NCBI GenBank assembly: GCA_963755305.1
Contig: CAVWJL010000011.1
Location: 14,034 to 78,033, forward strand
Direction of reading: 5' to 3'
Length of the DNA: 64,000 nt
Source: an uncultured Alphaproteobacteria bacterium
GTDB taxonomy: Bacteria > Pseudomonadota > Alphaproteobacteria > Rhizobiales > Xanthobacteraceae
Shown: positions 1 to 64,000 of the stretch, one piece after another
How positions within the stretch are numbered: the stretch's first letter is position 1
How the letters are laid out: each line of letters starts with the position of its first letter
The notes under the pieces: generated by a model
The model's database searches: none
What the model was told of the DNA's origin: nothing
Seen by the model: only the letters and a program-made list of their open reading frames with translations
Made by a program: the position numbers and the translations under genes

Positions 1-1
1 C

Positions 2-142
2 AAGATCATCGACGTGTTCATGTGCAAGTTGCGCAAGAAGCTCGCAAGCGCTTCTGGCGGAAAGGACTACATCGAAACGGTGTGGGGCCGCGGCTATGTA
101 TTGCACGAGCCGAGCGAGGACGAGGCGCGGATTTCCGCCTGA
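2..142 (+). CDS. ctrA: Cell-cycle response regulator CtrA, C-terminal end (5' part outside window)
   Basis: Frame 2 reads [46 protein letters not shown], with TGA at 140-142. This is an OmpR-type winged-helix C-terminus and matches my memory of alphaproteobacterial CtrA almost residue for residue. It is not in the ORF track because no start codon lies in the window. Confidence 0.8.
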
Positions 143-184
143 CAGCGCTTACCCGGCGCGCGCCATCGCGAATCATCCCGGATC

Positions 185-241
185 GAAGCCCCGGCCACTC
201 CTCCGTTCCCCGGCGACTGGCCGGAGCCTTTTATTTATTGT
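185..241 (+). terminator. Possible intrinsic terminator of ctrA
   Basis: GAAGCCCCGGCC (185-196) can pair with GGCCGGAGCCTT (219-230). That gives 12 positions with 2 mismatches and a large loop, followed by TTTTATTTATT. Confidence 0.4.
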
Positions 242-244
242 TCT

Positions 245-514
245 GATAACGCTGCCCGACGTTGATGGCGGGCATAGTGCGGCAAGGTCGGGCGCCTTGG
301 TCGCGACGAAACGCATGTTCGCCCTGGTGACCAACTTGGTGCGCCGTTGCGCATGTTTCCATGCCAATGAGGCAAGGCGGCAGATCGATAAAAACTCAAG
401 AACCTTCGCTCGACCAACGCGCCTATGGATCACCACCGTGCCATCCGCATCGACGCCATGAATCGGAAACACCGACTTCGCAATATCGACACCGATCGTG
501 CTAACCTCGCCCAT
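245..514 (-). pseudogene. IS110-family transposase, N-terminal fragment, frameshifted
   Basis: The ORF at 173-514 starts MGEVSTIGVDIAKSVFPIHGVDADGTVVIHRRVGRAKVLEF, a typical DEDD/IS110 N-terminus. Homology then continues only in another frame (ORF 235-417) and stops after ~90 codons. Confidence 0.7.
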
Positions 515-770
515 GGGCGGCTCCCCTCAATGTGGTTGCGTTTCGACGCAACTACCCTATGGCACTTCGATGCCGCAGAGTGGGCGCCGTCCACCGCATC
601 ATTCGCGACCGACCCAACTAGCGCCGGCGTCGATATTTGTCCGCTATGCCTCCAATCGCGACCGCCCCTCATTGAATTCCGGCGTGTCGTGAAGGGGCCA
701 TGGAACGGACATCGGCAGTTTCATTCGATCGGTGTATCATCCGGCCGTCTGCATTATTTCGAGATGCGCC

Positions 771-1580
771 ATGGCAACATTCAAGACCCTCGAACAATCC
801 GGCTGGACTACGAAGGCAGCAGCGTATGACGAGCATTTCGCCGCGGTAACGGATCAGGCCATTGAACCCATTCTCGACACAGTGGGTGACGTTGCAGAGC
901 ACGAGGTGCTCGATATCTGCTGCGGCACCGGGAATCTCGCTGCTGCAGTTGCGGCACGCGGGGGGCACGTCACCGGGGTTGATTTCGCGCCGACCATGAT
1001 CGAGATCGCTCGCTCGAAGGTTGCTGCCGCTACCTTTCAAGTCGGCGACGCGGAAGCACTCCAGTTTCCAAACGAAAGCTTCAACGTCGCCATGTGCTCC
1101 TTCGGATTGTGGCACATGTCCGAGCCGGACAAGGCCCTGGAAGAAGCCGCACGCGTCCTCAAGAAAGACGGCGTATATGCCTACACAACATGGCTGCCGC
1201 CACAGCAAGGTTGGGATATGTTCGATCTCCTGGTGAAGGCCGTTCACGCGCATGGCACAATGGACGTAGATCTGCCACCGGCTCCGGCGCCATTTCGGTT
1301 CGCGGACGAGACCGAAGCGAAACGTGCACTCGCATCCCACGGGTTCCGGAACATATCTCTCCAGAAGAGAATGGCTCTTTGGACCGGGACTACCGGTGAG
1401 CAACTCCTCGCATTGATCTACAAAGCAATTGTCAGGGCGCCAATGATTATAGAGGCACAGGCGCCGGAAGCGCGCGAAGCGGTCAAGAAGGACATTATGT
1501 CCGCGGCAGAGGCAATGCGTGTTGACGGAGCCATTACCATGCGCTGGCCCTATCTACTCGTGTCGGCGCGACTTGCTTAA
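771..1580 (+). CDS. Class I SAM-dependent methyltransferase (Methyltransf_11-like)
   Basis: The ORF is 732-1580. The SAM-binding motif VLDICCGTGNLAAAVAARGGHVTGVDFAPTMIEIAR and the downstream FDVAMCSFGLWHM are present. I prefer the internal ATG at 771 (MATFKTLEQSGW). Confidence 0.8.
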   Translation: MATFKTLEQSGWTTKAAAYDEHFAAVTDQAIEPILDTVGDVAEHEVLDICCGTGNLAAAVAARGGHVTGVDFAPTMIEIARSKVAAATFQVGDAEALQFPNESFNVAMCSFGLWHMSEPDKALEEAARVLKKDGVYAYTTWLPPQQGWDMFDLLVKAVHAHGTMDVDLPPAPAPFRFADETEAKRALASHGFRNISLQKRMALWTGTTGEQLLALIYKAIVRAPMIIEAQAPEAREAVKKDIMSAAEAMRVDGAITMRWPYLLVSARLA

Positions 1581-1784
1581 CGGTATCGCCCGATGATGCC
1601 GGTCTCCACGGCCATAGAGGAGCGGTCGTAGTAGCCGCCTTCATTTTTGCGAAGCTATAGCCGAAACTGTAGCAGTGAATTTGCTCGAGGACGTGTGGCT
1701 CGGCATGCGATTGGCACATAAACACGATACCTGCGCGACTAACTGCTCAATCGCAAGTGCTTCTAACCTGACCATCCTACAGAT

Positions 1785-2828
1785 TCACTGCCAGCCGGCA
1801 TTGCGGAACATCTTGCACCAGCTTTGCATACGCGCGCCTTCGGCAGCGAGATAGCTCACCAAAGTGACGTCTCGGATCGGACTTACGTCGAGGCGGTCCG
1901 CCGACATCAAGTGCGCGGAGACAAGCTCGACGCAAGTCAACGGTGTTGTCTGCCTTGACGCATCAAAGGGTATCACCTCAATCACCTTCCAAAGGTCCTC
2001 GTTCGCGCGAATTCCAGGTGCCTCCCTCTCCAGATTGACGAGCGGGTCGGACGCTCGGACGTGTTGAATGTGGGGCTCGCCAACGGCAAGTAAAAGTCCA
2101 AGATGGCGGCAGCATCGCTGAAGAATGACCCCGCACCAGATGTCGTCAAAGCGATGATACGGCGACCCTTCACCCATCTTCGGCATGTACATCAGCGGCG
2201 CGAGTTCGCGCCGGAAGGCAATGTTCATGGCGCATAACGGCCAGTAATGCTGCGGGTGCATCAGACGATTTCCAGCCGGAGGGTTGTGTGAGTGATGCAC
2301 ATTACCGTTCCGGTGCAAAGCCAGCATCTGCGGTGCATCGTAGTCGGCCACACCCCGCCAGAGGCCCATGTTTGCGACTGCGCCGGGAATGATGCCCCGA
2401 TCGAAATATGGGAGACCCCGCGTCGGACTTTCATCAATTGAGGGCACCCAACGCAGCCGCGGCGATAGTGCGGCGATGTGTGCCGCGACAAAGTCGCCCG
2501 GCGAACCTGACGGCAAACAATCGTCGTCCAGGGCGATGACGACATCCGCCGCCAAGCGGACTGCGGCCCAGAAACCATACATCTTGATCGCTGAGTCGCG
2601 TTGACTGAACGGACTGGGATCAATCACATCAGGATCAGCTGCTATTTCCGCCCATGAATAATGGCGAATTGATTTCTCACCCGCATTATTGATTTCCATC
2701 GACCGGCTGGGGCCATCCTCGACTATGAGTGTTTCATCCCAAGGGAATGGGGCCCAAGCTTTTAGGAATTCCTGCAGGGATTTACCGCGATTTGACGCCA
2801 CGACGGCCAAGACTTTTGCCTTGGTCAT
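1785..2828 (-). CDS. Reversibly-glycosylated-polypeptide (RGP / GT75, UDP-arabinopyranose-mutase family)-like protein
   Basis: This 347-aa ORF has blocks that align with plant RGP as I remember it. These are IALDDDC (plant TIDDDCF), GLWRGVADYDAPQML (GLWLNIPDYDAPTQL), PLCAMNIAFRRELAPLMYMP ([20 protein letters not shown]), RFDDIWCG (RYDDMWAG) and ASDPLVNLERE (ASNPFVNLKKE). Confidence 0.7.
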   Translation of the reverse strand: MTKAKVLAVVASNRGKSLQEFLKAWAPFPWDETLIVEDGPSRSMEINNAGEKSIRHYSWAEIAADPDVIDPSPFSQRDSAIKMYGFWAAVRLAADVVIALDDDCLPSGSPGDFVAAHIAALSPRLRWVPSIDESPTRGLPYFDRGIIPGAVANMGLWRGVADYDAPQMLALHRNGNVHHSHNPPAGNRLMHPQHYWPLCAMNIAFRRELAPLMYMPKMGEGSPYHRFDDIWCGVILQRCCRHLGLLLAVGEPHIQHVRASDPLVNLEREAPGIRANEDLWKVIEVIPFDASRQTTPLTCVELVSAHLMSADRLDVSPIRDVTLVSYLAAEGARMQSWCKMFRNAGWQ

Positions 2829-2865
2829 ATTTGGCCCGTTGCGCTTTGTTTAGCAATTTGACGCA

Positions 2866-3810
2866 TCAGCGAAGTGCTTCCTTAATGCCAGGCGCGATGG
2901 GCCCAAGGCGACTGCTCTCCAGGGCGCTCCCGGCGTCATCCATGCCCCAAAATGCTCGGAGCTCAGCTACATCGTCGATTCGGTTCTGCCATCCCCATCG
3001 TTGCTCAATATCGGGTTGCGACCACTTTCGCGCGCGAGACCGGCGCGCTCGGCCCAAGGCAAGGTCGAAGTCGGCTTTATGTAAGTGTACCAGTGCCAGG
3101 GATTGAGCTGGCATCCCTCGGGCGATTTCCAGCGCCACGTTGTCCGTCGTGTGGAAGCCTACCTCCCACCGCAACGGAATGTTCGCCAGAACCGTTTTGG
3201 AATACATGTCAGATCGATACCAGAACTTGCAGCCACCAATGAGATCTGCCGCGGCGAGGTTCACGTTGGCACCATCGCAGTAGAGCCCCGGCGCCACCGG
3301 CGGCTCGCCAGGTTGCTGCACGACCTCGAAACCGGTCGCCCGGACAGCCGGCGGTGGATTAGGGCCAAGTCCTTGGACAAAATCGACGAGCGTCGTGGCT
3401 CCTTGAGTACAATCAAGAGAGCTCCTCACGAGCGTCGACGCAACAGGCATGGGCAGGATGAATTCATCGGCCTCGGCAAACAGCACCCACGCGTATGAGG
3501 AAAGCAGGAACGATTGAAATCGCGCGACCACTTCAGCAAGCCATCGGTGATCAAAGGCTAACGCACGATGCACCGGCACGGCGGTAACGCCGTGATAGTC
3601 TGTCATCAGCTCTTGAGCACGATGCCATGCGGGCGTTTCTTCGCTTCGCATCGGCGTCCCGTCGGGCCGTGTGGGCGAATGGATCAGCACATATAGATCT
3701 CGCGGATCGCTAACGTGCTTCTTGTAATGATTGATCCACGGATGAATAAATTCCGGCTCGTCCTGCATTATCGTGAAAACGGCGAGCTCTCGATTGACGT
3801 TTGGGGGCAC
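2866..3810 (-). CDS. Hypothetical protein, possibly a GT-A-fold glycosyltransferase (Glyco_tranf_2_4/GT92-like)
   Basis: This 314-aa ORF lies 38 nt upstream of the RGP-like gene on the same strand. The N-terminus AVFTIMQDEPEFIHPWINHYKKH and an acidic FAEADEFILP motif resemble stand-alone GT2-like proteins. The functional call is weak. Confidence 0.5.
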   Translation of the reverse strand: MPPNVNRELAVFTIMQDEPEFIHPWINHYKKHVSDPRDLYVLIHSPTRPDGTPMRSEETPAWHRAQELMTDYHGVTAVPVHRALAFDHRWLAEVVARFQSFLLSSYAWVLFAEADEFILPMPVASTLVRSSLDCTQGATTLVDFVQGLGPNPPPAVRATGFEVVQQPGEPPVAPGLYCDGANVNLAAADLIGGCKFWYRSDMYSKTVLANIPLRWEVGFHTTDNVALEIARGMPAQSLALVHLHKADFDLALGRARRSRARKWSQPDIEQRWGWQNRIDDVAELRAFWGMDDAGSALESSRLGPIAPGIKEALR

Positions 3811-3834
3811 AGTCGAATAACTCGGCCAAAATGT

Positions 3835-3985
3835 TCACGAGGAGCGGCGCAATAGATCCAGCACATCGAGCGTCGAAGACAACTCATTATTGGAGGCTGC
3901 CTTAGTAATCTTGAGATTGGCAACCAATTCAAATTTAGTCGGCCCGAGAACTCGCAAAATCTGCCTCCGTTCACGCTCGCGGCGC
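3835..3985 (-). pseudogene. Remnant of the C-terminus of an ABC_sub_bind-type solute-binding protein
   Basis: The tail PTKFELVANLKITKAA...LLRRSS aligns with the C-terminus PTKFELVFNLVTAKALGL...ARADEVIE of the intact paralogue at 60230-61210. No upstream body is present. Confidence 0.5.
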
Positions 3986-4273
3986 GGGCTGCAAGCGATC
4001 CACTTGGGACGAGTTGTTGAGGCCAGCCTAACGGGCGTGGATGACGGTATCAATCCGGCCAGGCGAAAATGCCAGTTGGCCTGATGTCTGCTTCCGGTTT
4101 TGGTTGTGCAAAAACGCCTTGGCCGAAGCATTGACACTGGGCGATCCCGTGCGCGGGGGCCGAGCGCAGTGATTTTCCCGAGTTTGTGGTTTTTGTTCTG
4201 GAATCGCGGCCGATTGGGATACTGGCCGTCCTGGGCTGTTCTGCAACGGGATACGGGCGGATGTCGGCGGCGG

Positions 4274-5294
4274 TTATGCCCTGATCGCGGCCATGAGCGG
4301 CCGGACGCCGATGATGTTCAAGACGCGCGTCATATTGTAGGCCAGCACGTGGAGCGCCATCTCGGTGGCGACGCGCGGCAGCGTCTTCATCAGGAAGTGG
4401 GTTGCACCCATCCGGGCCTTGATCGTGCCGAACGGATGCTCGACCGTCTCGCGCCGCTGACGCATCTTCTCCGGGTGCTCATCGAGCCGGCGCTGCACCG
4501 CTTCGAGAACATGCTCATGCTCCCATCGGGTGATGCGCCGCTCCTTGCCGCTGGTGCAAGTCTGCTTGATGGCGCAGCTCTGACAGACGTTGGTCCAGTA
4601 GCGGCGCAGGACCAAGCCATGCTCTTCGTTCGTGTAGTGGTAGGCGAGCCTTTCGCCGGCCGGACAGATGTAGATGTCTTCCTCCGCGAAGTAGCGGAAG
4701 TCCTGTTTGCCGAAACGGCCTTTGGCAATGATGCCCGAGGTCATCGGCTTGGGCAGAGTAACCGTGATGCCGGCATTCTCGCAGGCCAGGATTTCCTCGC
4801 TGCTGAAGTAGCCACGGTCAGCAACCGCATCGAGGTTCTCCACTTCCAGCGTCGCCTTGGCCTGCTTGGCCACGGACGAGAGCTGTGAACGGTCGCGTCC
4901 CGACGTTGGTCACCTCATGCGTGACGATCAGATGATGCGTGGTGTCCACAGCGACCTGGACTTTATAGCCTACGACACCGGAGCCTCGGCCGCTGGTCGC
5001 CATTGAGCGGGCATCCGGATCGGTCAACGATATCTGCTGGCCGGGGTGGCGAGCATTTCCACCTTGAGAACCTGGAGACGCCGCATCTGTTCCTTCAGCT
5101 TCTCGATCTTCTCTTTCAGGCGGTCCGTCTTGGTCTTGAGCAACTCGGACGGCTCCTGCCGGTCGGCGCTGTCGAGCTGCTACAGATAGCGCGCGACGCT
5201 CTCCTCGATCTGCGCCATGCGCCGATCCATCTTGGGGGCTTCCAAACCGGGTTGAGGGCACGTTCGGCCACGCTACGTCATAGTTATTACGCAA
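4274..5294 (-). pseudogene. IS1182-family transposase gene, 5'-truncated, with a frameshift and an internal stop
   Basis: ORF 4274-4873 carries the DDE C-terminal part (AVADRGYFSSEEILACENAGITV...ETVEHPFGTIKARMGATHFLMKTL). The preceding part (SLTDPDARSMATSGRGSGVVGYKVQVAVDTTHHLIVTHEVTN) is in another frame, with the shift near 4885. Further upstream the coiled-coil segment (ESVARYL-stop-QLDSADRQE, KIEKLKEQMRRLQ) has an in-frame TAG near 5180. Confidence 0.8.
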
Positions 5295-5303
5295 GCCGCG
5301 TCG

Positions 5304-5744
5304 TCAGTCAGCTCGTGCGGTCGCCCCGAAGTCTCGAAGGCGTTCGGCATCTTCGATTATCTGCCGATGGTCGAATGCGATCGGCACACTCCGCCAATCG
5401 CTCACGAATTCGACGGCAGCAGCGTCCGAGCCAGCGCGTGGGTCGGCCGCAAGGTCGACGCTTCCCAGGAAGACCACCGAGATAAAATGCCCGCGCGGGT
5501 CGCGGGCGGGGTCGGAGTATACGCCGACGAGCCGCAAGTCTCGGATGTCTAGCCCGGTCTCCTCACGCACCTCTCGTCGGCAAGCCGTCTCGACTGTCTC
5601 GCCGTAGTCAATCTTCCCGCCAGGCAGCGCCCACGTCCCCTGGAACGGCGAACGGCTCCGTCTCACGAGGAGGACACTCCCCGCCCTGCCGAACAGGACA
5701 CAGTCGACTGTCAGGACCGGTTGCAGTGTTCCCTCCGCGCACAT
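5304..5744 (-). CDS. NUDIX hydrolase (ADP-ribose-pyrophosphatase-like)
   Basis: The Nudix box GGKIDYGETVETACRREVREETGL is present, and the C-terminal IAFDHRQII motif is typical of ADPR-type Nudix proteins. I place the start at the ATG at 5744 (MCAEGTLQPV), because the longer ORF would overlap the divergent gene. Confidence 0.8.
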   Translation of the reverse strand: MCAEGTLQPVLTVDCVLFGRAGSVLLVRRSRSPFQGTWALPGGKIDYGETVETACRREVREETGLDIRDLRLVGVYSDPARDPRGHFISVVFLGSVDLAADPRAGSDAAAVEFVSDWRSVPIAFDHRQIIEDAERLRDFGATARAD

Positions 5745-5811
5745 GCTTCGTTTGGCGGTGTATAGCGAGCAACGTTGCCGAGCAACATATCTCGTGTGTA
5801 GGATACGCGGA

Positions 5812-8800
5812 ATGCCCCAAACAACCCCAGTTGCGCCGATGACGCGGCTATTCCCCGCAAACGATCCCAAAACCTCGAATATCGAGCTGCTCGAAGCACT
5901 GCTTGCCGTCCCGTCGGCGGCCACATCGCCGAGCCACGCACTCCTCGAGGCGATCGCCGCTTACGCCAGGCACCACCCCGAGCGGACCATTCTGGTCCGG
6001 CGGCAGCTCGACAGTGTCGTGCTGATCAAGCATGGGCAACAACTCGACGATGTTTACGTGCTTATCGAGGGTCAACTCGCCGTCTACGGTGATGGCAGTA
6101 GGCTGCTCGCCCGGCTTGGGGCGCCGGCCCTCGTCGGCGAGATCGCACGCCAAGCTGGTGGTGCGACAGCTACGGTGGAGGTTGATTTGGACGGGGCCAC
6201 CGTGCTGGTGCTCTCGCAAGCGGACTTCGAGGCAGTGAAGTCAGAGATTCCCGGGACCTCGGAACACTATAGAAACCTTGTCACTGGCCGGCTGATCGAC
6301 CAACTTGCGGACGGCGGTGTCGTCACGCCGCTGATTGCTCGAGGGCTCCTTCGCCTGGCAGGCGAAGTCGGTGCGAGTTCGCCGCAGCAGGCGATCCTGG
6401 AGAAGATTACTGAAGACATACTGCTGACGCGGCCGGACATCTTGCGGTGGAGACGTTATGGGCCAGGGGAGACACTTATTGTGGAGGGAGAGCCGCTGGA
6501 TGCGGTGTCGATCATCGTCCGCGGAACCGCTCTGATCCGTAAAGCTTATCGTTCGGACATAACGATCGGGCCGGGGACACTGCTTGGTGAGATGTCCGCG
6601 CTGAGCGGACGTCTCCCCACCGCTACCGTCGTGGCCGGGCCTGAGCCGATTGAGGTGCTCCATCTCTCCCGCCTCGATTTTCAGCATCAGGTGCTCACTG
6701 ACGCCCGCGCCCGCGTGGCAGTGCGAGAACTCGCACTCCACCGCCTTCGCGAACAATACGAAGCGGAGCGTCTGGACCCGGGCACAGAGGAGCGGCTGCG
6801 CATTGTGCGCGACCAGAACACCGATGCGCTGATCCGCCGGCAGGGGCTTCGTGTCATTGCCGGGAACGGCGTGTTCCGGATTCTGAACCCTCACGGCGGT
6901 GCCATCGAAATCGATGGCACCCATGTCGAGGCTGTTGACCAGAAGTACGCATTGTTAGCGGCAGCGGAGAAGATGCTGAAGTGCGGCCGGTCGATCGCCG
7001 AGGTTCTTGAAGCAGCTGCATACGTCCGCCAGCAGGTAGAATCCCACAAGCCGCGCGCTGCGGACGATGTGGTTCAGAAGGCGATCGTTGCGTTCGTAGA
7101 GTACGCGGCGCACTCGGACTCGATGTATTCGGATCAGGTAATGGAGCTTAAACCCGCCGAGCACGGCGCGCCGCATTTTGCTCTGCTCGTCGAACGAATA
7201 AAACGGATCCGCTGGCTCGAGCAGAAACTTCGGAAGGATCCATTGATCATCGAACAGCAACGGCTCAAGGAACGAGCGCTCGGGGATCATGTGCGCTCAG
7301 TCGCACTGGCGGGTGATCCAATCCAAGCTCTCGACGATGAGTTTCGAACCCTGATGGAGCTGGGGATTCGCCAGGGTTCGGAGCAATTGTTTGGTGAGCT
7401 GAGCACCGTGATGTTCGAGAAGGTGCCGTTCGAGATCCATGAGTTCGACACGCGGGCGCTCGACCCTCCCGCAATTGATGCTTCGGACGAGAACCCCTGC
7501 GCACAGAATTACGGCGTGCTTGGCGAGCTACGCCTTAGGCTCGCGCGTGGCGAGGCTTCCGCAATTGGGGGCCCAGCGTACCCGCAACAGCGTTTCAGTA
7601 AAGCGGTGCTAGACGCCGTCGCATGCGGGGAGATTGGTGTCGTCGTCTACGACGGTGACCCAGACGAAGCCGAACGCTACGTCCGCCGCCAGTATACCAA
7701 GGACCCTCTCACCGGGACGGTATGGCACGGGCTCACGACGAAGATCCAGGGACTCGATGGCTCGGGACCGCGGACCCTTCTCACCGTGAAGAAGTCTCGC
7801 GGCGCGACGACGCAATATCTGATTATCGCGGGCTACGGTGCGTCCCGGCAGCTTCACAATGCCGGTGCAATTTTGCTCCACCACGACGATGAGCAGAGGC
7901 GGGTGCCGGAGGACCGGCTGGAACTCGCGACCCAAAACTACGATTACGTAGGTCGAAGCCGCGATGACGTCCTCCGCGCACTTGCCGCACAGGTCGCAGC
8001 CTGGAAAGATAAAGAGATCCTACGTCACACAATTCGGGACGTGGAATCGCTCCCGATTCAGCTCCTTATCCTTCAGAACCCGCTGGAGTTGCTCGAGGCG
8101 TTCGGCCAGGACGCAGTAGTGCTCGAGCGGTCCAAGGACGCCCTCTTCCGTTTTTACACCGGCTTCGTCCTGGTTGGTAACCAACTCGTTCGCCTCGTCG
8201 TGCCCAAGGTCGGTGGCGACGGTCTCTACGGCGACACTGCGGGGTTATTCGTTAGCGGCGTGTTCACCGCCGGCATTGCGCGGCTTCTCCCGCACGTCAT
8301 CTTCAATGGCACGGCCGGCGGCTTTGCCTACACCGCGGGCACGCCGGAATTCGAGGGAGCCCGCGGACTCGGCGAGATCAAGCCGGGCGGAATCATCATC
8401 CCCTTGGAGACAATTGAGCAAATTGACGACGGTTCCGGACCTGCGCGCATGCGTACTCTGTTTTGCAGGAGGGACGATACGCCCGAGGCGGCGTTGGCGC
8501 GGATGCTGCGCGACATCGGTGTTGTCGAACCCATTTCGGTGAACTTCACCAGCCACCACGCGGCGGTGGCCGCACCGGCGGTCGAGACTTACGACTACAT
8601 CGAGGAAAAGCTACTCCGATCACAGAAGGCGTCGGTGGACGTGGAGGGCGGGCAGATTTGGAAAGCAGTTGGCGCACTCGGCCGCGGCGACGTCACGTTC
8701 ACACCGGTCTACACACACTCCGACGATCCGCGAAGCAGCGAAGGGAACCCGGCTGACAGCCTTGCAGCGATGGGTCCATGGTTCGAGGGGATCGAGATCG

Positions 8801-8883
8801 ATGTGCGGAAGTACGATATCATCCGAGCCTTGCTCCACTGTTCGGTTAGCAGCCTCCTAACCGCAAGTCCCGCCCAGCTTTAG
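5812..8883 (+). CDS. Large multidomain protein: 2 x cyclic-nucleotide-binding (CAP_ED) domains, a ~450-aa unknown region, and a C-terminal nucleoside-phosphorylase (PNP_UDP_1)-like domain
   Basis: This is an uninterrupted 1,046-codon ORF (5743-8883). I prefer the ATG at 5812, preceded by AGGA.
- CAP_ED 1 (~5920-6240): VYVLIEGQLAVYGDG...LVGEIARQAGGATATVEV.
- CAP_ED 2 (~6385-6700): LIVEGEPLDAVSIIVRGTALIRK...LLGEMSALSGRLPTATVVA.
- C-terminus (~8190-8830): VVPKVGGDGLYGD...VIFNGTAGGFA...IKPGGIIIPLE...SVDVEGGQIWKAV...TPVYTHSDDP. This follows the strand/GTAGG/E-x-E-G/SD pattern of MTA/AMP nucleosidase-type phosphorylases. Confidence 0.75.
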   Translation: MPQTTPVAPMTRLFPANDPKTSNIELLEALLAVPSAATSPSHALLEAIAAYARHHPERTILVRRQLDSVVLIKHGQQLDDVYVLIEGQLAVYGDGSRLLARLGAPALVGEIARQAGGATATVEVDLDGATVLVLSQADFEAVKSEIPGTSEHYRNLVTGRLIDQLADGGVVTPLIARGLLRLAGEVGASSPQQAILEKITEDILLTRPDILRWRRYGPGETLIVEGEPLDAVSIIVRGTALIRKAYRSDITIGPGTLLGEMSALSGRLPTATVVAGPEPIEVLHLSRLDFQHQVLTDARARVAVRELALHRLREQYEAERLDPGTEERLRIVRDQNTDALIRRQGLRVIAGNGVFRILNPHGGAIEIDGTHVEAVDQKYALLAAAEKMLKCGRSIAEVLEAAAYVRQQVESHKPRAADDVVQKAIVAFVEYAAHSDSMYSDQVMELKPAEHGAPHFALLVERIKRIRWLEQKLRKDPLIIEQQRLKERALGDHVRSVALAGDPIQALDDEFRTLMELGIRQGSEQLFGELSTVMFEKVPFEIHEFDTRALDPPAIDASDENPCAQNYGVLGELRLRLARGEASAIGGPAYPQQRFSKAVLDAVACGEIGVVVYDGDPDEAERYVRRQYTKDPLTGTVWHGLTTKIQGLDGSGPRTLLTVKKSRGATTQYLIIAGYGASRQLHNAGAILLHHDDEQRRVPEDRLELATQNYDYVGRSRDDVLRALAAQVAAWKDKEILRHTIRDVESLPIQLLILQNPLELLEAFGQDAVVLERSKDALFRFYTGFVLVGNQLVRLVVPKVGGDGLYGDTAGLFVSGVFTAGIARLLPHVIFNGTAGGFAYTAGTPEFEGARGLGEIKPGGIIIPLETIEQIDDGSGPARMRTLFCRRDDTPEAALARMLRDIGVVEPISVNFTSHHAAVAAPAVETYDYIEEKLLRSQKASVDVEGGQIWKAVGALGRGDVTFTPVYTHSDDPRSSEGNPADSLAAMGPWFEGIEIDVRKYDIIRALLHCSVSSLLTASPAQL

Positions 8884-8938
8884 CACATAACTGGTTGGCT
8901 CTCGTGCCGGCATAACGGCCGGCGGCCATGTCCGTCCA

Positions 8939-9097
8939 GTGCTGGAGGTCGCGGACATCTTCCGCGCCCACGGGGCGGCGTGGCGCAAAGCCAATGCCGG
9001 GCAGGCACGCGTGTGGCTTTCCTCGCGCGAGGCCGACCTGCTTCCGGTTGCGTACTTCCATGTGGTGTTCACGCTGCCAGCGGCCATCGCCAAACCT
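8939..9097 (+). pseudogene. IS91-family transposase fragment
   Basis: LEVADIFRAHGAAWRKANAGQ...LLPVAYFHVVFTLPAAIA resembles two short blocks of IS91/Y1-type transposases joined by a deletion. The fragment is cut at ~9097 by the next element. Confidence 0.55.
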
Positions 9098-9543
9098 CGA
9101 ATCATCCTGCGCTACGAACTCACCGTTCATGAATGGGCCGCCATCAAGCCATTCCTACCGACCAAGTCGCGCGGCGTGCCGCTTGTAAATGACGGGCGCG
9201 TGCTGAACGGCATCTTTTGGGTGCTGCGTTCGGGTGCGCCGTGGCGCAATCGCGTACACTACCTCTACAATCGCTTCGTTCGCTGGCGACGGGGGGCGTC
9301 TGGGGCGGGATTATGAACGCGCTGGCCGCCACCCATGACGCGGCCGTACAAATGATCGATACGTCGATTATCCGCGTGCATCAGCACGCCGCCTGCATCG
9401 CGCGGAACAAAAGACAATTTATGAGCCTATCACGCGGCGGTTTGACCAGCGAGATTCATGCGGTGGTCGATATCAACGGCCTGCCGATCCGGCTCGCGCT
9501 TACAACAGGTGAGGCGCGTGACAACCGGCTCGCAGGAGGTTAG
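9098..9543 (+). pseudogene. IS5-family (IS427/IS1031-like) transposase fragment with an internal deletion, a frameshift and a 3' truncation
   Basis: LRYELTVHEWAAIKPFLPTKSRGVPLVNDGRVLNGIFWVLRSGAPWRN, then in another frame NALAATHDAAVQMIDTSIIRVHQHAACIARNK...GGLTSEIHAVVDINGLPIRLALTTGEARDNRLAG. It is collinear with the intact copy at 11074-11835 but lacks the C-terminal third. Confidence 0.7.
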
Positions 9544-9905
9544 GGACACACGACCACATTACGTACGCGCCAACCATAATCATCAGAAAATTGCACGCGG
9601 TGCACTTGGCAATCGGGATTGAAATCTGGATCGTAGGCAGGGTCGGCGCCTACCGCGACCGCGCCCCAACCCAAGCTCGGCTGTCGTCGGGCCAATTCGG
9701 TACCCCGGCGGACCGCCCCGGCGCGCCAACCGTGAGCCCTGCCACGTCCTGCAAACCCACCATGGCGCTGGCTTGCGAAAGGTGCGCTGTGGGAACCCTT
9801 GCCGATGGAAGCGCCGCGCGCACGCGCGGTGGCGGAATCCGGCATAACGTGCGACGTGCCGATCGCAACAGCCACAGCGACCATTGCAAGTTTCAGATTA
9901 CCCAT
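9540..9905 (-). CDS. Hypothetical exported protein
   Basis: The internal start MGNLKLAMVAVAVAIGTSHV gives a signal-peptide-like N-terminus. The body is Gly/Arg-rich and the tail is Cys-containing (DCQVHRVQFSDDYGWRVRNVVVCP). I recognise no family. Confidence 0.4.
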   Translation of the reverse strand: MGNLKLAMVAVAVAIGTSHVMPDSATARARGASIGKGSHSAPFASQRHGGFAGRGRAHGWRAGAVRRGTELARRQPSLGWGAVAVGADPAYDPDFNPDCQVHRVQFSDDYGWRVRNVVVCP

Positions 9906-10466
9906 ACTGACTTTTCTCGATACTTCGACAACCCTCGGCGGCGCCGGGGTCGCGCCTGTCACTGTTCCGGGATTATGGTGGGCACAGACGGAGACGATCT
10001 ATCCCGCCGATATTTTCCGGCTGCTGACGCATCCTAAATGGGTGGTATTGCGCGCCGCCAGCACATTGTCTCGGTAACCTAAATACTGACCTCGCCTTCA
10101 TCTGGATTTTGCATCGATCCGGTTAGCGAAAAGCGCATTTCGATGCTCCCGGCTGCGACTCTGCCTTGTCCGGCGGCCGATCGAACAGCGCTTGTTTCCA
10201 GCAGCATGATCCGACCATTTGGGGGCGTGCCTTTGGCGGGCAACGGCCGTTTCGCAAATGCCGATTGGATTAATGACCCATGTCGCTAGCAACGTCCAAA
10301 AACGACACCACGCTCAGTGGGTCGATCCCTGGTCAACCGTCACTGAGAGATTCGGCGGTAGCTCAGGTGGGTTATCGGTGGGAGCTGCTTCGCCGAATGA
10401 CGCTTCGATCCGACAGCGAGTGAATTGCCACGTCGCCGCGAAGTGATGCGATGGGCCAACAACCGA

Positions 10467-10871
10467 CTACGCAGAAGGCGCGTCAAGGCCGTGCGGCAGT
10501 AAAACCTGTATAACATTTTGCCCTTCCGGTGGATGGCGCGAGATATGCCCTTTCCCATGCGTATCCTCGACTAGAACCGCCTTTCCAGCGGAGACACGTC
10601 TCATCTCTCCGTCGCTCGTTTCAAACTCGACCTCGCCATCCAACCAAATGGCAAGGAGTCGACCCGGTGGGTTATGAAAGTCCGCTTCGCGCGCCCCTGC
10701 AGGGATATGAACAAAACGAACTCGCGAGGCTTCGTAGAAAGCGGAACGCGAGGATTCGTAGTTAGCGGCAGGCGCTCCATTCGGAAACGATCGCGTTAGT
10801 GTCGTGGGGATATCAACTTCCCCAAAATGGGATTCGCCATCAGGCGTAGCGAAAATGCGCAGGCACTTCAT
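10467..10871 (-). CDS. Cupin-domain protein
   Basis: This is a 134-aa ORF. HNPPGRLLAIWLDGEVEFETSDGEMRRVSAGKAVLVEDTHGKGH shows a cupin beta-barrel pattern. Confidence 0.6.
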   Translation of the reverse strand: MKCLRIFATPDGESHFGEVDIPTTLTRSFPNGAPAANYESSRSAFYEASRVRFVHIPAGAREADFHNPPGRLLAIWLDGEVEFETSDGEMRRVSAGKAVLVEDTHGKGHISRHPPEGQNVIQVLLPHGLDAPSA

Positions 10872-11061
10872 CTTTTTACCTCCATTGTACTTTCGAGGTT
10901 ATTATGAAGGAGCGAGCCGTGTCGGGAAGGGTCATTTTCGACCGATTCCGGCGGAGATTTGTCGGCCGGTCGATGTTCGCTTTGCCCCAAAGCGCCCGGT
11001 GCCGGGGTCGGCCAAGGGGCATTGTGCTTGGCCTTACGCCTGTGATTCAAGCTCCCAAACA

Positions 11062-11845
11062 GGGGCTCGAATCATGCGCTATGAACTCGCCGACTATGAA
11101 TGGACCGCCATCAAGCCGATGCTGCCGAACAAGCCGCGTGGCGTTCCTCGGGTAAACGACCGTCGTGTCCTCAATGGCATCTTCTGGGTCTTGCGATCTG
11201 GAGCACCCTGGCGTGATCTGCCGGAGGCGTTTGGCCCGTACACCACTTGCTACAACCGCTTCGTTCGCTGGCGGCGGGCTGGTGTCTGGAGCCGCATCAT
11301 AGACGCACTTGCCGCTGCCCATGATGCCGCTGTCCAGATGATCGACACCTCCATTGTCCGCGTGCATCAGCATGGAGCATGCATCACAAGGAACCAGCGC
11401 CAATCGATGGGAAGGTCACGCGGCGGGTTGACGAGCAAAATTCATGCGGTGGTCGATAGCAATGGTCTGCCGGTACGGCTGGCGTTGAGCCCCGGTGAGG
11501 CCCACGACGTTCGACTTGCCGGAAAACTGCTGTCTCGTCTGAAATCCGGATCAATGCTGCTTGCCGACCGTGGCTATGACGCCGACTGGATCAGAGAGCT
11601 TGCCATGAAGAAGGGCGCGTGGGCCAACATCCCGCCGAAAAGCAATCGCAGCGATCCGATCTGCTTCAGCCCTTATCTCTACCGCGCCCGCAACCGGGTC
11701 GAGCGGTTCTTCAACCGGATCAAACAATGTCGTCGGGTTGCGACGCGCTACGACAGGCTTGCCGCCAACTACCTTGCCTTCGTCCAGCTTGCATCAATCA
11801 GGCTATGGCTGCGCGTTAATGAGTCCGCGCCCTAGTGTTGCACTT
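11062..11845 (+). mobile_element. IS5-family insertion sequence (apparently intact copy); boundaries approximate
   Basis: The left end is inferred from where the three copies in the window become alignable: GGGCTCGAATC-ATG at 11062, CTCGAATCAT at ~9098, and GGGCTCGAGTC-ATG on the minus strand at ~25795. The right end is not resolved, and I could not identify the inverted repeats with confidence. Confidence 0.5.
11074..11835 (+). CDS. IS5-family (IS427/IS1031 group) DDE transposase
   Basis: This is the internal ATG of ORF 10804-11835. The product reads MRYELADYEWTAIKPMLPNKPRGVPRVNDRRVLNGIFWVLRSGAPWRDLPEAFGPYTTCYNRFVRWRRAGVW...LADRGYDADWIRE...RNRVERFFNRIKQCRRVATRYDRLAANYLAFVQLASIRLWL, a textbook DDE_Tnp_1 protein. 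Confidence 0.85.
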   Translation: MRYELADYEWTAIKPMLPNKPRGVPRVNDRRVLNGIFWVLRSGAPWRDLPEAFGPYTTCYNRFVRWRRAGVWSRIIDALAAAHDAAVQMIDTSIVRVHQHGACITRNQRQSMGRSRGGLTSKIHAVVDSNGLPVRLALSPGEAHDVRLAGKLLSRLKSGSMLLADRGYDADWIRELAMKKGAWANIPPKSNRSDPICFSPYLYRARNRVERFFNRIKQCRRVATRYDRLAANYLAFVQLASIRLWLRVNESAP

Positions 11846-12295
11846 GCGGCATGGCATACCGGGTTGACCACACCAGCATTTTCTCGGCGAGCCGGCCCAG
11901 GGCTTGTTGGGATGCGCCTCACAGACCCAGCGCGTGTCGTCGCAGGCGGCACAATGTGCTAATCTCACGTCAGTGCACCTTTGCCGTTGCCAGGCAACGC
12001 AGATTGCAACATTCGGCTAGCACAGACGCGTCGCGCATGGTCAAACACCAAGAACGTCGACGACCCACGCGGGCAGGTTTCCACTGCGGCCACGCTGCTT
12101 GATCAACTTGGCTATGCTGTAGCGGTTCCTGCGCTCGCACCCCGTGCGCTTGTCGTGCAGCATATTGGATTTTCCGTCAAGGTCGCCGCCGCCCTCAACT
12201 TGCTAACGGCCTGCGACCGCGAGGTCAAACCGCCTGGCCAACTCCGATGATGAGCCTCTCTGAATTTTGGTGGCGCCCAGTTTCGGGCGCGTTCA

Positions 12296-12427
12296 CTACC
12301 ACCACCATATGAGCGCCAAAATGATCATCACGATCAGTACGGCAGTGAGCGAAAGGTAAAGCCATGCCCCTCGCTCGCGCCGCGCCGCCTCCCCAGCAAG
12401 ACGGCGAGGGTCGATGCGCACCATCAT
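12296..12427 (-). CDS. Possible 43-aa single-pass membrane peptide (below the ORF-track cutoff)
   Basis: My reverse-strand translation is MMVRIDPRRLAGEAARRERGAWLYLSLTAVLIVMIILALIWWW-stop. A GAGGAA Shine-Dalgarno-like motif sits 6-7 nt upstream of the ATG. I have no homology knowledge for it. Confidence 0.3.
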   Translation of the reverse strand: MMVRIDPRRLAGEAARRERGAWLYLSLTAVLIVMIILALIWWW

Positions 12428-12599
12428 AAATCGTTCCTCATCGGTGGGTCTTTTAAGCGCTCGTCAAGCCCGAAGCCTGCAGCTGTCCCCGGAAGATACC
12501 TTCTCTTCGTCCGGGGCACAGAACTGCCAGCAGTAAAGGTTACCGCTGAACCATTCTGGCGTGGGTACTCAGCCCCCACTACCATCCGAAACGGTGGCA

Positions 12600-13370
12600 T
12601 CACGTTCCAAACAATTCTTTCCGAACCTTTGTTGCCGAAATCTGTTCGGTTGACTCATCGAGCACTAGCCGCTCGACGGCATATCCGACCTCGCGCCCAT
12701 AGAACACGTTCGTGATGTTTGGAACTGGCACGATGACAATACGCCCCCGATACTGCCAAAGCGCGGATTCGATGCGCGCTTTTACTTCGTGAAAAGATAA
12801 CGGATTACTGTCATTCGTGTGGTGCGTATCGCGAATTGCGATACAGACCTGTCCGACGCGCCGCAATCCTTCTTCGATCAGTTTCTTGTGCCCATCATGA
12901 AATGGCTGGTAGCGGCCGAGGAAGAGCGCCGTCGGTGCCTGGGGGTCGAACTTCGGAAGCAGCTTCTCGCATACTTTTTCCGCCCAGTAGCTCGGGGACC
13001 CTTGTGCCTCGACGCGAATATCGTAGCGATGCGGCGGCTCGAACATTTGATTGGTGTCCGCAAATCGGGATGTCTGGACGCGATCCAGCCAAACGATGAA
13101 AGCATCGCCAAATGCAGCCCGAGTGTCTTCGGTCGGGCAGACAAAGTCCGCAATGGCACAAGCGCCAGCCTCGACCACTCGGTCGCACAGCCACCCCATG
13201 CGGCGAGCCTGCTCGATGCGATCGGCGACGCTGAAACCGAGGTCCTTGTTTAAATTGGCCCGCACCGCATCGGCATTGAAATGGACGGCGTTCAAGCGCG
13301 GTGCAAGGGCTGTTGCCAACGTTGTCTTGCCGGCTCCCGGCAAGCCCATCAGCAGCAGTTTTCTGGTCAT
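12600..13370 (-). CDS. Fusion protein: N-terminal adenylylsulfate (APS)-kinase-like P-loop domain + C-terminal cytidylyltransferase-like (HxGH) nucleotidyltransferase domain
   Basis: The N-terminus reads LLLMGLPGAGKTTLATAL...NADAVRANLNKDLGFSVADRIEQARRMG, which gives a P-loop plus the LGFS/DR motif of CysC-type kinases. The C-terminus reads ALFLGRYQPFHDGHKKLIEEGL...ISATKVRKEL, which gives the (T/H)xGH and ISxT motifs of the CTP_transf_like family. Confidence 0.7.
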   Translation of the reverse strand: MTRKLLLMGLPGAGKTTLATALAPRLNAVHFNADAVRANLNKDLGFSVADRIEQARRMGWLCDRVVEAGACAIADFVCPTEDTRAAFGDAFIVWLDRVQTSRFADTNQMFEPPHRYDIRVEAQGSPSYWAEKVCEKLLPKFDPQAPTALFLGRYQPFHDGHKKLIEEGLRRVGQVCIAIRDTHHTNDSNPLSFHEVKARIESALWQYRGRIVIVPVPNITNVFYGREVGYAVERLVLDESTEQISATKVRKELFGT

Positions 13371-13603
13371 GACTCTGCTATTAACTTTGATAGGTGAGGT
13401 TTGGCGACAACTACCATGGATCGCACTTCTCGTCGAGGTCGCCGAATCGCCGGTAACGCGAGTCCCAATTCAGCGAGTAAACCGATCGTCGCGTGCAAGC
13501 AGCACTGGCGATGGTTAGACAAACGCGTTGCGTACGTTGAGGTTGATGAGCGTCCCGATTTCCGTCGATGATTGGCGAGCTGATTGGCTCTCTGACGAGA
13601 CAT

Positions 13604-13645
13604 CTTCCTAGTGAGATAAGCCTACTTCCTAGTGAGATAAGCCTA
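13604..13645. repeat. Perfect tandem duplication of a 21-bp unit (CTTCCTAGTGAGATAAGCCTA x2)
   Basis: I read this directly from the sequence: 13604-13624 is identical to 13625-13645. It lies in the 285-nt gap between the genes at 13656-14015 and 12600-13370. Confidence 0.95.
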
Positions 13646-13655
13646 CGCCTTGAGC

Positions 13656-14015
13656 TCAATGCCTATAATCGCTGAGTAGCCTTTCGAACATGCGTCGCAC
13701 GAGGCTCGGGGCGGCAGCGTGCTTGTGGTCGATTACCGTGACCGGCGAACCCGGCGTCTCGACTGCGGAAGCCGGCGCGACAGGTGGCGCCGCATGCATT
13801 GGCACGGGCTGAGCACGTTGTTCGAGAGGCTTGGTGAAAACGAGCCGCTCCTCGACGTCATGGCAGGCCGAGCACATGAAAGTGTGGTGCTCAAAGCCAG
13901 GAACCGCCATGGTGTCGTCCTGAACGACCGTCGTCAGGAGCATCTCTGCTCCGCACACTAGACAGCGCATCGCATTCAACTCATCTGCCAATTGCGGCTC
14001 ATCAAGGAGCTCCAT
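13656..14015 (-). CDS. Hypothetical zinc-ribbon-like protein
   Basis: The internal start MELLDEPQLADELNAMRCLVCGAEM...HHTFMCSACHDVEERLVF gives two CxxC pairs, followed by a Pro/Ala-rich tail. The start choice is uncertain; the ORF extends to 14159. Confidence 0.45.
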   Translation of the reverse strand: MELLDEPQLADELNAMRCLVCGAEMLLTTVVQDDTMAVPGFEHHTFMCSACHDVEERLVFTKPLEQRAQPVPMHAAPPVAPASAVETPGSPVTVIDHKHAAAPSLVRRMFERLLSDYRH

Positions 14016-14227
14016 TGTCGTTCGTGCACATGAAGGATTTCTAACAAGTGATCGGACGCTTGCTGCCCAGACAAACGCCCTGATTTTAGGTCTATTTTGA
14101 TAGATAATGCCGGAGCGCATGAACGTGCGTTCTAGACCGTTCCGGTCTCGACTGACCAACGACCGAATGGACTCCGATGTTACCGTAGCCAGTCAGCGTG
14201 CTTGATTTGTGGACAACTATCTTCTGC

Positions 14228-14764
14228 TCAAGCAGCCGCAGCCTGTTTGGTCAATCCGGCGCGTGGCAGATTGAGAAGTTTAGTCCGGATCGCGTCCTCA
14301 ACGCGCATTAGAGACTGCTGCAAATCATCTGCACGCGTCTCCGCAGCTTTCAAGCGTCGCTCCATAGCGCAAAGGTCTGTTTCGGCGGCCGCCGCACGCA
14401 ATTGCGTTTCCTTGAAGGCCTGCTCTGCTTTTTGTGCCCGCGCGTTGGCTTCCTGCATGCCTTGCTCAGCCATACGTCGCGCAGCCTCCAACGATTGCAT
14501 GCGACTTTCCCCAAGTCGCAATTTTTCACAGGCCTCTCGAGCCAGATTTTTAGCCCGCACCTCAATCTCGGCTGCCTGAGCCTCAATACTCATGATCACC
14601 TCGGCGGCTTGATTGACTAGGTCCAGTGCCGTTTCCCGCTCAGTGGTTGCTGCAGATCCAAGAGCACTGGGAAAATGCAAGACTTTTTCGGCGGGCTCGA
14701 TTGCTGGTGAGTTGGCTACTTGGCTTCTCATGTCATCTCGAAGCCACGCCAGCTGATTTTTCAT
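14228..14764 (-). CDS. Hypothetical coiled-coil protein
   Basis: The ATG at 14764 is preceded by GGAGGGG. The sequence is rich in heptad-like A/E/R/Q repeats (EAQAAEIEVRAKNLAREACEKLRLGESRMQSLEAARRMAEQGMQEANARAQKAEQAFKETQLRAAAAE). Confidence 0.55.
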   Translation of the reverse strand: MKNQLAWLRDDMRSQVANSPAIEPAEKVLHFPSALGSAATTERETALDLVNQAAEVIMSIEAQAAEIEVRAKNLAREACEKLRLGESRMQSLEAARRMAEQGMQEANARAQKAEQAFKETQLRAAAAETDLCAMERRLKAAETRADDLQQSLMRVEDAIRTKLLNLPRAGLTKQAAAA

Positions 14765-15694
14765 CCACCCCTCCACAGTCCGATAGTTTCAGAACCGTTA
14801 AGTTCCTTGATTATGTTGGGCGAATGGTAAATAGACTCTTAACGGCTGCCTGGACCAGCGCGATTGCCTAGGCATATCGATAACGTGATTGAACGGAGGC
14901 GCTGGTGACCGCTGCGGGGGCAAGGCGGTAAAAGCACAATGTCCTTTGGCGTGGCCCGATAGATTTCGAGGCCGACCTTGTAGCCAAGGTCCCGGGCGAT
15001 TTGCTGCCCCTCGAGATCGGCCTAGACCGCGCTCCAGCAGCGCCAAAGCGATGGTGGAAATGTGAGCCACATGGTGTGCAGCTGATTAACGGCGCGCTGA
15101 AATTGCTTTCAACCAATTTTATTCGATTTCAATGTGCAAGTGACATGATTGGGGGGTAGACGAACGGTAAGGACGCGCTAATGCCAATCCCTTGACTATA
15201 ATGATTGCGTTCGTGTCGGCAGCAGCGTCATTCGGTATGGCTTGGGTGACAGTCAACAGCGCTTGTGAGCCTCTTTTGTAGGTGCATGCCCTATATCGCG
15301 TGGACAAGGCGTGCGCGGCTTTCTCTTGCTCATAGTCACAATTGGCGCCTTCTGGGCAGTGGATGTCGTCGCCTGCGATGGCCGCTACAGCGGTGCGGTT
15401 TGGCGGGAAGCCAGTTCGCAAGGCCGACAATTCAGTGTACGGAGTGGCAGCGTTGGCTTAAATAGATCAGCTCCTGATCGAGCTGGCTCTTGGCCCCGTG
15501 TCGGGGTTCTCAACTGACGTGAATGTCAGATTGAGCGTCGAATGTGCTCATGCTCCTTACACACCCTCGTCGCGCGGACTACCGGTTCGCGAATGATTGC
15601 TTAGCGCACCGGGGCGTTTGGTGGCGCCTCTCGGGGCATTTTTGTTTGTGTCTTAGACATAATCCGAATCGGCGCATTTCGTTCCTTGCGACCT

Positions 15695-16018
15695 TCACGT
15701 TGGCGCACAACTCCCCTGAGGTTTTCGAATGTTGCGCGAAACTGGCAGGGCAGGCCCGAGGCAGGCGTTGTGTGCCGCCTTGAAGACCACATATGAGCCG
15801 GGTTCAAGTGGCGGCACCGGTACGTCGTGAATTTTCACACCCAGTGCATCACGAACTACGATGGACCAGCCCGAATACGCGCCATCCGGATCGTATTGTA
15901 AGTGAATCGCGATTAGCTCCGCGTGTTCGCAAGCAGCGTGAATGGTCCGAAATTGTCGACCTTCGTAGTCACGGAGCGTGTCGTCGCTCGAGAGATAATC
16001 GAAAAAGTAGCGGTTCAT
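15695..16018 (-). CDS. DUF6894-like small protein
   Basis: MNRYFFDYLSSDDTLRDYEGRQFRTIHAACEHAELIA matches the N-terminal pattern (M-x-R-Y-F-F ... D-x-E-G) I associate with DUF6894 proteins of Rhizobiales. The C-terminal extension is unusual. Confidence 0.5.
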   Translation of the reverse strand: MNRYFFDYLSSDDTLRDYEGRQFRTIHAACEHAELIAIHLQYDPDGAYSGWSIVVRDALGVKIHDVPVPPLEPGSYVVFKAAHNACLGPALPVSRNIRKPQGSCAPT

Positions 16019-16366
16019 GCTGATCCCCAGCTGTGTTTGCGACGCTTTTAGCAATTATTCTCTGTTATTCGATTAAACGAGTAAGTAAAATTGAGACGAT
16101 CGGGCCGATGATCTATACGCAATTGGCTCTGATGCAGAAGGCCACAGCATCCGCTTGGCCTGGTCGAAGAAGCCACCGATAACGCCGCCGTCGTACAGGC
16201 GCGGAATCGACAATCTGATTGAGCGCGGGCTCGACCCGATGGCCTGCCGGCTGCACACGCCGCTTCAGCGCTGCCAGCTTCATAAAGCTCGCAACGTGAT
16301 CGAGCGGCTCGGCTGTGCAATCACCCACGTTCGTTACCGCCCCCCGAGCCACGTAGCAGCGATCGG

Positions 16367-16975
16367 TCACATCACCACGAGCTTGTTCGGCAGTTCGTCG
16401 CGGTTGATTGACCCCGGTGGGAAATGCTTGGCAAGCACCGCGGCACAGTGATCGACTGCCGCGACAAATCCATCGGCTGTCCGGCCGTTTTTGATCGCGG
16501 AGATCAGCGCGCCCATAGCGGCTTCCCATACCTGCGGGCTGACCTTGGCGTTGATTCCGGCGTCGGCGACGATCTCGGCATAGCGTTCGGCCACCGACGC
16601 AAAGATCAACACGCCGGTGCGCGCCTCGGTCAGATGGAGCCCCTGCGCCAGGAATTGGCGCATTGCCTCAACATGCGCGCGGCGATGCATCGCCGGCCTC
16701 GGCACGATCCGGAACCGGACCGCAGGCACCGACAGCACCATGGCGGTGACGATGAAGGCGATCAGCTGCACCATGTAGATCGTCCCCGCCGGCCAGGCCG
16801 TCAGATAGATCAGCAGCAACGGCACGAGCAGGGCGACCATCGCCGCCCAGGCGATCGGCACAAGCCGGTAGCTGCTGGACGAATGAGCGACCACGCAGAA
16901 GATCTCGCCCGCGGTGCGTGTTTCCGCTGCGCGGATCGCCTCGATCACACGATCGATGTCGGCTTTCTCGATCAT
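16367..16975 (-). CDS. TPM-domain protein (TLP18.3/Psb32/MOLO-1 phosphatase family), membrane-anchored
   Basis: This is a 202-aa ORF. It shows DIDRVIEAIRAAETRTAGEIFCVV, two TM helices, then TEARTGVLIFASVAERYAEIVADAGI. It is the third gene of a lemA-TPM-TPM operon. Confidence 0.8.
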   Translation of the reverse strand: MIEKADIDRVIEAIRAAETRTAGEIFCVVAHSSSSYRLVPIAWAAMVALLVPLLLIYLTAWPAGTIYMVQLIAFIVTAMVLSVPAVRFRIVPRPAMHRRAHVEAMRQFLAQGLHLTEARTGVLIFASVAERYAEIVADAGINAKVSPQVWEAAMGALISAIKNGRTADGFVAAVDHCAAVLAKHFPPGSINRDELPNKLVVM

Positions 16976-16978
16976 CCG

Positions 16979-17819
16979 TCACCAACTCCCCGAGGCGCCA
17001 CCGCCGCCGAACGAGCCGCCTCCGCCTGAGAAACCCCCGCCTGACGATCCCGACCATGACGAGCCCGACGATCCCGAGCCCCAATCCGATGGAATCGGGA
17101 AAAAGATCGGTCCGCTTCGGCCTGCACGCCGCGCAGCCGCGTTGCGAGGATCCTGGCTGCCCCGTCGCGAAATCTTGTACGCGATGAATACGACCGCGAT
17201 CAGGACCAGCAACAGGATGATCAGGTCGGCGCCTTTCGACTGGGTGTCCGGCCGCTGCTTTGCGCCGCTGCTTCCAGTCTTCCGGATCGACCGTCGCCGC
17301 CTGGATGATGTCATCGACGCCCCGGGTGATGCCTCCGGGGAAATCCCCCGCCCGAAATCGCGGCAAGATGGAATTCTCGATGATCAGCTTCGACACCGCG
17401 TCAGTCAGGTTGCCTTCGAGGCCGTAGCCGACCTCGATGCGCACTTTGCGCTCGTTGGGTGCCACGATCAGCAAGACGCCGCTGTTCTTGTCCTTCTGGC
17501 CGATCCCCCAGTGCCGTCCGAGCTGATAGCCGTAGTCCTCGATCGAAGTGCCTTGCAGGGATTTCAGGGTGACCACCACGAACTGACCGGTGGTCTTGGT
17601 TTCGAATTCGGCGAGCTTCTGTTCCAGCGTCGCCTTGGTCGTCGCATCGAGAATTCCGGCCTCGTCGACGACGCGGCCGGTGAGCTGCGGAAAGGTCAGC
17701 GCCTGCGCCACATGGACGGCGGCGAGAACGAGAAAGCAAAGCGCAAGGGCTGCCTTGCTCGGGAAAGGCAAAGCAGCGCGAATCGCGAGATGGAGCGCAC
17801 GCATTCTCCGAGACTCCAT
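16979..17819 (-). pseudogene. YgcG-like TPM-domain protein, interrupted by a 1-nt frameshift near 17265 (or an assembly indel)
   Basis: The N-terminal 180 aa (signal peptide, LTGRVVDEAGILD...NSGVLLIVAPNERKVRIEVGYGLEG...) are in the frame of ORF 16668-17819. The expected C-terminus (TM helix ADLIILLLVLIAVVFIAY and Gly-rich tail SGGGGSFGGGGASGSW) is in the frame of ORF 16979-17314. Confidence 0.75.
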
Positions 17820-17843
17820 ATTCAGCCGGAGTCCACGACCCCG

Positions 17844-18455
17844 TCAGAACTTCACGCTCGGAGGCCGCTGCGATTCAGGGGTGGCGGCGAACGCTTCCAT
17901 CGGTTTGTAGTTTCGGTAGAGCGTCGACGCCCAGAGGATGCCCGGAAACGTCTTGAGCTCGGTATTATAGGCGCGCACCGCCTCGATGTAGTCGCGCCGC
18001 GCAACCGCGATGCGGTTTTCGGTTCCTTCAAGTTGGGACTGGAGCGCCAGGAAATTCTGGTTCGATTTGAGTTCGGGATAGCGTTCGACCGTGACCAGCA
18101 ATCTGCTGAGCGCGCTGGTGAGCGCGTTCTGGGCATCCTGAAATTGCTTGAATTTCTCAGGATCGGTTATGGTAGACGCATCGATCTTGATCTGGCTTGC
18201 TTTTGCGCGCGCCTCGATCACCGCGGTGAGCACTTCGCGCTCCTGTGCCGCATAACCTTTGACGGTTTCGACCAGGTTTGGGATCAGGTCAGCACGCCGC
18301 TGATACTGATTTTGAACATCGGACCACTTGGCTTTAGCCTGCTCGTCCAGTGACGGAATGGTGTTGATCCCGCATCCGGACAGGCCCAGTCCCAGAACGA
18401 TCAGAAGAACGGGAACGCGCATAAGGCGCGTAAGACTTTCAATGACGACCGGCAT
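17844..18455 (-). CDS. lemA: LemA family protein (lipoprotein signal)
   Basis: NTIPSLDEQAKAKWSDVQNQYQRRADLIPNLVETVKGYAAQEREVL...RRDYIEAVRAYNTELKTFPG is canonical LemA. The lipobox is LGLSGC. The ATG at 18455 is preceded by GGAGGAGGA; alternative starts are at 18473 and 18422. Confidence 0.85.
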   Translation of the reverse strand: MPVVIESLTRLMRVPVLLIVLGLGLSGCGINTIPSLDEQAKAKWSDVQNQYQRRADLIPNLVETVKGYAAQEREVLTAVIEARAKASQIKIDASTITDPEKFKQFQDAQNALTSALSRLLVTVERYPELKSNQNFLALQSQLEGTENRIAVARRDYIEAVRAYNTELKTFPGILWASTLYRNYKPMEAFAATPESQRPPSVKF

Positions 18456-18548
18456 GTCGATCCTCCTCCGCATCGATGTCAGCTACTCTTTGGGCGTACT
18501 CAATGACGCGCAGCCACACCAAGCCTGCCAGAACCAACTTGGCGTAGG

Positions 18549-18905
18549 TTAGTCGGGGCACTTATCCGAAAGCTCGTCCAACGCCGCGTTCAGCGCTTTG
18601 CTGTCGGATGTTTCGTCCGCTTCATCCTCGATTTTTTTTACAGCTTCCCTGGCGGCCTTGAAATTCGCCCCAAGCGCCTGATCAAGCGATGTAGCGACCT
18701 CGGCCTCAAGTTGATCAATCCGGTCTTGAATACCCTCCACGATCTCCATCACTTTACAGAACCTAGCCAGCCTGGCGGAGTCGGAGCCAACGGCCTGGAT
18801 CAGCTTGATGGCGGCCTCCACCTGAGGGCTGGCGGCGTACGTGGGGGTGGCGATGAGGAATAGCGCAGTGGCCGTGGTAAGAGCACGCATTGTGTTAGCA
18901 CGCAT
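18549..18905 (-). CDS. Hypothetical exported alpha-helical protein
   Basis: This is a 118-aa ORF with the signal peptide MRALTTATALFLIATPTYAAS and an acidic helical body. I recognise no family. Confidence 0.5.
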   Translation of the reverse strand: MRANTMRALTTATALFLIATPTYAASPQVEAAIKLIQAVGSDSARLARFCKVMEIVEGIQDRIDQLEAEVATSLDQALGANFKAAREAVKKIEDEADETSDSKALNAALDELSDKCPD

Positions 18906-19225
18906 TGTGTTACCTCCGTAGATGTGGACCGTCGCGGCGGCATAGCCGAGTGCAAGACGCGTCCGAATTCTATATAGTGCCGTTGACGATGCAATAATTC
19001 AACTCGGTCTTCGAAAGTTGCGTCCAACCGCAGCGCGCGCGGCGCACAGCGAAGCCAATTATGATAGGCTCCCGCCAAACGCAGAGCAGCTTCGGCGGGC
19101 AAATGAAACGCGCGATTGCAGTTGAAAATTGCATATAATGCGTGCGAGCATCCCGGCCGACATTGGGTGTCTCTGTCGACAGATCAGACCGGACAAGATT
19201 TTCGGCGCCACAGGAGGACGAGATC

Positions 19226-20065
19226 ATGAAGGCAGTACTGATTCCAGCCATTGCCGGCACGCTTCTCATCACTGTAGCGGCTGTGCCAGCCGAGGAAGCT
19301 TCGAAACCCAGCCAAGTAAGTATCAGCTACGAGATTCCCAAGAACCCAAAGCACCAGCGCATATACAAGCGCATGCAGGAGCGTCGTTCGCTTGAAAATT
19401 TGCAGGAATTTCTAAGTCCATTCCGACTTCCAAGACCGTTGAAGATCGAGTTGGCCGGATGTGACGGCGAAGCTGATGCCCGATATTTTGATAACGTCAT
19501 CACCATTTGCTACGAATATCTCGACGAGCTTTGGAGGAACATGCCTAAAAAAGTGACCGCATCTGGCATCGCGCCAATCGACACGATCCTGGGTCCCCTG
19601 ATTGACACCACGCTGCACGAATTCGCGCATGCCTTGTTTGACATGCTGAAGGTTCCGGTGTTCGGGCGCGAGGAAGATGCAGCCGATCAAGTCGCAGCTT
19701 TCATTTTACTTCACCTCGGCAAGGACGAGGCGCGCCGACTGATCATGGCGACCCGGCACGCCTATATGACAGAAGCGAAAAATTCTGGTGGGCCACCGGA
19801 TCTGGAGGAGTTCTCCGAAGAACACGGCACGCCTGCGCAGCGAGCGGCCAATCTATTGTGCATCGCATATGGTGCCGATCCGAAGCTCTTCGCCGATGTT
19901 GTGTCCAAGCGATACCTGCCGAAGATCCGATCCGAGCAGTGCCAAGACGAATACGAGCAGATATATGACGCTTTCGACGCAGTGATCCTGCCTCACATTG
20001 ATCGCGATCTTGCGCAAAAGATCTTGAAAAAAGACTGGCTACCCAAACCGACGGTGCCGTTTTGA
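19226..20065 (+). CDS. Putative secreted zinc metallopeptidase (DUF4344-like)
   Basis: The ATG at 19226 is preceded by AGGAGGA. There is a signal peptide (MKAVLIPAIAGTLLITVAAVPA) and an HExxH motif in TLHEFAHALFDMLKVPVFGREEDAADQVAAFILL. Confidence 0.65.
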   Translation: MKAVLIPAIAGTLLITVAAVPAEEASKPSQVSISYEIPKNPKHQRIYKRMQERRSLENLQEFLSPFRLPRPLKIELAGCDGEADARYFDNVITICYEYLDELWRNMPKKVTASGIAPIDTILGPLIDTTLHEFAHALFDMLKVPVFGREEDAADQVAAFILLHLGKDEARRLIMATRHAYMTEAKNSGGPPDLEEFSEEHGTPAQRAANLLCIAYGADPKLFADVVSKRYLPKIRSEQCQDEYEQIYDAFDAVILPHIDRDLAQKILKKDWLPKPTVPF

Positions 20066-20147
20066 GCAGCTTAGGCCAACGTGGCTGATCCGCAGCCAGC
20101 GGAACCTAAATGGTCACACCGGCAATAGCTGCGAGGATAGAGGATCA

Positions 20148-20528
20148 CTAAAACCTCCCTTGCGCGGTCTTTCCGTCCGGCCCGGTTAGCTGGACAACGC
20201 CTTTTGCGTCAGCGGGTAACGTCACCGGAGATGTTCCCGAAAGGCGGACGCCGTCCTGCGGCGCAAGCGCGATACGCTGAGCCTTGCCGTCCGCCGTCAG
20301 AATGGCCATGCCTTTGAAGCCGGTGATGGCAACCGCCTTTTCGGCAGAATCGCTCACAAACACGGTCACCGTCTTGTCTCGGATGACCAGCTCGACGTGG
20401 TACGAGCCGGCATCCACGACCCGGCCGCCGTTTGGACCTTTGATGATTTCGTGCGCCAGCACCGGAGTGGCGATGAAAAAGAGCGATGCGAGGGCAACGA
20501 TTCTGAGCCGCATTGGGTTCTCTTTCAT
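20148..20528 (-). CDS. Hypothetical periplasmic protein downstream of the efflux-pump remnant
   Basis: This is a 126-aa internal ORF (MKENPMRLRIVALASLFFIATPVLAHE...) with a signal peptide. It starts 6 nt after the stop of the CusA-like remnant. Confidence 0.55.
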   Translation of the reverse strand: MKENPMRLRIVALASLFFIATPVLAHEIIKGPNGGRVVDAGSYHVELVIRDKTVTVFVSDSAEKAVAITGFKGMAILTADGKAQRIALAPQDGVRLSGTSPVTLPADAKGVVQLTGPDGKTAQGRF

Positions 20529-20533
20529 GGCGA

Positions 20534-21240
20534 TCAAAACGTCGGCGGCGCGGAGGCTAGGGCGGCGCTGGGAGTGGAAGACGGTGAAGCTGCGGTGGCG
20601 ACGCGCAAATTCTCCAGCGGCTGGAGGCCGAATTTCAGGAACAGGATCGGCGTGAGAAAGGTGTCGAGGACGGTCGCGCTGATCAGGCCGCCGAAGATGG
20701 TGACCGCGACCGGATGGAGGATTTCGGTGCCGGGGCTGGATGGATCGATAAGCAAGGGAAACAGCGCGACCGCGGCCGCCAACGCAGTCATCAATACGGG
20801 GGTGAGCCGCTCCAGCGTGCCGCGCACGACAAGCTCGCGTCCGAACGGCACGCCTTCGTGCAGGGACAGGTTGATGTAATGAGAAATCTTGAGAATGCCG
20901 TTGCGGGCGGCAATGCCGGCGAGAGTAATGAATCCGATCATGCTGGCGATGGAGAGAGGCTGTCCGGCAACCCAAAGTGCGGCGACTGCACCGATTAGCC
21001 CGAGCGGCACAATGGCCATGATGATGAGGGCAAGCACCGCCGAGCGGTAACGGCCGTAAAGGATGACAAAGATCAGGGCGAGCGATACCGCCGAGAGCGC
21101 GCCGATGGTACGGCTCGCCTCCTCCTGCGCCTGGAAGGTCCCTTCGAGATTGATGAAATAGCCTTCCGGGAGCTTGCTCGCGCTGGCCTCACGCCGTACC
21201 TCGGCGACTCGCCGCGTGGGGCGATCGTGGCGCTTGTCAG
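20534..21240 (-). pseudogene. CusA/CzcA-family heavy-metal RND efflux pump, C-terminal ~230 codons only
   Basis: My translation is ...KLPEGYFINLEGTFQAQEEASRTIGALSAVSLALIFVILYGRYRSAVLALIIMAIVPLGLIGAVAALWVAGQPLSIASMIGFITLAGIAARNGILKISHYINL...TVLDTFLTPILFLKFG. This corresponds to TM8-TM12 of HME-RND pumps. The upstream ~800 codons are absent. Confidence 0.75.
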
Positions 21241-21666
21241 CGGCGGCGGCGCGCCGTGATCGTGCCCCTCATGTGCAGGGAGCAGACCCGCACCGAGGAA
21301 GATGAGCAAGACCGCCATGCCTATGGCGGCGGATATGAACTTCATGGAGCATCCTTCGCCTTGAACGGAGATGCGCCCCACGCGTGCACGGCTGCACCGT
21401 GAGCTCACCGCGGGAACGCGACGGTTCAGGCGAAGAATTTAGGAGGTTTCGGCAATGCTTCAGGAGGGAGGCCGTGCGCTGGCAGCGCCTGTTTGAACAC
21501 ACACGGCACAAACCGCAGGATTGGACAAATTTCAAACGGGTTCGGCGCGAGAGCAACGCCACAACAGGCCATGCCGGTGATCCCGCCGCAGCACCGTCCG
21601 CCGCAATTCGCCGGGGCGTTGGGGGCCTCGGAAAGCGGCCCAAGGGTAAATATCGAGACAACCTCC

Positions 21667-21855
21667 TCACCGGCCCGAAGTCACGGGGATATTCATTGAA
21701 GGGGTTACATCCGGGGAGGACGCGGTCGCTTTCGCAACGACGGGCGCGCGATGATGGGCATGACCGTCATGAGCCATAACGACAGACGGCACGGCAAAGG
21801 CCGCGATAAAGACCACCATCGCGACAATCCGAGCGCATTGCTGCTTCAAAGCCAT
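21667..21855 (-). CDS. Small exported His-rich protein (possible metal-binding)
   Basis: MALKQQCARIVAMVVFIAAFAVPSVVMAHDGHAHHRAP... has a signal peptide followed by an HDGHAHH motif. A truncated paralogue (MKFISAAIGMAVLLIFLGAGLLPAHEGHDHG) starts at 21345. Confidence 0.4.
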   Translation of the reverse strand: MALKQQCARIVAMVVFIAAFAVPSVVMAHDGHAHHRAPVVAKATASSPDVTPSMNIPVTSGR

Positions 21856-22021
21856 AAAGTAGCTTACCAGAAATAGCCGGAACCCCCAAACAATTCCAGC
21901 GGGTCGCAAATGGCAGTTGATCCGGCGTTTCAGCGGCGAGATGCCGCGATTTCATCACGCTGTTCGAGGATTTCTCGCATCATTTTGCGGCGTTAACGAA
22001 GAAGCGGGGAGCGGCAGTGAC

Positions 22022-22219
22022 CTAACTAATGAGCTCGGCGATGCCGACGACAAGCGCGCCCATGCCCATCCCCATGCCGACCGTTACCGCGATCGCGATC
22101 CAGGTATCGCGCCCGTTCTTCGCAAGCGGGTTGATTTGTCCGTCGGCGCCCGGAAGACTGACCCACAGCCCTCCTGTTGACGCGCTGAAGATAATTATGC
22201 CGGACAACAAGTAGCCCAT
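22022..22219 (-). CDS. Possible small membrane protein
   Basis: The internal start gives MGYLLSGIIIFSASTGGLWVSLPGADGQINPLAKNGRDTWIAIAVTVGMGMGMGALVVGIAELIS, with two hydrophobic segments. It overlaps the 3' end of the kinase gene by 25 nt. Confidence 0.3.
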   Translation of the reverse strand: MGYLLSGIIIFSASTGGLWVSLPGADGQINPLAKNGRDTWIAIAVTVGMGMGMGALVVGIAELIS

Positions 22220-23715
22220 GAGATGTCCCTCTGCCTGTGGATTTCGCCTTCGTTCGCCGTCACAAAGGCTTTGGCGATCCACAGGCCGAGACCGGAACCC
22301 GTCACATTCGACGCGTGCCGTTCGCCCCTGAAGAATCGCTCCCATAGCCGTGTGCGCTCGTCCCCTACGAGACCGATGCCTTCATCCTTGACCAACAGCA
22401 CGATTGATCTGTCCTTGGTCTTGATCGAGAGCGTGATGGTCGTCCCGGGGCGGGAGTATTTTGCCGCGTTGTCGATGATCTGCCCGAGGGCTTGCTCGAG
22501 CAGAACCGGATCGACGTAAACGAACGGCAGATCGGCTGGTAAATCCAGCGCGACGCGGTGGCCGGACAGCAGCCGTTGGCGCCGTTCGATCGCCGCATTG
22601 ATGATGTCGGTCGGCTCAACCCACTCGCAATCGAGCCGCACGCCCGCGCTGGAAATCAGCGCGGCATCGAGCAAATCCTGCACATCGCCGTTCAACCGGT
22701 CCACCTCGTAGCGCAAGACGTTGGCGAGCGAGGCGAGCTTCGGATTGGCGTTGTTCCCCGGCGCCTGACTGATCACCGTTGCGGCGCCGAGAATCGAAAC
22801 CAGCGGCGTGCGCAACTGATGCGAAACCGAACCGATGAGCGCGTCGCGCAGCGCCTCAGTCTCGGAACGCACGCGCGCGCCGCTAATCGCCTGATCGAGG
22901 TCGAGGCGGTCGAGCTTCGCAGTCGCATCGTCAAGCATCGCGTCCACGCGCTCCTTGATGAGGTCGGCAGCATCTCCTGCGTGCGCGCCGAGATCGATTG
23001 CAAGAACGGCAATATCACCGGTCTTTCCCGACACCGGCCGGACGATCCAGGCATGACCCTCACCGTCGTCGATTACATCCCCCTTGCGCCCGACCTTCCG
23101 GCCGTCCGCCAAGGCTTCGGTCTCATGCTTCACAAGAGCCGGCAGCGGCTCCTCGATGGCGAGAGACGTCCCAGTTCCTCCGCGCGGCGCGGTTTCGAAC
23201 AGCAGCATACGGCAACCGATCACGGAGGCGAGATGCTCCCGAATGGCAGTGTAAATGTCGCTTGCGGTGTGGGCGGCCGCGAGCCGCCGGGAGAACTTGT
23301 ACAGTTCCTGCACTTCATTTTCGCGGCGGCGGGCGACATCGGCCTGCCGCCGCAAACTGGTCGCAAGATGACCGGTGACGATCGCGACGAAAACGAAGAG
23401 CGGGAGGTCGATCAGTTGCTGCGGGTCGTGCACGCGAAAGTCGTAGATCGGCGGATAGAAGAAGAACGCTGTCGCCCCACAGCCTGCAAGCGCCACGAAG
23501 ACTGCCGGCACGATCCCCAATTTCGTCGCCGCGATGACGACGGGGACGAGATAAACCAGCGTTACGTGTCGCAGCGCAAAGACATAATCCAACAACAGCA
23601 GACCGATTGTCGTGATCGCCACAAGCGCGAGCGATTTCAACATCGGCAGCAACTGGTCTTTCACCAGTTGCCCGACTGACGCACGCTGATCCTGGTTTGC
23701 GTCTTGCTGCCGCAT
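22195..23715 (-). CDS. Sensor histidine kinase with a KdpD-type DUF4118 membrane domain
   Basis: The membrane domain reads LVYLVPVVIAATKLGIVPAVFVALAGCGATAFFFYPPIYDFRVHDPQQLIDLPLFVFVAIVTGHL (DUF4118). The H-box is LIGSVSHQLRTPL, the N-box is IIDNAAKYS, and the G-boxes are VKDEGIGL and GSGLGLWIAKAF. I place the start at the ATG at 23715. Only 14 residues follow the G2 box, so the C-terminus may be truncated. Confidence 0.8.
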   Translation of the reverse strand: MRQQDANQDQRASVGQLVKDQLLPMLKSLALVAITTIGLLLLDYVFALRHVTLVYLVPVVIAATKLGIVPAVFVALAGCGATAFFFYPPIYDFRVHDPQQLIDLPLFVFVAIVTGHLATSLRRQADVARRRENEVQELYKFSRRLAAAHTASDIYTAIREHLASVIGCRMLLFETAPRGGTGTSLAIEEPLPALVKHETEALADGRKVGRKGDVIDDGEGHAWIVRPVSGKTGDIAVLAIDLGAHAGDAADLIKERVDAMLDDATAKLDRLDLDQAISGARVRSETEALRDALIGSVSHQLRTPLVSILGAATVISQAPGNNANPKLASLANVLRYEVDRLNGDVQDLLDAALISSAGVRLDCEWVEPTDIINAAIERRQRLLSGHRVALDLPADLPFVYVDPVLLEQALGQIIDNAAKYSRPGTTITLSIKTKDRSIVLLVKDEGIGLVGDERTRLWERFFRGERHASNVTGSGLGLWIAKAFVTANEGEIHRQRDISWATCCPA

Positions 23716-24127
23716 GATGCGCCGATACCGCTTCGGCTTCCGCCGTCGACAGGACTTGCGATTGCCCGCGACGGAGGCCTCAAACCGAAGGCCAATTATA
23801 CGTTTTGACACGATCCAATCCGTCGATTTATCGCGCCTCCCGCACAAACCCAGATTTGAGTGAAAAGCCATTCTAGAACAGATGGTTGCCGATCAAGCTA
23901 TGGCTTTTGGTCTAATACAAGTTGCGCACAGACAAGCTGCCCTGGCTGTCCCTAGCGTCGGGACAAGCGGCCCTGGCTTTGCACGGGCGGTATGGGGGTT
24001 TGTTCGATCCGAGCGAACACGGCGGACTCCAGCTCAAAAAAATGGTCGCAAAGCTCAATGGCGAGAAGTCGTTTGCTGCGCGGCCATCCGCGCAGCGGGA
24101 AGCCTGAGAAAATAGGAGGAAACAACT

Positions 24128-25561
24128 ATGGCTGGTCCGGAAGTTCCGAAAGATTTCCGACGCGTGATCATCGCTGCGGCGGTGGGAAACGTCATCGAGT
24201 GGTATGACTTTTATATCTTCGGCAGCTTGGCTGCTGTGTTGTCGGTCAAGTTCTTCGAGAAGAGCCATCCGGTCGCGGCGCTCTTGAGCACGATCGCGCT
24301 GTTCACCGCGGGCTTTCTGATCCGTCCGCTGGGGGCATTCCTGTTCGGATGGATGGGCGACCGGATCGGGCGCAAATACACCTTCCTCGTCACGCTCACC
24401 GGCATGGGGCTGGGAACCGGGGCGATCGGGTTGATCCCGACCTACGAGCAGATCGGTCTCTCCGCCGCCTTCATTCTGTTCGGCCTGCGCATGATCCAGG
24501 GCCTGTGCCTGGGCGGCGAATATGGCGGCGCCATCACCTACGTCGCCGAGCATGTCTCGGACGAACGCCGCGGCTACTACACCGGCTGGCTGCAGACCTC
24601 TCCGACGCTCGGCATCGTAGTGTCGCTGGCCGTGATCATCGCGACGCGCCAGTATTACGGCAATGCCGAGTTCGATGCGTGGGCCTGGCGAATTCCCTTC
24701 CTGATCTCCTTCCTGCTGGTGGCGATGGCAATCTACATCCGGCTGCAACTGCAGGAGACGCCGATCTTCCAGGAGATCAAGGCCAAGGGACAGATGACCA
24801 AGAATCCCTGGAAAGAGGCCTTCCTCAGCTCGAATATCAAATACATCCTGATCGCCACCGTCGTGCTGATCGGTCAGGGAGTGGTCTGGTACAGCGGTCA
24901 GTTCTGGGCGCTGTACTTCCTGCAGCAGGTTTCCAAGGTGGACCCGTTGACTTCGGCCTACATCGTGGGAGCCGCGCTGCTCATTGCAACGCCGAGCTTG
25001 ATCTTCTTCGGCTGGCTGTCCGACAAGATCGGCCGCAAGCCGGTGATCCTGGGAGGCATGTTGCTCGCGTCGATCACCTACTATCCGCTGTATTTGTGGC
25101 TGGGAACGGTCACGGTGCCCGGCAACATCAACTATCCGGTCGCGGTCTTCATCATCTTCATCCTCGTTTGCTACGTCGGAATGGTGTATGGGCCGGTCGG
25201 GGCGTTCCTGGCGGAATTCTTCCCCGGCAGGATTCGCTACACGTCGGTGTCGGTGCCATATCACATCGGCAACGGCTGGGGTGGCGGATTGGTGCCGTTC
25301 ATCACCTCGGCGGCTTTCGCGGCGACGGGCAGTATTGGCTACGCGCTGATCTACCCGATTGCGGTTCCGGCGGTGTGCTTTCTGCTCGCGCTCTTCCTGA
25401 TGCCCGAGAACTCGCAAACTGAGCATCTGGAAAGAAGCAGCGGCCAAACCAGCCTAGTGGGCCCACCTGCGACGCGAGCCCTTCGCCCCGGCACACGCGC
25501 CGGGGCATTTTCTTTTCAGGCGCACGGCGGTGTCACGACCGCTAGCCAAGAGTATTCATGA
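24128..25561 (+). CDS. MFS transporter, metabolite:H+ symporter (MHS; ProP/KgtP-like) family
   Basis: This is a 477-aa ORF with 12 predicted TM segments. It carries the MHS signatures NVIEWYDFYIFGSLAAV and GWMGDRIGRKYTFLVTL. The last ~45 codons look non-homologous and abut an IS fragment, so the 3' end may be altered. Confidence 0.85.
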   Translation: MAGPEVPKDFRRVIIAAAVGNVIEWYDFYIFGSLAAVLSVKFFEKSHPVAALLSTIALFTAGFLIRPLGAFLFGWMGDRIGRKYTFLVTLTGMGLGTGAIGLIPTYEQIGLSAAFILFGLRMIQGLCLGGEYGGAITYVAEHVSDERRGYYTGWLQTSPTLGIVVSLAVIIATRQYYGNAEFDAWAWRIPFLISFLLVAMAIYIRLQLQETPIFQEIKAKGQMTKNPWKEAFLSSNIKYILIATVVLIGQGVVWYSGQFWALYFLQQVSKVDPLTSAYIVGAALLIATPSLIFFGWLSDKIGRKPVILGGMLLASITYYPLYLWLGTVTVPGNINYPVAVFIIFILVCYVGMVYGPVGAFLAEFFPGRIRYTSVSVPYHIGNGWGGGLVPFITSAAFAATGSIGYALIYPIAVPAVCFLLALFLMPENSQTEHLERSSGQTSLVGPPATRALRPGTRAGAFSFQAHGGVTTASQEYS

Positions 25562-25783
25562 TCTTGGCCCAGACACCAGCACCCCGCCAGCCAACGAAGC
25601 GATTGTAGTAGGTGGTATAGGGGCCGAAGCTGCCGGGCGGATCGCGCCATGCGTGCCAGATCGCAGGACCCAGCAGATGCCGTTGAGCACACGACGATCA
25701 TTCACCCGAGGCACACCGCGCGGTTTGTTCGGCAGCATCGGCCTGACGGCAGTCCACTCATCGTCGGTGAGTTCGTAGCGCAT
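25556..25783 (-). pseudogene. IS5-family transposase, N-terminal fragment (third copy in the window)
   Basis: MRYELTDDEWTAVRPMLPNKPRGVPRVNDRRVLNGICWVLRSG is followed by a frameshift, and homology ends near 25556. Confidence 0.7.
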
Positions 25784-25801
25784 GACTCGAGCCCTTCATT
25801 A

Positions 25802-25933
25802 ATCCGGATGGACTATCGCTGGGCGATACCAAGCGACACGGCGTCGATCCAGCGATTCGCCAAGGAGCTCGTCGCGCTCCGCCCCGACCTTATTCTTACG
25901 CAAAACACGCCCAACACCGTGGCGCTGTTTTGA
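25802..25933 (+). pseudogene. Internal fragment of an ABC_sub_bind-type solute-binding protein
   Basis: IRMDYRWAIPSDTASIQRFAKELVALRPDLILTQNTPNTVAL aligns with IEYRWAEGRNERFVEIAAEFVRLKIDVIVTSGGAIRAA of the intact paralogue at 60230-61210. Confidence 0.45.
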
Positions 25934-26419
25934 TCTACCGACAGTGCAAAGCCATCCTTAACGAAGTCCTCGCCGCGCCGGATCGCTGGACCTATACAGA
26001 CATTGCCATCGCCCCGCCGAGCGAGGAAGAATTCGCGACGCTTGATCTCTACCATGCAACAGCCGGTGGCGAAGCGGCCCTCGCGCGCAAGGCGCGCGTC
26101 GACGCGATCCGGTTGGGCGGCAAGCTTAGTACTGTCTAACGAGGCGTCGCCTCAGACCGCAATCCGACGGCTTTCTGGGGTAGACCTGCCGAGATATACT
26201 CACTGTGAGCTCTTCTGCCCGTGGACCCCGAGCGGTCATTTGGGCTTTTGAGGCTTTGAGGCTTTGAAGCTTCGCCCGCGCGGCACTGATCGATTTCCCT
26301 TGGCTGTGACCCAACCGCGACAGGCGTCGAATGCGCTTGATGGTACCCTACGTAGCCTGACGGCGAAACTTGCGCGTTAGCAAGTAACCCGGGGGTATTG
26401 ATGATACAGTGGTGCAGGT

Positions 26420-27349
26420 GTGGCCTCGGTCAAAAATAGCGCTTTATCTTGGGTGGCGTTCGGGACCATCGCGACCGTGTTAATCGTCGCAAACGCGAAG
26501 GCCCAGGATGCCGAGCCAAGGTCATACACGAACACGCCGGTCGGACTTAATTTTTTGATTGCAGGTTACGCGTACTCTCAAGGCAAAATCGCATTTAATC
26601 CATCTTTGGCGATCGCCGACGCACAATTTCACACACATGCCGAGGCCTTAGCTTACGTGCGGTCCCTTGACGTATGGGGTAAGTCCGCCAAGTTCGATGT
26701 ACTATTGCCATATTCGTCTTTTTCCGCGCAGGCTCTCGTAGCCGGCTTGCCTAGAGAGCGCGAGATGTCGGGATTGGGCGATCCGCGATTTCGTTTTTCG
26801 ATAAACTTGTTCGGGGCTCCCGCGCTTTCAGTGAAGGAGTTTGCGAACTACCAGCAGGACCTCATTATCGGCGTGAGCCTGCAGGTGTCGGCTCCACTGG
26901 GGCAATACGACAACAGAAAATTGCTCAACCTCGGCAACAACCGTTGGTCGTTCAGACCCGAGCTGGGTATTTCCAAGGCGTGGGGCCCATGGACGGTGGA
27001 GGTCGTCCCTAGCGTTACATTTTTCACCGACAACCCTGATTTCTTCAACGGTAGCAAGTTCGCGCAGGCGCCGATTTATTTGATGCGGGGGCACATCATG
27101 TACAATTTCGAATCCGGCGCATGGGTGTCATTGGATGGTATCTACTTTACGGGCGGCCGCACCACCGTAAACGGCGTGAGAGGGGATAACGAGCAAACGA
27201 ACACGCGGGCTGGCTTGACCCTCGCTCTACCGGTGGACCGTCACAACTCGATCAAACTTAATGGCAGCACTGGCATAACGACCCGTACCGGAAGCGAGTT
27301 CAGCGTGGTTGCAGTCGCGTGGCAGTATCGTTGGGGTGCCGGATATTGA
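26420..27349 (+). CDS. Outer-membrane beta-barrel 'transporter' protein (MetA-pathway phenol-degradation-like family)
   Basis: The gene has a GTG start and a signal peptide ending ANAKAQD. EPRSYTNTPVGLNFLIAGYAYSQGKIAFNPSL, alternating amphipathic strands and a terminal aromatic tail (WQYRWGAGY) fit this family as I remember it. Confidence 0.65.
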   Translation: MASVKNSALSWVAFGTIATVLIVANAKAQDAEPRSYTNTPVGLNFLIAGYAYSQGKIAFNPSLAIADAQFHTHAEALAYVRSLDVWGKSAKFDVLLPYSSFSAQALVAGLPREREMSGLGDPRFRFSINLFGAPALSVKEFANYQQDLIIGVSLQVSAPLGQYDNRKLLNLGNNRWSFRPELGISKAWGPWTVEVVPSVTFFTDNPDFFNGSKFAQAPIYLMRGHIMYNFESGAWVSLDGIYFTGGRTTVNGVRGDNEQTNTRAGLTLALPVDRHNSIKLNGSTGITTRTGSEFSVVAVAWQYRWGAGY

Positions 27350-27472
27350 GGAGTTCGGTCGCTTCGGAATCGGCACTAGGGACCTTCCATCGTGGGGTTC
27401 GAAGACGAGGCGGAACAATCTAACGGACGGCCTTGCCGTAGCGTGACGGCAGTTCCAAGCCAACATGCGAAG

Positions 27473-27800
27473 TCACCTCATCCATCGCCCCGCGAGGGAC
27501 ATGATTCCACCACGCGGTGGAGCTCGAGTTCCTCCCATCGGATCAGATGCCGCACGGTTTTCATGCTGCTGCCGGTGCCTGGTCTCGGTCCACCGGAACT
27601 CAGTGCCGTCAACCCAGATGCGGTGCATGATCACGGCCAACCGGCGCGCCAGCGCCACGATCGCCTATTTCATTCCGCGGCGCCTGGCGATCTGCATCGC
27701 CCAGGCCTTGAGCCAAGCGACCTGCTGGCCTTATATTAGCGATTGATGTCGGCTCATCGGGGTAAAGCTGACTCCGCGCGGACGCTGCTAGAACCGCCGG
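27473..27800 (-). pseudogene. IS110-family transposase, C-terminal fragment with an in-frame stop and frameshifts
   Basis: ALARRLAVIMHRIWVDGTEFRW is the conserved IS110 C-terminus. Upstream, SWLKAWAMQIARRRGMK-stop-AIVAL shows a TAG in frame. Homology further upstream is weak. Confidence 0.55.
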
Positions 27801-27911
27801 TCTTGGGGCCCTTCTCGGACCTGCGGGCATGCCCGCTTTCACGCTGCTGTTGGGGGAAGCGGACATCAGCGCACTGAGTTGCGCCACTGCGTCCTATGAG
27901 TACACGGCCTA

Positions 27912-28328
27912 CTAGCTAACAAATCTGCCGCTATCGCCATCGATTTCCTGCACGAGATTGACGATTTTGCGCCGCAGCTGCACGTTCTTAATCCGCATGA
28001 ACGCTCTGGAGAGGGCAAGCCCGTCTGAGGTAGCAAAAAATGCCGTTGTATAATCCACCGTCGGAGGCATGCCCTTGACCTTGGGTTCACCTGTTGCGTT
28101 CGGCGCGCCTTCGAAGAAAAATGCCACCGGAACCTGCAGAATATGAGCGCATTTCTGCAGTGTACTGGCACTGATGCGGTTCGTGCCTTTCTCGTATTTC
28201 TGGACTTGCTGGAAGGTGAGGCCAAGCGCATCGCCTAGTTTGGTCTGGCTCATTCCCAGCATCTTGCGTCGCATGCGTAAAAGGAGGCCCACATGCTTAT
28301 CGGTTGGGTTTGGCGCCTTTGACGGCAT
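27912..28328 (-). CDS. XRE-family helix-turn-helix transcriptional regulator
   Basis: HVGLLLRMRRKMLGMSQTKLGDALGLTFQQVQKYEKGTNRISASTLQKCAHILQVPVAFFF is a canonical HTH_3 domain. Confidence 0.8.
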   Translation of the reverse strand: MPSKAPNPTDKHVGLLLRMRRKMLGMSQTKLGDALGLTFQQVQKYEKGTNRISASTLQKCAHILQVPVAFFFEGAPNATGEPKVKGMPPTVDYTTAFFATSDGLALSRAFMRIKNVQLRRKIVNLVQEIDGDSGRFVS

Positions 28329-28705
28329 GGGCTTTCCTCCTCAGTTGTCAACGTTTCGTCCTGCCCTCGCCGAGTGGTGCCGATTGGCTCTCCCGTGCCT
28401 TGACAATTCCTCGGCCCATCCGCATATGGGCATAGTTGGTTCATTTGTGTCGCGTGTAGCCGGCAGGAGCCGCCGCGACGATTGAACTGGCTAGCTCCAC
28501 AAAATTGTGAGCAGTTTCCACCGGGGCCTTTGCATACCACAGCACGTACAAGAAATCTGTCGTGGAAAGGCCGTCAGCGAGCGGGCGCGCAGCCTTGCAG
28601 CGTGCTGAAGCAGCGCAGCGAATGGGCGGGCATGCAGAGCGTTTTCACCTGCCATTATCTTCCCAATACCAAGGAGTGAGCCATGCAGAATGGCCAAATA
28701 GAAAC

Positions 28706-28942
28706 ATGAATTCGCGCCACCCCAGACCGGCAACGTCATTTGCTGACCGCTCAAAACGGTCGTCATCGAATGCCTCCCGCTCAGAGCCAAGGCATTCTCA
28801 CAACGCGCAAAAAAGCTATGAGCGGTATCTGGCGCTGGCTCAAGCCGAAGCCCAGAGCGGCAATTTGGTCGGAGCAGAGAACTATTACCAGCACGCCGAA
28901 CATTATTTTCGATCGATGTCCAAGGACTCTGGAGCGACATAA
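28706..28942 (+). CDS. DUF4167-domain protein
   Basis: This uses the internal ATG at 28706. A basic N-terminus is followed by AQKSYERYLALAQAEAQSGNLVGAENYYQHAEHYFR, the conserved DUF4167 core as I recall it. Confidence 0.65.
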   Translation: MNSRHPRPATSFADRSKRSSSNASRSEPRHSHNAQKSYERYLALAQAEAQSGNLVGAENYYQHAEHYFRSMSKDSGAT

Positions 28943-28955
28943 TCCTCTCCCGGCA

Positions 28956-29672
28956 ATGGACGAACAACCTAATCTCGCCGCGCTCGACAAGCTCAAGACG
29001 CGCATCCAGGCATTGCGCGCCAAGACCATCGACAACGGCTGCACCGAAGACGAGGCGTTGTCCGCCGCCGCCAAAGTCGCCGAGCTGCTCGATCGCTACG
29101 ACCTGTCGCTGACCGACGTCGAAATTCGCGAGGCACCGTGCGAGCGGCGCGAGTATGAGACCCACCGCAAGAAGCGAATTCCGCTCGACGACTGCATAGG
29201 CGCTGTTGCGAATTTCTGCGACTGCCGGGTCTGGCGCGAGAAAAACCAGGCCGGTGAGACCCGATACGTATTCTTCGGTCTTCGCTCGGATATCGAAGTC
29301 GCGAACTACCTGACCGAACTGATCGACACTGCCGTTCGGTCCGAGCTCGGCCGCTACAAGACCACATCTGAATATCGGCGGTTCCGGCACAAGGAGCGGC
29401 ACATGGCGAACGCCTCATTTGCGCTGGGGATGGTCGCGTCCATCGCGGACAAACTGACAGCGATGAAGGCCGCGCGCGATAAGGTGAACTCCGGCTCCGG
29501 ACGCGCTCTCGTCGTTCTCAAGGCGGCGATCGTCGATGCCGAGTTCGGAAAGCTCGACTTAAAGCTGCGGGTGCTACGAGGCACAAGCCGCATCGTGTCG
29601 ACAATGGCCTATGAAGCCGGCGGTGCAGCGGGGGCGTCGTTGGCCATCAACCCCGGCATCCGGGAGACGTGA
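28956..29672 (+). CDS. DUF2786-domain protein
   Basis: This uses the internal ATG at 28956. LDKLKTRIQALRAKTIDNGCTEDEALSAAAKVAELLDRYDLSLTDVE is the DUF2786 N-terminal helix pattern. It lies 14 nt after the DUF4167 gene. Confidence 0.6.
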   Translation: MDEQPNLAALDKLKTRIQALRAKTIDNGCTEDEALSAAAKVAELLDRYDLSLTDVEIREAPCERREYETHRKKRIPLDDCIGAVANFCDCRVWREKNQAGETRYVFFGLRSDIEVANYLTELIDTAVRSELGRYKTTSEYRRFRHKERHMANASFALGMVASIADKLTAMKAARDKVNSGSGRALVVLKAAIVDAEFGKLDLKLRVLRGTSRIVSTMAYEAGGAAGASLAINPGIRET

Positions 29673-29775
29673 CAACCCTCCACCTGCTTCTGAAATCCGG
29701 CGGCAAACCGAGCGGTCAATTATGATCTTCTTTTCAACGCATTAGCAGCATTAGGACCCCCTGCCTGATGGCGAA

Positions 29776-29802
29776 TTGGCACTCTCACTTGCAGAGTGCC
29801 AA
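29776..29802 (+). promoter_or_regulatory. CIRCE (HrcA operator) upstream of groES
   Basis: TTGGCACTC-TCACTTGCA-GAGTGCCAA is a perfect 9-bp inverted repeat with a 9-nt spacer, 104 nt upstream of the groES ATG. The consensus is TTAGCACTC-N9-GAGTGCTAA, and the A-to-G change is mirrored in both arms. Confidence 0.8.
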
Positions 29803-29905
29803 AAACATACCAATTAGAGGAGAGAGGTTGTTTTGATCGTGCGACTCGTAATGAGCCTCTGCTTTTCGAAAAAACTAACAGCAACAGATACTTAGGAGGA
29901 TTGAT

Positions 29906-30220
29906 ATGAAGTTTCGGCCGCTTCACGACCGCGTCGTGGTTACGCGCATCGACGCCGAGGATAAGACCGCAGGTGGAATCATCATTCCGGATACCGCCAA
30001 AGAGAAGCCTTCTGAGGGAGAGGTGATCTCCGTCGGTCCAGGCGGCCGCGATGAGGCCGGGAAAATCATCCCCATCGACCTCAAGGTTGGCGACCGCGTG
30101 CTGTTCGGCAAATGGTCGGGCACGGAGGTCAAGATCGACGGGGTCGAATATTTGATCATGAAAGAGAGCGACATCATGGGCGTGATCGAACAGACCGTCG
30201 CCCGCAAGAAGGCTGCCTAA
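29906..30220 (+). CDS. groES: Co-chaperonin GroES
   Basis: [93 protein letters not shown] is canonical Cpn10. Confidence 0.97.
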
Positions 30221-30241
30221 GGGCTGTCGCATCAAACATAA

Positions 30242-31900
<1,659 letters not shown>

Positions 31901-31922
31901 GCCCACCCTCAACCGAAATGAC

Positions 31923-31952
31923 GAAGGCCCGGATTTCTTCCGGGCCTTTTTT
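31923..31952 (+). terminator. Rho-independent terminator of groESL
   Basis: GAAGGCCCGGA-tttct-TCCGGGCCTT is followed by TTTTTCTT, about 22 nt after the groEL stop. Confidence 0.75.
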
Positions 31953-32030
31953 CTTGTGCCGCAGCCACGGAAAAATGCATCGGCTTGCCGGCAAAAAATG
32001 ACAGTGATGCTGGCAAAAAAAGCTGCCGAA

Positions 32031-32252
32031 TTATCGCTTCTTTTTCTTCGCGAAAATCGCGTTCCAGTTATCCTTATAAGCTTTAGAAACCGGCTTCTGG
32101 CCCTCGCCCCTGCTATAGCTGGAGGGTGAGGCGTCAGCAATCTTGCCGCCCTCAGCCTTGGATGTGTCTACACCTGAAGCACTCTTGTCGTTCGGAGGGA
32201 CCTCTTTTTTTGGAGCGGGGTTAGTTTTGATTTTCTTATCGTCGCTGGCCAT
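32031..32252 (-). CDS. Small Lys-rich conserved hypothetical protein
   Basis: The internal ATG at 32252 is preceded by AGGAAAG. The product is MASDDKKIKTNPAPKK...SYSRGEGQKPVSKAYKDNWNAIFAKKKKR. The C-terminal block is familiar to me from Bradyrhizobiaceae small proteins, but that is memory only. Confidence 0.5.
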   Translation of the reverse strand: MASDDKKIKTNPAPKKEVPPNDKSASGVDTSKAEGGKIADASPSSYSRGEGQKPVSKAYKDNWNAIFAKKKKR

Positions 32253-32553
32253 CGTCTTTCCTAACGCTGATTTGTCTGATCGAGTTGACCCGCCACTGAA
32301 TTTCATCCGGCGGCGATTGGGGCTGATACGCCTTGGCGCATCGCGGCAGTTATTGCAGAGTGACATTATGACAGCTTGCGGAGGAGGAGCGAAGGTTTTT
32401 CGATCCGTTGCCAACGCCTCACAGTTGGCGTCAAATTAGGGATCAGTGACGGGTGGATAAGTCAGAAACTCACCTCGACCGTCGCGTTCAAATCGGCTGG
32501 TCCTGCTATAGTTGGCATCCATACGCTTTCCTAGAACAAATAGCAGCCTCCAC

Positions 32554-33117
32554 ATGTTTCCGATTCCGTCGAACTTCTTCCTCACCAGCGGCGTCGGTGT
32601 CCATCGGGATCGCCTGACAGCATTTGAACTCGCCTTGCGCGATGCGGACATCGAGCAGCAGAACCTGGTGAGCGTGTCATCCATTCTGCCGCCCCATTGC
32701 GAGCAGGTCGAACGGGAGGACGGCGTGGGTACGCTACGACCGGGGGAGATCACTTTCTGCGTCATGGCGCGCACGGAGACCAACGAGCCCGGCCGCCGCA
32801 TTCACTCGAGTATCGGATTGGCGCGTCCCACGGACCCGGCGATGTACGGCTACATCTCTGAGCATCACGGCTATGGCATGACGCGTGGGGAGAGCGGCGA
32901 CTATGCCGAGGACCTCGCCGCGACCATGTTGGCATCCACCCTGGGAATTGAGTTCGACCCGGACGCGGCCTGGGATGAGCGCAAGCGCGTCTATCAGACG
33001 AGCAACCTCATCATCGGCAGCACGTCCTTGACCGCAGCCGCCGAAGGCGATCCCGGGGGGCGCTGGACGTGCGCAGTCGCGGCCGCGGTCTTCCGCTTCG
33101 CCGCCCCGCGACAATGA
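32554..33117 (+). CDS. pdaD: Pyruvoyl-dependent arginine decarboxylase
   Basis: FLTSGVGVHRDRLTAFELALRDADIEQQNLVSVSSILPP contains the Ser-Ser self-cleavage site and the flanking pattern of PvlArgDC. I prefer the ATG at 32554 over the TTG at 32512. Confidence 0.8.
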   Translation: MFPIPSNFFLTSGVGVHRDRLTAFELALRDADIEQQNLVSVSSILPPHCEQVEREDGVGTLRPGEITFCVMARTETNEPGRRIHSSIGLARPTDPAMYGYISEHHGYGMTRGESGDYAEDLAATMLASTLGIEFDPDAAWDERKRVYQTSNLIIGSTSLTAAAEGDPGGRWTCAVAAAVFRFAAPRQ

Positions 33118-34013
33118 CTACCGTTCCGACCTTCGCGCTGCCGCCGAGCTTTCTAGCGATCGAGCGTCGCGATACCGATGCTTCGTTCTGCATTGCCGGT
33201 ATTCCGTTCGACCTTGGCACGACCAACCGCAGCGGCGCGCGCTTTGGGCCGGCAGCCATCCGACAAGCGAGCCGCATGCTGGTGGACGGCGACCATCCGC
33301 ATTGGTGGATCGACCCCGCGGCGCAGTCTGTAGCCGACATCGGTGACTTCCGCATTATGCTCGGCGATATCCCGAAGAGCCTCTTGCTCATAGAAGAGCA
33401 GGCAGCGGGTCTGGATCACCTCATAGCTCTCGGCGGAGACCATACTATAACGCTACCGCTGTTACGGGCTGCCGCCAACAAGCATGGCGGTCCCTTGGCA
33501 CTGGTGCACTTCGACGCCCACGTCGACACTTGGCCCGACAATTTCGGCCAAAGCTATGCTCATGGGTCCGTGTTCTTCCACGCGATCGAGGATCGGCTGA
33601 TTGATCCGAGGCGTGCGGTGCAGATCGGTATCCGTTCTCCGGTTCAGAAAGACGTTTACAATTGGACAATCGCAAAAGGCGTCACGATCATCACGGCCCA
33701 AGACCTTCACGAACTCGGCCCGAGCGTGATCGCCGAACGAGCTGCAGCGATTGTCGGCGAGGCGCCCGTCTACCTTAGTTTCGACATTGATGCGCTCGAT
33801 CCCGCGTTCGCCCCGGGCACCGGAACGCCGGAGATTGGCGGTCTGGCGAGCTGGCAAATGCAGGCGATCATGCGCCGCCTTGGGAGCCTGCATTTCGTCG
33901 GCATGGATGTTGTCGAGGTGGCGCCGCCCTATGATGTCGCTGAGACCACAGCACTCGCTGCAGCGACAGTTGTCTGGGAATATCTGGCTCTCATTGGGAG
34001 AGGTCCTTCATGA
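33114..34013 (+). CDS. speB: Agmatinase (ureohydrolase family)
   Basis: Mn-binding motifs are present: VHFDAHVDTW, GGDHTITLP and SFDIDALDPAFAPGTGTPE. The ATG overlaps the pdaD stop (ATGA at 33114-33117), which implies translational coupling. Confidence 0.8.
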   Translation: MTTVPTFALPPSFLAIERRDTDASFCIAGIPFDLGTTNRSGARFGPAAIRQASRMLVDGDHPHWWIDPAAQSVADIGDFRIMLGDIPKSLLLIEEQAAGLDHLIALGGDHTITLPLLRAAANKHGGPLALVHFDAHVDTWPDNFGQSYAHGSVFFHAIEDRLIDPRRAVQIGIRSPVQKDVYNWTIAKGVTIITAQDLHELGPSVIAERAAAIVGEAPVYLSFDIDALDPAFAPGTGTPEIGGLASWQMQAIMRRLGSLHFVGMDVVEVAPPYDVAETTALAAATVVWEYLALIGRGPS

Positions 34014-34075
34014 CACCGACTGCAGTACCGATGCGGCAGAGCGGAACCGCGCGGTGGTAAATTCAACATAGCGGT

Positions 34076-34148
34076 ACCACGCCGAGGCAGGTGGCGAAGA
34101 GCGGTAGAGCGGAGGAACCCGAGCCAATGCCACTCTCCGTCGAACAGC
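34076..34148. repeat. Copy A of a ~72-bp direct repeat (partner at 37297-37368)
   Basis: By manual alignment the core 59 nt (CGCCGAGGC.GG.GGCGAA.AGCGG.AGAGCGGAGGAA.CCGAGCCAATGCCACTCTCC) has 5 mismatches between the copies. On the minus strand both copies read ESGIGS(G/V)SSALPLFA(T/A)(C/G)LGV. Confidence 0.8.
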
Positions 34149-34350
34149 GCAGGTCTGGCATCCACACTGCGCGCGTCACATGTGGAAATCATCCAAAAAA
34201 CGGCGACCAAAATCAGGACGCTGACAGCGCGCGCGCCTAGAGGCCAGCGTTTCAGCTTTTGACCCAAATCAAGCTGTGGACATCGAAACCCTCCAGTATA
34301 GGCGTCGCACCACACATTCCATCGGCAATTCTCATAATGGGATATTAAAA

Positions 34351-34995
34351 ATGGCTGCGAACCAACATTCGGACCAAATTTCAGGGTCAGCCGCAAGATT
34401 CATACATGATCACCGGTTTCTCTTTCGTGTCGAAGGAGTGAGCCTCATTGTATTGGGGCTCCTGGCGGTCATCGTGCCATCAATTACCGCCTCGTACGTG
34501 ACCGTTTCATTAGGCTGGCTATTTCTTGTCAGCGGAGCCATCGGGTTGGCGACATCCATTTGGACGCGACACGCACCAGGGTTCTGGTGGTCTCTCGTAT
34601 CGGCCTTGCTCGCGATTCTTGTCGGTGTGACCCTGATCGCGAACAAATCACAGGAATTATATGGCGGCCTGCTTGGATGGCCGCTCGAGACGACCGGCCC
34701 GTTGCGGCTAATATTGGTCCTGTTCTTCATGATCGAAGGTGGCGCCTCGATCATGTTCGCCGTCGAGCACCGACGTCAATTGTCCGGGCGATGGGTCTGG
34801 ATGTTAGCAAGCGGCATCATCGACATCCTTTTGGCGAGCATTATTATTTTCGATCTTCCGGGGACTTCTGCCTGGACGATGGGACTTCTTGTTGGGATAA
34901 ACATGATCCTCGGTGGATCCGCTCTGATCGCGATGGGATTGCACGCCCGCGCCGACGGCGCCGGTTCGAATGTAACTCCTCAGCGCAAAACATAA
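34351..34995 (+). CDS. HdeD-family (DUF308) acid-resistance membrane protein
   Basis: Six predicted TM helices show the repeated pattern GVSLIVLGLLAVIVP / GWLFLVSGAIGL / LLAILVGVTLI / GIIDILLASIIIF / LVGINMILGGSALI typical of DUF308. I place the start at the ATG at 34351. Confidence 0.65.
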   Translation: MAANQHSDQISGSAARFIHDHRFLFRVEGVSLIVLGLLAVIVPSITASYVTVSLGWLFLVSGAIGLATSIWTRHAPGFWWSLVSALLAILVGVTLIANKSQELYGGLLGWPLETTGPLRLILVLFFMIEGGASIMFAVEHRRQLSGRWVWMLASGIIDILLASIIIFDLPGTSAWTMGLLVGINMILGGSALIAMGLHARADGAGSNVTPQRKT

Positions 34996-35251
34996 TTGAA
35001 AATGAGCGGTCACATTGCCGACATGGCCAGCCCGCCGCGGTTGACCAAACCTGAACTTAGCAGCGTTCATCAGCGGAAGGCGATGGGTCTCAGCCGGCGC
35101 CGAGAAGATCTACCCGACCAAGTTCCAAAGCAGCGAACACAATGAACATTGATACATATCAATAGCGCTGCCCCAAAGAAGCATAGATGAAAGGCCCCCG
35201 GGGGGGTCTGTTCTCCGTTTGGCAATTTGTCTGCAACATATTTGGCGGTCC

Positions 35252-36424
35252 ATGTTCAACTTTTCAGCGCGCGAACTAAGGCTCCGAAACAGGTCACTCG
35301 TTTTCACGCTGGCATCGCGCAATCTTCTCCAAGACCGGCTTCGCTTTATCGCCTCGCTCACGGGCACCGTGTTTTCGGTAGTACTGGTGATGGTGCAACT
35401 GGGCCTCTACTTCGGCTTCAGCCGCATGCTGACAACTATGATCGATCACGCTCATACCGACCTCTGGATCGTTTCGAAGGGAGCGAAATACTTTGAGGAT
35501 CTCTCGCTTCTCAACACGGGAATGGGAGACCGCCTGAAGGCGATCGACGGGGTGGCCGAAGTCATTCCGCTAATGGTCGGATTTTCCGCTTGGAGCTTGC
35601 CGGATGGAACCATGACTCCGGTGTTCGTCGTAGGATTTGACTTCACCGCCGGCGGGTTGCCACCTTGGAATGTCGTGGAAGGGACGGCCGAGAGTTTGAC
35701 TGTCCCGGGAACAGTGGCAATCGACCGGTCCTACTACGAACGGCTCGGCGTGTCCGGGGTGGGCGCAACCGCGCAAATTCGCGGCTTATCAGTGAAGGTT
35801 GGTGCGGTCACGGACGGCATTCGCTCTTTCACGACGACGCCTTATGTATTCTCGGACCTCGGCGGTTCTCGGTCCTACGTCGGACTGCCGGCAATCTTCA
35901 CAAGCCATTTTCTCGTTCGGCGAACGCCAGACGCCAATATCGACCAAATCCGCCAGAATATTCTTTCGAACATTTCCGGCGTCGAGGCGCTTACCCCGGA
36001 TCAGTTCCGGGATCAAAGTCGGTCGTTCTGGCTGTTCGGAACGGGGGCCGGCGCGGCACTCTTTGTAGGCGCGCTGCTCGGCGTCATTGTCGGCACTGTC
36101 ATCGTCGCACAGACACTCTACTCCAGCACCAAAGACCATCTTTACGAATTCGCCACACTGCGCGCCATGGGAGCATCCGATAGCTATATTTATAAAGTTA
36201 TTATCTGTCAGGCGCTGCTCAACGCGATAATTGGATTTGCCATTGCGGCTTTGATTGGAGCGGCCGTCGTCCATTTCACCGCAAAAAGCGCAGTGCAGGT
36301 CGTGATCACGCCAAATTTGATGATCGCGCTGTTCATTCTCACTGTTGTCATGTGCATCGCCTCGGCGATTGCCGCGATTCTTCGCGTCGTTCGCGTCGAT
36401 CCTGCGATTGTGCTGACCCGATGA
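35252..36424 (+). CDS. ABC transporter permease, FtsX/MacB/DevC-like
   Basis: LASRNLLQDRLRFIASLTGTVFSVVLVMVQLGLYFG gives TM1. A ~230-aa extracytoplasmic domain follows, then a C-terminal FtsX 3-TM bundle (FATLRAMGASDSYIYKVIICQALLNAIIGFAIA). Confidence 0.8.
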   Translation: MFNFSARELRLRNRSLVFTLASRNLLQDRLRFIASLTGTVFSVVLVMVQLGLYFGFSRMLTTMIDHAHTDLWIVSKGAKYFEDLSLLNTGMGDRLKAIDGVAEVIPLMVGFSAWSLPDGTMTPVFVVGFDFTAGGLPPWNVVEGTAESLTVPGTVAIDRSYYERLGVSGVGATAQIRGLSVKVGAVTDGIRSFTTTPYVFSDLGGSRSYVGLPAIFTSHFLVRRTPDANIDQIRQNILSNISGVEALTPDQFRDQSRSFWLFGTGAGAALFVGALLGVIVGTVIVAQTLYSSTKDHLYEFATLRAMGASDSYIYKVIICQALLNAIIGFAIAALIGAAVVHFTAKSAVQVVITPNLMIALFILTVVMCIASAIAAILRVVRVDPAIVLTR

Positions 36425-37149
36425 CCGGGCTCGTCATTCAGGCTGCAAATGTCAGCAAGAGTTTCGGCAGCGGGCCCGCATGGGTGCAGGCGCTGAAAGA
36501 TGTCAATCTGACCCTTGTTGGCGGCGAATTGACAGTGTTGATGGGGCCGTCTGGCAGCGGCAAGACCACCCTCCTGTCGATTCTAGGCTGCATGCTTACA
36601 CCGACGAGCGGTACTGTACGGGTTTGCGGCACCCTCACCAGCGGGGCGCCCCCGCAAGAGCTTGCGAGGATCCGGCGGCAGCATATCGGCTTCGTGTTCC
36701 AATCCTATCACTTGTTTTCTACACTCACCGTCGCCGAAAATGTTCGTTTGGCGCTCGATGTGCGCGGCGAGCGCGGGCCTGCAGCGATGACGAAAACCGA
36801 GGAGATACTGGCGAGCGTTGGCTTAACATCTAAATTGGCGTCCTTCCCGCGCCAGCTCAGCGGCGGCGAGCAACAGCGGGTCGCGATCGCCCGAGCCATT
36901 GTAGCGGAGCCTTCAGTCATCCTGGCCGACGAGCCGACCGCCGCGCTAGACGCCGCCAATGGGCAGGCAATCATGACGATTCTATCCGCGATCGCCAAGG
37001 AGCGAAAACGCGCCGTTCTGGTGGTGACACACGATCCGCGGTTATTCGAATTTGCCGACAGGATCGTCCACATCGATGACGGCTCGCTCACGCGTGAGGA
37101 GTTGACCGCCAAGATCGTCGTCACGCCTTCCTCGATGGCGACGTTGTAA
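36421..37149 (+). CDS. ABC transporter ATP-binding protein (MacB/LolD-type)
   Basis: Walker A is GPSGSGKTT, the signature is LSGGEQQRVAIARA, and Walker B is ILADEPTAALD. The ATG overlaps the permease stop (ATGA). Confidence 0.9.
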   Translation: MTGLVIQAANVSKSFGSGPAWVQALKDVNLTLVGGELTVLMGPSGSGKTTLLSILGCMLTPTSGTVRVCGTLTSGAPPQELARIRRQHIGFVFQSYHLFSTLTVAENVRLALDVRGERGPAAMTKTEEILASVGLTSKLASFPRQLSGGEQQRVAIARAIVAEPSVILADEPTAALDAANGQAIMTILSAIAKERKRAVLVVTHDPRLFEFADRIVHIDDGSLTREELTAKIVVTPSSMATL

Positions 37150-37296
37150 TCACTGCGACAGCGTTCGCCAACCCCGTCTCCCGCAGCGTTGGATACCGGC
37201 CGGAGCAAAATCATGAACACAGTGCGTCCGCGCGAGTTCGCGCGCGCTATCATCATCGTCATTCCAAATTGCTCCTGCGTCACGCGAGCAGACCCC

Positions 37297-37368
37297 ATCA
37301 CGCCGAGGCCGGCGGCGAAAAGCGGGAGAGCGGAGGAAACCGAGCCAATGCCACTCTCCTCAACGGCT
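37297..37368. repeat. Copy B of the ~72-bp direct repeat (partner at 34076-34148)
   Basis: See copy A. It has the same orientation. Together the copies bracket hdeD and the FtsX/ABC pair. Confidence 0.8.
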
Positions 37369-37375
37369 GAAGATT

Positions 37376-37621
37376 TTAACGTGCTGTTGATCGGCCGCTT
37401 CCGGCTTTCCATTTTGTCTGGACCTGACCATTTTTATTTTTGCCGCGCGAGCGCTCGATGACGCCATAGGCGAAGAGTTTGCTCATGCGCGAGGACAGGT
37501 TGTCGGGACGTAGCCCAAGCTGCTTGGACAACTCGCTGGTAGTCAAGCCCGCTGGTTCCGCTTGCAATGCGTCCAAGATTTGTTTTCGAGCCCGCAACAC
37601 CGACACATCCTCGCGCTGCAC
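37376..37621 (-). CDS. Small winged-helix DNA-binding protein (MarR/ArsR-like)
   Basis: This is an 81-aa ORF. RKQILDALQAEPAGLTTSELSKQLGLRPDNLSSRMSKLFAYGVIER shows a wHTH pattern. Confidence 0.5.
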   Translation of the reverse strand: MQREDVSVLRARKQILDALQAEPAGLTTSELSKQLGLRPDNLSSRMSKLFAYGVIERSRGKNKNGQVQTKWKAGSGRSTAR

Positions 37622-37901
37622 CTTAATATTCGGTCAGTAACAGGCTGAGATTCGCAGAGTCGGGCCGTGCTCGCAGGAGCCTATCAGGTGGGACTCCAAC
37701 GAGAATACGGGTACACTTGGAAGAAAGACCTAACAACTGGCATTTGGTCGGAAGTGCAGAAGCGGAGTGAGGTCAGTCCCGTTTGTCCTGCGCCTTTAAT
37801 TAGTTGACGGATAATTGCTGAGGTCACGTTGCCCCGAGAGCCGCACGGTCGCGATAGGCTGTTCCCGGGCAGCGGCTTTGGTCTAGGCGGATCAGCGCCC
37901 G

Positions 37902-38279
37902 CTATTTCTCATCCTTGGGCAAAAGTTCTCTGACCTTTGCAAGGAGCTCACGCGGGCTATACGGTTTGGCTACGTAGGCATCGCAACCAGCTTCACGCGC
38001 TTTGTCCTCATCCCCACTCAAGGCATAGGAGGTGACGACGATGATTGGAATCGCCCGTAATGCCGGAACGGCCTTAATGCGCCGAGTCGCCTCATAACCA
38101 TCGAGCAATGGCAGCTGAATATCCATCAAAATAAGGTCTGGCCGTTCGGCTTTAGCCATCCTTACTCCCTCCTCGCCATCTAACGCTTCGATCATTTCGA
38201 AACCCGCACTTGTCAAAAGATCGCGCAGGATTTGTACATTGTCTTCCTGATCCTCAACAACGAGGATTCGCTCTGTCAT
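37902..38279 (-). CDS. Single-domain response regulator (CheY-like receiver)
   Basis: ILVVEDQEDNVQILRDLL...PDLILMDIQLPLLDGYEATRRIK...IPIIVVTSYA...CDAYVAKP carries the phospho-acceptor Asp and the conserved T/K. The ATG is at 38279. Confidence 0.85.
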   Translation of the reverse strand: MTERILVVEDQEDNVQILRDLLTSAGFEMIEALDGEEGVRMAKAERPDLILMDIQLPLLDGYEATRRIKAVPALRAIPIIVVTSYALSGDEDKAREAGCDAYVAKPYSPRELLAKVRELLPKDEK

Positions 38280-38690
38280 GCTGACCTCATTTGTAGCGCT
38301 ACCGCGACTTGGAAGCGTAGCAAGAAACTTCGATGGGGAGAGAAAGCAATCACGGCGTCTCATTCGTGCTGCCCCTCAAGCTGAATCAGGGTAGCACGAT
38401 CATATGAGCAAAGTCCGACCCGTTTCGCTGCGCTCAATGTTATTGGCGTACCGAATATTTCGTTTGGTTAGGGTGCGCGGTCATTCACGCGACCGGGCGC
38501 CGAGGAATCAATTGTCGGTACAGGCGGCTGCTGTGCGCGCGCGGCGAGTGGCGAGTGGAGGGATCGGGCCGCCTCAATTCTAGCTTTTCACGGCAATACC
38601 GATCTGGAGTTCCCCGCGGTCGACGGCCAAGGTGGCGTGATGTCGTGGTCGCGCGGCTGTTTCCTCGACCTGCGGCCCACTTCGGGTATC

Positions 38691-38921
38691 TCAGGTCTGT
38701 CTCCAGAGCTTTCGAGCGACCTTGATTGGATCAATACCGGCTTCTTTCCACCAGGCTGCCTCATTGCCGACCCGGTGCACCAAACGATGATGTATTCGAC
38801 AGAGCGGGACCGTGAATTCATCACTCACCTTGCGGCCGAGCGCACTCGGCGGAGTGAAGCGCAGATGGTGCGGGTCACCGAACGCTGTGCGCGTCCAGCC
38901 CAATCTGTTCGATGATCCCAA
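38691..38921 (-). pseudogene. HNH endonuclease, C-terminal remnant
   Basis: HHLRF...ALGRKVSDEFTVPLCRIHHRLVHRVGNEAAWWKEAGIDPIKVARKLW is the HNH/DUF222-type C-terminus. There is no upstream body. Confidence 0.6.
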
Positions 38922-39051
38922 TCGAAGTCCCGGCCAGGCGCGAGCGGCCCAATGGTGGCGCGGATCGAAACGGCGATGAGGTCTTCACTAATGACAACCC
39001 GATGGCGTCGCGCTAAACTGCACTTGGCTTTCTCGCTGCTGGAAGCACGCT

Positions 39052-40167
39052 ATGTATGCTCGTGTGCATTTTTTCTTTGCCCTCACGGCAGCATTGTTAA
39101 CTTCGCCCGCTCATGCGGAGCGTACGACGCCGTGGAACACCTGCACCGGCGAGTCGGATGTCGAACAGAAACTCAAGAGCTGCACCGCGATCATCAATTC
39201 GAAAAAGGAGACGCGGGCCAGACTTGCAATCGCCTACAACAACCGCGGCAAGGCCTGGAACAAAAAGGGCGAGTTCGCCCGTGCCATCGCCGACTACACG
39301 GAGGCGATCCGGCTCGATCCGAGCCTGGCCGACGCCTATTTTAACCGCGGCGTCGCCTATTACTACAACCAGGAGCTAAGCGGCGCCATCGCTGATTTCT
39401 CGGACGCGATCCGGCTCGATCCCAATCACGCCGAGGCGTATTTCTACCGCGCCATGGCTTGGCACTTCAAAAACGACATTGACCGTGCCATCGCCGATGT
39501 CACGGAGGCGATCCGGATCGCGCCGAATTGGCCGGATGCGTATACGTACCGCGGTGACATTTGGTACCAAAAGCGCGAGTTCGACCGCGCCATCGCGGAC
39601 TATTCGGAAGCGATCCGACTCGACCCAAAAAACGCTGATGTTTATCGCGATCGGGGGAAGGTCTGGTTTGACAAGGACGAGTTCGCCCGTGCCATCGCCG
39701 ACTACACGGAGGCGATCCGGCTCGCACCGGACAATGGCGACCACCACGCCGATCGGGGTTTTGCCCATTTCTGCCTGGGCGACTTTCCCGCGTCGGCGGC
39801 CGATCTTAAACATGCCCTCGAAGTGAAGCTTGGTGGCTTCAAGAAGTTGCACGTTGCGTTGTTCCGCTTTATCGCACGCACCCGCGCCGGTCAGGACGCG
39901 ACGCCGGAGCTGGCAGCGTATTATGCGGGGTTCAAGTTGCCCGACCCCGTCTTCGAACTCTATCTCGGCCGCAGCGCGCCAGAGGCTGCGCTCGACAGGC
40001 CTCGCGACCACTGTGAAGCGGAGTTTTACGTCGGGCAGTGGCACCTCATTCGCGGCAGCCGCGACCAGGCGCGGACACATTTGCAGTCGGCGGCCGTCGA
40101 CGGATGCAGCGTCGTTGTGCCCCACCATGCGGCCGCTGTCGCTGAGTTGAAGCGAATGACGCCGTGA
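39052..40167 (+). CDS. Secreted TPR-repeat protein
   Basis: The signal peptide is MYARVHFFFALTAALLTSPAHA. Six or more 34-aa units follow the form A(I/Y)xxRGxxWxxKxEFxRAIADYTEAIRLDPxxADAY. Confidence 0.8.
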   Translation: MYARVHFFFALTAALLTSPAHAERTTPWNTCTGESDVEQKLKSCTAIINSKKETRARLAIAYNNRGKAWNKKGEFARAIADYTEAIRLDPSLADAYFNRGVAYYYNQELSGAIADFSDAIRLDPNHAEAYFYRAMAWHFKNDIDRAIADVTEAIRIAPNWPDAYTYRGDIWYQKREFDRAIADYSEAIRLDPKNADVYRDRGKVWFDKDEFARAIADYTEAIRLAPDNGDHHADRGFAHFCLGDFPASAADLKHALEVKLGGFKKLHVALFRFIARTRAGQDATPELAAYYAGFKLPDPVFELYLGRSAPEAALDRPRDHCEAEFYVGQWHLIRGSRDQARTHLQSAAVDGCSVVVPHHAAAVAELKRMTP

Positions 40168-40219
40168 GACAGCATCATCATCGGTTGCGTTGTCAAATGC
40201 GGGCAACGGAGAGGTTAAC

Positions 40220-41194
40220 ATGCGGCGGCGCGATCTCTTCAAAGTCATTGCTGCATCAGCAGCCGCGTGGCCAGTCACTGCCGGTGCGCAGCAATTACTC
40301 TCCCCCGGCCGCTTGATCCGCACCTTCACAGGGCATTCGGACCTTGTCAGCTCTGTCGCGTTCTCGCCGGATGGCCGCACCGCGCTGTCAGGCAGCGAAG
40401 ACAGGACGCTCAAGCTGTGGGAGGTGGCGACCGGCAAGGGACTCCGCACTTTCAGTGGGCATACGAAGCCAGTGCTTTCGGTCGCATTCTCACCCGATGG
40501 CCGCACGGCGCTGTCAGGCAGCAAAGACAAGACCTTCAGGCAGTGGGAGGTGAGTACAGGCAAGACATTGCGAACCTTCACGGGGCATTCGGAATTTGTC
40601 AGGTCCGTCGCGTTCTCGCCGGATGGCCGCACCGCGCTATCAGGCAGCGAAGACAGAACGATCAAGCTGTGGGACGTGGCGACGGGCAGCGAGTTGCGCA
40701 CCTTCGGGGAGCACGAGGGATCGGTCACTTCGATTGCATTTTCGCCCGATGGCCGCGCCGCGCTGTCAGGCAGCGAAGACAGGACGCTCAAGCTGTGGGA
40801 GGTCGCGACCGGCGAGGAACTCCGCACTTTCAGAGGACATAGGGAGGAGGTGTTTTCGGTCGTATTCTCACCCGATGGGCGCACCGCGCTGTCGGGCGCT
40901 CTCGACCGGACGATCAGACTATGGGAGCTGGCGACCGGCAACGAACTCCGCACTTTCAGGGAGGACGCGGAGTGGATCACTTCGGTCGTATTTTCACCCG
41001 ACGGCCGTACCGCGCTGTCCTGCGCCCTCCGCACGACGTTTAGGCTGTGGGAGGTAGCGACTGGCAAAGACCTGCACATCTTCCGAGGACATACTGACTC
41101 AGTCTGGTCGGCCAAATTCTCACCCGATGGGCGCACGGCTCTGTCCGGCAGCGTCGACAAGACGCTCAAGCTGTGGGACTTGACCGCGCTGTGA
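40220..41194 (+). CDS. WD40 beta-propeller protein with a twin-arginine signal
   Basis: The ATG at 40220 is preceded by [30 protein letters not shown] is a Tat motif. Seven near-identical 42-aa WD units follow ([41 protein letters not shown]). Confidence 0.85.
   Translation: [324 protein letters not shown]
40310..41190 (+). repeat. Seven tandem 126-bp coding repeats (highly internally conserved WD40 units)
   Basis: The repeat is visible at the nucleotide level, e.g. GCGTTCTCGCCGGATGGCCGCACCGCGCT(G/A)TCAGGCAGCGAAGACAG recurs. These repeats generate the long spurious antisense ORF at 39376-41415. Confidence 0.9.
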
Positions 41195-41641
41195 AGCGGT
41201 GTGTCGGAAAAGTCGCTCTTGGGCCCATCGCGACATTTCGCGGCGTCGCAGCAATTCGATCGCTTTCGGAGCGAGCGGACATCAGCGGCGGTTTGCAGCA
41301 CCGGGGTTATGAGTACGCGCCCCAGTAACGCGCCTTGTGATTTGGCAAACCCGATTGCATGATCCGCAAGTTCATCAGGGACCTGGTATTGCGGTCTGCC
41401 GGAACACCCGCGCACTTCTCACGACATCTGACAGTGCCAGCCAACCCCAACTCTCTGGGCGATGGCTGAGTGCTGTGAGCGGCACAGACACACTCCGTTT
41501 GCTTTATTGCGCGAGGGTTCCCGCAGGGCTCCGTGTTCGCGCGCGATCTGCGTGAGCCTACTACGGTCACCCTTGTCGATCCGACGGCGCCGGCGCTACC
41601 GCATTCAAGCGCAGCATAGTTAACCGATTTGGCGGTGCCCT

Positions 41642-44062
41642 CTAGGGCATTAACGTGCGGACGACTTCCACATGACGTCCGACCCACAACTCTCCACCGG
41701 AGTGATTTTTGTGTCGCCATGCCGAGGAACCAAGCGACTTGGCAGCATGCCGCAAAAGGTAGGTTCCCACTTCGTCGAACCGTATTGCCCTTGAGAACAA
41801 GAAGCCCTGTACGATATCGCAATCGAGCTCGCGTAGCATTGCGAGTTGCGCTTCGTCCTCGACGCCTTCCGCCACTACCGCTTTTCCAAGACTGTGGGAC
41901 AGACGCACGATGGCGTCGATGATCGATCGACTTTCTGGGTCCGTCATGATGCTCCCAACAAATGACCGGTCGATCTTGATTTTCGTAACCGGCAGCAATT
42001 TAAGGTGGGCAAGGGAGGCAAAACCAGTACCGAAATCATCAAGCGAAATCAAAACTCCGTAACCGGCCAAAATATTCAGATTGCGTTTAATCGTGACAAT
42101 ATTGTCATCAAGCGCGGCTGTTTCGGTTACCTCAATCTCTAAGTTTCCGGGATTGATGCCATTTTCTTGCAGCATTGCGATCACACGTTCAGCATAGTCC
42201 TCTGCGCGAAGATCGACATTCGTCACGTTGATTGCGATCCTGTTCACATTCAGTCCGGCCGCAAGCCATGCTTTCATATCGGAGATGACCTTCTCCATCA
42301 TGCGCCAGCCGAATTCGCGCCCTACTTCCATATCTTCGAGCGCGGACATGAACTCCGCCGGCATGCATTGGCGCCCATCGTCCAGCACGATGCGGGAGAG
42401 GGCTTCAAATCCAACGACCTCGCCAGTCTCAACGGCGATCTCGGGCTGATAGAATGGAGTGACCCGGTCCATTTCTATTGCGGACCGCAATGTCTCAAGC
42501 ACCAGAAACCTGTTCTCGACCTCGATCTGCATGGCCGGCTCGAACACCACAACGCGATTGCGGCCGGATTGTTTTGCGCGATAGAGCGCGAGATCGGCTG
42601 CGCGAAAAACGCCACTCCAATTTGTCGCATGATCAGGGAAGCAAGCGATCCCGACGCTCGCGGATATTTCGATGGCATGACCCCGATAGTCCACTTTTCG
42701 TCGCATGGCGCGCAGGATACGAACACCTGTCGCTTCGGCCTCTTGTCGCGTTGGCATGTCGCGCAAAACAACCGCAAATTCGTCGCCGCCGAGTCGGGCA
42801 ACAACCTGGGCTCTACGTGACATTCTCTGGATTCGTTTGGCGGCGGTACGTAGTACGAGGTCGCCAGCTTCGTGGCCAAGCGTGTCATTGATGAATTTGA
42901 AATTGTCGAGATCAATCAACAGCGCTGCAAATCGTTGGCTGCGAGTAGTGTGCGGTTCTGCGATGATCGCACTTACCACTTCGTGCAACCTGTTCCGGTT
43001 TGGCAGCTTGGTCAGCAAATCATAGTTGGCAGCCTCCCAAAGGTTGTCCCTAGCGCGCAGCAGTCGAATTTGGCGCCTCACGATCATTGTAGAGAAGATC
43101 AGGACAAGACAACTCACGAAAGTCGCCACGCTGTAATGAATCATCCGTCGCTGGCCCGCGCCTGCCAGCACTTCGGCTCGGGCGAAGCCTACCGCGACGA
43201 CGAGCGGATATCCCTTGACACGGCGATAGCTCGAAATGCGTGAGACACCGTCTCGCCGCCCATCGGTGAGGAATGAACCGGAACTCGCCAGCGCGAGCTG
43301 CCGAAATAGCGCGCCCGACGTAATTGACTGGCCAATGGTTCGATCACCGGAAGACACCCGAGCGCGGACGATTCCATCCAATCCAGCCAGCAACACCATG
43401 CCCTTCTTACGAACGTCAATCGATCCGTAGAAATTGGCCAGGTAGTATGGGTCAATCGCCACCAGGATAACGCCGGAAAATGTACCGTCAGCAGCGATGA
43501 TGCGGCGGCTCAGTTGAATGGACCACTTGCCACTGACCCGCCCGAACACTGGTTTGCTGATGAACAGTTCGTCCCCATCAGTATCGATGTGCACACGGAA
43601 ATGCTCGCGATCGCTCAGGTCCATTGGGGCCTTCGGCATTCCGAGAGTGGTAGCTGCCAGCATTCCTTCCTTGTTGATGATCACAATTTGAAGCGATACG
43701 TCAGCCACGAACTTCTGGACATGGGCCCATTGCATCAGATCGAACCGATCTGGGTCTGCCGCGAAGGATGCACGGGCGAAAAGCAAGATCTGATCGTGTG
43801 CCTGGATCAATCGAATGATGTTCTCTTCAAAGACGAGTGCAAGGTTAGCAGTGTCGTTGTAAGCAGCAGCCTCGGTCCGTCGGGCGTCTTCGCTGGCCAT
43901 ATACCATGCGCCAGACCATATTATTCCGACCGCGAATCCTGCGAGGAAGATGCTGCCCCGAGCGCCGGTATTGAATGCTCGCTTTGTGAAGCTGATAAAG
44001 CCGGCAGCGCCGGCGCGAACCCGTTGAATAAATGTTTCCAACCACAGATGAATCTGACGCAT
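41642..44062 (-). CDS. Membrane sensor diguanylate cyclase/phosphodiesterase (Cache-like periplasmic domain + GGDEF + EAL)
   Basis: This is an 806-aa ORF with two TM segments flanking a ~280-aa periplasmic domain. The GGDEF domain has RLGGDEFAVVL. The EAL domain has FYQPEI, EALSRI, EVTETA, DDFGTGFASLAHLK and AEGVE...QGFLFS. Confidence 0.9.
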   Translation of the reverse strand: MRQIHLWLETFIQRVRAGAAGFISFTKRAFNTGARGSIFLAGFAVGIIWSGAWYMASEDARRTEAAAYNDTANLALVFEENIIRLIQAHDQILLFARASFAADPDRFDLMQWAHVQKFVADVSLQIVIINKEGMLAATTLGMPKAPMDLSDREHFRVHIDTDGDELFISKPVFGRVSGKWSIQLSRRIIAADGTFSGVILVAIDPYYLANFYGSIDVRKKGMVLLAGLDGIVRARVSSGDRTIGQSITSGALFRQLALASSGSFLTDGRRDGVSRISSYRRVKGYPLVVAVGFARAEVLAGAGQRRMIHYSVATFVSCLVLIFSTMIVRRQIRLLRARDNLWEAANYDLLTKLPNRNRLHEVVSAIIAEPHTTRSQRFAALLIDLDNFKFINDTLGHEAGDLVLRTAAKRIQRMSRRAQVVARLGGDEFAVVLRDMPTRQEAEATGVRILRAMRRKVDYRGHAIEISASVGIACFPDHATNWSGVFRAADLALYRAKQSGRNRVVVFEPAMQIEVENRFLVLETLRSAIEMDRVTPFYQPEIAVETGEVVGFEALSRIVLDDGRQCMPAEFMSALEDMEVGREFGWRMMEKVISDMKAWLAAGLNVNRIAINVTNVDLRAEDYAERVIAMLQENGINPGNLEIEVTETAALDDNIVTIKRNLNILAGYGVLISLDDFGTGFASLAHLKLLPVTKIKIDRSFVGSIMTDPESRSIIDAIVRLSHSLGKAVVAEGVEDEAQLAMLRELDCDIVQGFLFSRAIRFDEVGTYLLRHAAKSLGSSAWRHKNHSGGELWVGRHVEVVRTLMP

Positions 44063-44362
44063 ATGGTGACGGTTAACATATGGACCATTACGGAAGCCTT
44101 TGAATTGTTCCAGTGTTTTGCCCTGGCAGATGAATTACATTAATGTGGGGTAAAGGCTTGCGGGGTGAAGGCTTGATTGAAATAAGGTTGGTGAGATGGA
44201 AATGGAGGGCCGGCAGGGGGCGCACAACGCCGGGCCAAAGTTCTTGGTGCACGTTTCGCGAGCAGTGAGATGCAACATAACCGTAGGGAGCGACGCCGTT
44301 GCTGGCCCCCAGCAGGAACTCGACTGAACCCATCGCGTTGTGCTTAAAGATCTGTCTGAAAC

Positions 44363-44661
44363 CTAAGTGAAGACTGCGGCGGCGGATTGATGCTTGATCG
44401 GGCCGTCCGTAACGAGAAAACGAATACCGATCATTTTTTTATCTCGCCACACGACCTGGCAGCGTCGACGCATTCCCCCTTTCTTGACAACACCAACACG
44501 AATTCATCCGGAATTTCAGGTACCTCGTTCAGCTGCAACCGCGCGCCGCTGGCGGACACATCCATCATCAGGCATGGGTACAAAATCGAACCGTCACCGT
44601 GGAAAATTCTTGCGAACTGGCCCACATGCCTGCGACGGCTTTGTCGTCTATCCTTGCTCAT
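44363..44661 (-). pseudogene. PilZ-domain protein with a 1-nt frameshift near 44445 (or an assembly indel)
   Basis: MSKDRRQSRRRHVGQFARIFHGDGSILYPCLMMDVSASGARLQL...FVLVLSRKG is in one frame. The expected continuation RCQVVWRDKKMIGIRFL...stop is in the adjacent frame and ends at 44363. Confidence 0.65.
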
Positions 44662-44807
44662 CTGAGCGCACCTTGGTGAAGGTTCCCGCAAGCGCGAAAT
44701 ACATCAAGGGGCCCGGCTAGATGCTGGGCCCTTCTCTTTCGGCGCTCTCTTACCTTTTGATTTGATGCGTCCGCTCCTTACCCAATTCGTGGGCATTTTT
44801 CTTAACA

Positions 44808-45935
44808 TTACAAATGTCCGCTAGGGGCTCGCGTTCGGAGCTTCGCCTTCTTTTCCGGCCGTTCCCGTGCCTGATAGAAGTGAAGAATTTCTCGAGCCGT
44901 TGCGGGCCTAAGCCGCTCGAAATTCGCGAGGCATCGCGCAATCTCGCCTTGCGACATTTTGCGATCTGTTGCGCGGAATAACAGTATTCCCTTTACCGTG
45001 GACCACGTCAGCCCGATCGCACGAGCGACAACCAGCACTGACTCTGCGGGCCCTTGTCTAACCATTCGTTCGACGGAATGAAGCGGCAGTTGGCACATTG
45101 TTGCGAGCGCGGTTATTGTGTCATCAGACTGACCGTTCTCAGCCATAGCTCCTAATGCGTTGTCGTTGAGCTTACTTGAGCGATGTAGCGCTCCGACCGG
45201 CGCCACCACGCCGGGATGGTCGGGCGTTTTGGTGAAGGCTTCTGCCTCAATCCGGTTGGTGACCTCGTCAACGACTTGATTAACGGCGCGCCGCGCGTGC
45301 GGGTGCTCGGCCTCGAGCTTTGCTCGGACGTGTTGAGATGCCCACGCAAGCAGCTTACGGAACAAATGCTGCGGAATATCTGGCCGCGATCCAACACAAG
45401 CCGAAAGGCTATCGTCGCCATTTGAGCGCCGCACAAGTATCTCAAATCCTGCGCCTGAGAACTTTGCGCCTCGGTTTCCGACCGTACTCAGTACGACTTG
45501 TTGATCCCCGCGCGCGACTAGGACGTCGGTGATCGCCTCGCTCACAACCCGTCGGCGCGAGATTGCGAGGAGGTGATCTTGCCCCATCCGCTTCGCATTT
45601 TCGACAAGCGTTGGCTCATCGAGCACTGCGGAATGGATAAGAATAGGACGGGCCACTTCAATGGCCTCGTCGAACGCAAGCGCGCGAACAGTTCTGGGCG
45701 GCGCGTGTGGAATAGGTGCCAAGCGGATCGCGAGCAACGCCCGTGCGGAAATCTCGATCTGCACCGCTAGTCGATTGAAGATGTCATCGAATAAATCGAT
45801 CTCTTCGTCCGAATACTGATTCGACCCGACGATAAAGAGGTCCGTCACACGTCGCAGCAACATCGCGGAGCGATCAACCGACCCGGTCACGATTGCGACT
45901 TCGACGTCCTTGATGGACTTGAGTTCGGCAGTCAC
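44808..45935 (-). CDS. DUF2336-domain protein
   Basis: This is a 375-aa ORF. LLRRVTDLFIVGSNQYSDEEIDLFDDIFNRLAVQIEISARALLAIRLAPIPHAPP...VARPILIHSAVLDEPTLVENAKRMGQDHLLAISRR is the pattern I associate with DUF2336 of Rhizobiales. Confidence 0.7.
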   Translation of the reverse strand: MTAELKSIKDVEVAIVTGSVDRSAMLLRRVTDLFIVGSNQYSDEEIDLFDDIFNRLAVQIEISARALLAIRLAPIPHAPPRTVRALAFDEAIEVARPILIHSAVLDEPTLVENAKRMGQDHLLAISRRRVVSEAITDVLVARGDQQVVLSTVGNRGAKFSGAGFEILVRRSNGDDSLSACVGSRPDIPQHLFRKLLAWASQHVRAKLEAEHPHARRAVNQVVDEVTNRIEAEAFTKTPDHPGVVAPVGALHRSSKLNDNALGAMAENGQSDDTITALATMCQLPLHSVERMVRQGPAESVLVVARAIGLTWSTVKGILLFRATDRKMSQGEIARCLANFERLRPATAREILHFYQARERPEKKAKLRTRAPSGHL

Positions 45936-46248
45936 AGCAGGCCGCCCAGTCCACTGGATTGAGTGCTTGCGCGTATGACACGAACGGTGCCGAGACTTGG
46001 GTTATTGCCGGCAGCCTCCCCGCGCTGGATTAACGTAGAATCTTGTGCCGCCGCTCGATCGCATTCTGCCCACCCCAGCAACCGGGCCGTTCCTTGCCCG
46101 TCCCGCCGCCATGATCAAGCTTCCGCGTAAACTTCAGGTTGAGATTTGATTAATGATTTCTCGCTTGAACGGGGCGTCCGGTTCCCAGCGCTCGATCGGT
46201 CTTGCGCCATTGGGTGCGGGCAATCGACCATGGGCTCAAGGCGTCCGT

Positions 46249-46499
46249 AACAATGAAAGCCCCGGCCGCCTTGCGAACGACCGGAGCTTCCAGAAGGTTG
46301 AGCCGAAGTTGGTGGACGGCTCCCCCACGGCATAACGGGAATGTCTTTCGATAAAGTTGCGCGACGCGAAGAACAGCCACTATTCCTAAAGCCGTGGGGC
46401 GATACTGCGAAGGCGCTGGAATGGTCTGCTCCCGCGTCCGGTTCATCCTGTGCGCTGTCGCTCGGCCCTCAATGAAAGAGGCTCTCCATCGCCGCATTG
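46249..46499 (-). ncRNA. Candidate structured small RNA, paralogue 1 of 3 (family not recognised)
   Basis: This is conserved with 51688-51939 and 58279-58581. The 3' end is a 10-bp hairpin (46259-46268 / 46278-46287). It pairs completely only on the minus strand (2 G-U pairs versus 2 C-A mismatches on plus) and is followed by UUUCAUUGUU. No conserved reading frame exists. The 5' end is unknown. Confidence 0.5.
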
Positions 46500-46637
46500 T
46501 CCTGAACGTTCTAATTTCGCGCGCGTTCTACATTAATCGTCCACGCACCCGAAAAATTGTAGGATCAATTGGGGGCAATGCTTGCGCACCCGAGGCGTAT
46601 TTATTCCTTAGGTGCCAATCCTCCCGAGGATGTCTCG

Positions 46638-49209
46638 ATGAGCACTACTGTTGATGCCGTACTTGACGACCGGCAGCCAAAGGCCAAGGTCTTCATTTCC
46701 TACTCGCGCAAGGATATGGCCTTTGCCGACCAGCTTGAAGCGGCGCTGACGGCGCGCGGTATCGACGCGCTCATAGACCGCAGCGAAATCTATGCCTTCG
46801 AAGACTGGTGGAAACGTATCGAAGTCCTGATCGCGCGAGCAGATACGGTCGTATTCGTGCTCAGTCCCGATGCGGTCGCGTCCGAGGTGGCGCTGAAGGA
46901 GCTTGCCTACGCAACTGCGCTGAACAAGCGCTTCGCGCCGATTGTCTACCGGCGGGTCGATGCCAACGCGGTGCCTGAGGCATTGCGGCGCCTCAATTTC
47001 ATTTTTTTTGATGACGCTGCTCGGACTGACGCCAACGAAAATCAACTTGTCGAAGCTCTGCAGACCGACATCGACTGGATTAGAAGACACACAGAATTCG
47101 GCGAGGTGTCGCGGCGTTGGACAGCGGCCGGTCGCCCACGGGGGCTGCTCCTACGGACGCCGCTCCTGGAAGAGGCCGAGCGATGGATAGCTGTTCGTCC
47201 CGAAAGTGCACCGGCGGCTACGGAAGAAACGCAGATCTTTATTGCAGAAAGTCGGAAGGGTGCGCTGCGCCGGCGGAATATTCTTACCGGAAGCCTAGCG
47301 ACAGGGTTGATGGTCGCTCTCGTCCTTGCCGGGCTCGCCTATTGGCAGCGTGGGATCGCAATAGAGCAGCAAGGAATAGCGCTCGCCGAGCGCGACAAGG
47401 CAACGCACAGCTTCAATCTTGCGCAACAAACCGCCGATAGCCTGGTGGTCGATATTGCGCGCGGCCTGCGAAATGTGCACGGCATGAGCGCCGAATCGGT
47501 CCGCAAGATTCTTCGAAACCGCAAGGGCGACTTTCGAGCAGCTCGCAGCCTCTGCGCCCGACAATCTCGCTCTGCAGCGAAGCCGCTCTGTAATGCTCGA
47601 CGAATTCGGCGAGACCTTCGAGACGCTCGGCGACCTCGAGGAGGCTCTCAAGGCCTACCGCGACAGCCTCGCCATCAGAAAGCGGCTCGCCGGCACCGAT
47701 CTCAGCAATACACAATGGCAGCGCGATCTGTCGGTGTCGTATGGCAGGATCGGCGAAGCGCTGGTGCGAAGGGGCAAGCTCGAGGAGGCTTTCAAGGCCT
47801 ACCGCGAAAGCCTCGCCATCGCGGAACGTCTCGCCGGCGCCGATCCCAGCAATGCACAATGGCAGCGCGACCTGTCGGTGTCGTATGACAAAATTGGTGA
47901 TGTGCTGGTGCGGCAAGGCAAGCTCGAGGAGGCGGTCAAGAGTTATCGCGCCGGCCTCGGGATCAAGGAGCGCCTGACCGCCGCCGATCGGGGCAACACC
48001 GAGTGGCAGCGCGATCTGTCGTTGTCCTACATCAGCCTCGGCGAAGTTCTGGTAAGGCAAGGCAAGCTCGAGGAGGCGCTTAGGGTCTACAGCGGCAGCC
48101 TCGCCATCAGGGAGCGCCTCGCTGCCGCCGAACCCGGCAATACCGAGTGGCAAAGCGATTTAACGGTCTCGTACAACAACATCGGTGACGTGCTGGTACG
48201 GCAGGGCAAGCTCGAGCGGGCGCTCAAAGCCTTCCGCGACGGCCTCGCGATCGCGGAGCGCCTCGCCGCCGGCGATCGCAGCAATACGCAATGGCAGCGC
48301 GATCTGTCGGTTTCATACGAGAAGGTCGGCAACGTGCTGGTACGGCAGGGTAAGCTGGAGGAAGCGCTCAAGGCCTACCGCGACGGCCTCGCGATCGCCG
48401 AGCGCCTGGCCGTCGTGGATCGCAACAATGCTGAGTGGCAGAACGATCTGGCGCTGTCTTACGAGAAGCTCGGCGACGTGCTGGTACGGCAGGATAAGAT
48501 CGATGAGGCGCTCAAGGCCTATCGTGACAGCCTAACCATCGCCGAGCGCCTTGTCGCCGCCGATCCCAGCAATAGCGAGGCACAGCGCGATTTGTCGGTG
48601 TCGTATAACAAGATCGGCGACGTGCTGGTACGGCAGGGCAATCTAGACGAGGCGTTCAAGGTGTATCGCGACAGCCTCGCTATCAGGGAGCGCCTCGCCG
48701 TCGCCGATCGCAGCAACGCCGAGTGGCAGCGCGATCTGTCGGTGTCGTACGGGAAGCTCGGTGATGTGTTGGTGGCGCAAGGCAAGCTGGAGGACGCGCT
48801 CAAAGCCTACCGCGACGGCCTCGCCATTGCACTGCAACTCGCCGCGACCGACCGTAGCAATGCCGAGTGGCGAAATGACCTTCAGATCAGCATCGGCAGG
48901 GTCGGCAGTATGGCTTACCGCTTTGTCCTGGGGAATGATTTCGCGAAAGCTCTTGAAGTCGCGGACCAAGCCATCTCCCTCGCGCCCGACGCGGTATGGC
49001 TCTACACCAACCGCGCCCACGCGCTCATGTTCCTCGGCCGTGGGGGCGAAGCGCGTGCGCTCTATCTTCAGTATCGCGGTGAGAACAATGTGCAGAGTGG
49101 AAGGTCCTGGGACAAGATTATAATCGAGGACTTCGCCAAGATGCGAAAGGCGGGGCTTACACATCCGCTAATGGAAGAGATCGAGACAAGGCTTGCGGCA
49201 GGGGGATGA
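46638..49209 (+). pseudogene. TIR-domain / single-TM / TPR-array protein, split by a 1-nt frameshift near 47510 (or an assembly indel)
   Basis: The TIR domain reads KVFISYSRKDMAFADQLEAALTARGIDALIDRSEI...ADTVVFVLSPDAVASEVALKELAY. A post-TIR helix follows (DIDWIRRHTEFGEVSRRW...LLLRTPLLEEAERW), then a TM segment (ILTGSLATGLMVALVLAGLAYW). ORF 46569-47888 loses homology after SVRKIL. The protein continues in the frame of ORF 47593-49209 (ETARATFEQLAASAPDNLALQRSRSVMLDEFGE...) with ~9 TPR-like 48-aa units. Confidence 0.8.
47590..48900 (+). repeat. ~9 tandem 144-bp coding repeats (48-aa TPR-pair units, highly internally conserved)
   Basis: The unit is SN(T/A)(E/Q)WQRDLSVSYxKIGDVLVRQGKLEEALKAYRDSLAIAERLAAADP. 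Nine copies of the WQRDL(S/A)(V/L)SY core can be counted in the ORF translation. Confidence 0.9.
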
Positions 49210-49495
49210 AAGCGGCCCGTAGTAAGCCAGCAAGGCAATCGGGTCGCTCGTACTCGCCGGCGAAAGAGGCGCCCTCCCCGAAATGAGCGCTTCGACCCAC
49301 TGTTGTAAATCAGCGCGCTTGAGTGATCTTTTTCGGCGCCAACGCGTGACCCCTGCATGGCGTTTGAATTGAGGGCTGTGACAAAGGGATGCTAGACTAG
49401 ACGCATATCGGGTCTATGTTGGCCGGCCTCAAGTCTGATCCCACGCCGGTCCACACCTCGAGCGCCGGCTCGATGACATCGCTATGCCCAGCAAA

Positions 49496-51082
49496 TCACC
49501 TTGGTTGGCATGCCGCCGAACAATGGGAAACGCTCGCAAGGCAACTTTGTAGGATTTCCGCGTATTGGGCTTCCTGGTTCTGACCGGTCTCAGTGTGGCC
49601 TTTTGCATTACATGTGATGAATGTATGGAAGCACACTTCGCATGCGTTCTGCTTCTCGACTGACTGCGCCCATTCTCGGCATGATCCCATGCATTGATGA
49701 GAAAGCCGCAAACTAAAATCAATGCAATTTCGACGTTCCCCTTGCTCAATGGAAGCAGCGGGAAAATATCGCTCGCAAACGGAAGTAATGTACGTTCGGT
49801 GCAGAGACCGGCACGATTGACTGCACGCAGCTCGTCGAGCGCCGATTTGCATTCCTAAACTCGGATAGCCGGCGCGAAGCGCATCCTCGAGGCGCGACAG
49901 GTTGCTTTGCGCTTCCTTGTCGCCGAGGGCCGCCGCCCTCATAAACCAAGCTTTGGCCTCCGCTTCGTCTCTGTCTACACCTCGTCCGTTCAGATAGAGG
50001 AGCCCAATATTGTTCATGGCGGAACCATCGCCGCGCGCGGCTGCCTTTTCGAACAATTCCTTGGCGCGGCTGAAATTCGTCGGGCCACCGCTGCCGGCGA
50101 GATAGAGCTGGCCCAACGCGTTGAGGGCGCGCGGCAGTCCCAGCGCAGCCGCCCGTTCGTACCAGAGTCTCGCTTGTTCAAGGTCCCGGGACATGCCGCG
50201 GCCGTCTTGAAAAAGCTCAGCGAGGCTAGCCATGGCAGGAGCGCTGCCGAGTGCGGCGCCCTTTTCGTACAAATCCCTCGCGGTCGCTAGGTTGGGCGAC
50301 ACGCCGCGGCCGCGCTCGAACAGCCCACCAAGGTAGGCCATGGCGTCGGGATCGCCGAGTGCGACGGCTCTTTCGTACCATTTGCGCGCCAGTGCCACAT
50401 TCTCTGGCACACCCTTGCCGGCCTCGCTCAATCGTCCGAGATGAGTCATAGCAGCCGGCAGGTTGAGGTCGGCTGCTTTGGCATACCAGTCGCGAGCGAG
50501 CGCCAAATTCTGTGGCACGCCTCGGCCTTCCTCATAGAACATGCCGAGTTGGTTCATGGCGAAGGCGTCGCCAAGCGCGGCGGCCTTCGCGTACCAGGCT
50601 TTGGCAGTCGCCAGATTGACGTCGCCGCCGACGCCGTACTCGCTCCACCGACCGAGCTCATTCATGGCCCGCGGATCGCCGCCCTCCGCCGCCTTTTCGT
50701 ACCACGTCAGCGCCGTCGCAAGATTTCTCGGGACACCGCGGCCGTATTCAAACAACAGGCCAAGCTCGGTCATCGCGCCTGTATGCCCACGATCAGCGGC
50801 ATCGAGAAAAAGTTGGATGGCCTCCCGGTGCCTTTGGGCGACAGACAGCGCCCGACCCAACAGAAACATCAAACCTGGATCGTTTGGTTTGGCTTTGAGC
50901 GCCGCCCGGCATGCGTCGATGGCCGGGGCATCAGCACCGCCGATCTGGGTCAGCGCGGTAGATAGTTCAGACGCAATATTTTTCGTTTGCCGTTCACACT
51001 CCTCCGGCGATCGCGCCAGGCTGGTATCGAGCAGCAGTACCGACCACAGAACGACCAGCGCAATTTTTTTTAGGAGGTTCAT
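49496..51082 (-). CDS. Secreted Sel1-like repeat (SLR) protein with a Cys-rich C-terminal domain
   Basis: The signal peptide is MNLLKKIALVVLWSVLLLDTSLA. About 9 Sel1 units follow (AxxWYxKAAxxGxxxAMxxLGxLYExGRGVPxNxxxA). The last ~130 aa contain 11 Cys. Confidence 0.85.
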   Translation of the reverse strand: MNLLKKIALVVLWSVLLLDTSLARSPEECERQTKNIASELSTALTQIGGADAPAIDACRAALKAKPNDPGLMFLLGRALSVAQRHREAIQLFLDAADRGHTGAMTELGLLFEYGRGVPRNLATALTWYEKAAEGGDPRAMNELGRWSEYGVGGDVNLATAKAWYAKAAALGDAFAMNQLGMFYEEGRGVPQNLALARDWYAKAADLNLPAAMTHLGRLSEAGKGVPENVALARKWYERAVALGDPDAMAYLGGLFERGRGVSPNLATARDLYEKGAALGSAPAMASLAELFQDGRGMSRDLEQARLWYERAAALGLPRALNALGQLYLAGSGGPTNFSRAKELFEKAAARGDGSAMNNIGLLYLNGRGVDRDEAEAKAWFMRAAALGDKEAQSNLSRLEDALRAGYPSLGMQIGARRAACSQSCRSLHRTYITSVCERYFPAASIEQGERRNCIDFSLRLSHQCMGSCREWAQSVEKQNACEVCFHTFITCNAKGHTETGQNQEAQYAEILQSCLASVSHCSAACQPR

Positions 51083-51294
51083 CTGGTGCTTCTACGGAAA
51101 GTCTGCTCGCTTTGCGGGCGGGATGGCATCAAGCTTATCCAATCTTCCACCGCCAGGGGTATCATCGAACTACGGCTCGATCAGCCGTCTTGGGCGCCTT
51201 TGCCCTATCTATACACGGTTGCGGGCCGTCGAAACTGCCCTCAATATTTACCTTTGTGCCCGACGATTTTGGCATCCTATGGTCGGTGACCGCG

Positions 51295-51561
51295 ATGTCA
51301 GGTGCTCGTCAGGACTTTCGAAAAAGCAGACGTAGACCATCGCGCCAAGCAACATGGATCAACCTTGGCGATCATTGCCCGCGGGTGCGCTGCATCTTTT
51401 GGGATATTTCCGACGGCGGGGCCCGCCTCACTGCCGCGCGCAATGTCGAAGATCTGCCCGATCACTTTTCTCTGGTCTTGAATGCTGCTGTGGAACGCAG
51501 CTGCCGCGTGGTTTGGCGGAATGGACGCTTCGTTGGCATTGCGTTCATCTATACTGCGTGA
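51295..51561 (+). CDS. PilZ-domain protein
   Basis: MSGARQDFRKSRRRPSRQATWINLGDHCPRVRCIFWDISDGGARLTAARNVEDLPDHFSLVLNAAVERSCRVVWRNGRFVGIAF carries the RxxxR and D-x-S-x-x-G PilZ motifs. Confidence 0.75.
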   Translation: MSGARQDFRKSRRRPSRQATWINLGDHCPRVRCIFWDISDGGARLTAARNVEDLPDHFSLVLNAAVERSCRVVWRNGRFVGIAFIYTA

Positions 51562-51687
51562 CGCCTGGACTGGGTCGTGTGCCAAATCAAGCTTATTGAC
51601 TGCGCTCGCTCCGAGTCCGCTACCCCGATTGCGACGAATGGCTGGGGCCCGCGTTGGTCATATCGACCGTGGATTCACGGAATGCGC

Positions 51688-51939
51688 AACAATGAAAGCT
51701 CCGGCCACATTGCGAACGACCGGAGCTTCCAGAAGGTTGAGCCGAAGTTGGTGGACGGCTCCCCCACCGCATATCGGGAATGTCTTTCAATAAAGTTGCG
51801 CGACGCAACGAATAGCCGCTATTACCCGAAGTCGCGGGTGATGCAGCAAGGGCGCTGGGGTCGCGTGCTCCCGCGTCCGGTTCATCTTGCGCGCTGTTCG
51901 CTCGGTCTTCAACCACAGAAGCCCTCCATCGCCGCATTT
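51688..51939 (-). ncRNA. Candidate structured small RNA, paralogue 2 of 3
   Basis: The terminator hairpin at 51698-51707 / 51717-51726 pairs fully only on the minus strand (2 G-U pairs) and is followed by UUUCAUUGUU. The internal helices CCGC/GCGG and CTTC/GAAG covary with CCAC/GTGG and CCTC/GAGG of paralogue 1. Confidence 0.5.
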
Positions 51940-52079
51940 TGCAGTGTGATGGCTCTACAACTGCTCACCGTTGCACTGGCTGCCGCGATCGGCGTGATGC
52001 GATAGATCGCTTAGAGACGACGTTGTCAGAAGCGATTTGGGCTCACCGGACTGCAAGTCCTGATGCCCGAAAGCGCCCG

Positions 52080-55000
52080 TCAAATTCGGCGACGAAGGTT
52101 GCCACATTCGGCGCTTCTCATCGGTTTTGCAAATAGGAACCCCTGCATCGCATGCACTCCGGCCGCTGTGACGAATTTCTGTTGTTCGACGGTTTCGACA
52201 CCCTCGGCAACGACCTTCAGGCCCAATGCCCGGCCGATGCTTACGACTGCATGCACGATCGTCGCGTCAACCGCCAAACCGACATTCGATACGAAACTTT
52301 GATCGATCTTGATCTTATCGATCGGGAAGCGGCGCAGGGACGTCAGGCTCGAATATCCGGTGCCAAAGTCATCGAGCGCAAACGACACGCCGCAGTGATG
52401 CAATTGTTCGATGGACTGCAGCACGGCGGCTTCGGCATCGAGCAAAGCCGTCTCGGTGATCTCAAGCTCGACGCGGCTTGGGTCGATGGTTGATTCAAAC
52501 AGAATCTGCTCAATGCGGTCCGCCGAGCCCCGGCCGACGAAACTGAACCGCCGACAGGTTCACGGCGACGGTGAGCCTGGACCAGGCAAGCGCATCCGCA
52601 CAGGCGCGCCGCAACACCCATTCGCCCAATTCATCAATGAATCCGGTCCGTTCGGCGACCGGCACGAACACCGAAGGAGGTACATTGTCCGCGCCGTTCC
52701 TCAGCCAGCGAACGAGCGCTTCGACACCGAGCACCTGCTGACCGGTGCGGTCCACAAACGGCTGGTACTCGACGTCGAGTTCCTGACGCTGGATTGCGAG
52801 GTGGAGATCCTGCGTAAGGCTGTCCACCGGCACGATCAGGGCCGGCGCGGCATGGCCCGTCTCAAGCAATGGCTGACCGCCGTATTTCTCTCCGATTTCG
52901 TCGGCCAAAACCGCCAACGTGCGCTCCAGCGTGCTCGACAGCGCATCGAGCTGGTTCTGATCGGGCACCTTGCCGTCACTCCTCGCCATTTGCTCGAAGC
53001 TGGCGGCGATCTTGGCGACCTCGATGCGCGCCGATATTGAGGCTCATCGATTTGAGGGAATGGGCCAGCGAGCCACACGCCTCGGCTTCACCGGCCTGCG
53101 CTTGTTGCCTCAATTGACCGCAGGCGCTTCGGCGCATGCTCGGAATAAAGGTCAACCACGCGCTTGAGGAAGTCGCCCTTCTTGGCCTCGCTCAGCGTCC
53201 TCAATTGCCCCAAGGTGGCAGGATCGACGAGCGGCATGTCGCGCCTCCGTCGGCGCTGGATGATCCTGTCGCAACCTCGCGCTCGCGACCGGGCCGTCAT
53301 CATTGACCTCCGCAGGCCTCGCCGGCCGGCATCTGGAATTGCGGCACCTGATCCACCAGGCATTGGGCGAGCTGCGCGATCGTGAACGGCTTGTGGATGA
53401 CCGCGTCCATGCCGGCGAGCCGCCACTCCTCGGCGGCCGCGCCAATCACGTGCGCGGTCAAGGCGACAATCGGAATACGGACACGATTTTCCGCTTGCTC
53501 CGCCTGCCGAATGATGCGGGCGGCCGTATAGCCATCCATTTGCGGCATGCTGCCATCCATCAGGATGATGTCATGCGAACGCCTCGATGCGGCGCTGACC
53601 GCCTCAGCGCCGTTTTCGACGGTCTCGACTTGAGCGCCCAATCGGGACAACGCCTCGATGGCGACCTCGCGATTGACCGCGCTGTCGTCGGCCACCAGCA
53701 CCCTGAGGTTCGCGAATCTCGGCAGCGGGCCATCTCGTCGTTGCCCGGCCGCCCGGCCGTGCAGCTGCTTTTCTCCGGCGGCGACACGGCGCAACAGCTC
53801 CTCGATTTCCGAGCGCAGCAGCGGGCGGCTGATCGCGGCATCGGCCGCGCCATTCGCGATGACGACGTCGGCCGTGGCGTCCCCAAATCGTGTCACCGCC
53901 ACCACGATGGGAATTCGGCCGGACCGGTCCCCGCAGCGGGAGCTTCTCCAGGCGGTCGGCGTCCGCGCATACCATCGCAGCCGATCCGTAATCCGCGATC
54001 GACATCCGCGGCTCGGCGCGCGCACACCGCATAGCCGAAGGCGCAGAGATAATCCGACAATGCCGAAGCGGTCGCTTCCCCCGCTACGTCGACGATGCAA
54101 ACGGGTCGCTCCGGCGACTTGGTGGCGAGCGTCGGCCACGGACGGCTGATCGTCTCGCCGGTCGGAATCCGGACGCGGAACTTCGACCCGACGCCGACGG
54201 TGCTGGAGACCTCTATGTCGCCGCCCATGGCGGTGACGATACGCCGGCAGATGGCCAGCCCCAATCCGGTGCCGCCAAACTTCCGGGTCGTGGATTGGTC
54301 CGCTTGCGAAAAGACCTCGAAGATCGTCGAAAGCTTCTCCTCGGGAATTCCGATCCCGGTGTCTTCGACCGACAGATCGATCAGTTGCGAATCGACCGGA
54401 CACTTGCTGACTGGCGAGCCTGACAAATCCGCTTTCGGTGAACTTCAGCGCGTTGTTGACCAGGTTGCCGACGACTTGGCTGAGGCGAACCACATCACCC
54501 GATATCCTTCGTGGCACGTCCGGATCGATCACGGCGGCAAGGTCGATGTTTTGCGAAGCTCGCGCGCTCGGCGAACAGGCTGGTCACGTTCTCCACGACC
54601 TCGTCGAGGTCGAATCTGCCCGCTCTCCAATTCGAGCTTGCCGGCTTCGATCTTCGAGAAATCCAGGATGTCGTTGATGATCGACAACAGGCTTCGGCCG
54701 GATGTGGCGATGACCTCCGCATATCGATGCAGGCGCCGCGGGATGTCCGCGTTCGCCAGCAGATCCGCCATGACCATGATGCCATTCATCGGCGTGCGAA
54801 TTTCGTGGCTCATGGTGGCGACAAAGTCGGATTTGGCGTGATTGGCTTTCTCGGCGGCGTCTCGGGCGCAGGCCAACTCGCGCGTGCGGTCGACGACTTT
54901 CTGTTCAAGAGTCTCCCGGTATGCGGTCAGGCGCTCGTCGCGATCGCGGATGTCGCTCAGCATTGCATTGAAGCCATCGACCAAAAGGCCGATCTCCTGA

Positions 55001-55638
55001 TCGGTCGCCTCCTCGACGTGCACATCGTAGCGATGGTCCCTTCGGACCTCCTGCATGGCCCCCAGCAGACGATGCAACGGATGCGTGATCGCCCGCTGAA
55101 ATCGCCATGCGATGAGTAGACCGACCGCAAGCGCCGCAACCGAGGCGAGCAGGGTCAGCCACAGGGTCGACAGCAGCCGCGGCCAGAGGTCCGCGGTATC
55201 GCTGATCAAATTGATCCGTCCGACCTCCTTGCCGCCGTCGATCACCGGCACCGAAACGAGAACGGTTCCGCTGCGCAGCAAATCAAGGATGGACGGTGTC
55301 TCTCGGTCGTTCAGCAAAGGATCGGTAACCAGACGCGATACCCCGCCGAGCGCGGCGAGCACATGGCCGTCCGGGGTTCTCACCTGGACAAACAGAAATC
55401 CGGGCACGCGCCCAATCGCCCGAATGGCCTCCAGCGTTTCCTGTTGCTTGAGCTCGGCGACGGAACTCGCGGCTGCGGCCGCAAAGGCCTGCGCCGTCGC
55501 ATGCATGAGCTGGCGGCGCGCATCCGCATAGCGCTCGACCTCCTGCCAGGTCGCAAGCAGCGCGGAGACGGCCATGCCCGCCGTTACGGCAGTCGCCACC
55601 AATATGACGAGCTTTCGAACCAGCGACCGGCGGCGCAC
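52080..55638 (-). pseudogene. Hybrid sensor kinase (TM-HAMP-HisKA-HATPase-REC-Hpt-EAL) broken by at least eight frameshifts
   Basis: Domain segments are found in successive frames:
- HAMP/HisKA: [20 protein letters not shown].
- HATPase: [21 protein letters not shown], then [13 protein letters not shown]...[14 protein letters not shown].
- REC: RVLVADDSAVNREV...DIILMDGSMPQMDGYTAARIIR...IVALTAH...HKP.
- Hpt: CGSLAHSLKSMSLNIGA.
- EAL: EYQPFVD...EALVRW, EITETALL, DDFGTGYSSLTSLR, AEGVE...QGFLFAKP.
Frame changes lie near 54622, 54553, 54425, 54030, 53935, ~53300, 53085 and 52515. Confidence 0.8.
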
Positions 55639-55774
55639 AACGAAAATTCTCCGAAATCAACGGACATTCGACCGGTAAATAAATCACTAAAGTCCTAATC
55701 CATCATTTACGCGGCACTTTGAGGCAATTTTAGATGATTTTGCTTACGGTCACGATCGCGAGAGGCTTTATGTC

Positions 55775-56498
55775 ATGGCAATGCCAGACAACCGAACGAC
55801 GCCGTGGACCTTCGTCTTGGACGAGCCACTACGAATACTCGTCGTGGATGACGATCCTATTTTGCGTGAATTCGCGAGCGTCTATCTCGCCACGCCATCG
55901 GCCACGATTGATACGGCGTGCGACGGCGCTGAGGCGCGGATTCGTCTCGCTCAGGCGGCCTACGACGTGCTTCTGCTCGATATTGAAATGCCTCGCCTCA
56001 ACGGCTTCTCGCTGCTTGAGGAAATCCGATCGGACGAAAGGCTGAGGCATCTCCCGGTCATCATGCTGACCGGCCACGACGATATCGCGTCGATTGATCG
56101 GGCCTACCAGATTGGGCGCTAATTCGTTCGCCACGAAGCCCGTCAATTGGCGCCAGCTCAGCTATCAGGTTCGATACGTCATCCGCACGAGACGGGCGGA
56201 CGATTTGCAGGGGGGCTCGCATGTCCCATTGGAAGACTTAGCCTCAGGACCGGCGCCACCGGTGATCGAACGCGACGTCCGCGATTTTCTGCAATCGGTC
56301 CTTCATCGCGCGGATATGCTCGAGCAGAAGATGTCGGCCGACGATCGCGCACGATTTTCGGAACAGATCATGGGTGTCCGTTCATCCGCCCAACGGGCCT
56401 TTGCCGAATATTCCAGAAAGATTGGAGGTTCTACCACGGACGGCGCGCATCGCGCCAACCGGCGCGATGTCGCCGCAGAGGATCGACTCGTTTGCTGA
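55775..56498 (+). pseudogene. Response regulator (REC + C-terminal helical domain) with a 1-nt frameshift at ~56112 (GGG run)
   Basis: The REC domain (RILVVDDDPILREF...DVLLLDIEMPRLNGFSLLEEIR...PVIMLTGHDDIASIDRAYQIG) ends at a premature TAA. The expected continuation ANSFATKPVNWRQLSYQVRYVIR is in the next frame (ORF 56094-56498). Confidence 0.75.
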
Positions 56499-56516
56499 CA
56501 GAAAGTCTGTTAATGC

Positions 56517-57851
56517 TTGTGGATTTGCAATTATAGACGCGCAAGAGCTTTTGCCGGCGCTCTGAGGCGGCGGGCGCGACGCTTCGTCGGTGACGAAGCT
56601 GCCGGCACAATGATGATGTTCGCGCTGACCTTACCGGTCGTCGTGGCCGCTGGAGGGGCCGCCGTCGATTACAGTCTTGCGGCGTCGACACGCAGCAAGA
56701 TGCAAGCGGTTGCCGACTCGGCGGCGTTGGCCTCGGTTCGCGAACTTCAGCTTGCCCGCACGGATTCGAGCAGGGTCACCGTCATCGCCAACAATGTTAT
56801 CAATAGCTCGCTTCAGAACGTGACGCCGACGATCACTGTCGACTTTCAAGCCATGACGGTTCAGGTCGTCATCCAGAAGCAATACACCCCCGTCATTCGC
56901 ATCTCATCTGGAACGCAATTGCGCGTCAGCGCCAAGGCCAAGATGAGCGGTTCCATGCCGTTGTGTCTGCTCGGGCTCGATCCCAAAGCGCCGCAGACTA
57001 TCGGTCTGGAGCAATCGGCATTGCTAACGGCGCCCGGCTGCTTGGTGCAGTCGAATTCCACGAGTGCCGTCGGCCTGCAATCGAAGAACAACGCCATCAT
57101 GAAGGCCGGCATGATCTGCTCTGCCGGCGGAAAAGTGCAGACCAATAACGCCAACTATTCTCCCACTCCTACCACCGATTGCCCGGCCTTGCCGGACCCT
57201 TTGAGTGCCCGCGCCACACCGCCCATCGGCGCCTGCAGCCATAACAACAAGGTTGTCGACGGCAGCTACGAGACTCTCCAGCCCGGCGTCTATTGCGGCG
57301 GACTGAAGCTGACCAATGGCGCGGTGGTCAAACTTTCGAGCGGGATTTTCATTATCAAGGACGGGCCGCTGACCGTCGACGCCGGCGCATCCATTTCCGG
57401 CACCGAGGTGGGGATCTATCTCAAGGGCAGCGCGGCCAACCTTACGTTCGATGCGGACACCACCATCAGTCTCTCCGCCCCCAAGGACGGTCCACTCGCG
57501 GGAATACTGATTTTCGACGATCCCTCGGGCGCCAGCGCCCCCGCCAAGGCACCCAAGAGCGGTCGAGGGGCCGGTGGCCGAGGAAAGGGGAACAGCGCGC
57601 CGCGGCAGCACCAAATCCTCAGCGACAACGCCCGCAATTTGCTCGGCACCATCTACATGCCGAAAGGCGAGATCATTATCGATGCCACCAAGCCGATCGC
57701 GGACAAGTCCGCCTACACCGTGCTCGTGGTCAATCAGCTCCACCTCTTTTCTGGGCCGAACCTGATTCTAAACACCGACTACAGCGCAACCAGCGTCCCC
57801 GTGCCGATGGGAGTTGGCCCGTTCGGCGCCAAGATATTCCTCTCCAATTGA
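56517..57851 (+). CDS. TadG/TadE-like pilus-assembly protein (Flp-pilus associated)
   Basis: RRFVGDEAAGTMMMFALTLPVVVAAGGAAVDYSLAASTRSKMQAVADSAALA is the Tad N-terminal pseudopilin-like segment. A large Gly/Ser/Thr-rich beta domain follows. The start is uncertain: TTG at 56517 or the ATG cluster at 56610. Confidence 0.7.
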   Translation: MWICNYRRARAFAGALRRRARRFVGDEAAGTMMMFALTLPVVVAAGGAAVDYSLAASTRSKMQAVADSAALASVRELQLARTDSSRVTVIANNVINSSLQNVTPTITVDFQAMTVQVVIQKQYTPVIRISSGTQLRVSAKAKMSGSMPLCLLGLDPKAPQTIGLEQSALLTAPGCLVQSNSTSAVGLQSKNNAIMKAGMICSAGGKVQTNNANYSPTPTTDCPALPDPLSARATPPIGACSHNNKVVDGSYETLQPGVYCGGLKLTNGAVVKLSSGIFIIKDGPLTVDAGASISGTEVGIYLKGSAANLTFDADTTISLSAPKDGPLAGILIFDDPSGASAPAKAPKSGRGAGGRGKGNSAPRQHQILSDNARNLLGTIYMPKGEIIIDATKPIADKSAYTVLVVNQLHLFSGPNLILNTDYSATSVPVPMGVGPFGAKIFLSN

Positions 57852-57936
57852 CAAAGAGGCCCAGTCATATGTCAACCCATAAACTCGACCTTTATTGCTG
57901 TAGCCGATAAATTCGATCTTCAGTGATTTGGTCGCT

Positions 57937-58153
57937 GTGATGTTGGCCGGCGCAAACGTGGCCGTTATTGCCGCTGGTACGCTGCGTCCTTTGGGACACT
58001 TCGGACGGCAGGCTCGCGTGACGGCCGCACACCATGTCGAGGATCTGTCGGATCACTTTTCTTTGGGCTTGAAATGAGGCCGTGGAACGTAGCTGCCGCG
58101 TGGTATGGCGGGACGGACGATTCCTTGGTGTCGCGTAGATCCATGCGGCGTGA
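57937..58153 (+). pseudogene. Decayed PilZ gene, paralogue of 51295-51561
   Basis: At the nucleotide level it is alignable with 51350-51561. QARVTAAHHVEDLSDHFSLGLK-stop and ...VERSCRVVWRDGRFLGV are recovered only by switching frames twice. Confidence 0.55.
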
Positions 58154-58278
58154 TGCCCGGATGGGCGGGTGGGCTGAATCAAGCCAGCGGCTCGCTACGA
58201 GCCGCCCCCGCTAAGTAGCGACCGTATAGCTGGCTGCAAATGCGTGGCGGCCATTGCGGCGTAGACTTACAGCGTCCG

Positions 58279-58581
58279 CAATGGCGAAAGCCCCGGCCGC
58301 CTATCGACGGCCGGGGCTTCCAGACGATTGAGCCGAAGTTGGCGGACGGCTCCCATCCGGCATATCGGGAATGTCTTTCAATAAAGTTGCGCGACGCCAG
58401 CCGCGAGCTGTGGCGGCCAGCCGCTAGCGACGACCTGGCGCTAATGGCGACCAACCGCCATTGGCCTAGAGTCGGGAGCGACACTGTGAAGAAGCCGGGA
58501 CTGAATCTGCTCCCGCGTCCGACATATCTTGCGCGCTGTTCGTTCGGCCTTCAACGGCAGGGCTCTCCCGCAGCGCATTGT
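58279..58581 (-). ncRNA. Candidate structured small RNA, paralogue 3 of 3 (with a ~50-nt insertion in the variable middle)
   Basis: The terminator hairpin GCCCCGGCCG/CGGCCGGGGC (58290-58299 / 58308-58317) is perfect and is followed on the minus strand by UUUCGCCAUUG. The conserved core GGGAATGTCTTTCAATAAAGTTGCGCGACGC and the 5' block CTGCTCCCGCGTCCG...GCGCGCTGTTCG are shared with the other copies. Confidence 0.45.
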
Positions 58582-58750
58582 TGCGAACGCTGCCCGAACG
58601 GCTCATCGAATAAAAGCGCCGTGACCCCTGGCAAGACTTGCAATTTTGGGTAGGCTTCCAGCCCAAGCACCTAGAGACGTTGAGAAGATCAATCAGCCCG
58701 AAAACGACTGATCACCCTTGTCAGAGCCAGATCGCGATGTGCGCAATTTC

Positions 58751-59068
58751 ATGCTCAAATCAAAGCTCGTAGAGCGAATTACAAACCAGAATACCCATCT
58801 GTACCGGCGCGACGTTGAAAAAATCGTCGACGCGATTTTGGACCGAATCGCCTCAGCAATGGCCGGCGGCGACCGCGTAGAAGTGCGGGGTTTTGGTACA
58901 TTCTCCGTTAGGATTCACGCAGCTCGTAATGGCCGCAACCCGCGGACTGGAAAAACTGTATCAGTATCAAAGAAAGTCGTGCCCGCATTCAAAGCGGGGA
59001 AGGAAATGCGCATGCGCCTCAATCCGCCTCTCTCGGGAACATGGAAACAGCCGGATTCGCCCTCTTGA
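58751..59068 (+). CDS. ihfB: Integration host factor beta-subunit-like DNA-bending protein (paralogue)
   Basis: [91 protein letters not shown] is collinear with IhfB (RGFGSFS...R-GRNP-TG...VP-FK-GKELR-R). It is probably not the housekeeping copy, given the context. Confidence 0.75.
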
Positions 59069-59154
59069 AGATGCGGGCGACATAGTCCGCGGCTTCCGCG
59101 GCGCGCCGGTAATCCACCAGGGCGCGTGCAGGTACAATTTGAAAAATCTCGGCG

Positions 59155-59313
59155 TCACTTGAGCCCGGTCACGATCGAAGTGAAGGTCGTATTCAAGCTG
59201 GTGCCGATCGCCTGTACGGCGACGACCATCACGATCGATAGCCCGCCCGCGATGATGGCATATTCGATGGCGGTAGCACCGGACTCATTCTTCAAGAAGC
59301 GCAATAATGGCAT
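59155..59313 (-). CDS. flp: Flp-family type IVb pilin (52 aa; below the ORF-track cutoff)
   Basis: My reverse translation is MPLLRFLKNESGATAIEYAIIAGGLSIVMVVAVQAIGTSLNTTFTSIVTGLK-stop. It has the G/ATAIEY Flp prepilin cleavage motif plus a hydrophobic helix. Confidence 0.8.
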   Translation of the reverse strand: MPLLRFLKNESGATAIEYAIIAGGLSIVMVVAVQAIGTSLNTTFTSIVTGLK

Positions 59314-59481
59314 GGTCAGCTCGCTGATTGCCCGACTGGCAGGGACAGCAACAGCGTCGCGCCGAGACGTGAATCTGAACTTGTCCTATCTCGCGTAGTT
59401 TGCAGCCAATTTTCTTAAATATCATGATTCGAGCAACGGGGGCCCGAGTCTCGGCGGCGATGCACCGCGCAACAAACAACG

Positions 59482-59525
59482 GCAAATCTCGTCTAGCGAA
59501 ATCTCGTCTAGCGAAATCTCGTGCA
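59482..59525. repeat. Three tandem copies of a 15-bp unit (GC(G)AAATCTCGTCTA)
   Basis: The units read GCAAATCTCGTCTA-GCGAAATCTCGTCTA-GCGAAATCTCGTGCA. They lie 170-210 nt upstream of the flp start. Confidence 0.9.
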
Positions 59526-60229
59526 TGGGCGATTTCAAACAAGCGTGATCCTCCGAACCGGAGAGATGTGCATGCATCGCGGGCACCGCCTGATTGCTCG
59601 GTGAAGGAACTGGAATTGCAACGGGGCGATCATAGGCATTCCAGTGCGCATCAGAATACCGCCCGAGCCATGTCATCTGAATGATCTACCTGAATTGCGA
59701 CGGGTGTGAAACGGTAGCGCAAAAACAAGAAATTGCAACAAGCGGCCTTATACGCCGCAACAGGATCGGCATCTTTATTCGATTGCACGATCCGCTCGTC
59801 ACCGTCGGTATGTTGAGGCCAAGTGAGCAATGCAATCGCCCGCCAGGCCTGGCCCGTCGCCAGATCGCCATCGACAAGGCGAGCCCGCGAGCGAATGGAC
59901 TCACTCGCAGGCTCTAACCCCAACCATCGAGGTGGTCCAATGGCCGAGGCTAAACAAATTGTACCTAAGGTTTCAGAGCGTGCGCAACCGGCCGATACCG
60001 TGATCGAACAGCAAAGATCGGAACGCTCTTCAACTTCTGCTTGGAACAAATTCAACCGATTGACGATGTCCGCCCAATGTCGGCTTATGCTTCAACTCCA
60101 GACGTAATCTTGCGCTGCGGCGAACGGTGAGCTGGAACCATGAACGGACATGGGAACGGGTCAGCGGGTGGTCGGACATTGCTCATGGGCTTGTGCTACT
60201 CTGAGTTACTAGCTTGAGGGCCCGCTCGA

Positions 60230-61210
60230 ATGATGCAACGCCGCGAATTCGTGACGCTTCTCGGCGGCGCAGCGGTCGGTTGGCCGCTCGCTGTGCAAGC
60301 ACAGCCGGCGGGGAAACTACCGACGATCGGGTTCCTGGGCACGACCACGCGTTCGGCTTGGAGCAGCTGGGTTACCGCATTTGTGCAGCGACTGAACGAA
60401 CTCGGCTGGATCGACGGGCGTACTATGGCGATCGAGTATCGCTGGGCGGAGGGACGCAACGAGCGCTTCGTTGAAATCGCGGCGGAATTCGTCCGGCTCA
60501 AGATCGATGTCATCGTCACATCGGGAGGTGCCATCCGTGCGGCACAACAAGCGACGTCGGTCATTCCGATCGTCTTTGCGGTAGCGAACGACCCGGTTGG
60601 CAGCGGCCTCGTGGCAAGCCTTTCGCGACCTGGCGGCAATGTAACCGGCCTGTCGCTTCTTGCTCCCGACCTCGCCGGTAAGCGCCTCGAAATTCTGCGC
60701 GAGGTGCTCCCCGGTCTACGCCGTTTGGGCATGCTGGCCGACGTCGGGTATCCGGCTTCCGTGCTGGAAATGGGAGAGGTGGAGGCTCCAGCCCGTGCGC
60801 TCGGTCTGGAGGTCATCAGGCTCGAAGTCCGGCGCGTGGAAGAAATCGCGCCCGCTATCGAGACGCTTCATGGACGCGCCGATGCGCTGTACGTCTGTAC
60901 AGGTCCGCTGGTCAGTACAAATCGAATTCGCATCAATACGGTGGCCAACGCCGCTCGTCTGCCGACCATGCATAGTGTACGGGAGTTCGTCGAAGCGGGC
61001 GGTCTGATGTCGTATGGTCCAAGCTATCCGGAACTATTCCGGCGCGCGGGAGAATTCGTCGACAAGATTCTGCGCGGGGCCAGGCCGGGTGACCTTCCAG
61101 TCGAGCAGCCAACCAAGTTCGAGCTTGTTTTTAATCTGGTCACGGCGAAGGCACTCGGCCTCAGGCTTTCGCCCATGTTGCTCGCGCGCGCCGACGAGGT
61201 GATCGAATAG
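60230..61210 (+). CDS. ABC transporter substrate-binding protein (ABC_sub_bind family, Tat/Sec signal)
   Basis: MMQRREFVTLLGGAAVGWPLAVQAQPAGKLPTIGFLG...IEYRWAEGRNERF...GGNVTGLS...PTKFELVFNLVTAKALGLRLSPMLLARADEVIE is the canonical family pattern. Confidence 0.85.
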   Translation: MMQRREFVTLLGGAAVGWPLAVQAQPAGKLPTIGFLGTTTRSAWSSWVTAFVQRLNELGWIDGRTMAIEYRWAEGRNERFVEIAAEFVRLKIDVIVTSGGAIRAAQQATSVIPIVFAVANDPVGSGLVASLSRPGGNVTGLSLLAPDLAGKRLEILREVLPGLRRLGMLADVGYPASVLEMGEVEAPARALGLEVIRLEVRRVEEIAPAIETLHGRADALYVCTGPLVSTNRIRINTVANAARLPTMHSVREFVEAGGLMSYGPSYPELFRRAGEFVDKILRGARPGDLPVEQPTKFELVFNLVTAKALGLRLSPMLLARADEVIE

Positions 61211-61546
61211 GTAGCCGAGCAGCCCGCGCATTGTTCCATCGTCGGACTGGCCTGGCTACCAGTCCAGGGCGAACCGGGCGGAGCGGGGGCTGAAATGTCT
61301 GGTTTTTAGATCATAGAGCAGGCCCAGCGCAACTTCAGACCGCCATTTTGTATATGTTAACTCATGACCACAATCATAAAGCGTGAGTTGGCAGAACGAA
61401 CCCAAATTGGTCCTTCAGCCGCGGAAAATCTTTGCCCTCCAATGGGGTACACGCAGCCGAAGCCGGTCCGCGGTCGGTCCCGTTGTCCGAGCGGGATATC
61501 GAGATACGATGACGGGTGACCCAGCCGATCCTCCACTGATCTCGTA

Positions 61547-62212
61547 CTATGAAGGCCCGTAAACCCGCTCGTACAAGTTCCGCAAAATGCCCGCGGTGAC
61601 CCCCCAGATGTAACGCTCGCCGAACGGCATGGCGTAGTACTTGCGCTCGATCCCCTTCCAGTCGCGGCTGTGCAGCGCATGGTTGCCCGCATCCATCAGG
61701 AAGGCGAGCGGCACCTCGAAGGCGTCGGCGACCTCGTGCGCGTTGAGCGTGAGCCGGTAGTCGGGCGAAACGCGCGCCAGCGTCGGCAGGATGCGGTAGC
61801 CGGAGAAGGTGAGATAAAGGTCGAGATAGCCGATCGGCTCGATCAGGTCGTGCCCGAGCCCGATTTCCTCCTGCGCTTCACGTAGCGCCGCCGAAGCCGG
61901 CGTCGCGTCGCCCGGGTCGATCTTGCCGCCGGGGAACGCGATCTGGCCGGGATGGCTCGGCAGTTCGGTGCGCAGCGTGAGCAGCACCGCGGGCTCGGGG
62001 CGGTCGATCACCGGGATCAGCACGGCGGCCGGACGCGTCGCCTTCACGCCGGCGCGCTCCCACATCGCGGGGTCGAGGTCGAGGTCGCCGCGCACGGCCT
62101 GGGCCGAATAGTCGCTGAGCGCGGGCGGCACCTCGAGATTGAGCCGCGCGCGGGCGCGCGCGAAGAAATCCTGGTCGGGAACGGCTTGCCCGCTCGGCAG
62201 CGCCACGTCCAT
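61547..62212 (-). CDS. CoA pyrophosphatase (NUDIX, NudL-like)
   Basis: AAVLIPVIDRPEPAVLLTLRTELPSHPGQIAFPGGKIDPGDATPASAALREAQEEIGL contains a Nudix box, with the upstream LLTxR...H-G-Q-x-x-F-P-G-G motif characteristic of CoA pyrophosphatases. Confidence 0.8.
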   Translation of the reverse strand: MDVALPSGQAVPDQDFFARARARLNLEVPPALSDYSAQAVRGDLDLDPAMWERAGVKATRPAAVLIPVIDRPEPAVLLTLRTELPSHPGQIAFPGGKIDPGDATPASAALREAQEEIGLGHDLIEPIGYLDLYLTFSGYRILPTLARVSPDYRLTLNAHEVADAFEVPLAFLMDAGNHALHSRDWKGIERKYYAMPFGERYIWGVTAGILRNLYERVYGPS

Positions 62213-62228
62213 CAGCGAAGGTCCTGCA

Positions 62229-62827
62229 TCAGACGAACTCCTTCAGGCCGTCGGCGGGAGCCATGGCGAAGAACGACCCGCCCGAGGCGACGCCGAACAT
62301 GCGCACGCCCTCCACGTCGCGCTCCTCGCCCAGTTCGACCAGATCGTAGAACAGCGCGCGCGTGACCTTGGCCCACAGGTTGCGGCGCACGTGCAGGTAG
62401 GGCTTGAGGCCGCCGGTCTGCGCCTCGCGCTCGAAGCGCAGCGGATGGTCCGCGCCGCAGGCGACCCAGTCGTCCACGTTGGTCCGAAATCGCAGATTCG
62501 CTCCGGTACGCTCGCGTCGCAAGCCAGTTCCACGGCCAGAAACGGGGCGTCGTCTACCCATATTCCGCACTTCTCCACCGGCGTGACCAGGAAGTAGCGC
62601 TCGCCTTCGCGCTTGAGTACCGAGGCGAACAGCTTGACCAGTGCCGGCCGCCCGATCGGCGTCTTCAGGTAGTACCAGGTGCCGTCGGCGGCGATGCGCA
62701 TGTCGAGGTCGCCGCAGAACGGCGGATTCCACAGTTCGACCGGCGGCGGCCCCGTGCGGGCGGCCGCGCCGGCCGCGCCCGCGATCGCGTCCAATCCACC
62801 GATTTTTGTTTGCCCTTCCTTCGCCAT
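62229..62827 (-). pseudogene. DUF1285-domain protein with a 1-nt frameshift near 62510 (or an assembly indel)
   Basis: The N-terminal half (MAKEGQTKIGG...WNPPFCGDLDMRIAADGTWYYLKTPIGRPALVKLFASVLKREGERYFLVTPVEKCGIWVDDAPFLAVEL) is in the frame of ORF 62243-63148. The C-terminal half (NLRFRTNVDDWVACGADHPLRFE...GGLKPYLHVRRNLWAKVTRALFYDLVELGE) is in the frame of ORF 62229-62861. Confidence 0.7.
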
Positions 62828-63183
62828 GGTTTGCCTGGAACTTCCGCCCGTGAGAGGCCATTTAGCGCGTGCGATTGCACTTAGCCACCGCAACGTCCGT
62901 GGATCGGGCCGGATACTTCGCTGCATCCGACAGGCAGCGCGCCCGCCGCAGCGGACAACCGGCGATGGTGGCAGACCTGCAGAAAGGCGGGATCGCGGCG
63001 CTTGAAAAATGGCGTATTCTGTAGGCAGTTGATTGGATTCGGGAATTCGAGCGCCGCAGATTGCGGCATTCAGCGTGGCACTTGGCCCGAATGTTGCAGG
63101 TTTTTTGATCAATCCGGACGCTGCGATCGACGGCCCGGAACGCAACAAATCTCGCTAACAAGCCTCGATCAAGGAGCAAGGTG

Positions 63184-64000
<817 letters not shown>

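Follow-up and report, generated by a model that had tools for sequence, protein, structure and literature searches.

The window analysed here is a stretch of 64,000 nucleotides from an uncultured Alphaproteobacteria bacterium, in which two divergent genes lie between remnants of insertion sequences. A continuous 3.1-kb frame was read at 5743-8883 (+), as reported in an earlier note made from the sequence alone, and translation from the start at 5812 gave a protein of 1,023 aa, identical to an independently called public protein (P0001). The NUDIX coding region on the opposite strand (5307-5744, start at 5744) likewise gave a product identical to an independently called public protein (P0071), and both starts thus confirmed the 67-bp divergent region previously described between the genes. 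A scan of this region for the sigma-70 consensus yielded no match. The features are as follows:

4274-5294, minus strand: IS1182-family transposase in two out-of-frame fragments (NCBIfam transpos_IS1182; Pfam DDE_Tnp_1_6)
5304-5744, minus strand: NUDIX hydrolase gene, 146 aa plus stop (Pfam NUDIX 1.9e-27; exact match P0071)
5745-5811, no strand: divergent intergenic region, 67 bp between start codons (sequence read directly)
5812-8883 including stop, plus strand: gene of the 1,023-aa multidomain protein (ORF; exact match P0001; AF2)
5878-6315, plus strand: CNB-A, first cNMP-binding-type domain, residues ~23-168 (Pfam, PADLOC, AF2 secondary structure, phosphate-binding-cassette analysis)
6328-6759, plus strand: CNB-B, second cNMP-binding-type domain, residues ~173-316 (Pfam, HMMER alignment)
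6769-7401, plus strand: all-helical domain, residues ~320-530, first part of a ~700-aa module (AF2, conservation)
7489-8046, plus strand: alpha/beta domain without recognised fold, residues ~560-745 (AF2 pLDDT above 90)
8047-8862, plus strand: diverged, putative PNP_UDP_1-fold domain, residues ~746-1017 (Foldseek viral match, P0064 Pfam, alignments, conservation)
8939-9543, plus strand: IS91 fragment of 31 residues, then two out-of-frame IS5 fragments (NCBIfam; Pfam DUF4096, Zn_Tnp_IS91)
10804-11835, plus strand: IS5-family transposase gene, apparently intact, given as context outside the module (NCBIfam transpos_IS5_3 1.7e-90, full profile)

The bracketing of the pair by IS1182 and IS91/IS5 remnants, proposed before, was borne out by the NCBIfam profiles. 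The transpos_IS1182 profile (488 positions) matched over positions 300-487 (5.9e-49) and 205-289 (9.5e-15), and this copy is dead because its N-terminal ~200 residues are missing. The remnants on the other side matched transpos_IS91 (4.1e-7) and, out of 258 profile positions, transpos_IS5_3 over 2-70 (1.4e-11) and 68-156 (2.5e-16).

The full-length AF2 model of the large protein was confident (pLDDT 92.4, pTM 0.87). Pfam, Foldseek, AF2 and motif alignment supported the order of parts given in the earlier note (two CNB domains, an unrecognised region and a PNP-fold domain), the unrecognised region being composed of a helical and an alpha/beta domain.

CNB domains can gate enzymes, as in mycobacterial Pat, a cAMP-regulated acetyltransferase. 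The two domains, first noticed by their GEIA and GEMSAL motifs, were recovered by Pfam cNMP_binding in two stretches (E 6.9e-20; best CNB-B stretch, residues 214-292), and Foldseek matched the tandem CNB-A/B of PKG and the PKA R subunit (E about 1e-12), trypanosomatid PKA regulatory subunit structures included, indicating a PKA-R-like arrangement. The PycTIR CNB model was the best-scoring PADLOC model for CNB-A (2e-14, residues 69-161). In the phosphate-binding cassettes, the canonical Arg is replaced by Ala118 in CNB-A (GEIARQAGGATATV, nt 6136-6177) and by Pro270 in CNB-B (GEMSALSGRLPTATV, nt 6586-6630), the latter as placed by a HMMER alignment to PKA RIalpha (GEIALLMNRPRAATV); it is also absent from the closest relatives P0002, P0003 and P0067, and retained in CNB-A of the CNB-bearing Actinomycetota relatives. 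This Arg, which corresponds to R209/R333 of PKA RIalpha and R97 of PsPycTIR, binds the cyclic phosphate (PMC10959531, PMC11224242). Since it is missing from both CNB domains in this clade, the ligand of the pair may be other than cAMP or cGMP, and the cyclic-nucleotide activation suggested earlier was not supported. In trypanosomes, where PKA-R has lost the Arg, inosine, guanosine and adenosine are bound in place of cAMP (PMC10959531). The 1,023-aa protein shares with trypanosomatid PKA-R a tandem CNB pair that has lost this Arg, but the trypanosome-specific Glu (position of PKA A202/A326) is replaced by Ala112 and Ser262, and trypanosome-style nucleoside binding would be only an analogy. With Pycsar effectors (PycTIR) and other CNB-gated enzymes it has in common N-terminal CNB domains joined to an enzymatic output, and CNB-A matches the PycTIR CNB model; it differs from Pycsar effectors in its PKA-R-like tandem of two CNB domains, in having no adjoining cyclase and in the replacement of the Arg (PsPycTIR R97; PMC11224242) in both.

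The middle region (about 425-450 residues) stayed as unmatched as the earlier note had described it: a Pfam scan of its helical and alpha/beta domains gave no match, and a Foldseek search of PDB with residues 320-765, modelled with confidence (pLDDT 92.1), found no fold match below E 0.17. An hhalign comparison showed that the alpha/beta domain did not arise as a copy of the PNP domain. The helical domain carries conserved RxxRDQN, LNP and RxRWLE motifs, and the alpha/beta domain the near-invariant motifs GExSAxGGxxY...R, GLDGSGPR and GxGxSRQLHNA. The region is conserved as strongly as the PNP domain and includes invariant polar residues (S583, Y590, R594 and R679).

All four C-terminal motifs of the earlier note were found where it had placed them (FNGTAGGF, 8302-8325; IKPGGIIIP, 8377-8403; SVDVEGG, 8632-8652; THSDDPRS, 8713-8736), within a longer series of PKVGGxGLYGDTAG, FNGTAGGF, PGG-IIP, HxxVxAPAxET, SVDVEGG (with E945) and HSDDP (with D971). 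The phosphorylase fold was not detected by Pfam, NCBIfam or PDB sequence searches with the 1,023-aa protein, but was supported by four indirect results. The best, and single significant, match of the AF2 model in the Foldseek viral library was a Pithovirus nucleoside phosphorylase (E 6.4e-5, target-normalised TM 0.55); a remote family member, P0064, exceeded the gathering score of Pfam PF01048 (PNP_UDP_1) over the homologous GTAGG/VGD region; the NGTAGG, DVE and SDD motifs aligned with NTGSAGG, EME and SD of the E. coli MTA/SAH nucleosidase (MTAN), where hhalign paired SVDVEGG with AVEMEAT and HSDDP with ISDVAD, at a low probability of 12.7%; and E945 and D971, the equivalents of MTAN E174 and D197, are nearly invariant, each being kept in at least 85-90% of the family. 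By these alignments a Glu and an Asp of catalytic type are retained, and nowhere else is conservation across the family as high as in this acidic pair and the substrate-loop motifs.

Compared with MTAN (MtnN) and the PF01048 superfamily, the structure search points to the same alpha/beta fold; the motifs of MTAN follow in the same order (NGTAGG for NTGSAGG, PGGIIIP for VGDIVVS, DVE for EME, SDD for SD), with Glu and Asp conserved at the ribose-binding and purine-protonating positions. The domain differs in its longer glycine-rich loop (KVGGDGLYGDTAG), in a family-specific HxxVxAPAxET segment that replaces SGDxF, in its position behind the CNB pair and about 425 extra conserved residues, and in having no conserved counterpart of MTAN Glu12. 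The position of the phosphate-binding Arg of E. coli DeoD, R87, is occupied by N833, like the Asn of MTAN NTGSAGG, which would favour hydrolysis over phosphorolysis. In AMP nucleosidase (Amn), which frees adenine from a nucleotide, a PNP-superfamily catalytic domain likewise lies behind a large regulatory region; the protein studied here has no AMNp_N or PNP_UDP_1 Pfam match, and its regulatory part consists of CNB domains and an unmatched fold.

The NUDIX box of the partner is intact (residues 43-64, G43-x5-E-x7-REVREETG), but its earlier description as ADPR-pyrophosphatase-like is plausible only, the best NCBIfam partial matches (NadM-Nudix and NtrR families) all being far under the cut-offs and the closest PDB relative being an uncharacterised Aquifex NUDIX (2yyh). 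The link to the large protein is real: P0067, a 54%-identical relative found in at least six independent contigs from several independent assemblies, carries an N-terminal fused NUDIX 60% identical to that of the window. Stand-alone NUDIX proteins of ~140 aa make up the abundant subfamily of the window NUDIX, and many unlinked copies (60-66%) are at least as close to it as the fused one. The P0002 and P0003 loci had no NUDIX beside them.

When 1.84 billion representative proteins were scanned exhaustively, the module was matched in 63 representative clusters (51 at E<=1e-10), many of them of 700-800 aa without CNB domains. The last ~700 aa (helical, alpha/beta and PNP-like domains) form a previously undescribed module that is conserved as a unit across the family, also with other N-termini. 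The gene pair is real and very rare, and the family is rare and phyletically patchy; no relatives of the module were found in viral contigs. Neighbours at about 12 homologous loci were varied and mostly housekeeping or ordinary, none being conserved across lineages. Genes of nucleotide metabolism occurred at one locus each: an adenine deaminase directly downstream on the same strand in an Actinomycetes MAG (with an MFS-CNB transporter directly upstream), ndk-DUF2905-dcd directly upstream at a second locus, and purH 2 kb upstream at a third. The homologue in a Thermoleophilia MAG (L012) appears frameshifted.

The pair most likely encodes a ligand-gated purine-nucleotide N-glycosidase working with a NUDIX pyrophosphatase on the same pool, a reading to which we assign a probability of about 0.5. 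Ligand binding to the CNB pair would release or activate the catalytic module, which would split a purine nucleotide or nucleoside, most likely one of adenine, between base and sugar and release the base in the manner of AMP nucleosidase and MTAN, probably by hydrolysis; the NUDIX might make the substrate (e.g. AMP from ADP-ribose or a dinucleotide) or clear a sugar-pyrophosphate product, and the role would be purine-nucleotide turnover or homeostasis rather than abortive infection. This is consistent with the architecture and confident model, the PNP fold with catalytic-type residues, the conservation of the module as a unit, the adjacent or fused NUDIX, the nucleotide-metabolism neighbours in other lineages, the unmatched defence PNP models and the viral contigs without relatives. 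Against it, the substrate is a guess and the activity predicted only; the PNP assignment has the gaps given above (no Pfam match, hhalign 12.7%, a single significant Foldseek match, Glu12 not conserved), the metabolic neighbours are single loci, the NUDIX subfamily is very common and absent beside P0002 and P0003, and a rare, patchy family, IS-flanked in the window, also fits accessory or conflict genes.

The earlier note had raised an orphan effector that reads a signal made elsewhere. Taken as an immune effector, the protein would respond through its CNB domains to a cyclic nucleotide made elsewhere during phage infection and act as an ATP- or NAD-depleting nucleosidase, leading to abortive infection, with the NUDIX as modulator or antidote. 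Comparable CNB-plus-effector and PNP-effector logic is known from Pycsar, CBASS Cap17 and Detocs DtcC (10.1101/2023.01.24.525353; PMC11224242), and the PycTIR match of CNB-A, the rarity, patchiness and IS flanks, the Arg kept in Actinomycetota and an AbiLi/AriA-like (AbiL-like) ATPase pair 0.5 kb downstream at a single Myxococcota locus agree with it. Cap17 and DtcC also join a PNP-superfamily domain to a signal-receiving domain, nucleotide depletion being a conceivable output (10.1101/2023.01.24.525353). However, kinship with them was not supported: the window protein and 46 family members gave no match to the PADLOC PNP-effector models, all PADLOC matches of the family running through the CNB domains, and no CD-NTase or two-component partner is present. 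The study of those effectors gathered proteins by PF01048 (10.1101/2023.01.24.525353), a profile unmatched by the window protein and matched by only 2 of 41 family members scanned, and most of the family would therefore have escaped its sampling. Defence association was not supported either, since neither a cyclase or CD-NTase (as noted before for the flanks of the pair) nor a defence system was linked in the window or at the ~12 homologous loci, which were largely without island or defence association; the neighbour scan gave neither a strong cyclase match nor a CD-NTase (in one shuffled-ORF Pfam search, among the best 25 of 55 families). With neighbourhoods mostly of housekeeping or nucleotide-metabolism genes, the phosphate-clamping Arg missing from both CNB domains and no family members in viral contigs, a defence-effector role is unlikely, and the pair looks more like regulated purine-nucleotide breakdown.

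Somewhat less probable still is a reading in which the PNP-like domain acts as a phosphorylase, or binds nucleosides without catalysis, within a signalling or scaffold protein, with the real activity in the middle region and a coincidental NUDIX. The strong conservation and invariant polar residues of that foldless-by-search region, the divergence of the PNP domain beyond profile matches and the housekeeping character of the NUDIX subfamily would fit, but the acidic pair and substrate-loop motifs are the family's most conserved positions, which argues for catalysis, and P0067 carries a fused NUDIX of this subfamily. A functionless passenger decaying among dead IS copies, suggested by both flanks and the apparent Thermoleophilia frameshift, is very improbable, as the 3.1-kb frame is unbroken, every family-invariant residue is retained and AF2 is confident along the whole protein.

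The large gene lies in a single unbroken ORF (5743-8883, + strand) and, with its ATG at 5812, encodes 1,023 aa; the divergent NUDIX gene runs from 5744 on the minus strand and encodes 146 aa. Both start codons matched independent calls, the two products being identical to P0001 and P0071 of a public collection, which sets the intergenic distance at 67 bp. At E<=0.1, the Pfam matches were limited to two stretches of cNMP_binding (E 6.9e-20) in the large protein and to NUDIX (PF00293, 1.9e-27) in its small neighbour; NCBIfam and PADLOC matched the large protein through its cNMP-binding-type (CNB) domains alone. The following transposon features accompany the pair:

4274-5294, two IS1182 fragments, out of frame
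8939-9543, a 31-residue IS91 fragment and two IS5 fragments
10804-11835, an intact IS5-type transposase

The ORF, the Pfam domains, the matching gene calls and the IS fragments thus bore out what the earlier note had observed: the ORF, its domain order and its IS flanks. The G+C content was ~0.61-0.63 across 4000-10000, compared with 0.54-0.60 on the flanking sides, a hint of foreign origin that is weak because comparable values recur elsewhere in the window. The groEL gene of the window (30254-31900) shares ~84% DNA identity with groL of Bradyrhizobium, which makes a Bradyrhizobium-like alphaproteobacterium the probable host. A promoter and terminator scan gave nothing informative.

An AlphaFold2 model of the full-length large protein, built on a 46-sequence alignment, had a pLDDT of 92.4 and a pTM of 0.87, and its secondary structure delimited these domains:

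residues ~23-168, CNB-A
residues ~173-316, CNB-B
residues ~320-530, helical domain
residues ~560-745, alpha/beta domain
residues ~746-1017, second alpha/beta domain, resembling the nucleoside phosphorylase (PNP) fold

Foldseek searches of the PDB with this model returned solely structures of tandem CNB-A/B type, from PKG and PKA regulatory subunits (E about 1e-12), a list uninformative on the C-terminus, so a viral library (BFVD) with few CNB proteins was used instead. There a nucleoside phosphorylase from a Pithovirus ranked first (E 6.4e-5, probability 1.00, TM 0.55 on the target). Two other indirect lines agreed with it, supporting a nucleosidase-type (PNP) fold for the C-terminus. The most remote family member, P0064, scored 32.9 bits on PF01048 (PNP_UDP_1) against a gathering score of 25.1, and its match aligns with the FNGTAGG...PGGIIIP stretch of the window protein. 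Moreover, hhalign against MTAN, the MTA/SAH nucleosidase of E. coli (sequence checked against 1JYS), paired AVEMEAT with SVDVEGG (residues 941-947) and ISDVAD with HSDDP (969-973), although at a low probability of 12.7%.

E945 and D971 fall on the positions of MTAN Glu174 and Asp197; family-wide, conservation of both reaches at least 85-90%, a level shared by A835, G836, H916, P922, E925, T926, D943 and S970. The window protein has the G-[ST]-A-G-G loop, the [DE]-x-E ribose motif and the S-D purine-protonating Asp of the PNP superfamily. Its loop (FNGTAGGF, 831-838) resembles, in N-G-T-A-G-G, the N-T-G-S-A-G-G of MTAN, and has no counterpart of the phosphate-binding Arg (R87) of E. coli DeoD, which would mildly favour a hydrolase. 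A direct sequence-profile match was the part of the proposed PNP assignment that did not materialize, while the structure match, the motifs and the conserved Glu and Asp spoke for it. PF01048 gave no match in the window protein at E<=0.1 and matched 2 of the 41 family members scanned at E<=0.001; with the window protein unmatched and P0064 matched, membership by sequence is transitive only. The C-terminal 700 aa found no PDB chain as a single sequence, a 2-sequence profile or a 12-sequence profile. The protein also differs from AMP nucleosidase (Amn) in having no Pfam match to AMNp_N or PNP_UDP_1.

Residues 320-765, modelled separately (pLDDT 92.1, pTM 0.89), gave no PDB match better than E 0.17 despite the confident model, so the region that the earlier note had not recognized is without a solved relative. 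STING receptors, the best hits, and the lower-ranking YopH phosphatases were dismissed as noise (E 0.17 or more, probability <=0.25, TM <=0.30), and hhalign probabilities <=0.5% led to the rejection of an internal duplication with the middle domain as a degenerate PNP copy. These ~425 conserved residues, with a confidently predicted fold, are the novel part of a protein that otherwise varies two familiar types, CNB-gated enzymes and nucleosidases of the PNP superfamily.

A word-indexed search recovered one relative only, because CNB proteins saturate its candidate list. When 1.84 billion cluster representatives were scanned exhaustively with HMMER, a profile of the last ~700 aa detected 63 proteins at E<=1e-3, 38 of them at E<=1e-30. 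In most, the match ran end to end over the ~700-aa unit, made up of the helical, alpha/beta and PNP-like domains. This unit occurs in proteins of 700-800 aa that lack any Pfam domain, is accompanied by CNB domains in 7/41 scanned members, and is embedded in two giant proteins (P0008, 4,616 aa, and P0023, 1,795 aa) that have no other Pfam domain. It was also seen in proteins with eukaryote-like traits, namely an N-terminal MGC, low complexity and AT-rich coding (listed with P0016, P0018 and P0054), and the family may extend to protists. In a set with one genome for each of 185,579 species, the module occurred six times, exclusively in MAGs: Actinomycetes, Thermoleophilia (two), Myxococcota-type 'Deltaproteobacteria' and Bdellovibrionota (two). 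IMG/VR viral contigs contained no family member, a literature search found no description of the architecture, and public annotations read 'cyclic nucleotide-binding domain-containing protein' and nothing else. One Thermoleophilia homologue (L012:10128-12052) is split across two frames, either because it is a pseudogene or because of a frameshift error in long reads; its locus carries about 5 kb extra upstream relative to the syntenic L010.

The suspected link with the NUDIX enzyme was supported by a natural fusion. P0067, a close relative of 1,149 aa and 54% identical to the window protein, begins with a NUDIX domain 60% identical to that of the window, and its presence on several independent contigs indicates that the fusion is real. 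That the domain is adjacent in one member of the clade and fused in another speaks for a functional connection. The window NUDIX has a complete NUDIX box (residues 43-64). As regards the ADP-ribose pyrophosphatase subfamily, its best NCBIfam models, the ADPR-binding NadM-Nudix and NtrR, reached about 56 bits, far below their cut-offs of 350-450, and the nearest PDB structure, 2yyh, is an Aquifex protein without a characterised function. Caution is due because this NUDIX subfamily is very abundant as a stand-alone protein (6,942 matches at E<=1e-10, best 60-66% identical), in ordinary neighbourhoods. The NUDIX was rejected as a general partner of the family, since tblastn found the window type in the window and in L005, the P0067 locus, only; no NUDIX lies near the genes of the other close relatives, P0002 and P0003, and the one at L013, 8 kb from the homologue, is unrelated. 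Four kb past the IS remnants of the window, a 256-aa ORF (12600-13370, minus strand) has a P-loop kinase (APS_kinase/AAA_33) together with part of a cytidylyltransferase-like (NMNAT-type) domain, which is curious given the NUDIX likeness to NadM-Nudix.

An all-against-all BLAST of the ORFs flanking the homologues found one common gene, a 252-aa secreted HEAT-like protein at L008 and L011, and no other neighbour shared across lineages; it was taken as local synteny, irrelevant to function. At L008 and L022, small ORFs that overlap the gene's 3' end proved not to be homologous. Some neighbours seen at one locus each are notable. In an Actinomycetes MAG (L009:7405-13647), an MFS-CNB transporter directly upstream of the CNB-CNB-module homologue and an adenine deaminase directly downstream (3nqb, E 7e-80) overlap it on one strand. 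This set looks like one operon and, at this single locus, suggests free adenine as a product. At L007 (6850-8057) ndk, DUF2905 and a dcd (dCTP-deaminase-family) gene, on the same strand, end 6 bp before the homologue P0070, and at L020 purH lies 2 kb upstream. At L005 (3-4072) a Popeye-domain gene (POPDC1-3, cAMP-binding-like) overlaps the start of the NUDIX-CNB-CNB-module fusion by 4 nt, the contig ending inside this pair.

The reading we prefer, with a probability of about one half, is that the large protein belongs to an undescribed family of N-glycosidases, is gated by a ligand and is directed at purine nucleotides or nucleosides, acting with the NUDIX pyrophosphatase in nucleotide turnover. 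A ligand of the CNB domains would gate cleavage of the base-sugar bond of a purine nucleotide or nucleoside by the large protein, and the pyrophosphatase would act with it in nucleotide turnover. This would be a bacterial case of CNB domains controlling nucleotide N-glycosidic cleavage, in a PNP-fold enzyme family overlooked by profile-based surveys, as nearly all scanned members fall below PF01048; the fused or adjacent NUDIX puts a two-enzyme hypothesis at hand.

We consider it unlikely that the window protein is an orphan defence effector, as had been proposed, a role that would amount to a new effector architecture. It shares with Pycsar effectors a CNB domain joined to an effector (PADLOC PycTIR, 2e-14, via CNB-A), but these have an adjacent PycC-type cyclase and the window gene does not; the weak PADLOC PycC match (5e-5) falls on CNB-B, not on a cyclase domain. 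Across the window flanks and the loci L001-L022 no strong cyclase, CD-NTase, Detocs kinase or defence system stood beside the gene among the matches listed, one neighbour Pfam scan giving the best 25 of 55 families. The sole defence-like neighbour seen was an AbiLi/AriA/PtuA-like ABC ATPase (PADLOC 7.7e-21) with a 164-aa partner (L022:3183-4777), 0.5 kb downstream of the Myxococcota homologue P0065. In PADLOC-DB the window protein and 46 relatives matched CNB-containing models only, and no PNP-effector model, placing the family outside the defensive PNP clade of the ATP nucleosidases Cap17 and DtcC by sequence; nor is the window gene in an operon with a CD-NTase, Detocs kinase or other infection sensor. 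The survey that defined this clade gathered its proteins via PF01048 (10.1101/2023.01.24.525353), which leaves the window protein and nearly all scanned relatives (2/41 matched) unmatched, so absence from the clade is uninformative in itself; even so, a role like that of Cap17 or DtcC is made less likely by the combined lack of sequence similarity and of context.

Canonical CNB domains bind the 2'-OH of the ribose and the cyclic phosphate through a Gly-Glu pair and, ten residues further on, an Arg (R209/R333 in PKA RIalpha, R97 in PsPycTIR; PMC10959531, PMC11224242). CNB-A and CNB-B of the window protein both retain Gly-Glu, and the pocket is probably kept, because an ATATV-type cassette is conserved family-wide. 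However, the Arg position is Ala118 in CNB-A (GEIARQAGGATATV) and Pro270 in CNB-B, where HMMER pairs GEMSALSGRLPTATVVA with PKA GEIALLMNRPRAATVVA, which tells against the activation by cyclic nucleotides put forward in the earlier note. P0002, P0003 and P0067 likewise lack this Arg in both domains, and with this loss the clade may bind a ligand other than cAMP or cGMP. The Arg is kept in CNB-A of more distant CNB-bearing relatives (Actinomycetota and others), such as GELSALTGHRTADL at L009, and the MFS-CNB protein adjoining that homologue has a fully canonical phosphate-binding cassette; with some CNB domains that have the Arg and others that lack it, the family is a natural set for studying ligand switching. 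Quite improbable, in our judgement, is a scheme in which the arginine-less pair senses a non-cyclic nucleoside or nucleotide, the middle domains form a second ligand or catalytic site and the module, with the NUDIX, makes or destroys a signal derived from a base or ribosyl phosphate; the module would then be a new nucleotide-processing machine and the pair the first bacterial CNB switch to sense a nucleoside, possibly within a new conflict or signalling pathway. The precedent is the trypanosome PKA regulatory subunit, in which this Arg is likewise lost and which binds purine nucleosides (PMC10959531), but its diagnostic Glu is missing from the window protein, leaving an analogy only.

Elsewhere in the window, an ORF at 46569-49209 (+ strand) has a TIR-like N-terminus (KVFISYSRKD...), followed in another frame by a long TPR-like repeat array (QRDLSVSY.KIGDVLVRQGKLEEA); a PDB sequence search with it gave no match. 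A 679-aa minus-strand ORF (39052-41415), largely made of a ~24-residue repeat (SHSL.VLSSLPDSAVRPSGENATE), overlaps two plus-strand ORFs, indicating a tandem repeat in the DNA of which either strand could be coding. Finally, an 806-aa membrane protein (41642-44062, minus strand), in whose translation GGDEF (RLGGDEFAVVL) and EAL-type motifs can be read, is predicted to be a c-di-GMP turnover protein and not a cNMP cyclase.

Follow-up and report, generated by a model that had tools for sequence, protein, structure and literature searches.

Multi-copy families of sibling small regulatory RNAs (sRNAs) include AbcR1/2 and those of the Qrr type. In Bradyrhizobium, a related genus, most validated sRNAs are restricted to the genus, and several of them exist in 2–4 imperfect copies, the siblings BjsR5/6/7/10 being a case in point (PMC5082802). 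The three elements analyzed here, carried by a 64-kb stretch of DNA (the window) of an uncultured soil-type alphaproteobacterium, resemble such siblings in being few, imperfect, intergenic and lineage-restricted paralogs within one genome, and in combining conserved, predicted unpaired motifs with a strong stem-loop on the 3′ side and variable segments in between. They differ in being long (~215–280 nt) and known from sequence alone, as well as in a hairpin that lacks a good U tail and is enclosed by a predicted fold. Furthermore, they share no sequence or covariance-model similarity with the described sRNA families.

Other repeated or structured elements also invite comparison. As in retron msr-msd RNAs, terminal inverted repeats (a1/a2) are predicted to close the RNA, with short hairpins followed by a long hairpin abutting the 3′ arm; unlike retrons, the elements have no reverse transcriptase (RVT-type domain) within 71 kb and no Rfam match. 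REP/BIME elements, including Br-REP1/2, are likewise repeated, intergenic and hairpin-forming, and sometimes lie between convergent genes, but REPs are palindromes of 20–40 nt, whereas the element here measures ~280 nt, is branched and asymmetric, and was seen in three copies. Integron attC sites and CALINs share same-orientation repeats of ~125 nt, bounds of the type ...GCGCAAC / GTTGCG... and strand-specific folding. An attC, however, is a single imperfect hairpin rather than a branched fold, and the copies here lie 5.4 and 6.6 kb apart, separated by ordinary multi-gene content on both strands, with no integrase. Their GCGCAAC and GTTGCGC/GTTACGG motifs differ from the core sites RYYYAAC/GTTRRRY at one or two positions. 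The attC assignment was rejected on this partial core-site match, the branched fold, and the lack of an integrase and of a dense cassette array. Most likely, the three copies constitute a small, species-specific family of regulatory RNA genes that has no known relatives.

Three paralogous copies on the minus strand

Self-blastn and nhmmer (E-values of 1e-83 to 1e-99) confirmed the three minus-strand copies reported in a preliminary description of this DNA. Together with the alignment, these searches delimit the whole conserved element to 46223..46499 (copy 1, 277 nt), 51662..51939 (copy 2, 278 nt) and 58272..58584 (copy 3, ~313 nt including an insertion). All three fall within 12.4 kb, on the same strand and in unrelated gene contexts, and nhmmer found no fourth match over the 64-kb window. 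By self-blastn, copies 1 and 2 are 84% identical over 278 nt (46223-46498 vs 51662-51938), while copies 1 and 3 reach 86% in one segment (46241-46367 vs 58272-58397) and 73% in another (46385-46508 vs 58465-58589). Two core blocks each occur exactly three times, against an expectation of 0 from shuffles. The insertion of ~50 nt that had been claimed for the variable middle of copy 3 measures 48 nt (58399..58446, minus strand); it is found in that copy alone, directly 5′ of the core module, and is predicted to lengthen a hairpin together with adjoining sequence. Several features had been overlooked: similarity extends ~30–45 nt beyond the hairpin, the 5′ half has no measurable structural signal, and copies 2 and 3 have ~300 nt more in common, which belong to the 3′ portion of a PilZ gene on the plus strand. 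No homologs were found outside this species, in which the element occurs in two assemblies.

Coding potential and known RNA families

The elements are paralogous and non-coding. In agreement with the earlier statement that no reading frame is conserved, the candidate frames contain stops in copy 3 (one of them in copy 2 as well), and both stops and frame shifts differ among the copies. The ORFs covering the elements have an atypical GC2 (0.56–0.67), and a six-frame translation compared with 5.8 billion proteins gave no match. A small protein gene or gene relic was rejected on these three grounds.

The elements had been assigned to no known RNA family, and a scan of the whole window with Rfam 15 (4227 models; score at or above the family gathering threshold) yielded 0 matches. 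Permissive scans of each copy returned hairpin noise only, such as PtaRNA1 (18–21 bits; threshold 47) and mir-9209 (30 bits; threshold 90). Given the GGDEF/EAL/PilZ surroundings, the c-di-GMP riboswitches GEMM-I and GEMM-II (RF01051, RF01786) were also considered. They were rejected, as neither gave a match at E-values up to 10 and, as a 5′ leader, copy 3 would have no same-strand gene downstream.

More broadly, a 5′ leader with riboswitch-like control of the downstream minus-strand gene, the hairpin acting as expression platform, is very improbable. On the same strand, a DUF2336 gene does follow copy 1 at 288 nt and a Sel1 gene follows copy 2 at 580 nt, and c-di-GMP genes (GGDEF/EAL, EAL, PilZ) are abundant nearby. 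Moreover, CUUUCA can pair either with UGAAAG of the unpaired stretch or with UGGAAG at the hairpin base, which would allow alternative pairings. These downstream genes are mutually unrelated, however, and the distances to their start codons are long and not conserved. Copy 3 is followed only by an antisense PilZ pseudogene and TadG, and no riboswitch model, c-di-GMP-I/II included, matched at E up to 10.

A strand-specific fold in the 3′ module

The 3′ part of each copy forms a module of 127–129 nt on the minus strand that, by structure prediction, has a stable strand-specific fold. In copy 1 the module (46240..46368, 129 nt) was delimited from folds and model R1 (158 bits), with predicted closing-helix arms at 46356-46367 and 46241-46251, a 6-bp loop hairpin with the 11-nt C/A-rich loop UCCACCAACUU at 46300-46322, and a long 15-bp hairpin at 46254-46292. 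The corresponding features of copy 2 (module 51679..51807) are closing arms at 51795-51806 and 51680-51690, with the loop hairpin predicted at 51739-51761 and the long hairpin at 51693-51731; those of copy 3 (module 58272..58398) are arms at 58386-58397 and 58272-58282, with hairpins predicted at 58330-58352 and 58285-58322. An invariant A/U-rich stretch, UUUAUUGAAAGACAUUCCCG, is predicted to be unpaired. The closing helix of 10–11 bp is predicted in all three copies: in each minimum free energy fold the post-hairpin GUUGCG-GACGC pairs with the invariant GCGUC-G-CGCAAC (GCGUCGCGCAAC) and so encloses the hairpin.

In alignment shuffles, the module scored z = -5.0 on the minus strand vs -2.1 on the plus strand (SCI 0.86), and inclusion of the post-hairpin segment shifted the value from -3.8 to -5.0. 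Individually, copy 1 gave a z-score of -2.8 on the minus strand vs -1.0 on the plus strand, copy 2 -4.0 vs -1.9 and copy 3 -5.3 vs -3.2. Pairing in the long hairpin is complete (100%), and 5 of its 15 pairs vary compatibly, one position being C-G, U-A and U-G in turn. The pairing of the 10-bp hairpin was also as described before, with two G-U pairs each in copies 1 and 2 and full Watson-Crick pairing in copy 3; the minus-strand specificity deduced from it holds, as these G-U pairs become A-C mismatches on the plus strand and the minus-strand z-scores are the lower ones. Most helices are invariant, and covariation, which rests on n=3 sequences as the element was found in only this species (two assemblies), did not exceed that of shuffles.

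The hairpin as a possible terminator

The claim that each copy ends in an intrinsic terminator fared less well. The stem of 10–15 bp is 100% paired and carries a loop of 8–9 nt, but a consensus terminator scan called none of the three hairpins. The U tract is weak, copies 1 and 2 having the tail UUUCAUUGUU and copy 3 the tail UUUCGCCAUUG, and conservation and the predicted closing arm lie beyond it. The hairpin was thus ruled out as the 3′ end of the functional unit, with conservation continuing ~30–45 nt past it and the post-hairpin segment predicted to pair. As a terminator it is poor, the predicted fold requires sequence past it, and no further terminator was seen downstream. Nor is the hairpin a terminator of the convergent PilZ gene, because on the plus strand it contains 2–3 A-C mismatches and no T run.

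The prominence of this hairpin raises the alternative of a repeated intergenic element acting in cis or at the DNA level, REP/BIME-like in role and non-diffusible, for instance as a barrier to transcription or an attenuator, as a stabilizer of mRNA 3′ ends between genes or as a cluster of protein-binding sites. Several observations favor it, although it is unlikely on balance. The very stable hairpin is the dominant feature, and the 5′ half is conserved in sequence without structure. Copy 2 lies between convergent genes, 140 nt downstream of a same-strand EAL gene, and a PilZ 3′ end faces copies 2 and 3; in addition, REP elements of Bradyrhizobium are transcribed parts of 3′ UTRs. Against such a role, copies 1 and 3 have no co-oriented gene upstream, and just three copies were seen instead of tens to hundreds. 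The branched, asymmetric fold of ~280 nt far exceeds REP-type palindromes, and the plus-strand hairpin has the defects just described. Br-REP1 and Br-REP2 are absent, their consensus giving 0 matches at ≤3 mismatches.

The 5′ half and its candidate promoter

The 5′ half carries conserved sequence blocks without a conserved fold and shows no structural signal (z = -0.56, alignment shuffles). Two helices in this half had been put forward as compensatory changes. Although all the helix positions proposed earlier proved correct on rechecking, their reading as covariation is not upheld: both belong to the half with z = -0.56, covariation among n=3 sequences is not above shuffles, and at least two other segments, which show parallel changes, could pair with the GTGG/GCGG strand.

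Judged from its sequence, the 5′ half resembles a conserved promoter region (TTGAAG-N16/17-CAAGAT) more than it does a folded RNA. The candidate promoter is TTGAGG-N16-CAGGAT in copy 1 (46445..46472), proposed from the alignment and below the scan threshold, and TTGAAG-N17-CAAGAT in copies 2 (51884..51912) and 3 (58526..58554), where the scan did not call it; all are on the minus strand. It agrees with the E. coli consensus at 7 of 12 positions, a weak match, and the spacer is conserved as much as the hexamers. All copies share a common 5′ boundary, and the -35/-10-like pair is conserved within it, as would be expected if the duplicated unit must bring its own promoter. The original estimate of an RNA of ~250–300 nt is weakened accordingly, as the 5′ 60 nt may be promoter rather than transcript.

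Neighborhood, duplication and divergence

Copy 1 is flanked by the DUF2336 gene (44808-45935, minus strand) and a divergent TIR-TPR gene starting at ~46638 on the plus strand. Copy 2 is preceded at ~140 nt by a split EAL gene (52080-52989, minus strand) and faces a convergent PilZ gene, while copy 3 is bordered by a divergent IHF/HU-like gene (58751-59068, plus strand) and a convergent PilZ pseudogene. This arrangement bears out the earlier observation that copies 1 and 3 have no same-strand gene upstream.

The elements might also be relics or non-autonomous partners of a mobile or retro-element, such as a MITE, an orphan retron-like ncRNA, an attC-like single-strand site or the guide-RNA scaffold of a lost transposon nuclease. 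Repeated copies in one orientation with sharp common boundaries would suit this origin, as would the module topology, which is like that of retron msr-msd, and the closing inverted repeats of 11–12 nt (GCGTC-G-CGCAAC / GTTGCG-GACGC), which resemble RYYYAAC/GTTRRRY core sites. A 12-nt inverted repeat found exactly at both ends of copy 3 also speaks for it. Folded single-stranded DNA likewise tolerates G-T pairs, and the TIR-TPR gene adjoining copy 1 is a defense-type neighbor. No partner enzyme is encoded, however: the 64-kb window and 7 kb beyond it contain no gene for a reverse transcriptase, integrase, TnpA/TnpB or IS110-type protein, and the sole transposase, of IS5, lies 35 kb from the elements. 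Target-site duplications, named beforehand as the sign of a mobile element or MITE, are absent in the form of flanking direct repeats, as are common terminal repeats; the 12-nt repeat of copy 3 is missing from copies 1 and 2. Furthermore, the genes between the copies are not cassette-like, the Rfam retron, intron and ribozyme models gave no match, and the age and uneven divergence of the copies do not fit a recent burst. PilZ sequence on the flank was carried along in the duplication of copies 2 and 3, which indicates segmental duplication instead of precise transposition. Overall, a mobile origin is improbable.

Specific candidates of this kind were rejected individually. A MITE or non-autonomous DNA transposon is contradicted by the lack of shared terminal inverted repeats and target-site duplications and by the PilZ flank common to copies 2 and 3. 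For an IS200/IS605 or IS110 guide or bridge RNA, no tnpB/iscB or IS110 recombinase is present in the window, and HEARO did not match. For a retron ncRNA, the closing repeats are present as a prediction, but no reverse transcriptase was found among the ORFs scanned in the window or the genes called beyond it; three orphan retron ncRNA copies would, to our knowledge, be unprecedented.

The larger duplication containing copies 2 and 3 takes in the convergent PilZ gene, which is intact beside copy 2 (51295..51561, plus strand, 88 aa) and contains RKSRRRP and DISDGG, which we take to be c-di-GMP-binding motifs. Beside copy 3, its paralog has become a pseudogene with frameshifts and stops (57953..58190, plus strand; paralogous to 51360-51561). 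Of the third codon positions in the co-duplicated PilZ, which serve as neutral sites, 20 of 67 differ (~30%), and the PilZ-element spacer, at 46%, is no longer alignable between copies 2 and 3. A 38-nt block is nevertheless identical in these two copies, copy 1 departing from it at 2 sites; the chance of 38 identical bases at 30% divergence is ~1e-6. The element is conserved far above the neutral level, in a patchy pattern that is the same in all copy pairs. Identity of the 38-nt block points to selection or gene conversion; the latter could look like selection.

These data bear on the quite doubtful proposal that the elements are functionless leftovers of old segmental duplications whose patchy similarity was kept by gene conversion. 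Copies 2 and 3 clearly lie in a duplicated segment that is larger than the element and includes a PilZ gene decayed to a pseudogene, and their element identity (75–85%) is little above the 78% of the PilZ remnant. Nonetheless, the three pairs have the same invariant blocks next to segments that cannot be aligned, copy 1 keeps the element alone without flanks, and the strand-specific stable fold has been kept via compatible changes.

Sibling small RNA genes as the best explanation

Altogether, the best explanation, held at a little under even confidence, is that the elements are sibling, species-restricted genes for small regulatory RNAs, being paralogous, non-coding, intergenic copies with conserved motifs predicted to be unpaired. 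We infer their transcription, promoter, RNA ends and trans-acting function. Each element would be transcribed from the minus strand, its 5′ half most likely contributing both the promoter of the gene (TTGAAG-N16/17-CAAGAT) and the variable stem with which the transcript begins. The 3′ module (127–129 nt) would form the functional RNA body, in which the closing helix surrounds the unpaired stretch, the loop hairpin and the 15-bp hairpin. The stretch UUUAUUGAAAGACAUUCCCG and the loop UCCACCAACUU would be the sites where target mRNAs or a protein make contact. The 3′ region would be shielded by the long hairpin, at which some transcripts may also terminate. Duplex scans with the unpaired A/U-rich stretch, the loop of the hairpin and the linker, all three conserved, gave no convincing target sites in the 64-kb window, the matches being at background level (z of about -4 to -5 over roughly 32,000 windows).

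It is also conceivable, if very unlikely, that the 127–129-nt module represents a new class of structured nucleic-acid element, either an orphan retron-like or self-processing RNA or a strand-specific single-stranded DNA recombination site whose enzyme is encoded elsewhere in the genome. The invariant 38-nt block would then serve as its core for catalysis or recognition.

Identity and extent of the element

Shared sequence blocks are visible on the minus strand at three sites, 46223-46499, 51662-51939 and 58272-58584 (copies 1, 2 and 3), and can be aligned over about 277-313 nt. When the window was compared with itself, 46223-46498 matched 51662-51938 at 84% identity over 278 nt, 46241-46367 matched 58272-58397 at 86%, and 46385-46508 matched 58465-58589 at 73%; an insertion of 48 nt distinguishes copy 3. 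Searched with a profile of the three copies, the 64 kb yielded these at E values of 1e-83 to 1e-99 and no other match, and the two core blocks each occurred exactly three times in the window and never in shuffled sequences. Direct reading, alignment, self-comparison and profile search thus confirmed the three minus-strand copies reported in a preliminary description. Its helix coordinates all proved correct on checking, as did its count of G-U pairs in the 10-bp hairpin (two in copies 1 and 2, none in copy 3). The description is therefore accurate, and its interpretation is partly supported.

The reported lack of a conserved reading frame was borne out, since one-base indels move the frames between copies and candidate frames are interrupted by stops in copy 3 and, in one frame, also in copy 2. 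In addition, the GC2 of ORFs covering the element was 0.56-0.67, compared with 0.42-0.53 in real genes nearby. Copies 2 and 3, translated in six frames and concatenated, matched none of 5.8 billion proteins, so the element is neither a gene relic nor mis-called as an ORF elsewhere. Short reading frames on both strands, type I toxin-like peptides among them, were rejected as unconserved in copy 3 and non-hydrophobic. Furthermore, Rfam 15 at gathering thresholds returned no match across the whole window, and permissive scans of the individual copies gave hairpin-level noise only. The element is genuine and non-coding, is specific to one strand and is under constraint. It lies outside every described RNA family and most likely constitutes a small new family of a well-known type.

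Predicted fold

For single copies of the whole element, folding z scores on the minus strand were -1.2 to -2.0. With column shuffles of the alignment, the whole element scored -3.25 on the minus and -1.77 on the plus strand, and the 5' half -0.56 and -1.24, respectively. The stretch from the core to the hairpin end reached -3.8 (minus) and -1.3 (plus), and that from the core to the tail -5.0 with an SCI of 0.86 (minus) and -2.1 with an SCI of 0.79 (plus). The 127-129-nt 3' module (46240-46368, 51679-51807 and 58272-58398) scored -2.8, -4.0 and -5.3 in copies 1, 2 and 3 on the minus strand, versus -1.0, -1.9 and -3.2 on the plus strand. The minus-strand specificity proposed for the fold was upheld through the G-U pairs.

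A closing helix, GCGUC-G-CGCAAC : GUUGCG-GACGC, is predicted to enclose the module in all three minimum free energy (MFE) folds, its 3' arm being positioned after the long hairpin. Inside the module lie an invariant A/U-rich stretch, UUUAUUGAAAGACAUUCCCG, unpaired in the predicted fold, a 6-bp hairpin with the loop UCCACCAACUU (present in the consensus fold and, among the MFE folds, in those of copies 1 and 2), and the long hairpin of 15 bp, which shows compatible variation at 5 of its 15 pairs. The given structure is 95% paired with one double change, and, with three sequences, it does not exceed column shuffles. The two 5' helices offered earlier as covariation could not be sustained as such, because both fall in the half without structural signal (z -0.56). 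Moreover, the GTGG/GCGG strand of one has an additional long-range partner (CAC versus CGC) that changes in parallel, so that neither pairing is preferable. At the base of the long hairpin, UGAAAG (e.g., 46345-46350) and UGGAAG (46287-46292) can both pair with CUUUCA (46254-46259); these competing pairings are mutually exclusive and possible in all three copies.

Candidate terminator and promoter

The stem of the long hairpin is very strong and is followed by the tail UUUCAUUGUU in copies 1 and 2 and UUUCGCCAUUG in copy 3; the predicted fold pairs the U residues of the tail with UGGAAG at the stem base. The proposal that each copy ends in an intrinsic terminator was not sustained: a consensus terminator scan called none of the three hairpins, and both conservation and the predicted closing helix continue beyond the hairpin. 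The hairpin may nevertheless terminate some transcripts.

At the 5' boundary, similarity starts at the same point in all three copies, and a conserved TTGA(A/G)G-N16/17-CA(A/G)GAT motif lies about 35-65 nt inside it. This promoter candidate is weak, matching the E. coli consensus at 7 of 12 positions, and its spacer is conserved as much as its hexamers. As a duplicated gene must bring its own promoter to remain expressed, we infer from the conserved sequence that the first 60 nt or so would be the promoter, with a putative transcript start near GGACGCGGGAGCA. Other candidates were inspected by eye and rejected: an ECF/EcfG-type GGAAC-N16-CGTT promoter fits copy 1 only, the spacing of a sigma-54 promoter is unconserved, and the invariant block matches neither an IHF site nor a FixK/CRP box. 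As an alternative reading, a cis-acting or DNA-level intergenic element appears unlikely, while deserving some weight.

Gene context and duplication history

Downstream of copy 1 is a DUF2336 gene of the same orientation, and on its other side a TIR-TPR gene runs divergently. A split EAL gene on the element's strand lies 140 nt upstream of copy 2, which faces a small convergent PilZ gene (51295-51561, +), and copy 3 is flanked by a divergent IHF/HU-like gene (58751-59068, +) and a convergent PilZ pseudogene. A leader or riboswitch is the least likely of the readings considered. The EAL gene (52080-52989, -) is divided into ORFs 52510-52989 and 52080-52445, only a 133-aa EAL fragment is called over this region in a second assembly, and it is probably a pseudogene.

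A larger duplicated unit (51360-51942 versus 57953-58584) contains copies 2 and 3, a link overlooked in the preliminary description; beyond the element it takes in the 3' part of PilZ, which is encoded on the opposite strand. One PilZ paralog, 51295-51561 (+), is intact, whereas the other, 57953-58190 (+), is a pseudogene with frameshifts and stops. Since each paralog is convergent with an element copy, PilZ and the element were duplicated together. Metagenomic PilZ orthologs (67-78%) often adjoin Flp pilin genes, without the element.

No genes for a reverse transcriptase, integrase, TnpA/TnpB or IS110-type recombinase were found in the window or 7 kb beyond, the sole transposase being that of an IS5 element (10804-11835, +); partial copies of the same IS5-family element occur at 9096-9515 and 25555-25794. 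Direct repeats flanking the copies are also absent. Copy 3, unlike copies 1 and 2, is bounded exactly at its ends by a 12-nt terminal inverted repeat (58270-58281 / 58581-58592) with 11 of 12 positions complementary, and the 5' arm of this repeat is similar to the 5' strand of the closing helix. Altogether, the PilZ-containing unit, the lack of mobile-element genes and direct repeats, and the restriction of the terminal repeat to copy 3 favor an old segmental duplication over transposition. That the element is a mobile or retro-element's relic or partner is improbable, and this covers readings of the closed module as retron-like or attC-like.

Sequence constraint

Differences between the PilZ duplicates by codon position (13/66, 9/67 and 20/67) imply roughly 30% divergence at weakly constrained sites, and the spacer between PilZ and the element is down to 46% identity. 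Copies 2 and 3, in turn, agree at all 38 nt of the block GCGTCGCGCAACTTTATTGAAAGACATTCCCGATATGC, from which copy 1 departs at two positions. Whichever pair of copies is compared, the same blocks are invariant, and the middle of the element is unalignable. This pattern is that produced by purifying selection and would be consistent with it, although patchy gene conversion could also generate it. A functionless duplicate homogenised by conversion is conceivable, yet very unlikely.

Distribution and strain differences

The window is part of a 288-kb NCBI/ENA contig, and its GroEL groups with proteins of Xanthobacteraceae MAGs. The best DUF2336 homolog outside the species reaches only 64-67% identity, indicating that the databases hold no close relative. 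The same species is represented by a second assembly (ENA ERZ25039502, contig_249364; sequences L005 and L013), which is about 96-99.7% identical over aligned regions and has the same three copies, copy 2 differing by one base and the other two not at all; its extra 7 kb hold no fourth copy. Being near-identical, these copies add no information on constraint.

Exact-pattern scans with the core blocks returned one chance match in a Flavobacteriales coding region among 185,579 GTDB species genomes, one chance match in a coding region among JGI metagenomes, and none in IMG/VR, and distant-mode blastn against plasmids and phages returned none. Because a hit in these scans depends on 20-21 exact bases or about 65-70% identity, divergent homologs may have escaped them. 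The element was likewise absent from a contig carrying a DUF2336 ortholog (64% identity; nhmmer and a covariance model of the 3' module) and from eleven contigs with PilZ orthologs (67-78%; nhmmer --max and the same model, R1). As far as these searches reach, it appears confined to one species.

The two assemblies also differ in neighboring genes. The TIR-TPR gene is a single 856-aa ORF in L005 and is split in the window by an extra A at 47513, and DUF2336 spans 375 aa in the window versus 282 aa in L005 (one-base indel, 45814); both indels are either real frameshifts or assembly errors. Differences from L005/L013 amount to 4-15% at 52200-56300 and 61500-64000 and to <0.5% elsewhere, and L005 has a 2.6-kb insertion (Flp pilin and a DUF2336 paralog) adjoining its DUF2336 gene, which together suggest local recombination between strains. 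Further repeats include a tandem repeat of ~144 nt period in the TPR part of the TIR-TPR gene (47629-48871, +), and tandem repeats of ~126 and ~102 nt period at 40317-41182 and 39242-39729, in genes encoding a TPR protein and an unannotated 679-aa ORF. A 61-nt direct repeat (34078-34138 / 37299-37359, 92% identical) flanks a 3.2-kb segment with DUF308, DevC-like permease and ABC ATPase genes.

Proposed role and significance

Most of the evidence would fit a reading, adopted tentatively at just under even confidence, in which the three copies are sibling genes, each encoding a regulatory RNA of about 215 nt or slightly more that is restricted to this species. The 3' module would form the functional body of the RNA, the unpaired A/U-rich stretch and the C/A-rich loop could serve as interaction surfaces, and the long hairpin would act as a 3' protective, partly terminating element. 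A target scan confined to the window gave nothing over background. Validated sRNAs of the related genus Bradyrhizobium are mostly genus-specific, and several occur in 2-4 imperfect copies (PMC5082802), which makes a sibling sRNA family unsurprising here.

The wider impact is limited, as the family concerns one uncultured species and addresses no open question of long standing. The elements are located in a neighborhood of c-di-GMP and Flp/Tad pilus genes. If transcribed, they would represent a sibling sRNA family not described before, from an uncultured lineage of Xanthobacteraceae, illustrate further how fast and lineage-specific sRNA turnover in bacteria is, and provide a defined candidate regulator of surface behavior in this lineage.

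What the first reader, a model, noticed from the sequence alone, without database searches (positions are those of the whole stretch)
46638..49209. TIR - transmembrane - TPR-array protein with Toll-like-receptor-like topology, carrying highly internally conserved repeats and a frameshift
The N-terminal ~140 aa form a TIR domain (FISYSRKD...VVFVLSPDAV...KEL). A conserved helical linker follows, then a single hydrophobic helix preceded by RRRN, which by the positive-inside rule places the TIR domain in the cytoplasm. About nine nearly identical 48-aa TPR-pair units come next and would then face the periplasm.

This gives a repeat ectodomain, one TM segment and a cytoplasmic TIR domain. That is the topological logic of Toll-like receptors, without the STAND NTPase seen in most bacterial TIR defence proteins. 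The 144-bp units are so similar that they imply ongoing concerted evolution or recombination. That pattern is typical of ligand-binding arrays under diversifying selection.

The gene is split by a single-nucleotide frameshift near 47510 (ATTCTTCGAAACC).
Basis: partly seen in the sequence, partly recalled or inferred. Interest (0 to 1): 0.6.

Follow-up and report, generated by a model that had tools for sequence, protein, structure and literature searches.

The report
Membrane-spanning bacterial TIR receptor, TPR ectodomain
This gene encodes a single-pass membrane protein with an immune-type TIR domain predicted inside the cell and a nine-unit TPR array predicted outside, one of a large unstudied family of receptor-like proteins in soil bacteria; its frameshift is most likely an assembly error.

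Summary
The described anatomy is real. 46638..49209(+) reads as one 856-aa protein:
- TIR_2 domain (Pfam E 2e-22)
- a conserved helical linker with no Pfam family
- one conserved transmembrane helix (res 215-236, preceded by RRRN)
- nine in-register 48-aa TPR_10/12 units
- a TPR-like cap

Two claims are overstated.
- The units are not nearly identical. They are 54-83% identical in DNA (mean 72%), and third codon positions are only 61% identical. Each unit is one two-helix hairpin.
- The one-base frame change at 47511-47514 is in the assembly, but relatives read straight through. The same assembly breaks essential genes (dnaE, gyrA, a tRNA synthetase), so an assembly indel is the likelier cause.

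Topology is supported across the family. 244 of 268 homologues have exactly one TM, and 96% have the positive charge bias on the TIR side.

The genome holds at least 8 paralogues of this head fused to TPR, WD40 or FGE-sulfatase. It also holds a second TIR-TM-TPR subtype and an nSTAND1-linker-TM-TPR protein. No gene neighbour is conserved.

Sensor arrays diverge much faster than heads.

Function is inferred, not shown. This scan met the same layout before on other DNA. In print I found only architecture strings in a supplement.

The parts
46626..46640 (+). Shine-Dalgarno-like GAGGA (46626-46630) and start codon ATG (46638-46640)
   Evidence: Read directly from the sequence. The closest homologue, P0121, starts at the same Met (MSTAVDAALDDR).
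46683..47063 (+). TIR domain (res 16-142): strands 17-21, 43-45, 70-75, 98-103 with helices between them
   Evidence: Pfam TIR_2 E 2e-22. A profile of 13 relatives hits TLR1/2/6/15 TIR (E 1e-11) and SARM1 (E 1.7e-8). The AF2 model and Foldseek match SPARTA TIR-APAZ, SARM1 and MyD88 TIR.
46899..46901 (+). [quoted passage not shown]
   Evidence: Invariant in 13 and in 46 aligned relatives. It aligns with the Glu of 'YEL' in TLR TIR domains. [quoted passage not shown] The residue four positions before it is Val, not the ligand-contacting Trp.
47064..47273 (+). Conserved cytoplasmic helical linker (res 143-212) with the motif TDIxWIRxHT...W...LLLR..L..AE.W...P..PT...FI..SR..RRR
   Evidence: Invariant D144, W147, R149, T152, W161, S205 and R212. 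Helices at 145-163 and 175-185, and one starting at 196. No Pfam family even at E<=10. No PDB structure aligns beyond the TIR part. The same motif follows the nSTAND1 NTPase in a paralogous protein.
47280..47345 (+). Single transmembrane helix (res 215-236, ILTGSLATGLMVALVLAGLAYW), preceded by RRRN
   Evidence: Kyte-Doolittle 19-residue maximum of 2.08. 244 of 268 homologues have exactly one such segment near res 215, and K+R is higher on the N-side in 96%. The TM is 77-85% identical to homologues that are only 59-68% identical in the TPR array. L220, G223, L230 and W236 are invariant.
47346..47628 (+). Periplasmic-side juxtamembrane helical stalk and a degenerate first half-unit (res 237-330). 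It contains the frame change.
   Evidence: AF2 predicts one continuous helix, 196-278, running through the TM. This region is 82% identical to P0121.
47511..47514 (+). Site of the +1 frame change (CTTC). The assembly has one base more than every relative here.
   Evidence: The stop-to-stop frames overlap at 47488-47888. Twelve relatives and paralogues read ...(K/R)(I/V)L(E/D)TA... in one frame, with CTC/CTG followed by GAA/GAG/GAT.
47629..48924 (+). Nine 144-nt (48-aa) TPR_10/TPR_12-type units in exact register (res 331-762)
   Evidence: TRF reports period 144, 8.6 copies and 76% matches. The repeat finder gives 9 copies at a spacing of 144. Pfam TPR_10 E 6.9e-49 and TPR_12 E 6.3e-48. In the AF2 model (pLDDT 94.4) each unit is two helices of 20-21 residues. 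Foldseek finds a superhelix like LGN and OGT TPR.
48925..49209 (+). C-terminal cap: two shorter TPR_19-like hairpins and a conserved tail (…SWDKIIIEDFAKMRKAGLTHPLMEEIE), then the stop codon
   Evidence: Pfam TPR_19 E 9.3e-6. The same tail occurs in the full-length homologues P0047, P0030 and P0026 (58-63% identity). Helices at 476-562 of the model.

Best explanation
The gene encodes a bitopic (N-in, C-out) inner-membrane receptor-like protein of 856 residues.

Layout:
- The TIR domain and a family-specific helical linker sit in the cytoplasm.
- One unusually conserved TM helix, continuous with helices on both sides, crosses the membrane.
- A superhelix of nine 48-residue TPR hairpins plus a cap faces the periplasm.

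It belongs to a very large, patchily distributed, multi-paralogue family of soil Alphaproteobacteria. In that family the same TIR-linker-TM head carries interchangeable extracytoplasmic modules (TPR, WD40 or FGE-sulfatase). The gene acts alone, with no conserved partner gene and no NTPase switch.

Most likely mechanism (inferred, not shown):
1. A periplasmic ligand, probably an extended peptide or protein as for LGN- and OGT-type TPR superhelices, binds the array.
2. Binding clusters the receptors.
3. The signal passes through the conserved TM and stalk helix.
4. The cytoplasmic TIR domains are brought together.
5. The TIR domains then cleave NAD+ or make a nucleotide signal, as in TIR-based immunity or abortive infection.

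The one-base frame change at 47511-47514 is most likely an indel error of an error-rich long-read assembly, not a feature of the gene.
For: Shown:
- Domain content.
- TIR fold.
- Invariant Glu88 at the NADase position.
- One TM with positive-inside bias, here and in 96% of 244 single-TM homologues.
- No N-terminal signal peptide. The TIR domain starts at res 16.
- The TM is more conserved than the flanking domains.
- AF2 predicts a continuous helix, 196-278, through the membrane.
- TPR superhelix model with pLDDT 94.4. Its closest structures are peptide-binding TPR solenoids.
- At least 8 paralogues in the genome share the head, fused to TPR, WD40 or FGE-sulfatase.
- There are 2,399 representative clusters at E<=1e-30.
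- The family was found in 11 of the other 24 genomes of the genus that were searched.
- No conserved neighbour in 80 loci.
- Arrays are always more diverged than heads: 1,149 pairs have 75-90% head identity and 57-64% array identity. Some pairs have 99-100% head identity and 47-77% array identity.

Frameshift as artefact:
- Relatives are in frame at this site.
- dnaE is in at least 4 frame pieces, gyrA in 2, and a class I aminoacyl-tRNA synthetase in at least 5.
- The genome is 77% 'complete' in only 14 contigs.
- Frame switches occur in 14 of 30 long-read-MAG copies against 1 of 7 short-read copies.
Against: - No experiment and no dedicated topology predictor was available. Topology rests on hydropathy and charge bias.
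- The Trp four residues before the catalytic Glu contacts ligand in SARM1 (PMC7075850). Here and in the close paralogues it is Val, Ala or Ile.
- That Glu is also kept by non-enzymatic TLR TIR domains, so NADase activity is uncertain.
- There is no defence-island context. The neighbours are c-di-GMP signalling, DUF2336 and Sel1 genes.
- PADLOC and NCBIfam give only domain-level TIR hits, far below the family cut-offs.
- Variable unit positions lie on the exposed faces of both helices, which neutral drift would also produce.
rpoB, rpoC, secA and ileS are intact, so the errors are uneven.
Confidence: 0.6

Rival explanations
1. The frameshift is real, and this copy is a recently inactivated pseudogene in a rapidly turning-over paralogue family. 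The N-terminal 292 residues plus a nonsense tail might still be made.
For: - The frame change is present in the assembly.
- Several other paralogues are also frame-broken: C6:583.9k once and C8:260.6k five times.
- Large accessory families commonly contain decaying copies.
- One short-read copy (L064) also shows a frame switch.
Against: - Both halves keep clean, family-typical sequence up to the junction.
- Essential genes are broken in the same assembly, so frame breaks here cannot be taken as biology.
- The break rate is much higher in long-read MAG copies.
Confidence: 0.2
2. The layout is as described, but the TIR domain is a non-enzymatic assembly or adaptor module. The protein would report an envelope or cell-cell cue, by recruiting other TIR or linker-bearing proteins, and would not act in immunity through NAD+ cleavage.
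For: - The Trp at Glu-4 is missing.
- The best sequence matches of the family profile are signalling TLR TIR domains.
- The neighbours are signalling genes, not defence genes.
- The genome holds other TIR proteins and an nSTAND1 protein with the same linker that could be partners.
Against: - Glu88 is invariant across the family.
- Structural matches include the NADases SPARTA and SARM1.
- Patchy distribution, paralogue expansion and fast-changing sensor arrays are more typical of conflict systems.
Confidence: 0.25
3. The hydrophobic segment does not span the membrane, or it only tethers the protein, so the TIR domain and the TPR array are both cytoplasmic, as in soluble TIR-TPR proteins.
For: TPR_10/12 arrays are mostly known from cytoplasmic STAND proteins. 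No dedicated topology predictor could be run.
Against: - The segment has 22 uncharged residues and a Kyte-Doolittle score of 2.08.
- Exactly one such segment occurs in 244 of 268 homologues, with a strong charge asymmetry.
- The same head carries FGE-sulfatase and WD40 modules, which also follow a TM in bacterial receptor kinases.
- A single membrane-spanning helix must put the two ends on opposite sides.
Confidence: 0.07
4. The frame change is a programmed +1 ribosomal frameshift at CUU-CGA, with a rare Arg codon in the A site, that regulates production of the full receptor.
For: CUU followed by a rare Arg codon looks superficially like known +1 sites. This rests on my own knowledge of prfB and Ty1.
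Against: - None of 12 relatives or paralogues has the shift at this site.
- Frame switches in other copies fall at scattered positions.
Confidence: 0.01

Closest known systems
Animal Toll-like receptors (TLR1, TLR2, TLR6, TLR15)
   Same: - One TM separates a repeat solenoid outside from a TIR domain inside.
- No NTPase switch.
- Many paralogues with different ectodomains.
- TLR TIR domains are the best PDB sequence matches of the family profile (E 1e-11).
   Different: - Domain order and orientation are inverted. Here the TIR domain is N-terminal (type II, N-in). TLRs are type I with a C-terminal TIR domain.
- The ectodomain is TPR, WD40 or FGE-sulfatase, not LRR.
- An extra conserved cytoplasmic linker is present.
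- No adaptor is known.
- This is analogy of design. Common descent of the whole receptor is not shown.
nSTAND1+TM+TPR, TIR+TM+BetaPropeller, CASPASE+TM+TPR and TIR+TRADD-N+TM+TPR layouts listed in the supplement of Kaur, Iyer, Burroughs and Aravind 2021 (PMC8195603)
   Same: - An effector or NTPase head, one TM, then TPR or beta-propeller repeats.
- The window's linker and TM motif recurs after the nSTAND1 domain of a paralogous 1563-aa protein in this genome.
   Different: - Those layouts appear only as architecture strings in neighbourhood tables.
- The exact string TIR+TM+TPR has 0 rows.
- The main-text passages that my searches for 'transmembrane', 'periplasm' and 'nSTAND' returned do not discuss the membrane-spanning layout or its topology.
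- The window's protein has no NTPase.
Bacterial single-pass Ser/Thr kinases with extracytoplasmic TPR, WD40 or FGE-sulfatase domains (for example 'Pkinase+TM+TPR+TPR'; a Planctomycetota kinase paper, PMC11032199, appears in the list but was not read)
   Same: An N-terminal cytoplasmic output domain, one TM, and the same set of C-terminal sensor modules.
   Different: The output is a TIR domain plus a family-specific linker instead of a kinase.
Characterised bacterial TIR defence proteins (Thoeris ThsB, SPARTA TIR-APAZ, TIR-SAVED, TIR-STAND/Avs)
   Same: TIR fold with the conserved Glu. SPARTA TIR is the top structural match (E 3e-7).
   Different: - Those proteins are soluble and work with a partner or an NTPase or nucleic-acid sensor.
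- Here there is no partner gene, NTPase, SAVED or APAZ.
- NCBIfam gives Thoeris ThcB4 35 bits against a cut-off of 220, and PADLOC gives domain-level hits only.
Fungal NLRs with highly conserved TPR_10, ANK or WD40 repeats (from my own knowledge: Dyrka et al. 2014)
   Same: TPR_10-type units of fixed length, with a few variable positions per unit.
   Different: Fungal arrays are near-identical at the DNA level and recombine. Here the units are only 72% identical on average, with diverged third codon positions.

Membership tests
TIR domain superfamily (Pfam TIR_2, PF13676) | Profile match above the curated threshold | tested here: met
   80.4 bits against a cut-off of 28, E 2e-22, res 18-137 covering profile positions 1-121 of 122.
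TIR domain superfamily (Pfam TIR_2, PF13676) | Flavodoxin-like alternating strand-helix fold | tested here: met
   The AF2 model has strands 17-21, 43-45, 70-75 and 98-103 with helices between them. Foldseek gives probability 1.0 for SPARTA, SARM1, MyD88 and TLR TIR domains, with target TM-scores up to 0.77.
NAD+-cleaving TIR enzymes (SARM1, plant TIRs, bacterial TIR NADases) | [quoted passage not shown] | tested here: met
   E88 is invariant in 13 and in 46 relatives and aligns with the Glu of TLR 'YEL'. The role of this Glu is taken from PMC7075850.
NAD+-cleaving TIR enzymes (SARM1, plant TIRs, bacterial TIR NADases) | Aromatic ligand-contacting residue (Trp) four positions before the Glu | tested here: not met
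   It is Val84 here and Val, Ala, Ile or Arg in the close paralogues. TLR sequences have Trp at this aligned position. A second TIR subtype in the same genome has the Trp (SKWVNKEV).
NAD+-cleaving TIR enzymes (SARM1, plant TIRs, bacterial TIR NADases) | Measured NADase activity | not testable with these tools
   Needs a biochemical assay.
Toll-like receptors | N-terminal LRR ectodomain, type I orientation, C-terminal TIR domain | tested here: not met
   The TIR domain is N-terminal, the ectodomain is TPR_10/12, and no LRR was found.
Toll-like receptors | A single TM between the extracytoplasmic repeats and the cytoplasmic TIR domain | tested here: met
   By prediction only: one TM, positive-inside bias and no signal peptide.
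Bacterial STAND / NLR-like defence proteins (Avs, nSTAND1, bNACHT) | Central P-loop STAND NTPase | tested here: not met
   Pfam and NCBIfam find no NTPase domain. Only 70 residues of helical linker lie between the TIR domain and the TM. A paralogous protein does carry nSTAND1 (E 3.6e-74).
Thoeris (ThsB with a ThsA-type effector) | ThsB-type TIR protein next to a ThsA or other effector gene | tested here: not met
   NCBIfam ThcB4 gives 35 bits against a cut-off of 220. No recurrent neighbour in 80 loci. The window's neighbours are GGDEF-EAL, DUF2336 and Sel1 genes.
TPR_10 / TPR_12 repeats | Repeated helix-turn-helix units forming a superhelix | tested here: met
   TPR_10 E 6.9e-49 and TPR_12 E 6.3e-48. 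Model pLDDT 94.4 with 9 regular hairpins. Foldseek finds LGN, OGT and consensus TPR.
Programmed +1 ribosomal frameshift | The shift site is conserved in homologues | tested here: not met
   Twelve relatives and paralogues are in frame at this site.
Twin-arginine (Tat) signal | Match to Tat signal profiles | tested here: not met
   Pfam TAT_signal gives 13.3 bits against a cut-off of 22.7 (E 0.085). No NCBIfam Tat model matched in three paralogues. The segment is also internal, at residue 210.

The most novel reading that the evidence does not exclude
Soil Alphaproteobacteria carry germline repertoires of a dozen or more Toll-like-receptor-style innate receptors per genome.
- Each has a cytoplasmic TIR head wired through a conserved TM directly to a periplasm-facing sensor (TPR, WD40 or FGE-sulfatase), with no NTPase switch.
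- Sensor arrays are exchanged or rebuilt behind nearly unchanged heads. Some pairs have heads that are 99-100% identical while their arrays are 47-77% identical.
- This would be a way of sensing invaders or competitors before they reach the cytoplasm.
Probability: 0.3. Interest if true: 0.8.

Novelty: new variant of a known kind. Interest (0 to 1): 0.5.

Why it matters
To my knowledge, the bacterial TIR immune systems characterised so far sense events in the cytoplasm, and most need a partner protein or an NTPase switch.

A very large family of stand-alone membrane-spanning TIR proteins would mean something different. The family has 2,399 representative clusters and up to about a dozen copies per genome, with sensor domains facing the periplasm. 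This would let bacteria couple extracytoplasmic recognition directly to TIR signalling, which is the design principle of animal Toll-like receptors.

The idea can be tested with cultured carriers. More distant homologues (42-44% identity) lie in Bradyrhizobium lablabi and Roseibium aggregatum isolates.

For this particular window the practical message is more modest. The gene is an ordinary member of that family, and its frameshift should not be read as biology.

Tried and rejected
- **Reading the protein through with a four-letter code word.** No in-frame 4-mer at the junction is unique in the gene. The joined protein was therefore built only inside scripts. Searches used the two pieces or intact homologues.
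- **Single-sequence search of the TIR part against PDB.** No hits even at E<=10. A 13-sequence profile was needed.
- **Internal Tat signal (RRRNILTGSL...).** Pfam gives a weak sub-threshold hit. NCBIfam gives nothing. The motif is not kept in the WD40 paralogues. Rejected.
- **Basecalling error at the GANTC methylation motif as the cause.** A GATTC lies 1-5 nt before the site. The other frame-change positions noted in the window show no consistent GANTC nearby, though those positions are approximate. Left open and not used.
- **Conserved partner genes.** Clustering of 825 flanking ORFs from 80 loci gave no family present in more than 6 loci.
- **Synteny of the window's neighbours in related loci.** None found.
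- **Rfam scan of 45800-52300.** Nothing.
- **Promoter and terminator scan.** Uninformative.
- **Literature.** Six full-text searches and four papers read found no study of TIR-TM-TPR proteins. Only supplement strings turned up.
Full report
**What is in the sequence**

An ATG at 46638, preceded by GAGGA at 46626-46630, opens a frame that reads cleanly to about 47513. A second frame, shifted by +1, is open from 47488 and runs to the stop at 49207-49209. Frame A ends with ...GMSAESVRKIL. Frame B continues ETARATFEQLAASAPDN.... An intact paralogue in the same genome reads ...RAESVRKILETAKATFEQLAAA... in one frame (L003/L020, 932 aa). So do the closest database relative, P0121 (86% identical over the first 292 residues), and ten further relatives. 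The assembly therefore carries one base too many inside CTTC at 47511-47514. Read through inside a script, the product is 856 residues without a stop.

**Domains**

- Pfam finds TIR_2 at residues 18-137 (E 2e-22). In the second frame it finds TPR_10 and TPR_12 (E about 1e-48).
- PADLOC and NCBIfam give only domain-level TIR matches, far below any family cut-off. Thoeris ThcB4, for example, scores 35 bits against a cut-off of 220.
- A profile of 13 relatives matches the TIR domains of TLR1, TLR2, TLR6 and TLR15 (E about 1e-11), then TIR-STING, SARM1 (E 1.7e-8), MyD88 and bacterial TIR domains.
- An AlphaFold2 model of residues 1-292 (46-sequence alignment, mean pLDDT 78.6) has the TIR fold. Two linker helices follow (145-163 and 175-185), then one long helix, 196-278.
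- Foldseek matches only the first 140 residues or so, to SPARTA TIR-APAZ, SARM1, MyD88 and TLR TIR domains.
- The linker (residues 143-212) has invariant D144, W147, R149, T152, W161, S205 and R212 and no Pfam family even at E<=10.

**The catalytic question**

Glu88 lies in helix alpha-C, between strands beta-C and beta-D. It is invariant in 13 and in 46 relatives and aligns with the Glu of the TLR 'YEL' motif. According to PMC7075850, this Glu is critical for NADase activity in bacterial, plant and SARM1 TIR domains. [quoted passage not shown] Here that position is Val84. NADase competence is therefore possible but not assured.

**Membrane helix and topology**

- Residues 215-236 (ILTGSLATGLMVALVLAGLAYW) give the only strong hydropathy peak in the protein (Kyte-Doolittle 2.08). 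The segment is preceded by RKGALRRRN and followed by QRG.
- Among 268 homologues, 244 have exactly one such segment, at a median start of residue 215. K+R is higher in the N-side flank in 96% of them, by a mean of 2.6.
- There is no N-terminal signal peptide.
- A single spanning helix therefore places the TIR domain and linker in the cytoplasm and the repeats outside.
- The TM is unusually conserved: 77-85% identical to homologues whose arrays are 59-68% identical. L220, G223, L230 and W236 are invariant. This suggests specific helix packing rather than a mere anchor.
- No dedicated topology predictor was available.

**The repeats**

- Nine units lie in exact 144-nt register at 47629-48924, after a degenerate half-unit.
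- They are not nearly identical. DNA identity is 54-83% (mean 72%) and protein identity 44-77% (mean 64%). Codon positions 1, 2 and 3 are 76%, 80% and 61% identical. This is the pattern of old units under purifying selection, not of recent homogenisation.
- The AF2 model of the second frame (mean pLDDT 94.4, pTM 0.81) shows each 48-residue unit as one hairpin of two helices of 20-21 residues. A cap of shorter TPR-like hairpins follows.
- The closest structures are peptide-binding TPR superhelices such as LGN, OGT and consensus TPR.
- The 48-residue period is a property of the family. 587 of 619 spacings tallied are exactly 48.
- Across 274 units, positions 17, 29 and 39 are the most variable, each above 3 bits. 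G1, A6, L7, I16, L20, N27, Q31, G42 and Q48 are nearly fixed.
- The variable positions form stripes on the exposed faces of both helices, so they do not by themselves prove a ligand-binding surface.

**Evolution of array against head**

- Against full-length homologues of 63-65% identity, unit i is no more similar to unit i (0.59-0.64) than to any other unit (0.56-0.60). Within the window's own protein the mean is 0.64.
- Against the closest relative, P0121, the TIR domain is 90% identical, the linker 82%, the TM 85% and the stalk 82%. The TPR units are only 66% identical, which is the unit-to-unit floor.
- Family-wide, all 1,149 pairs with 75-90% head identity have lower array identity (57-64%).
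- Some pairs have 99-100% identical heads and arrays only 47-77% identical.
- The sensor arrays therefore turn over or are exchanged much faster than the signalling head.
- Caveats: the pairs are not independent, arrays differ in unit number, and metagenome chimeras are possible.

**Family and genome context**

The genome has 14 contigs, 5.67 Mb and 77% completeness. It holds at least 8 genes with this head (63-70% identity for five of them, 42-51% for three):

| Place | C-terminal module | State |
|---|---|---|
| Window (C11) | TPR array | one frame change |
| C4:673.5k | TPR array | intact |
| C6:583.9k | TPR array | frame-broken |
| C8:260.6k | TPR array | frame-broken |
| C12:380.6k | short TPR-like domain | open frame, 445 aa |
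| C4:26.8k | WD40 | intact |
| C8:912k | WD40 | reading frame lost near the C-terminus |
| C8:540k | FGE-sulfatase | intact |

- The genome also holds four copies of a second TIR subtype, with the canonical W-x3-E, followed by a TM, the same stalk and the same 48-residue units.
- It also holds a 1563-residue nSTAND1-linker-TM-TPR protein.
- A full scan of 1.84 billion representative proteins finds 2,399 clusters at E<=1e-30.
- The word-index search lists hundreds more, named only 'TPR repeat protein' or 'WD40 repeat protein'.
- Carriers are mostly soil MAGs of Xanthobacteraceae, Beijerinckiaceae, Stellaceae and other Alphaproteobacteria, often with several copies per genome. More distant members occur in Bradyrhizobium lablabi and Roseibium aggregatum isolates.
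- Within the genus, 11 of the other 24 genomes searched have a match.
- No neighbour gene is conserved across 80 loci.
- The window's own neighbours are dCache-GGDEF-EAL, DUF2336 and Sel1 genes, and they are not found beside relatives.

**The frameshift**

Indirect evidence favours an assembly error.

- Every relative is in frame at the site.
- The essential genes dnaE (at least 4 frame pieces), gyrA (2 pieces) and a class I aminoacyl-tRNA synthetase at C4:528.5-530.7k (at least 5 pieces) are broken in this assembly. rpoB, rpoC, secA and ileS are intact.
- Among family copies with TPR arrays, 14 of 30 from the long-read 'MFD' MAG series show frame switches at scattered places. Only 1 of 7 from short-read assemblies does.
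- That the window's genome is itself such a long-read MAG is my inference, from its statistics and its relatives.
- I put about 0.75-0.8 on artefact, 0.2 on a real inactivating mutation and 0.01 on programmed frameshifting.

**Comparison with what is known**

The design matches Toll-like receptors in logic: repeat ectodomain, one TM, cytoplasmic TIR domain, no NTPase, many paralogues. It does not match in membership, because the orientation is inverted and there is no LRR.

The nearest published items are architecture strings in the supplement of Kaur et al. 2021:
- nSTAND1+TM+TPR
- TIR+TM+BetaPropeller
- CASPASE+TM+TPR
- TIR+TRADD-N+TM+TPR
- Pkinase+TM+TPR

The exact string TIR+TM+TPR has no row. 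The main-text passages that my searches for 'transmembrane', 'periplasm' and 'nSTAND' returned do not discuss the membrane-spanning layout. Earlier reports of this scan described the same layout on other DNA: TIR-TM-WD40 in a cyanobacterium and TIR-TM-TPR in marine bacteria. I found no experimental study in the held library.

**Verdict**

The gene is a real and, by design, intact member of a large, unstudied family of single-pass TIR receptors with extracytoplasmic sensor modules. The 'nearly identical repeats and concerted evolution' reading does not hold, although fast array turnover does. The frameshift is most likely an assembly error.

Noticed in passing
window 46223-46498, 51662-51938 and 58272-58589: A repeat of about 280 bp, 81-89% identical. 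It occurs three times within 12 kb and nowhere else in the 5.67-Mb genome. The first copy lies just upstream of the TIR gene. The first two copies bracket the TIR and Sel1 genes at a spacing of 5,439 bp. Rfam finds no match (first two copies scanned).
   Followed up: partly
G000 C4:89825-91900, C8:65003-66829, C8:288572-291511, C8:92919-95492: A second TIR subtype (Pfam TIR_2 and ThsB_TIR, with the canonical Trp-x3-Glu, SKWVNKEV) is fused to a TM, the same juxtamembrane stalk and the same 48-residue TPR units. Together with at least 8 genes carrying the window's type of head and one nSTAND1-linker-TM-TPR gene, this gives about 13 membrane-spanning receptor-like genes in one genome.
   Followed up: partly
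G000 C4:96253-100941 (L103): A 1563-residue protein with nSTAND1 (E 3.6e-74), then the same linker motif and TM, then TPR_10/12 arrays. The window's protein looks like this layout with the NTPase left out and a TIR domain in front.
   Followed up: partly
G000 C2:233451-236334, C2:89459-92111, C4:528581-530727: The essential genes dnaE, gyrA and a class I aminoacyl-tRNA synthetase are split into several reading frames. rpoB, rpoC, secA and ileS are intact. Indel errors are frequent in the assembly but unevenly spread.
   Followed up: partly
proteins P0122, P0124, P0125, P0147: Proteins of 1,400-2,200 residues carry 7-8 tandem copies of a module resembling the TIR-linker head, at 28-32% identity. 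Some have no TM segment.
   Followed up: no
protein P0054: A head 79% identical to that of the intact paralogue L020 is fused instead to a helicase and restriction-subunit-like region (JGI name: type I restriction enzyme R subunit; 919 aa). It comes from a 3-kb contig, so a chimera is not excluded.
   Followed up: no
proteins P0098 against P0100/P0109, and P0039 against P0041: Pairs whose TIR-to-stalk heads are 99-100% identical have TPR arrays only 47-77% identical. This suggests array replacement behind a constant head, or assembly chimeras.
   Followed up: no
window 53303-55638 (- strand): HAMP and HisKA lie in one ORF and the receiver domain in the next, and Pfam reports no HATPase_c domain in either ORF.
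   Followed up: partly
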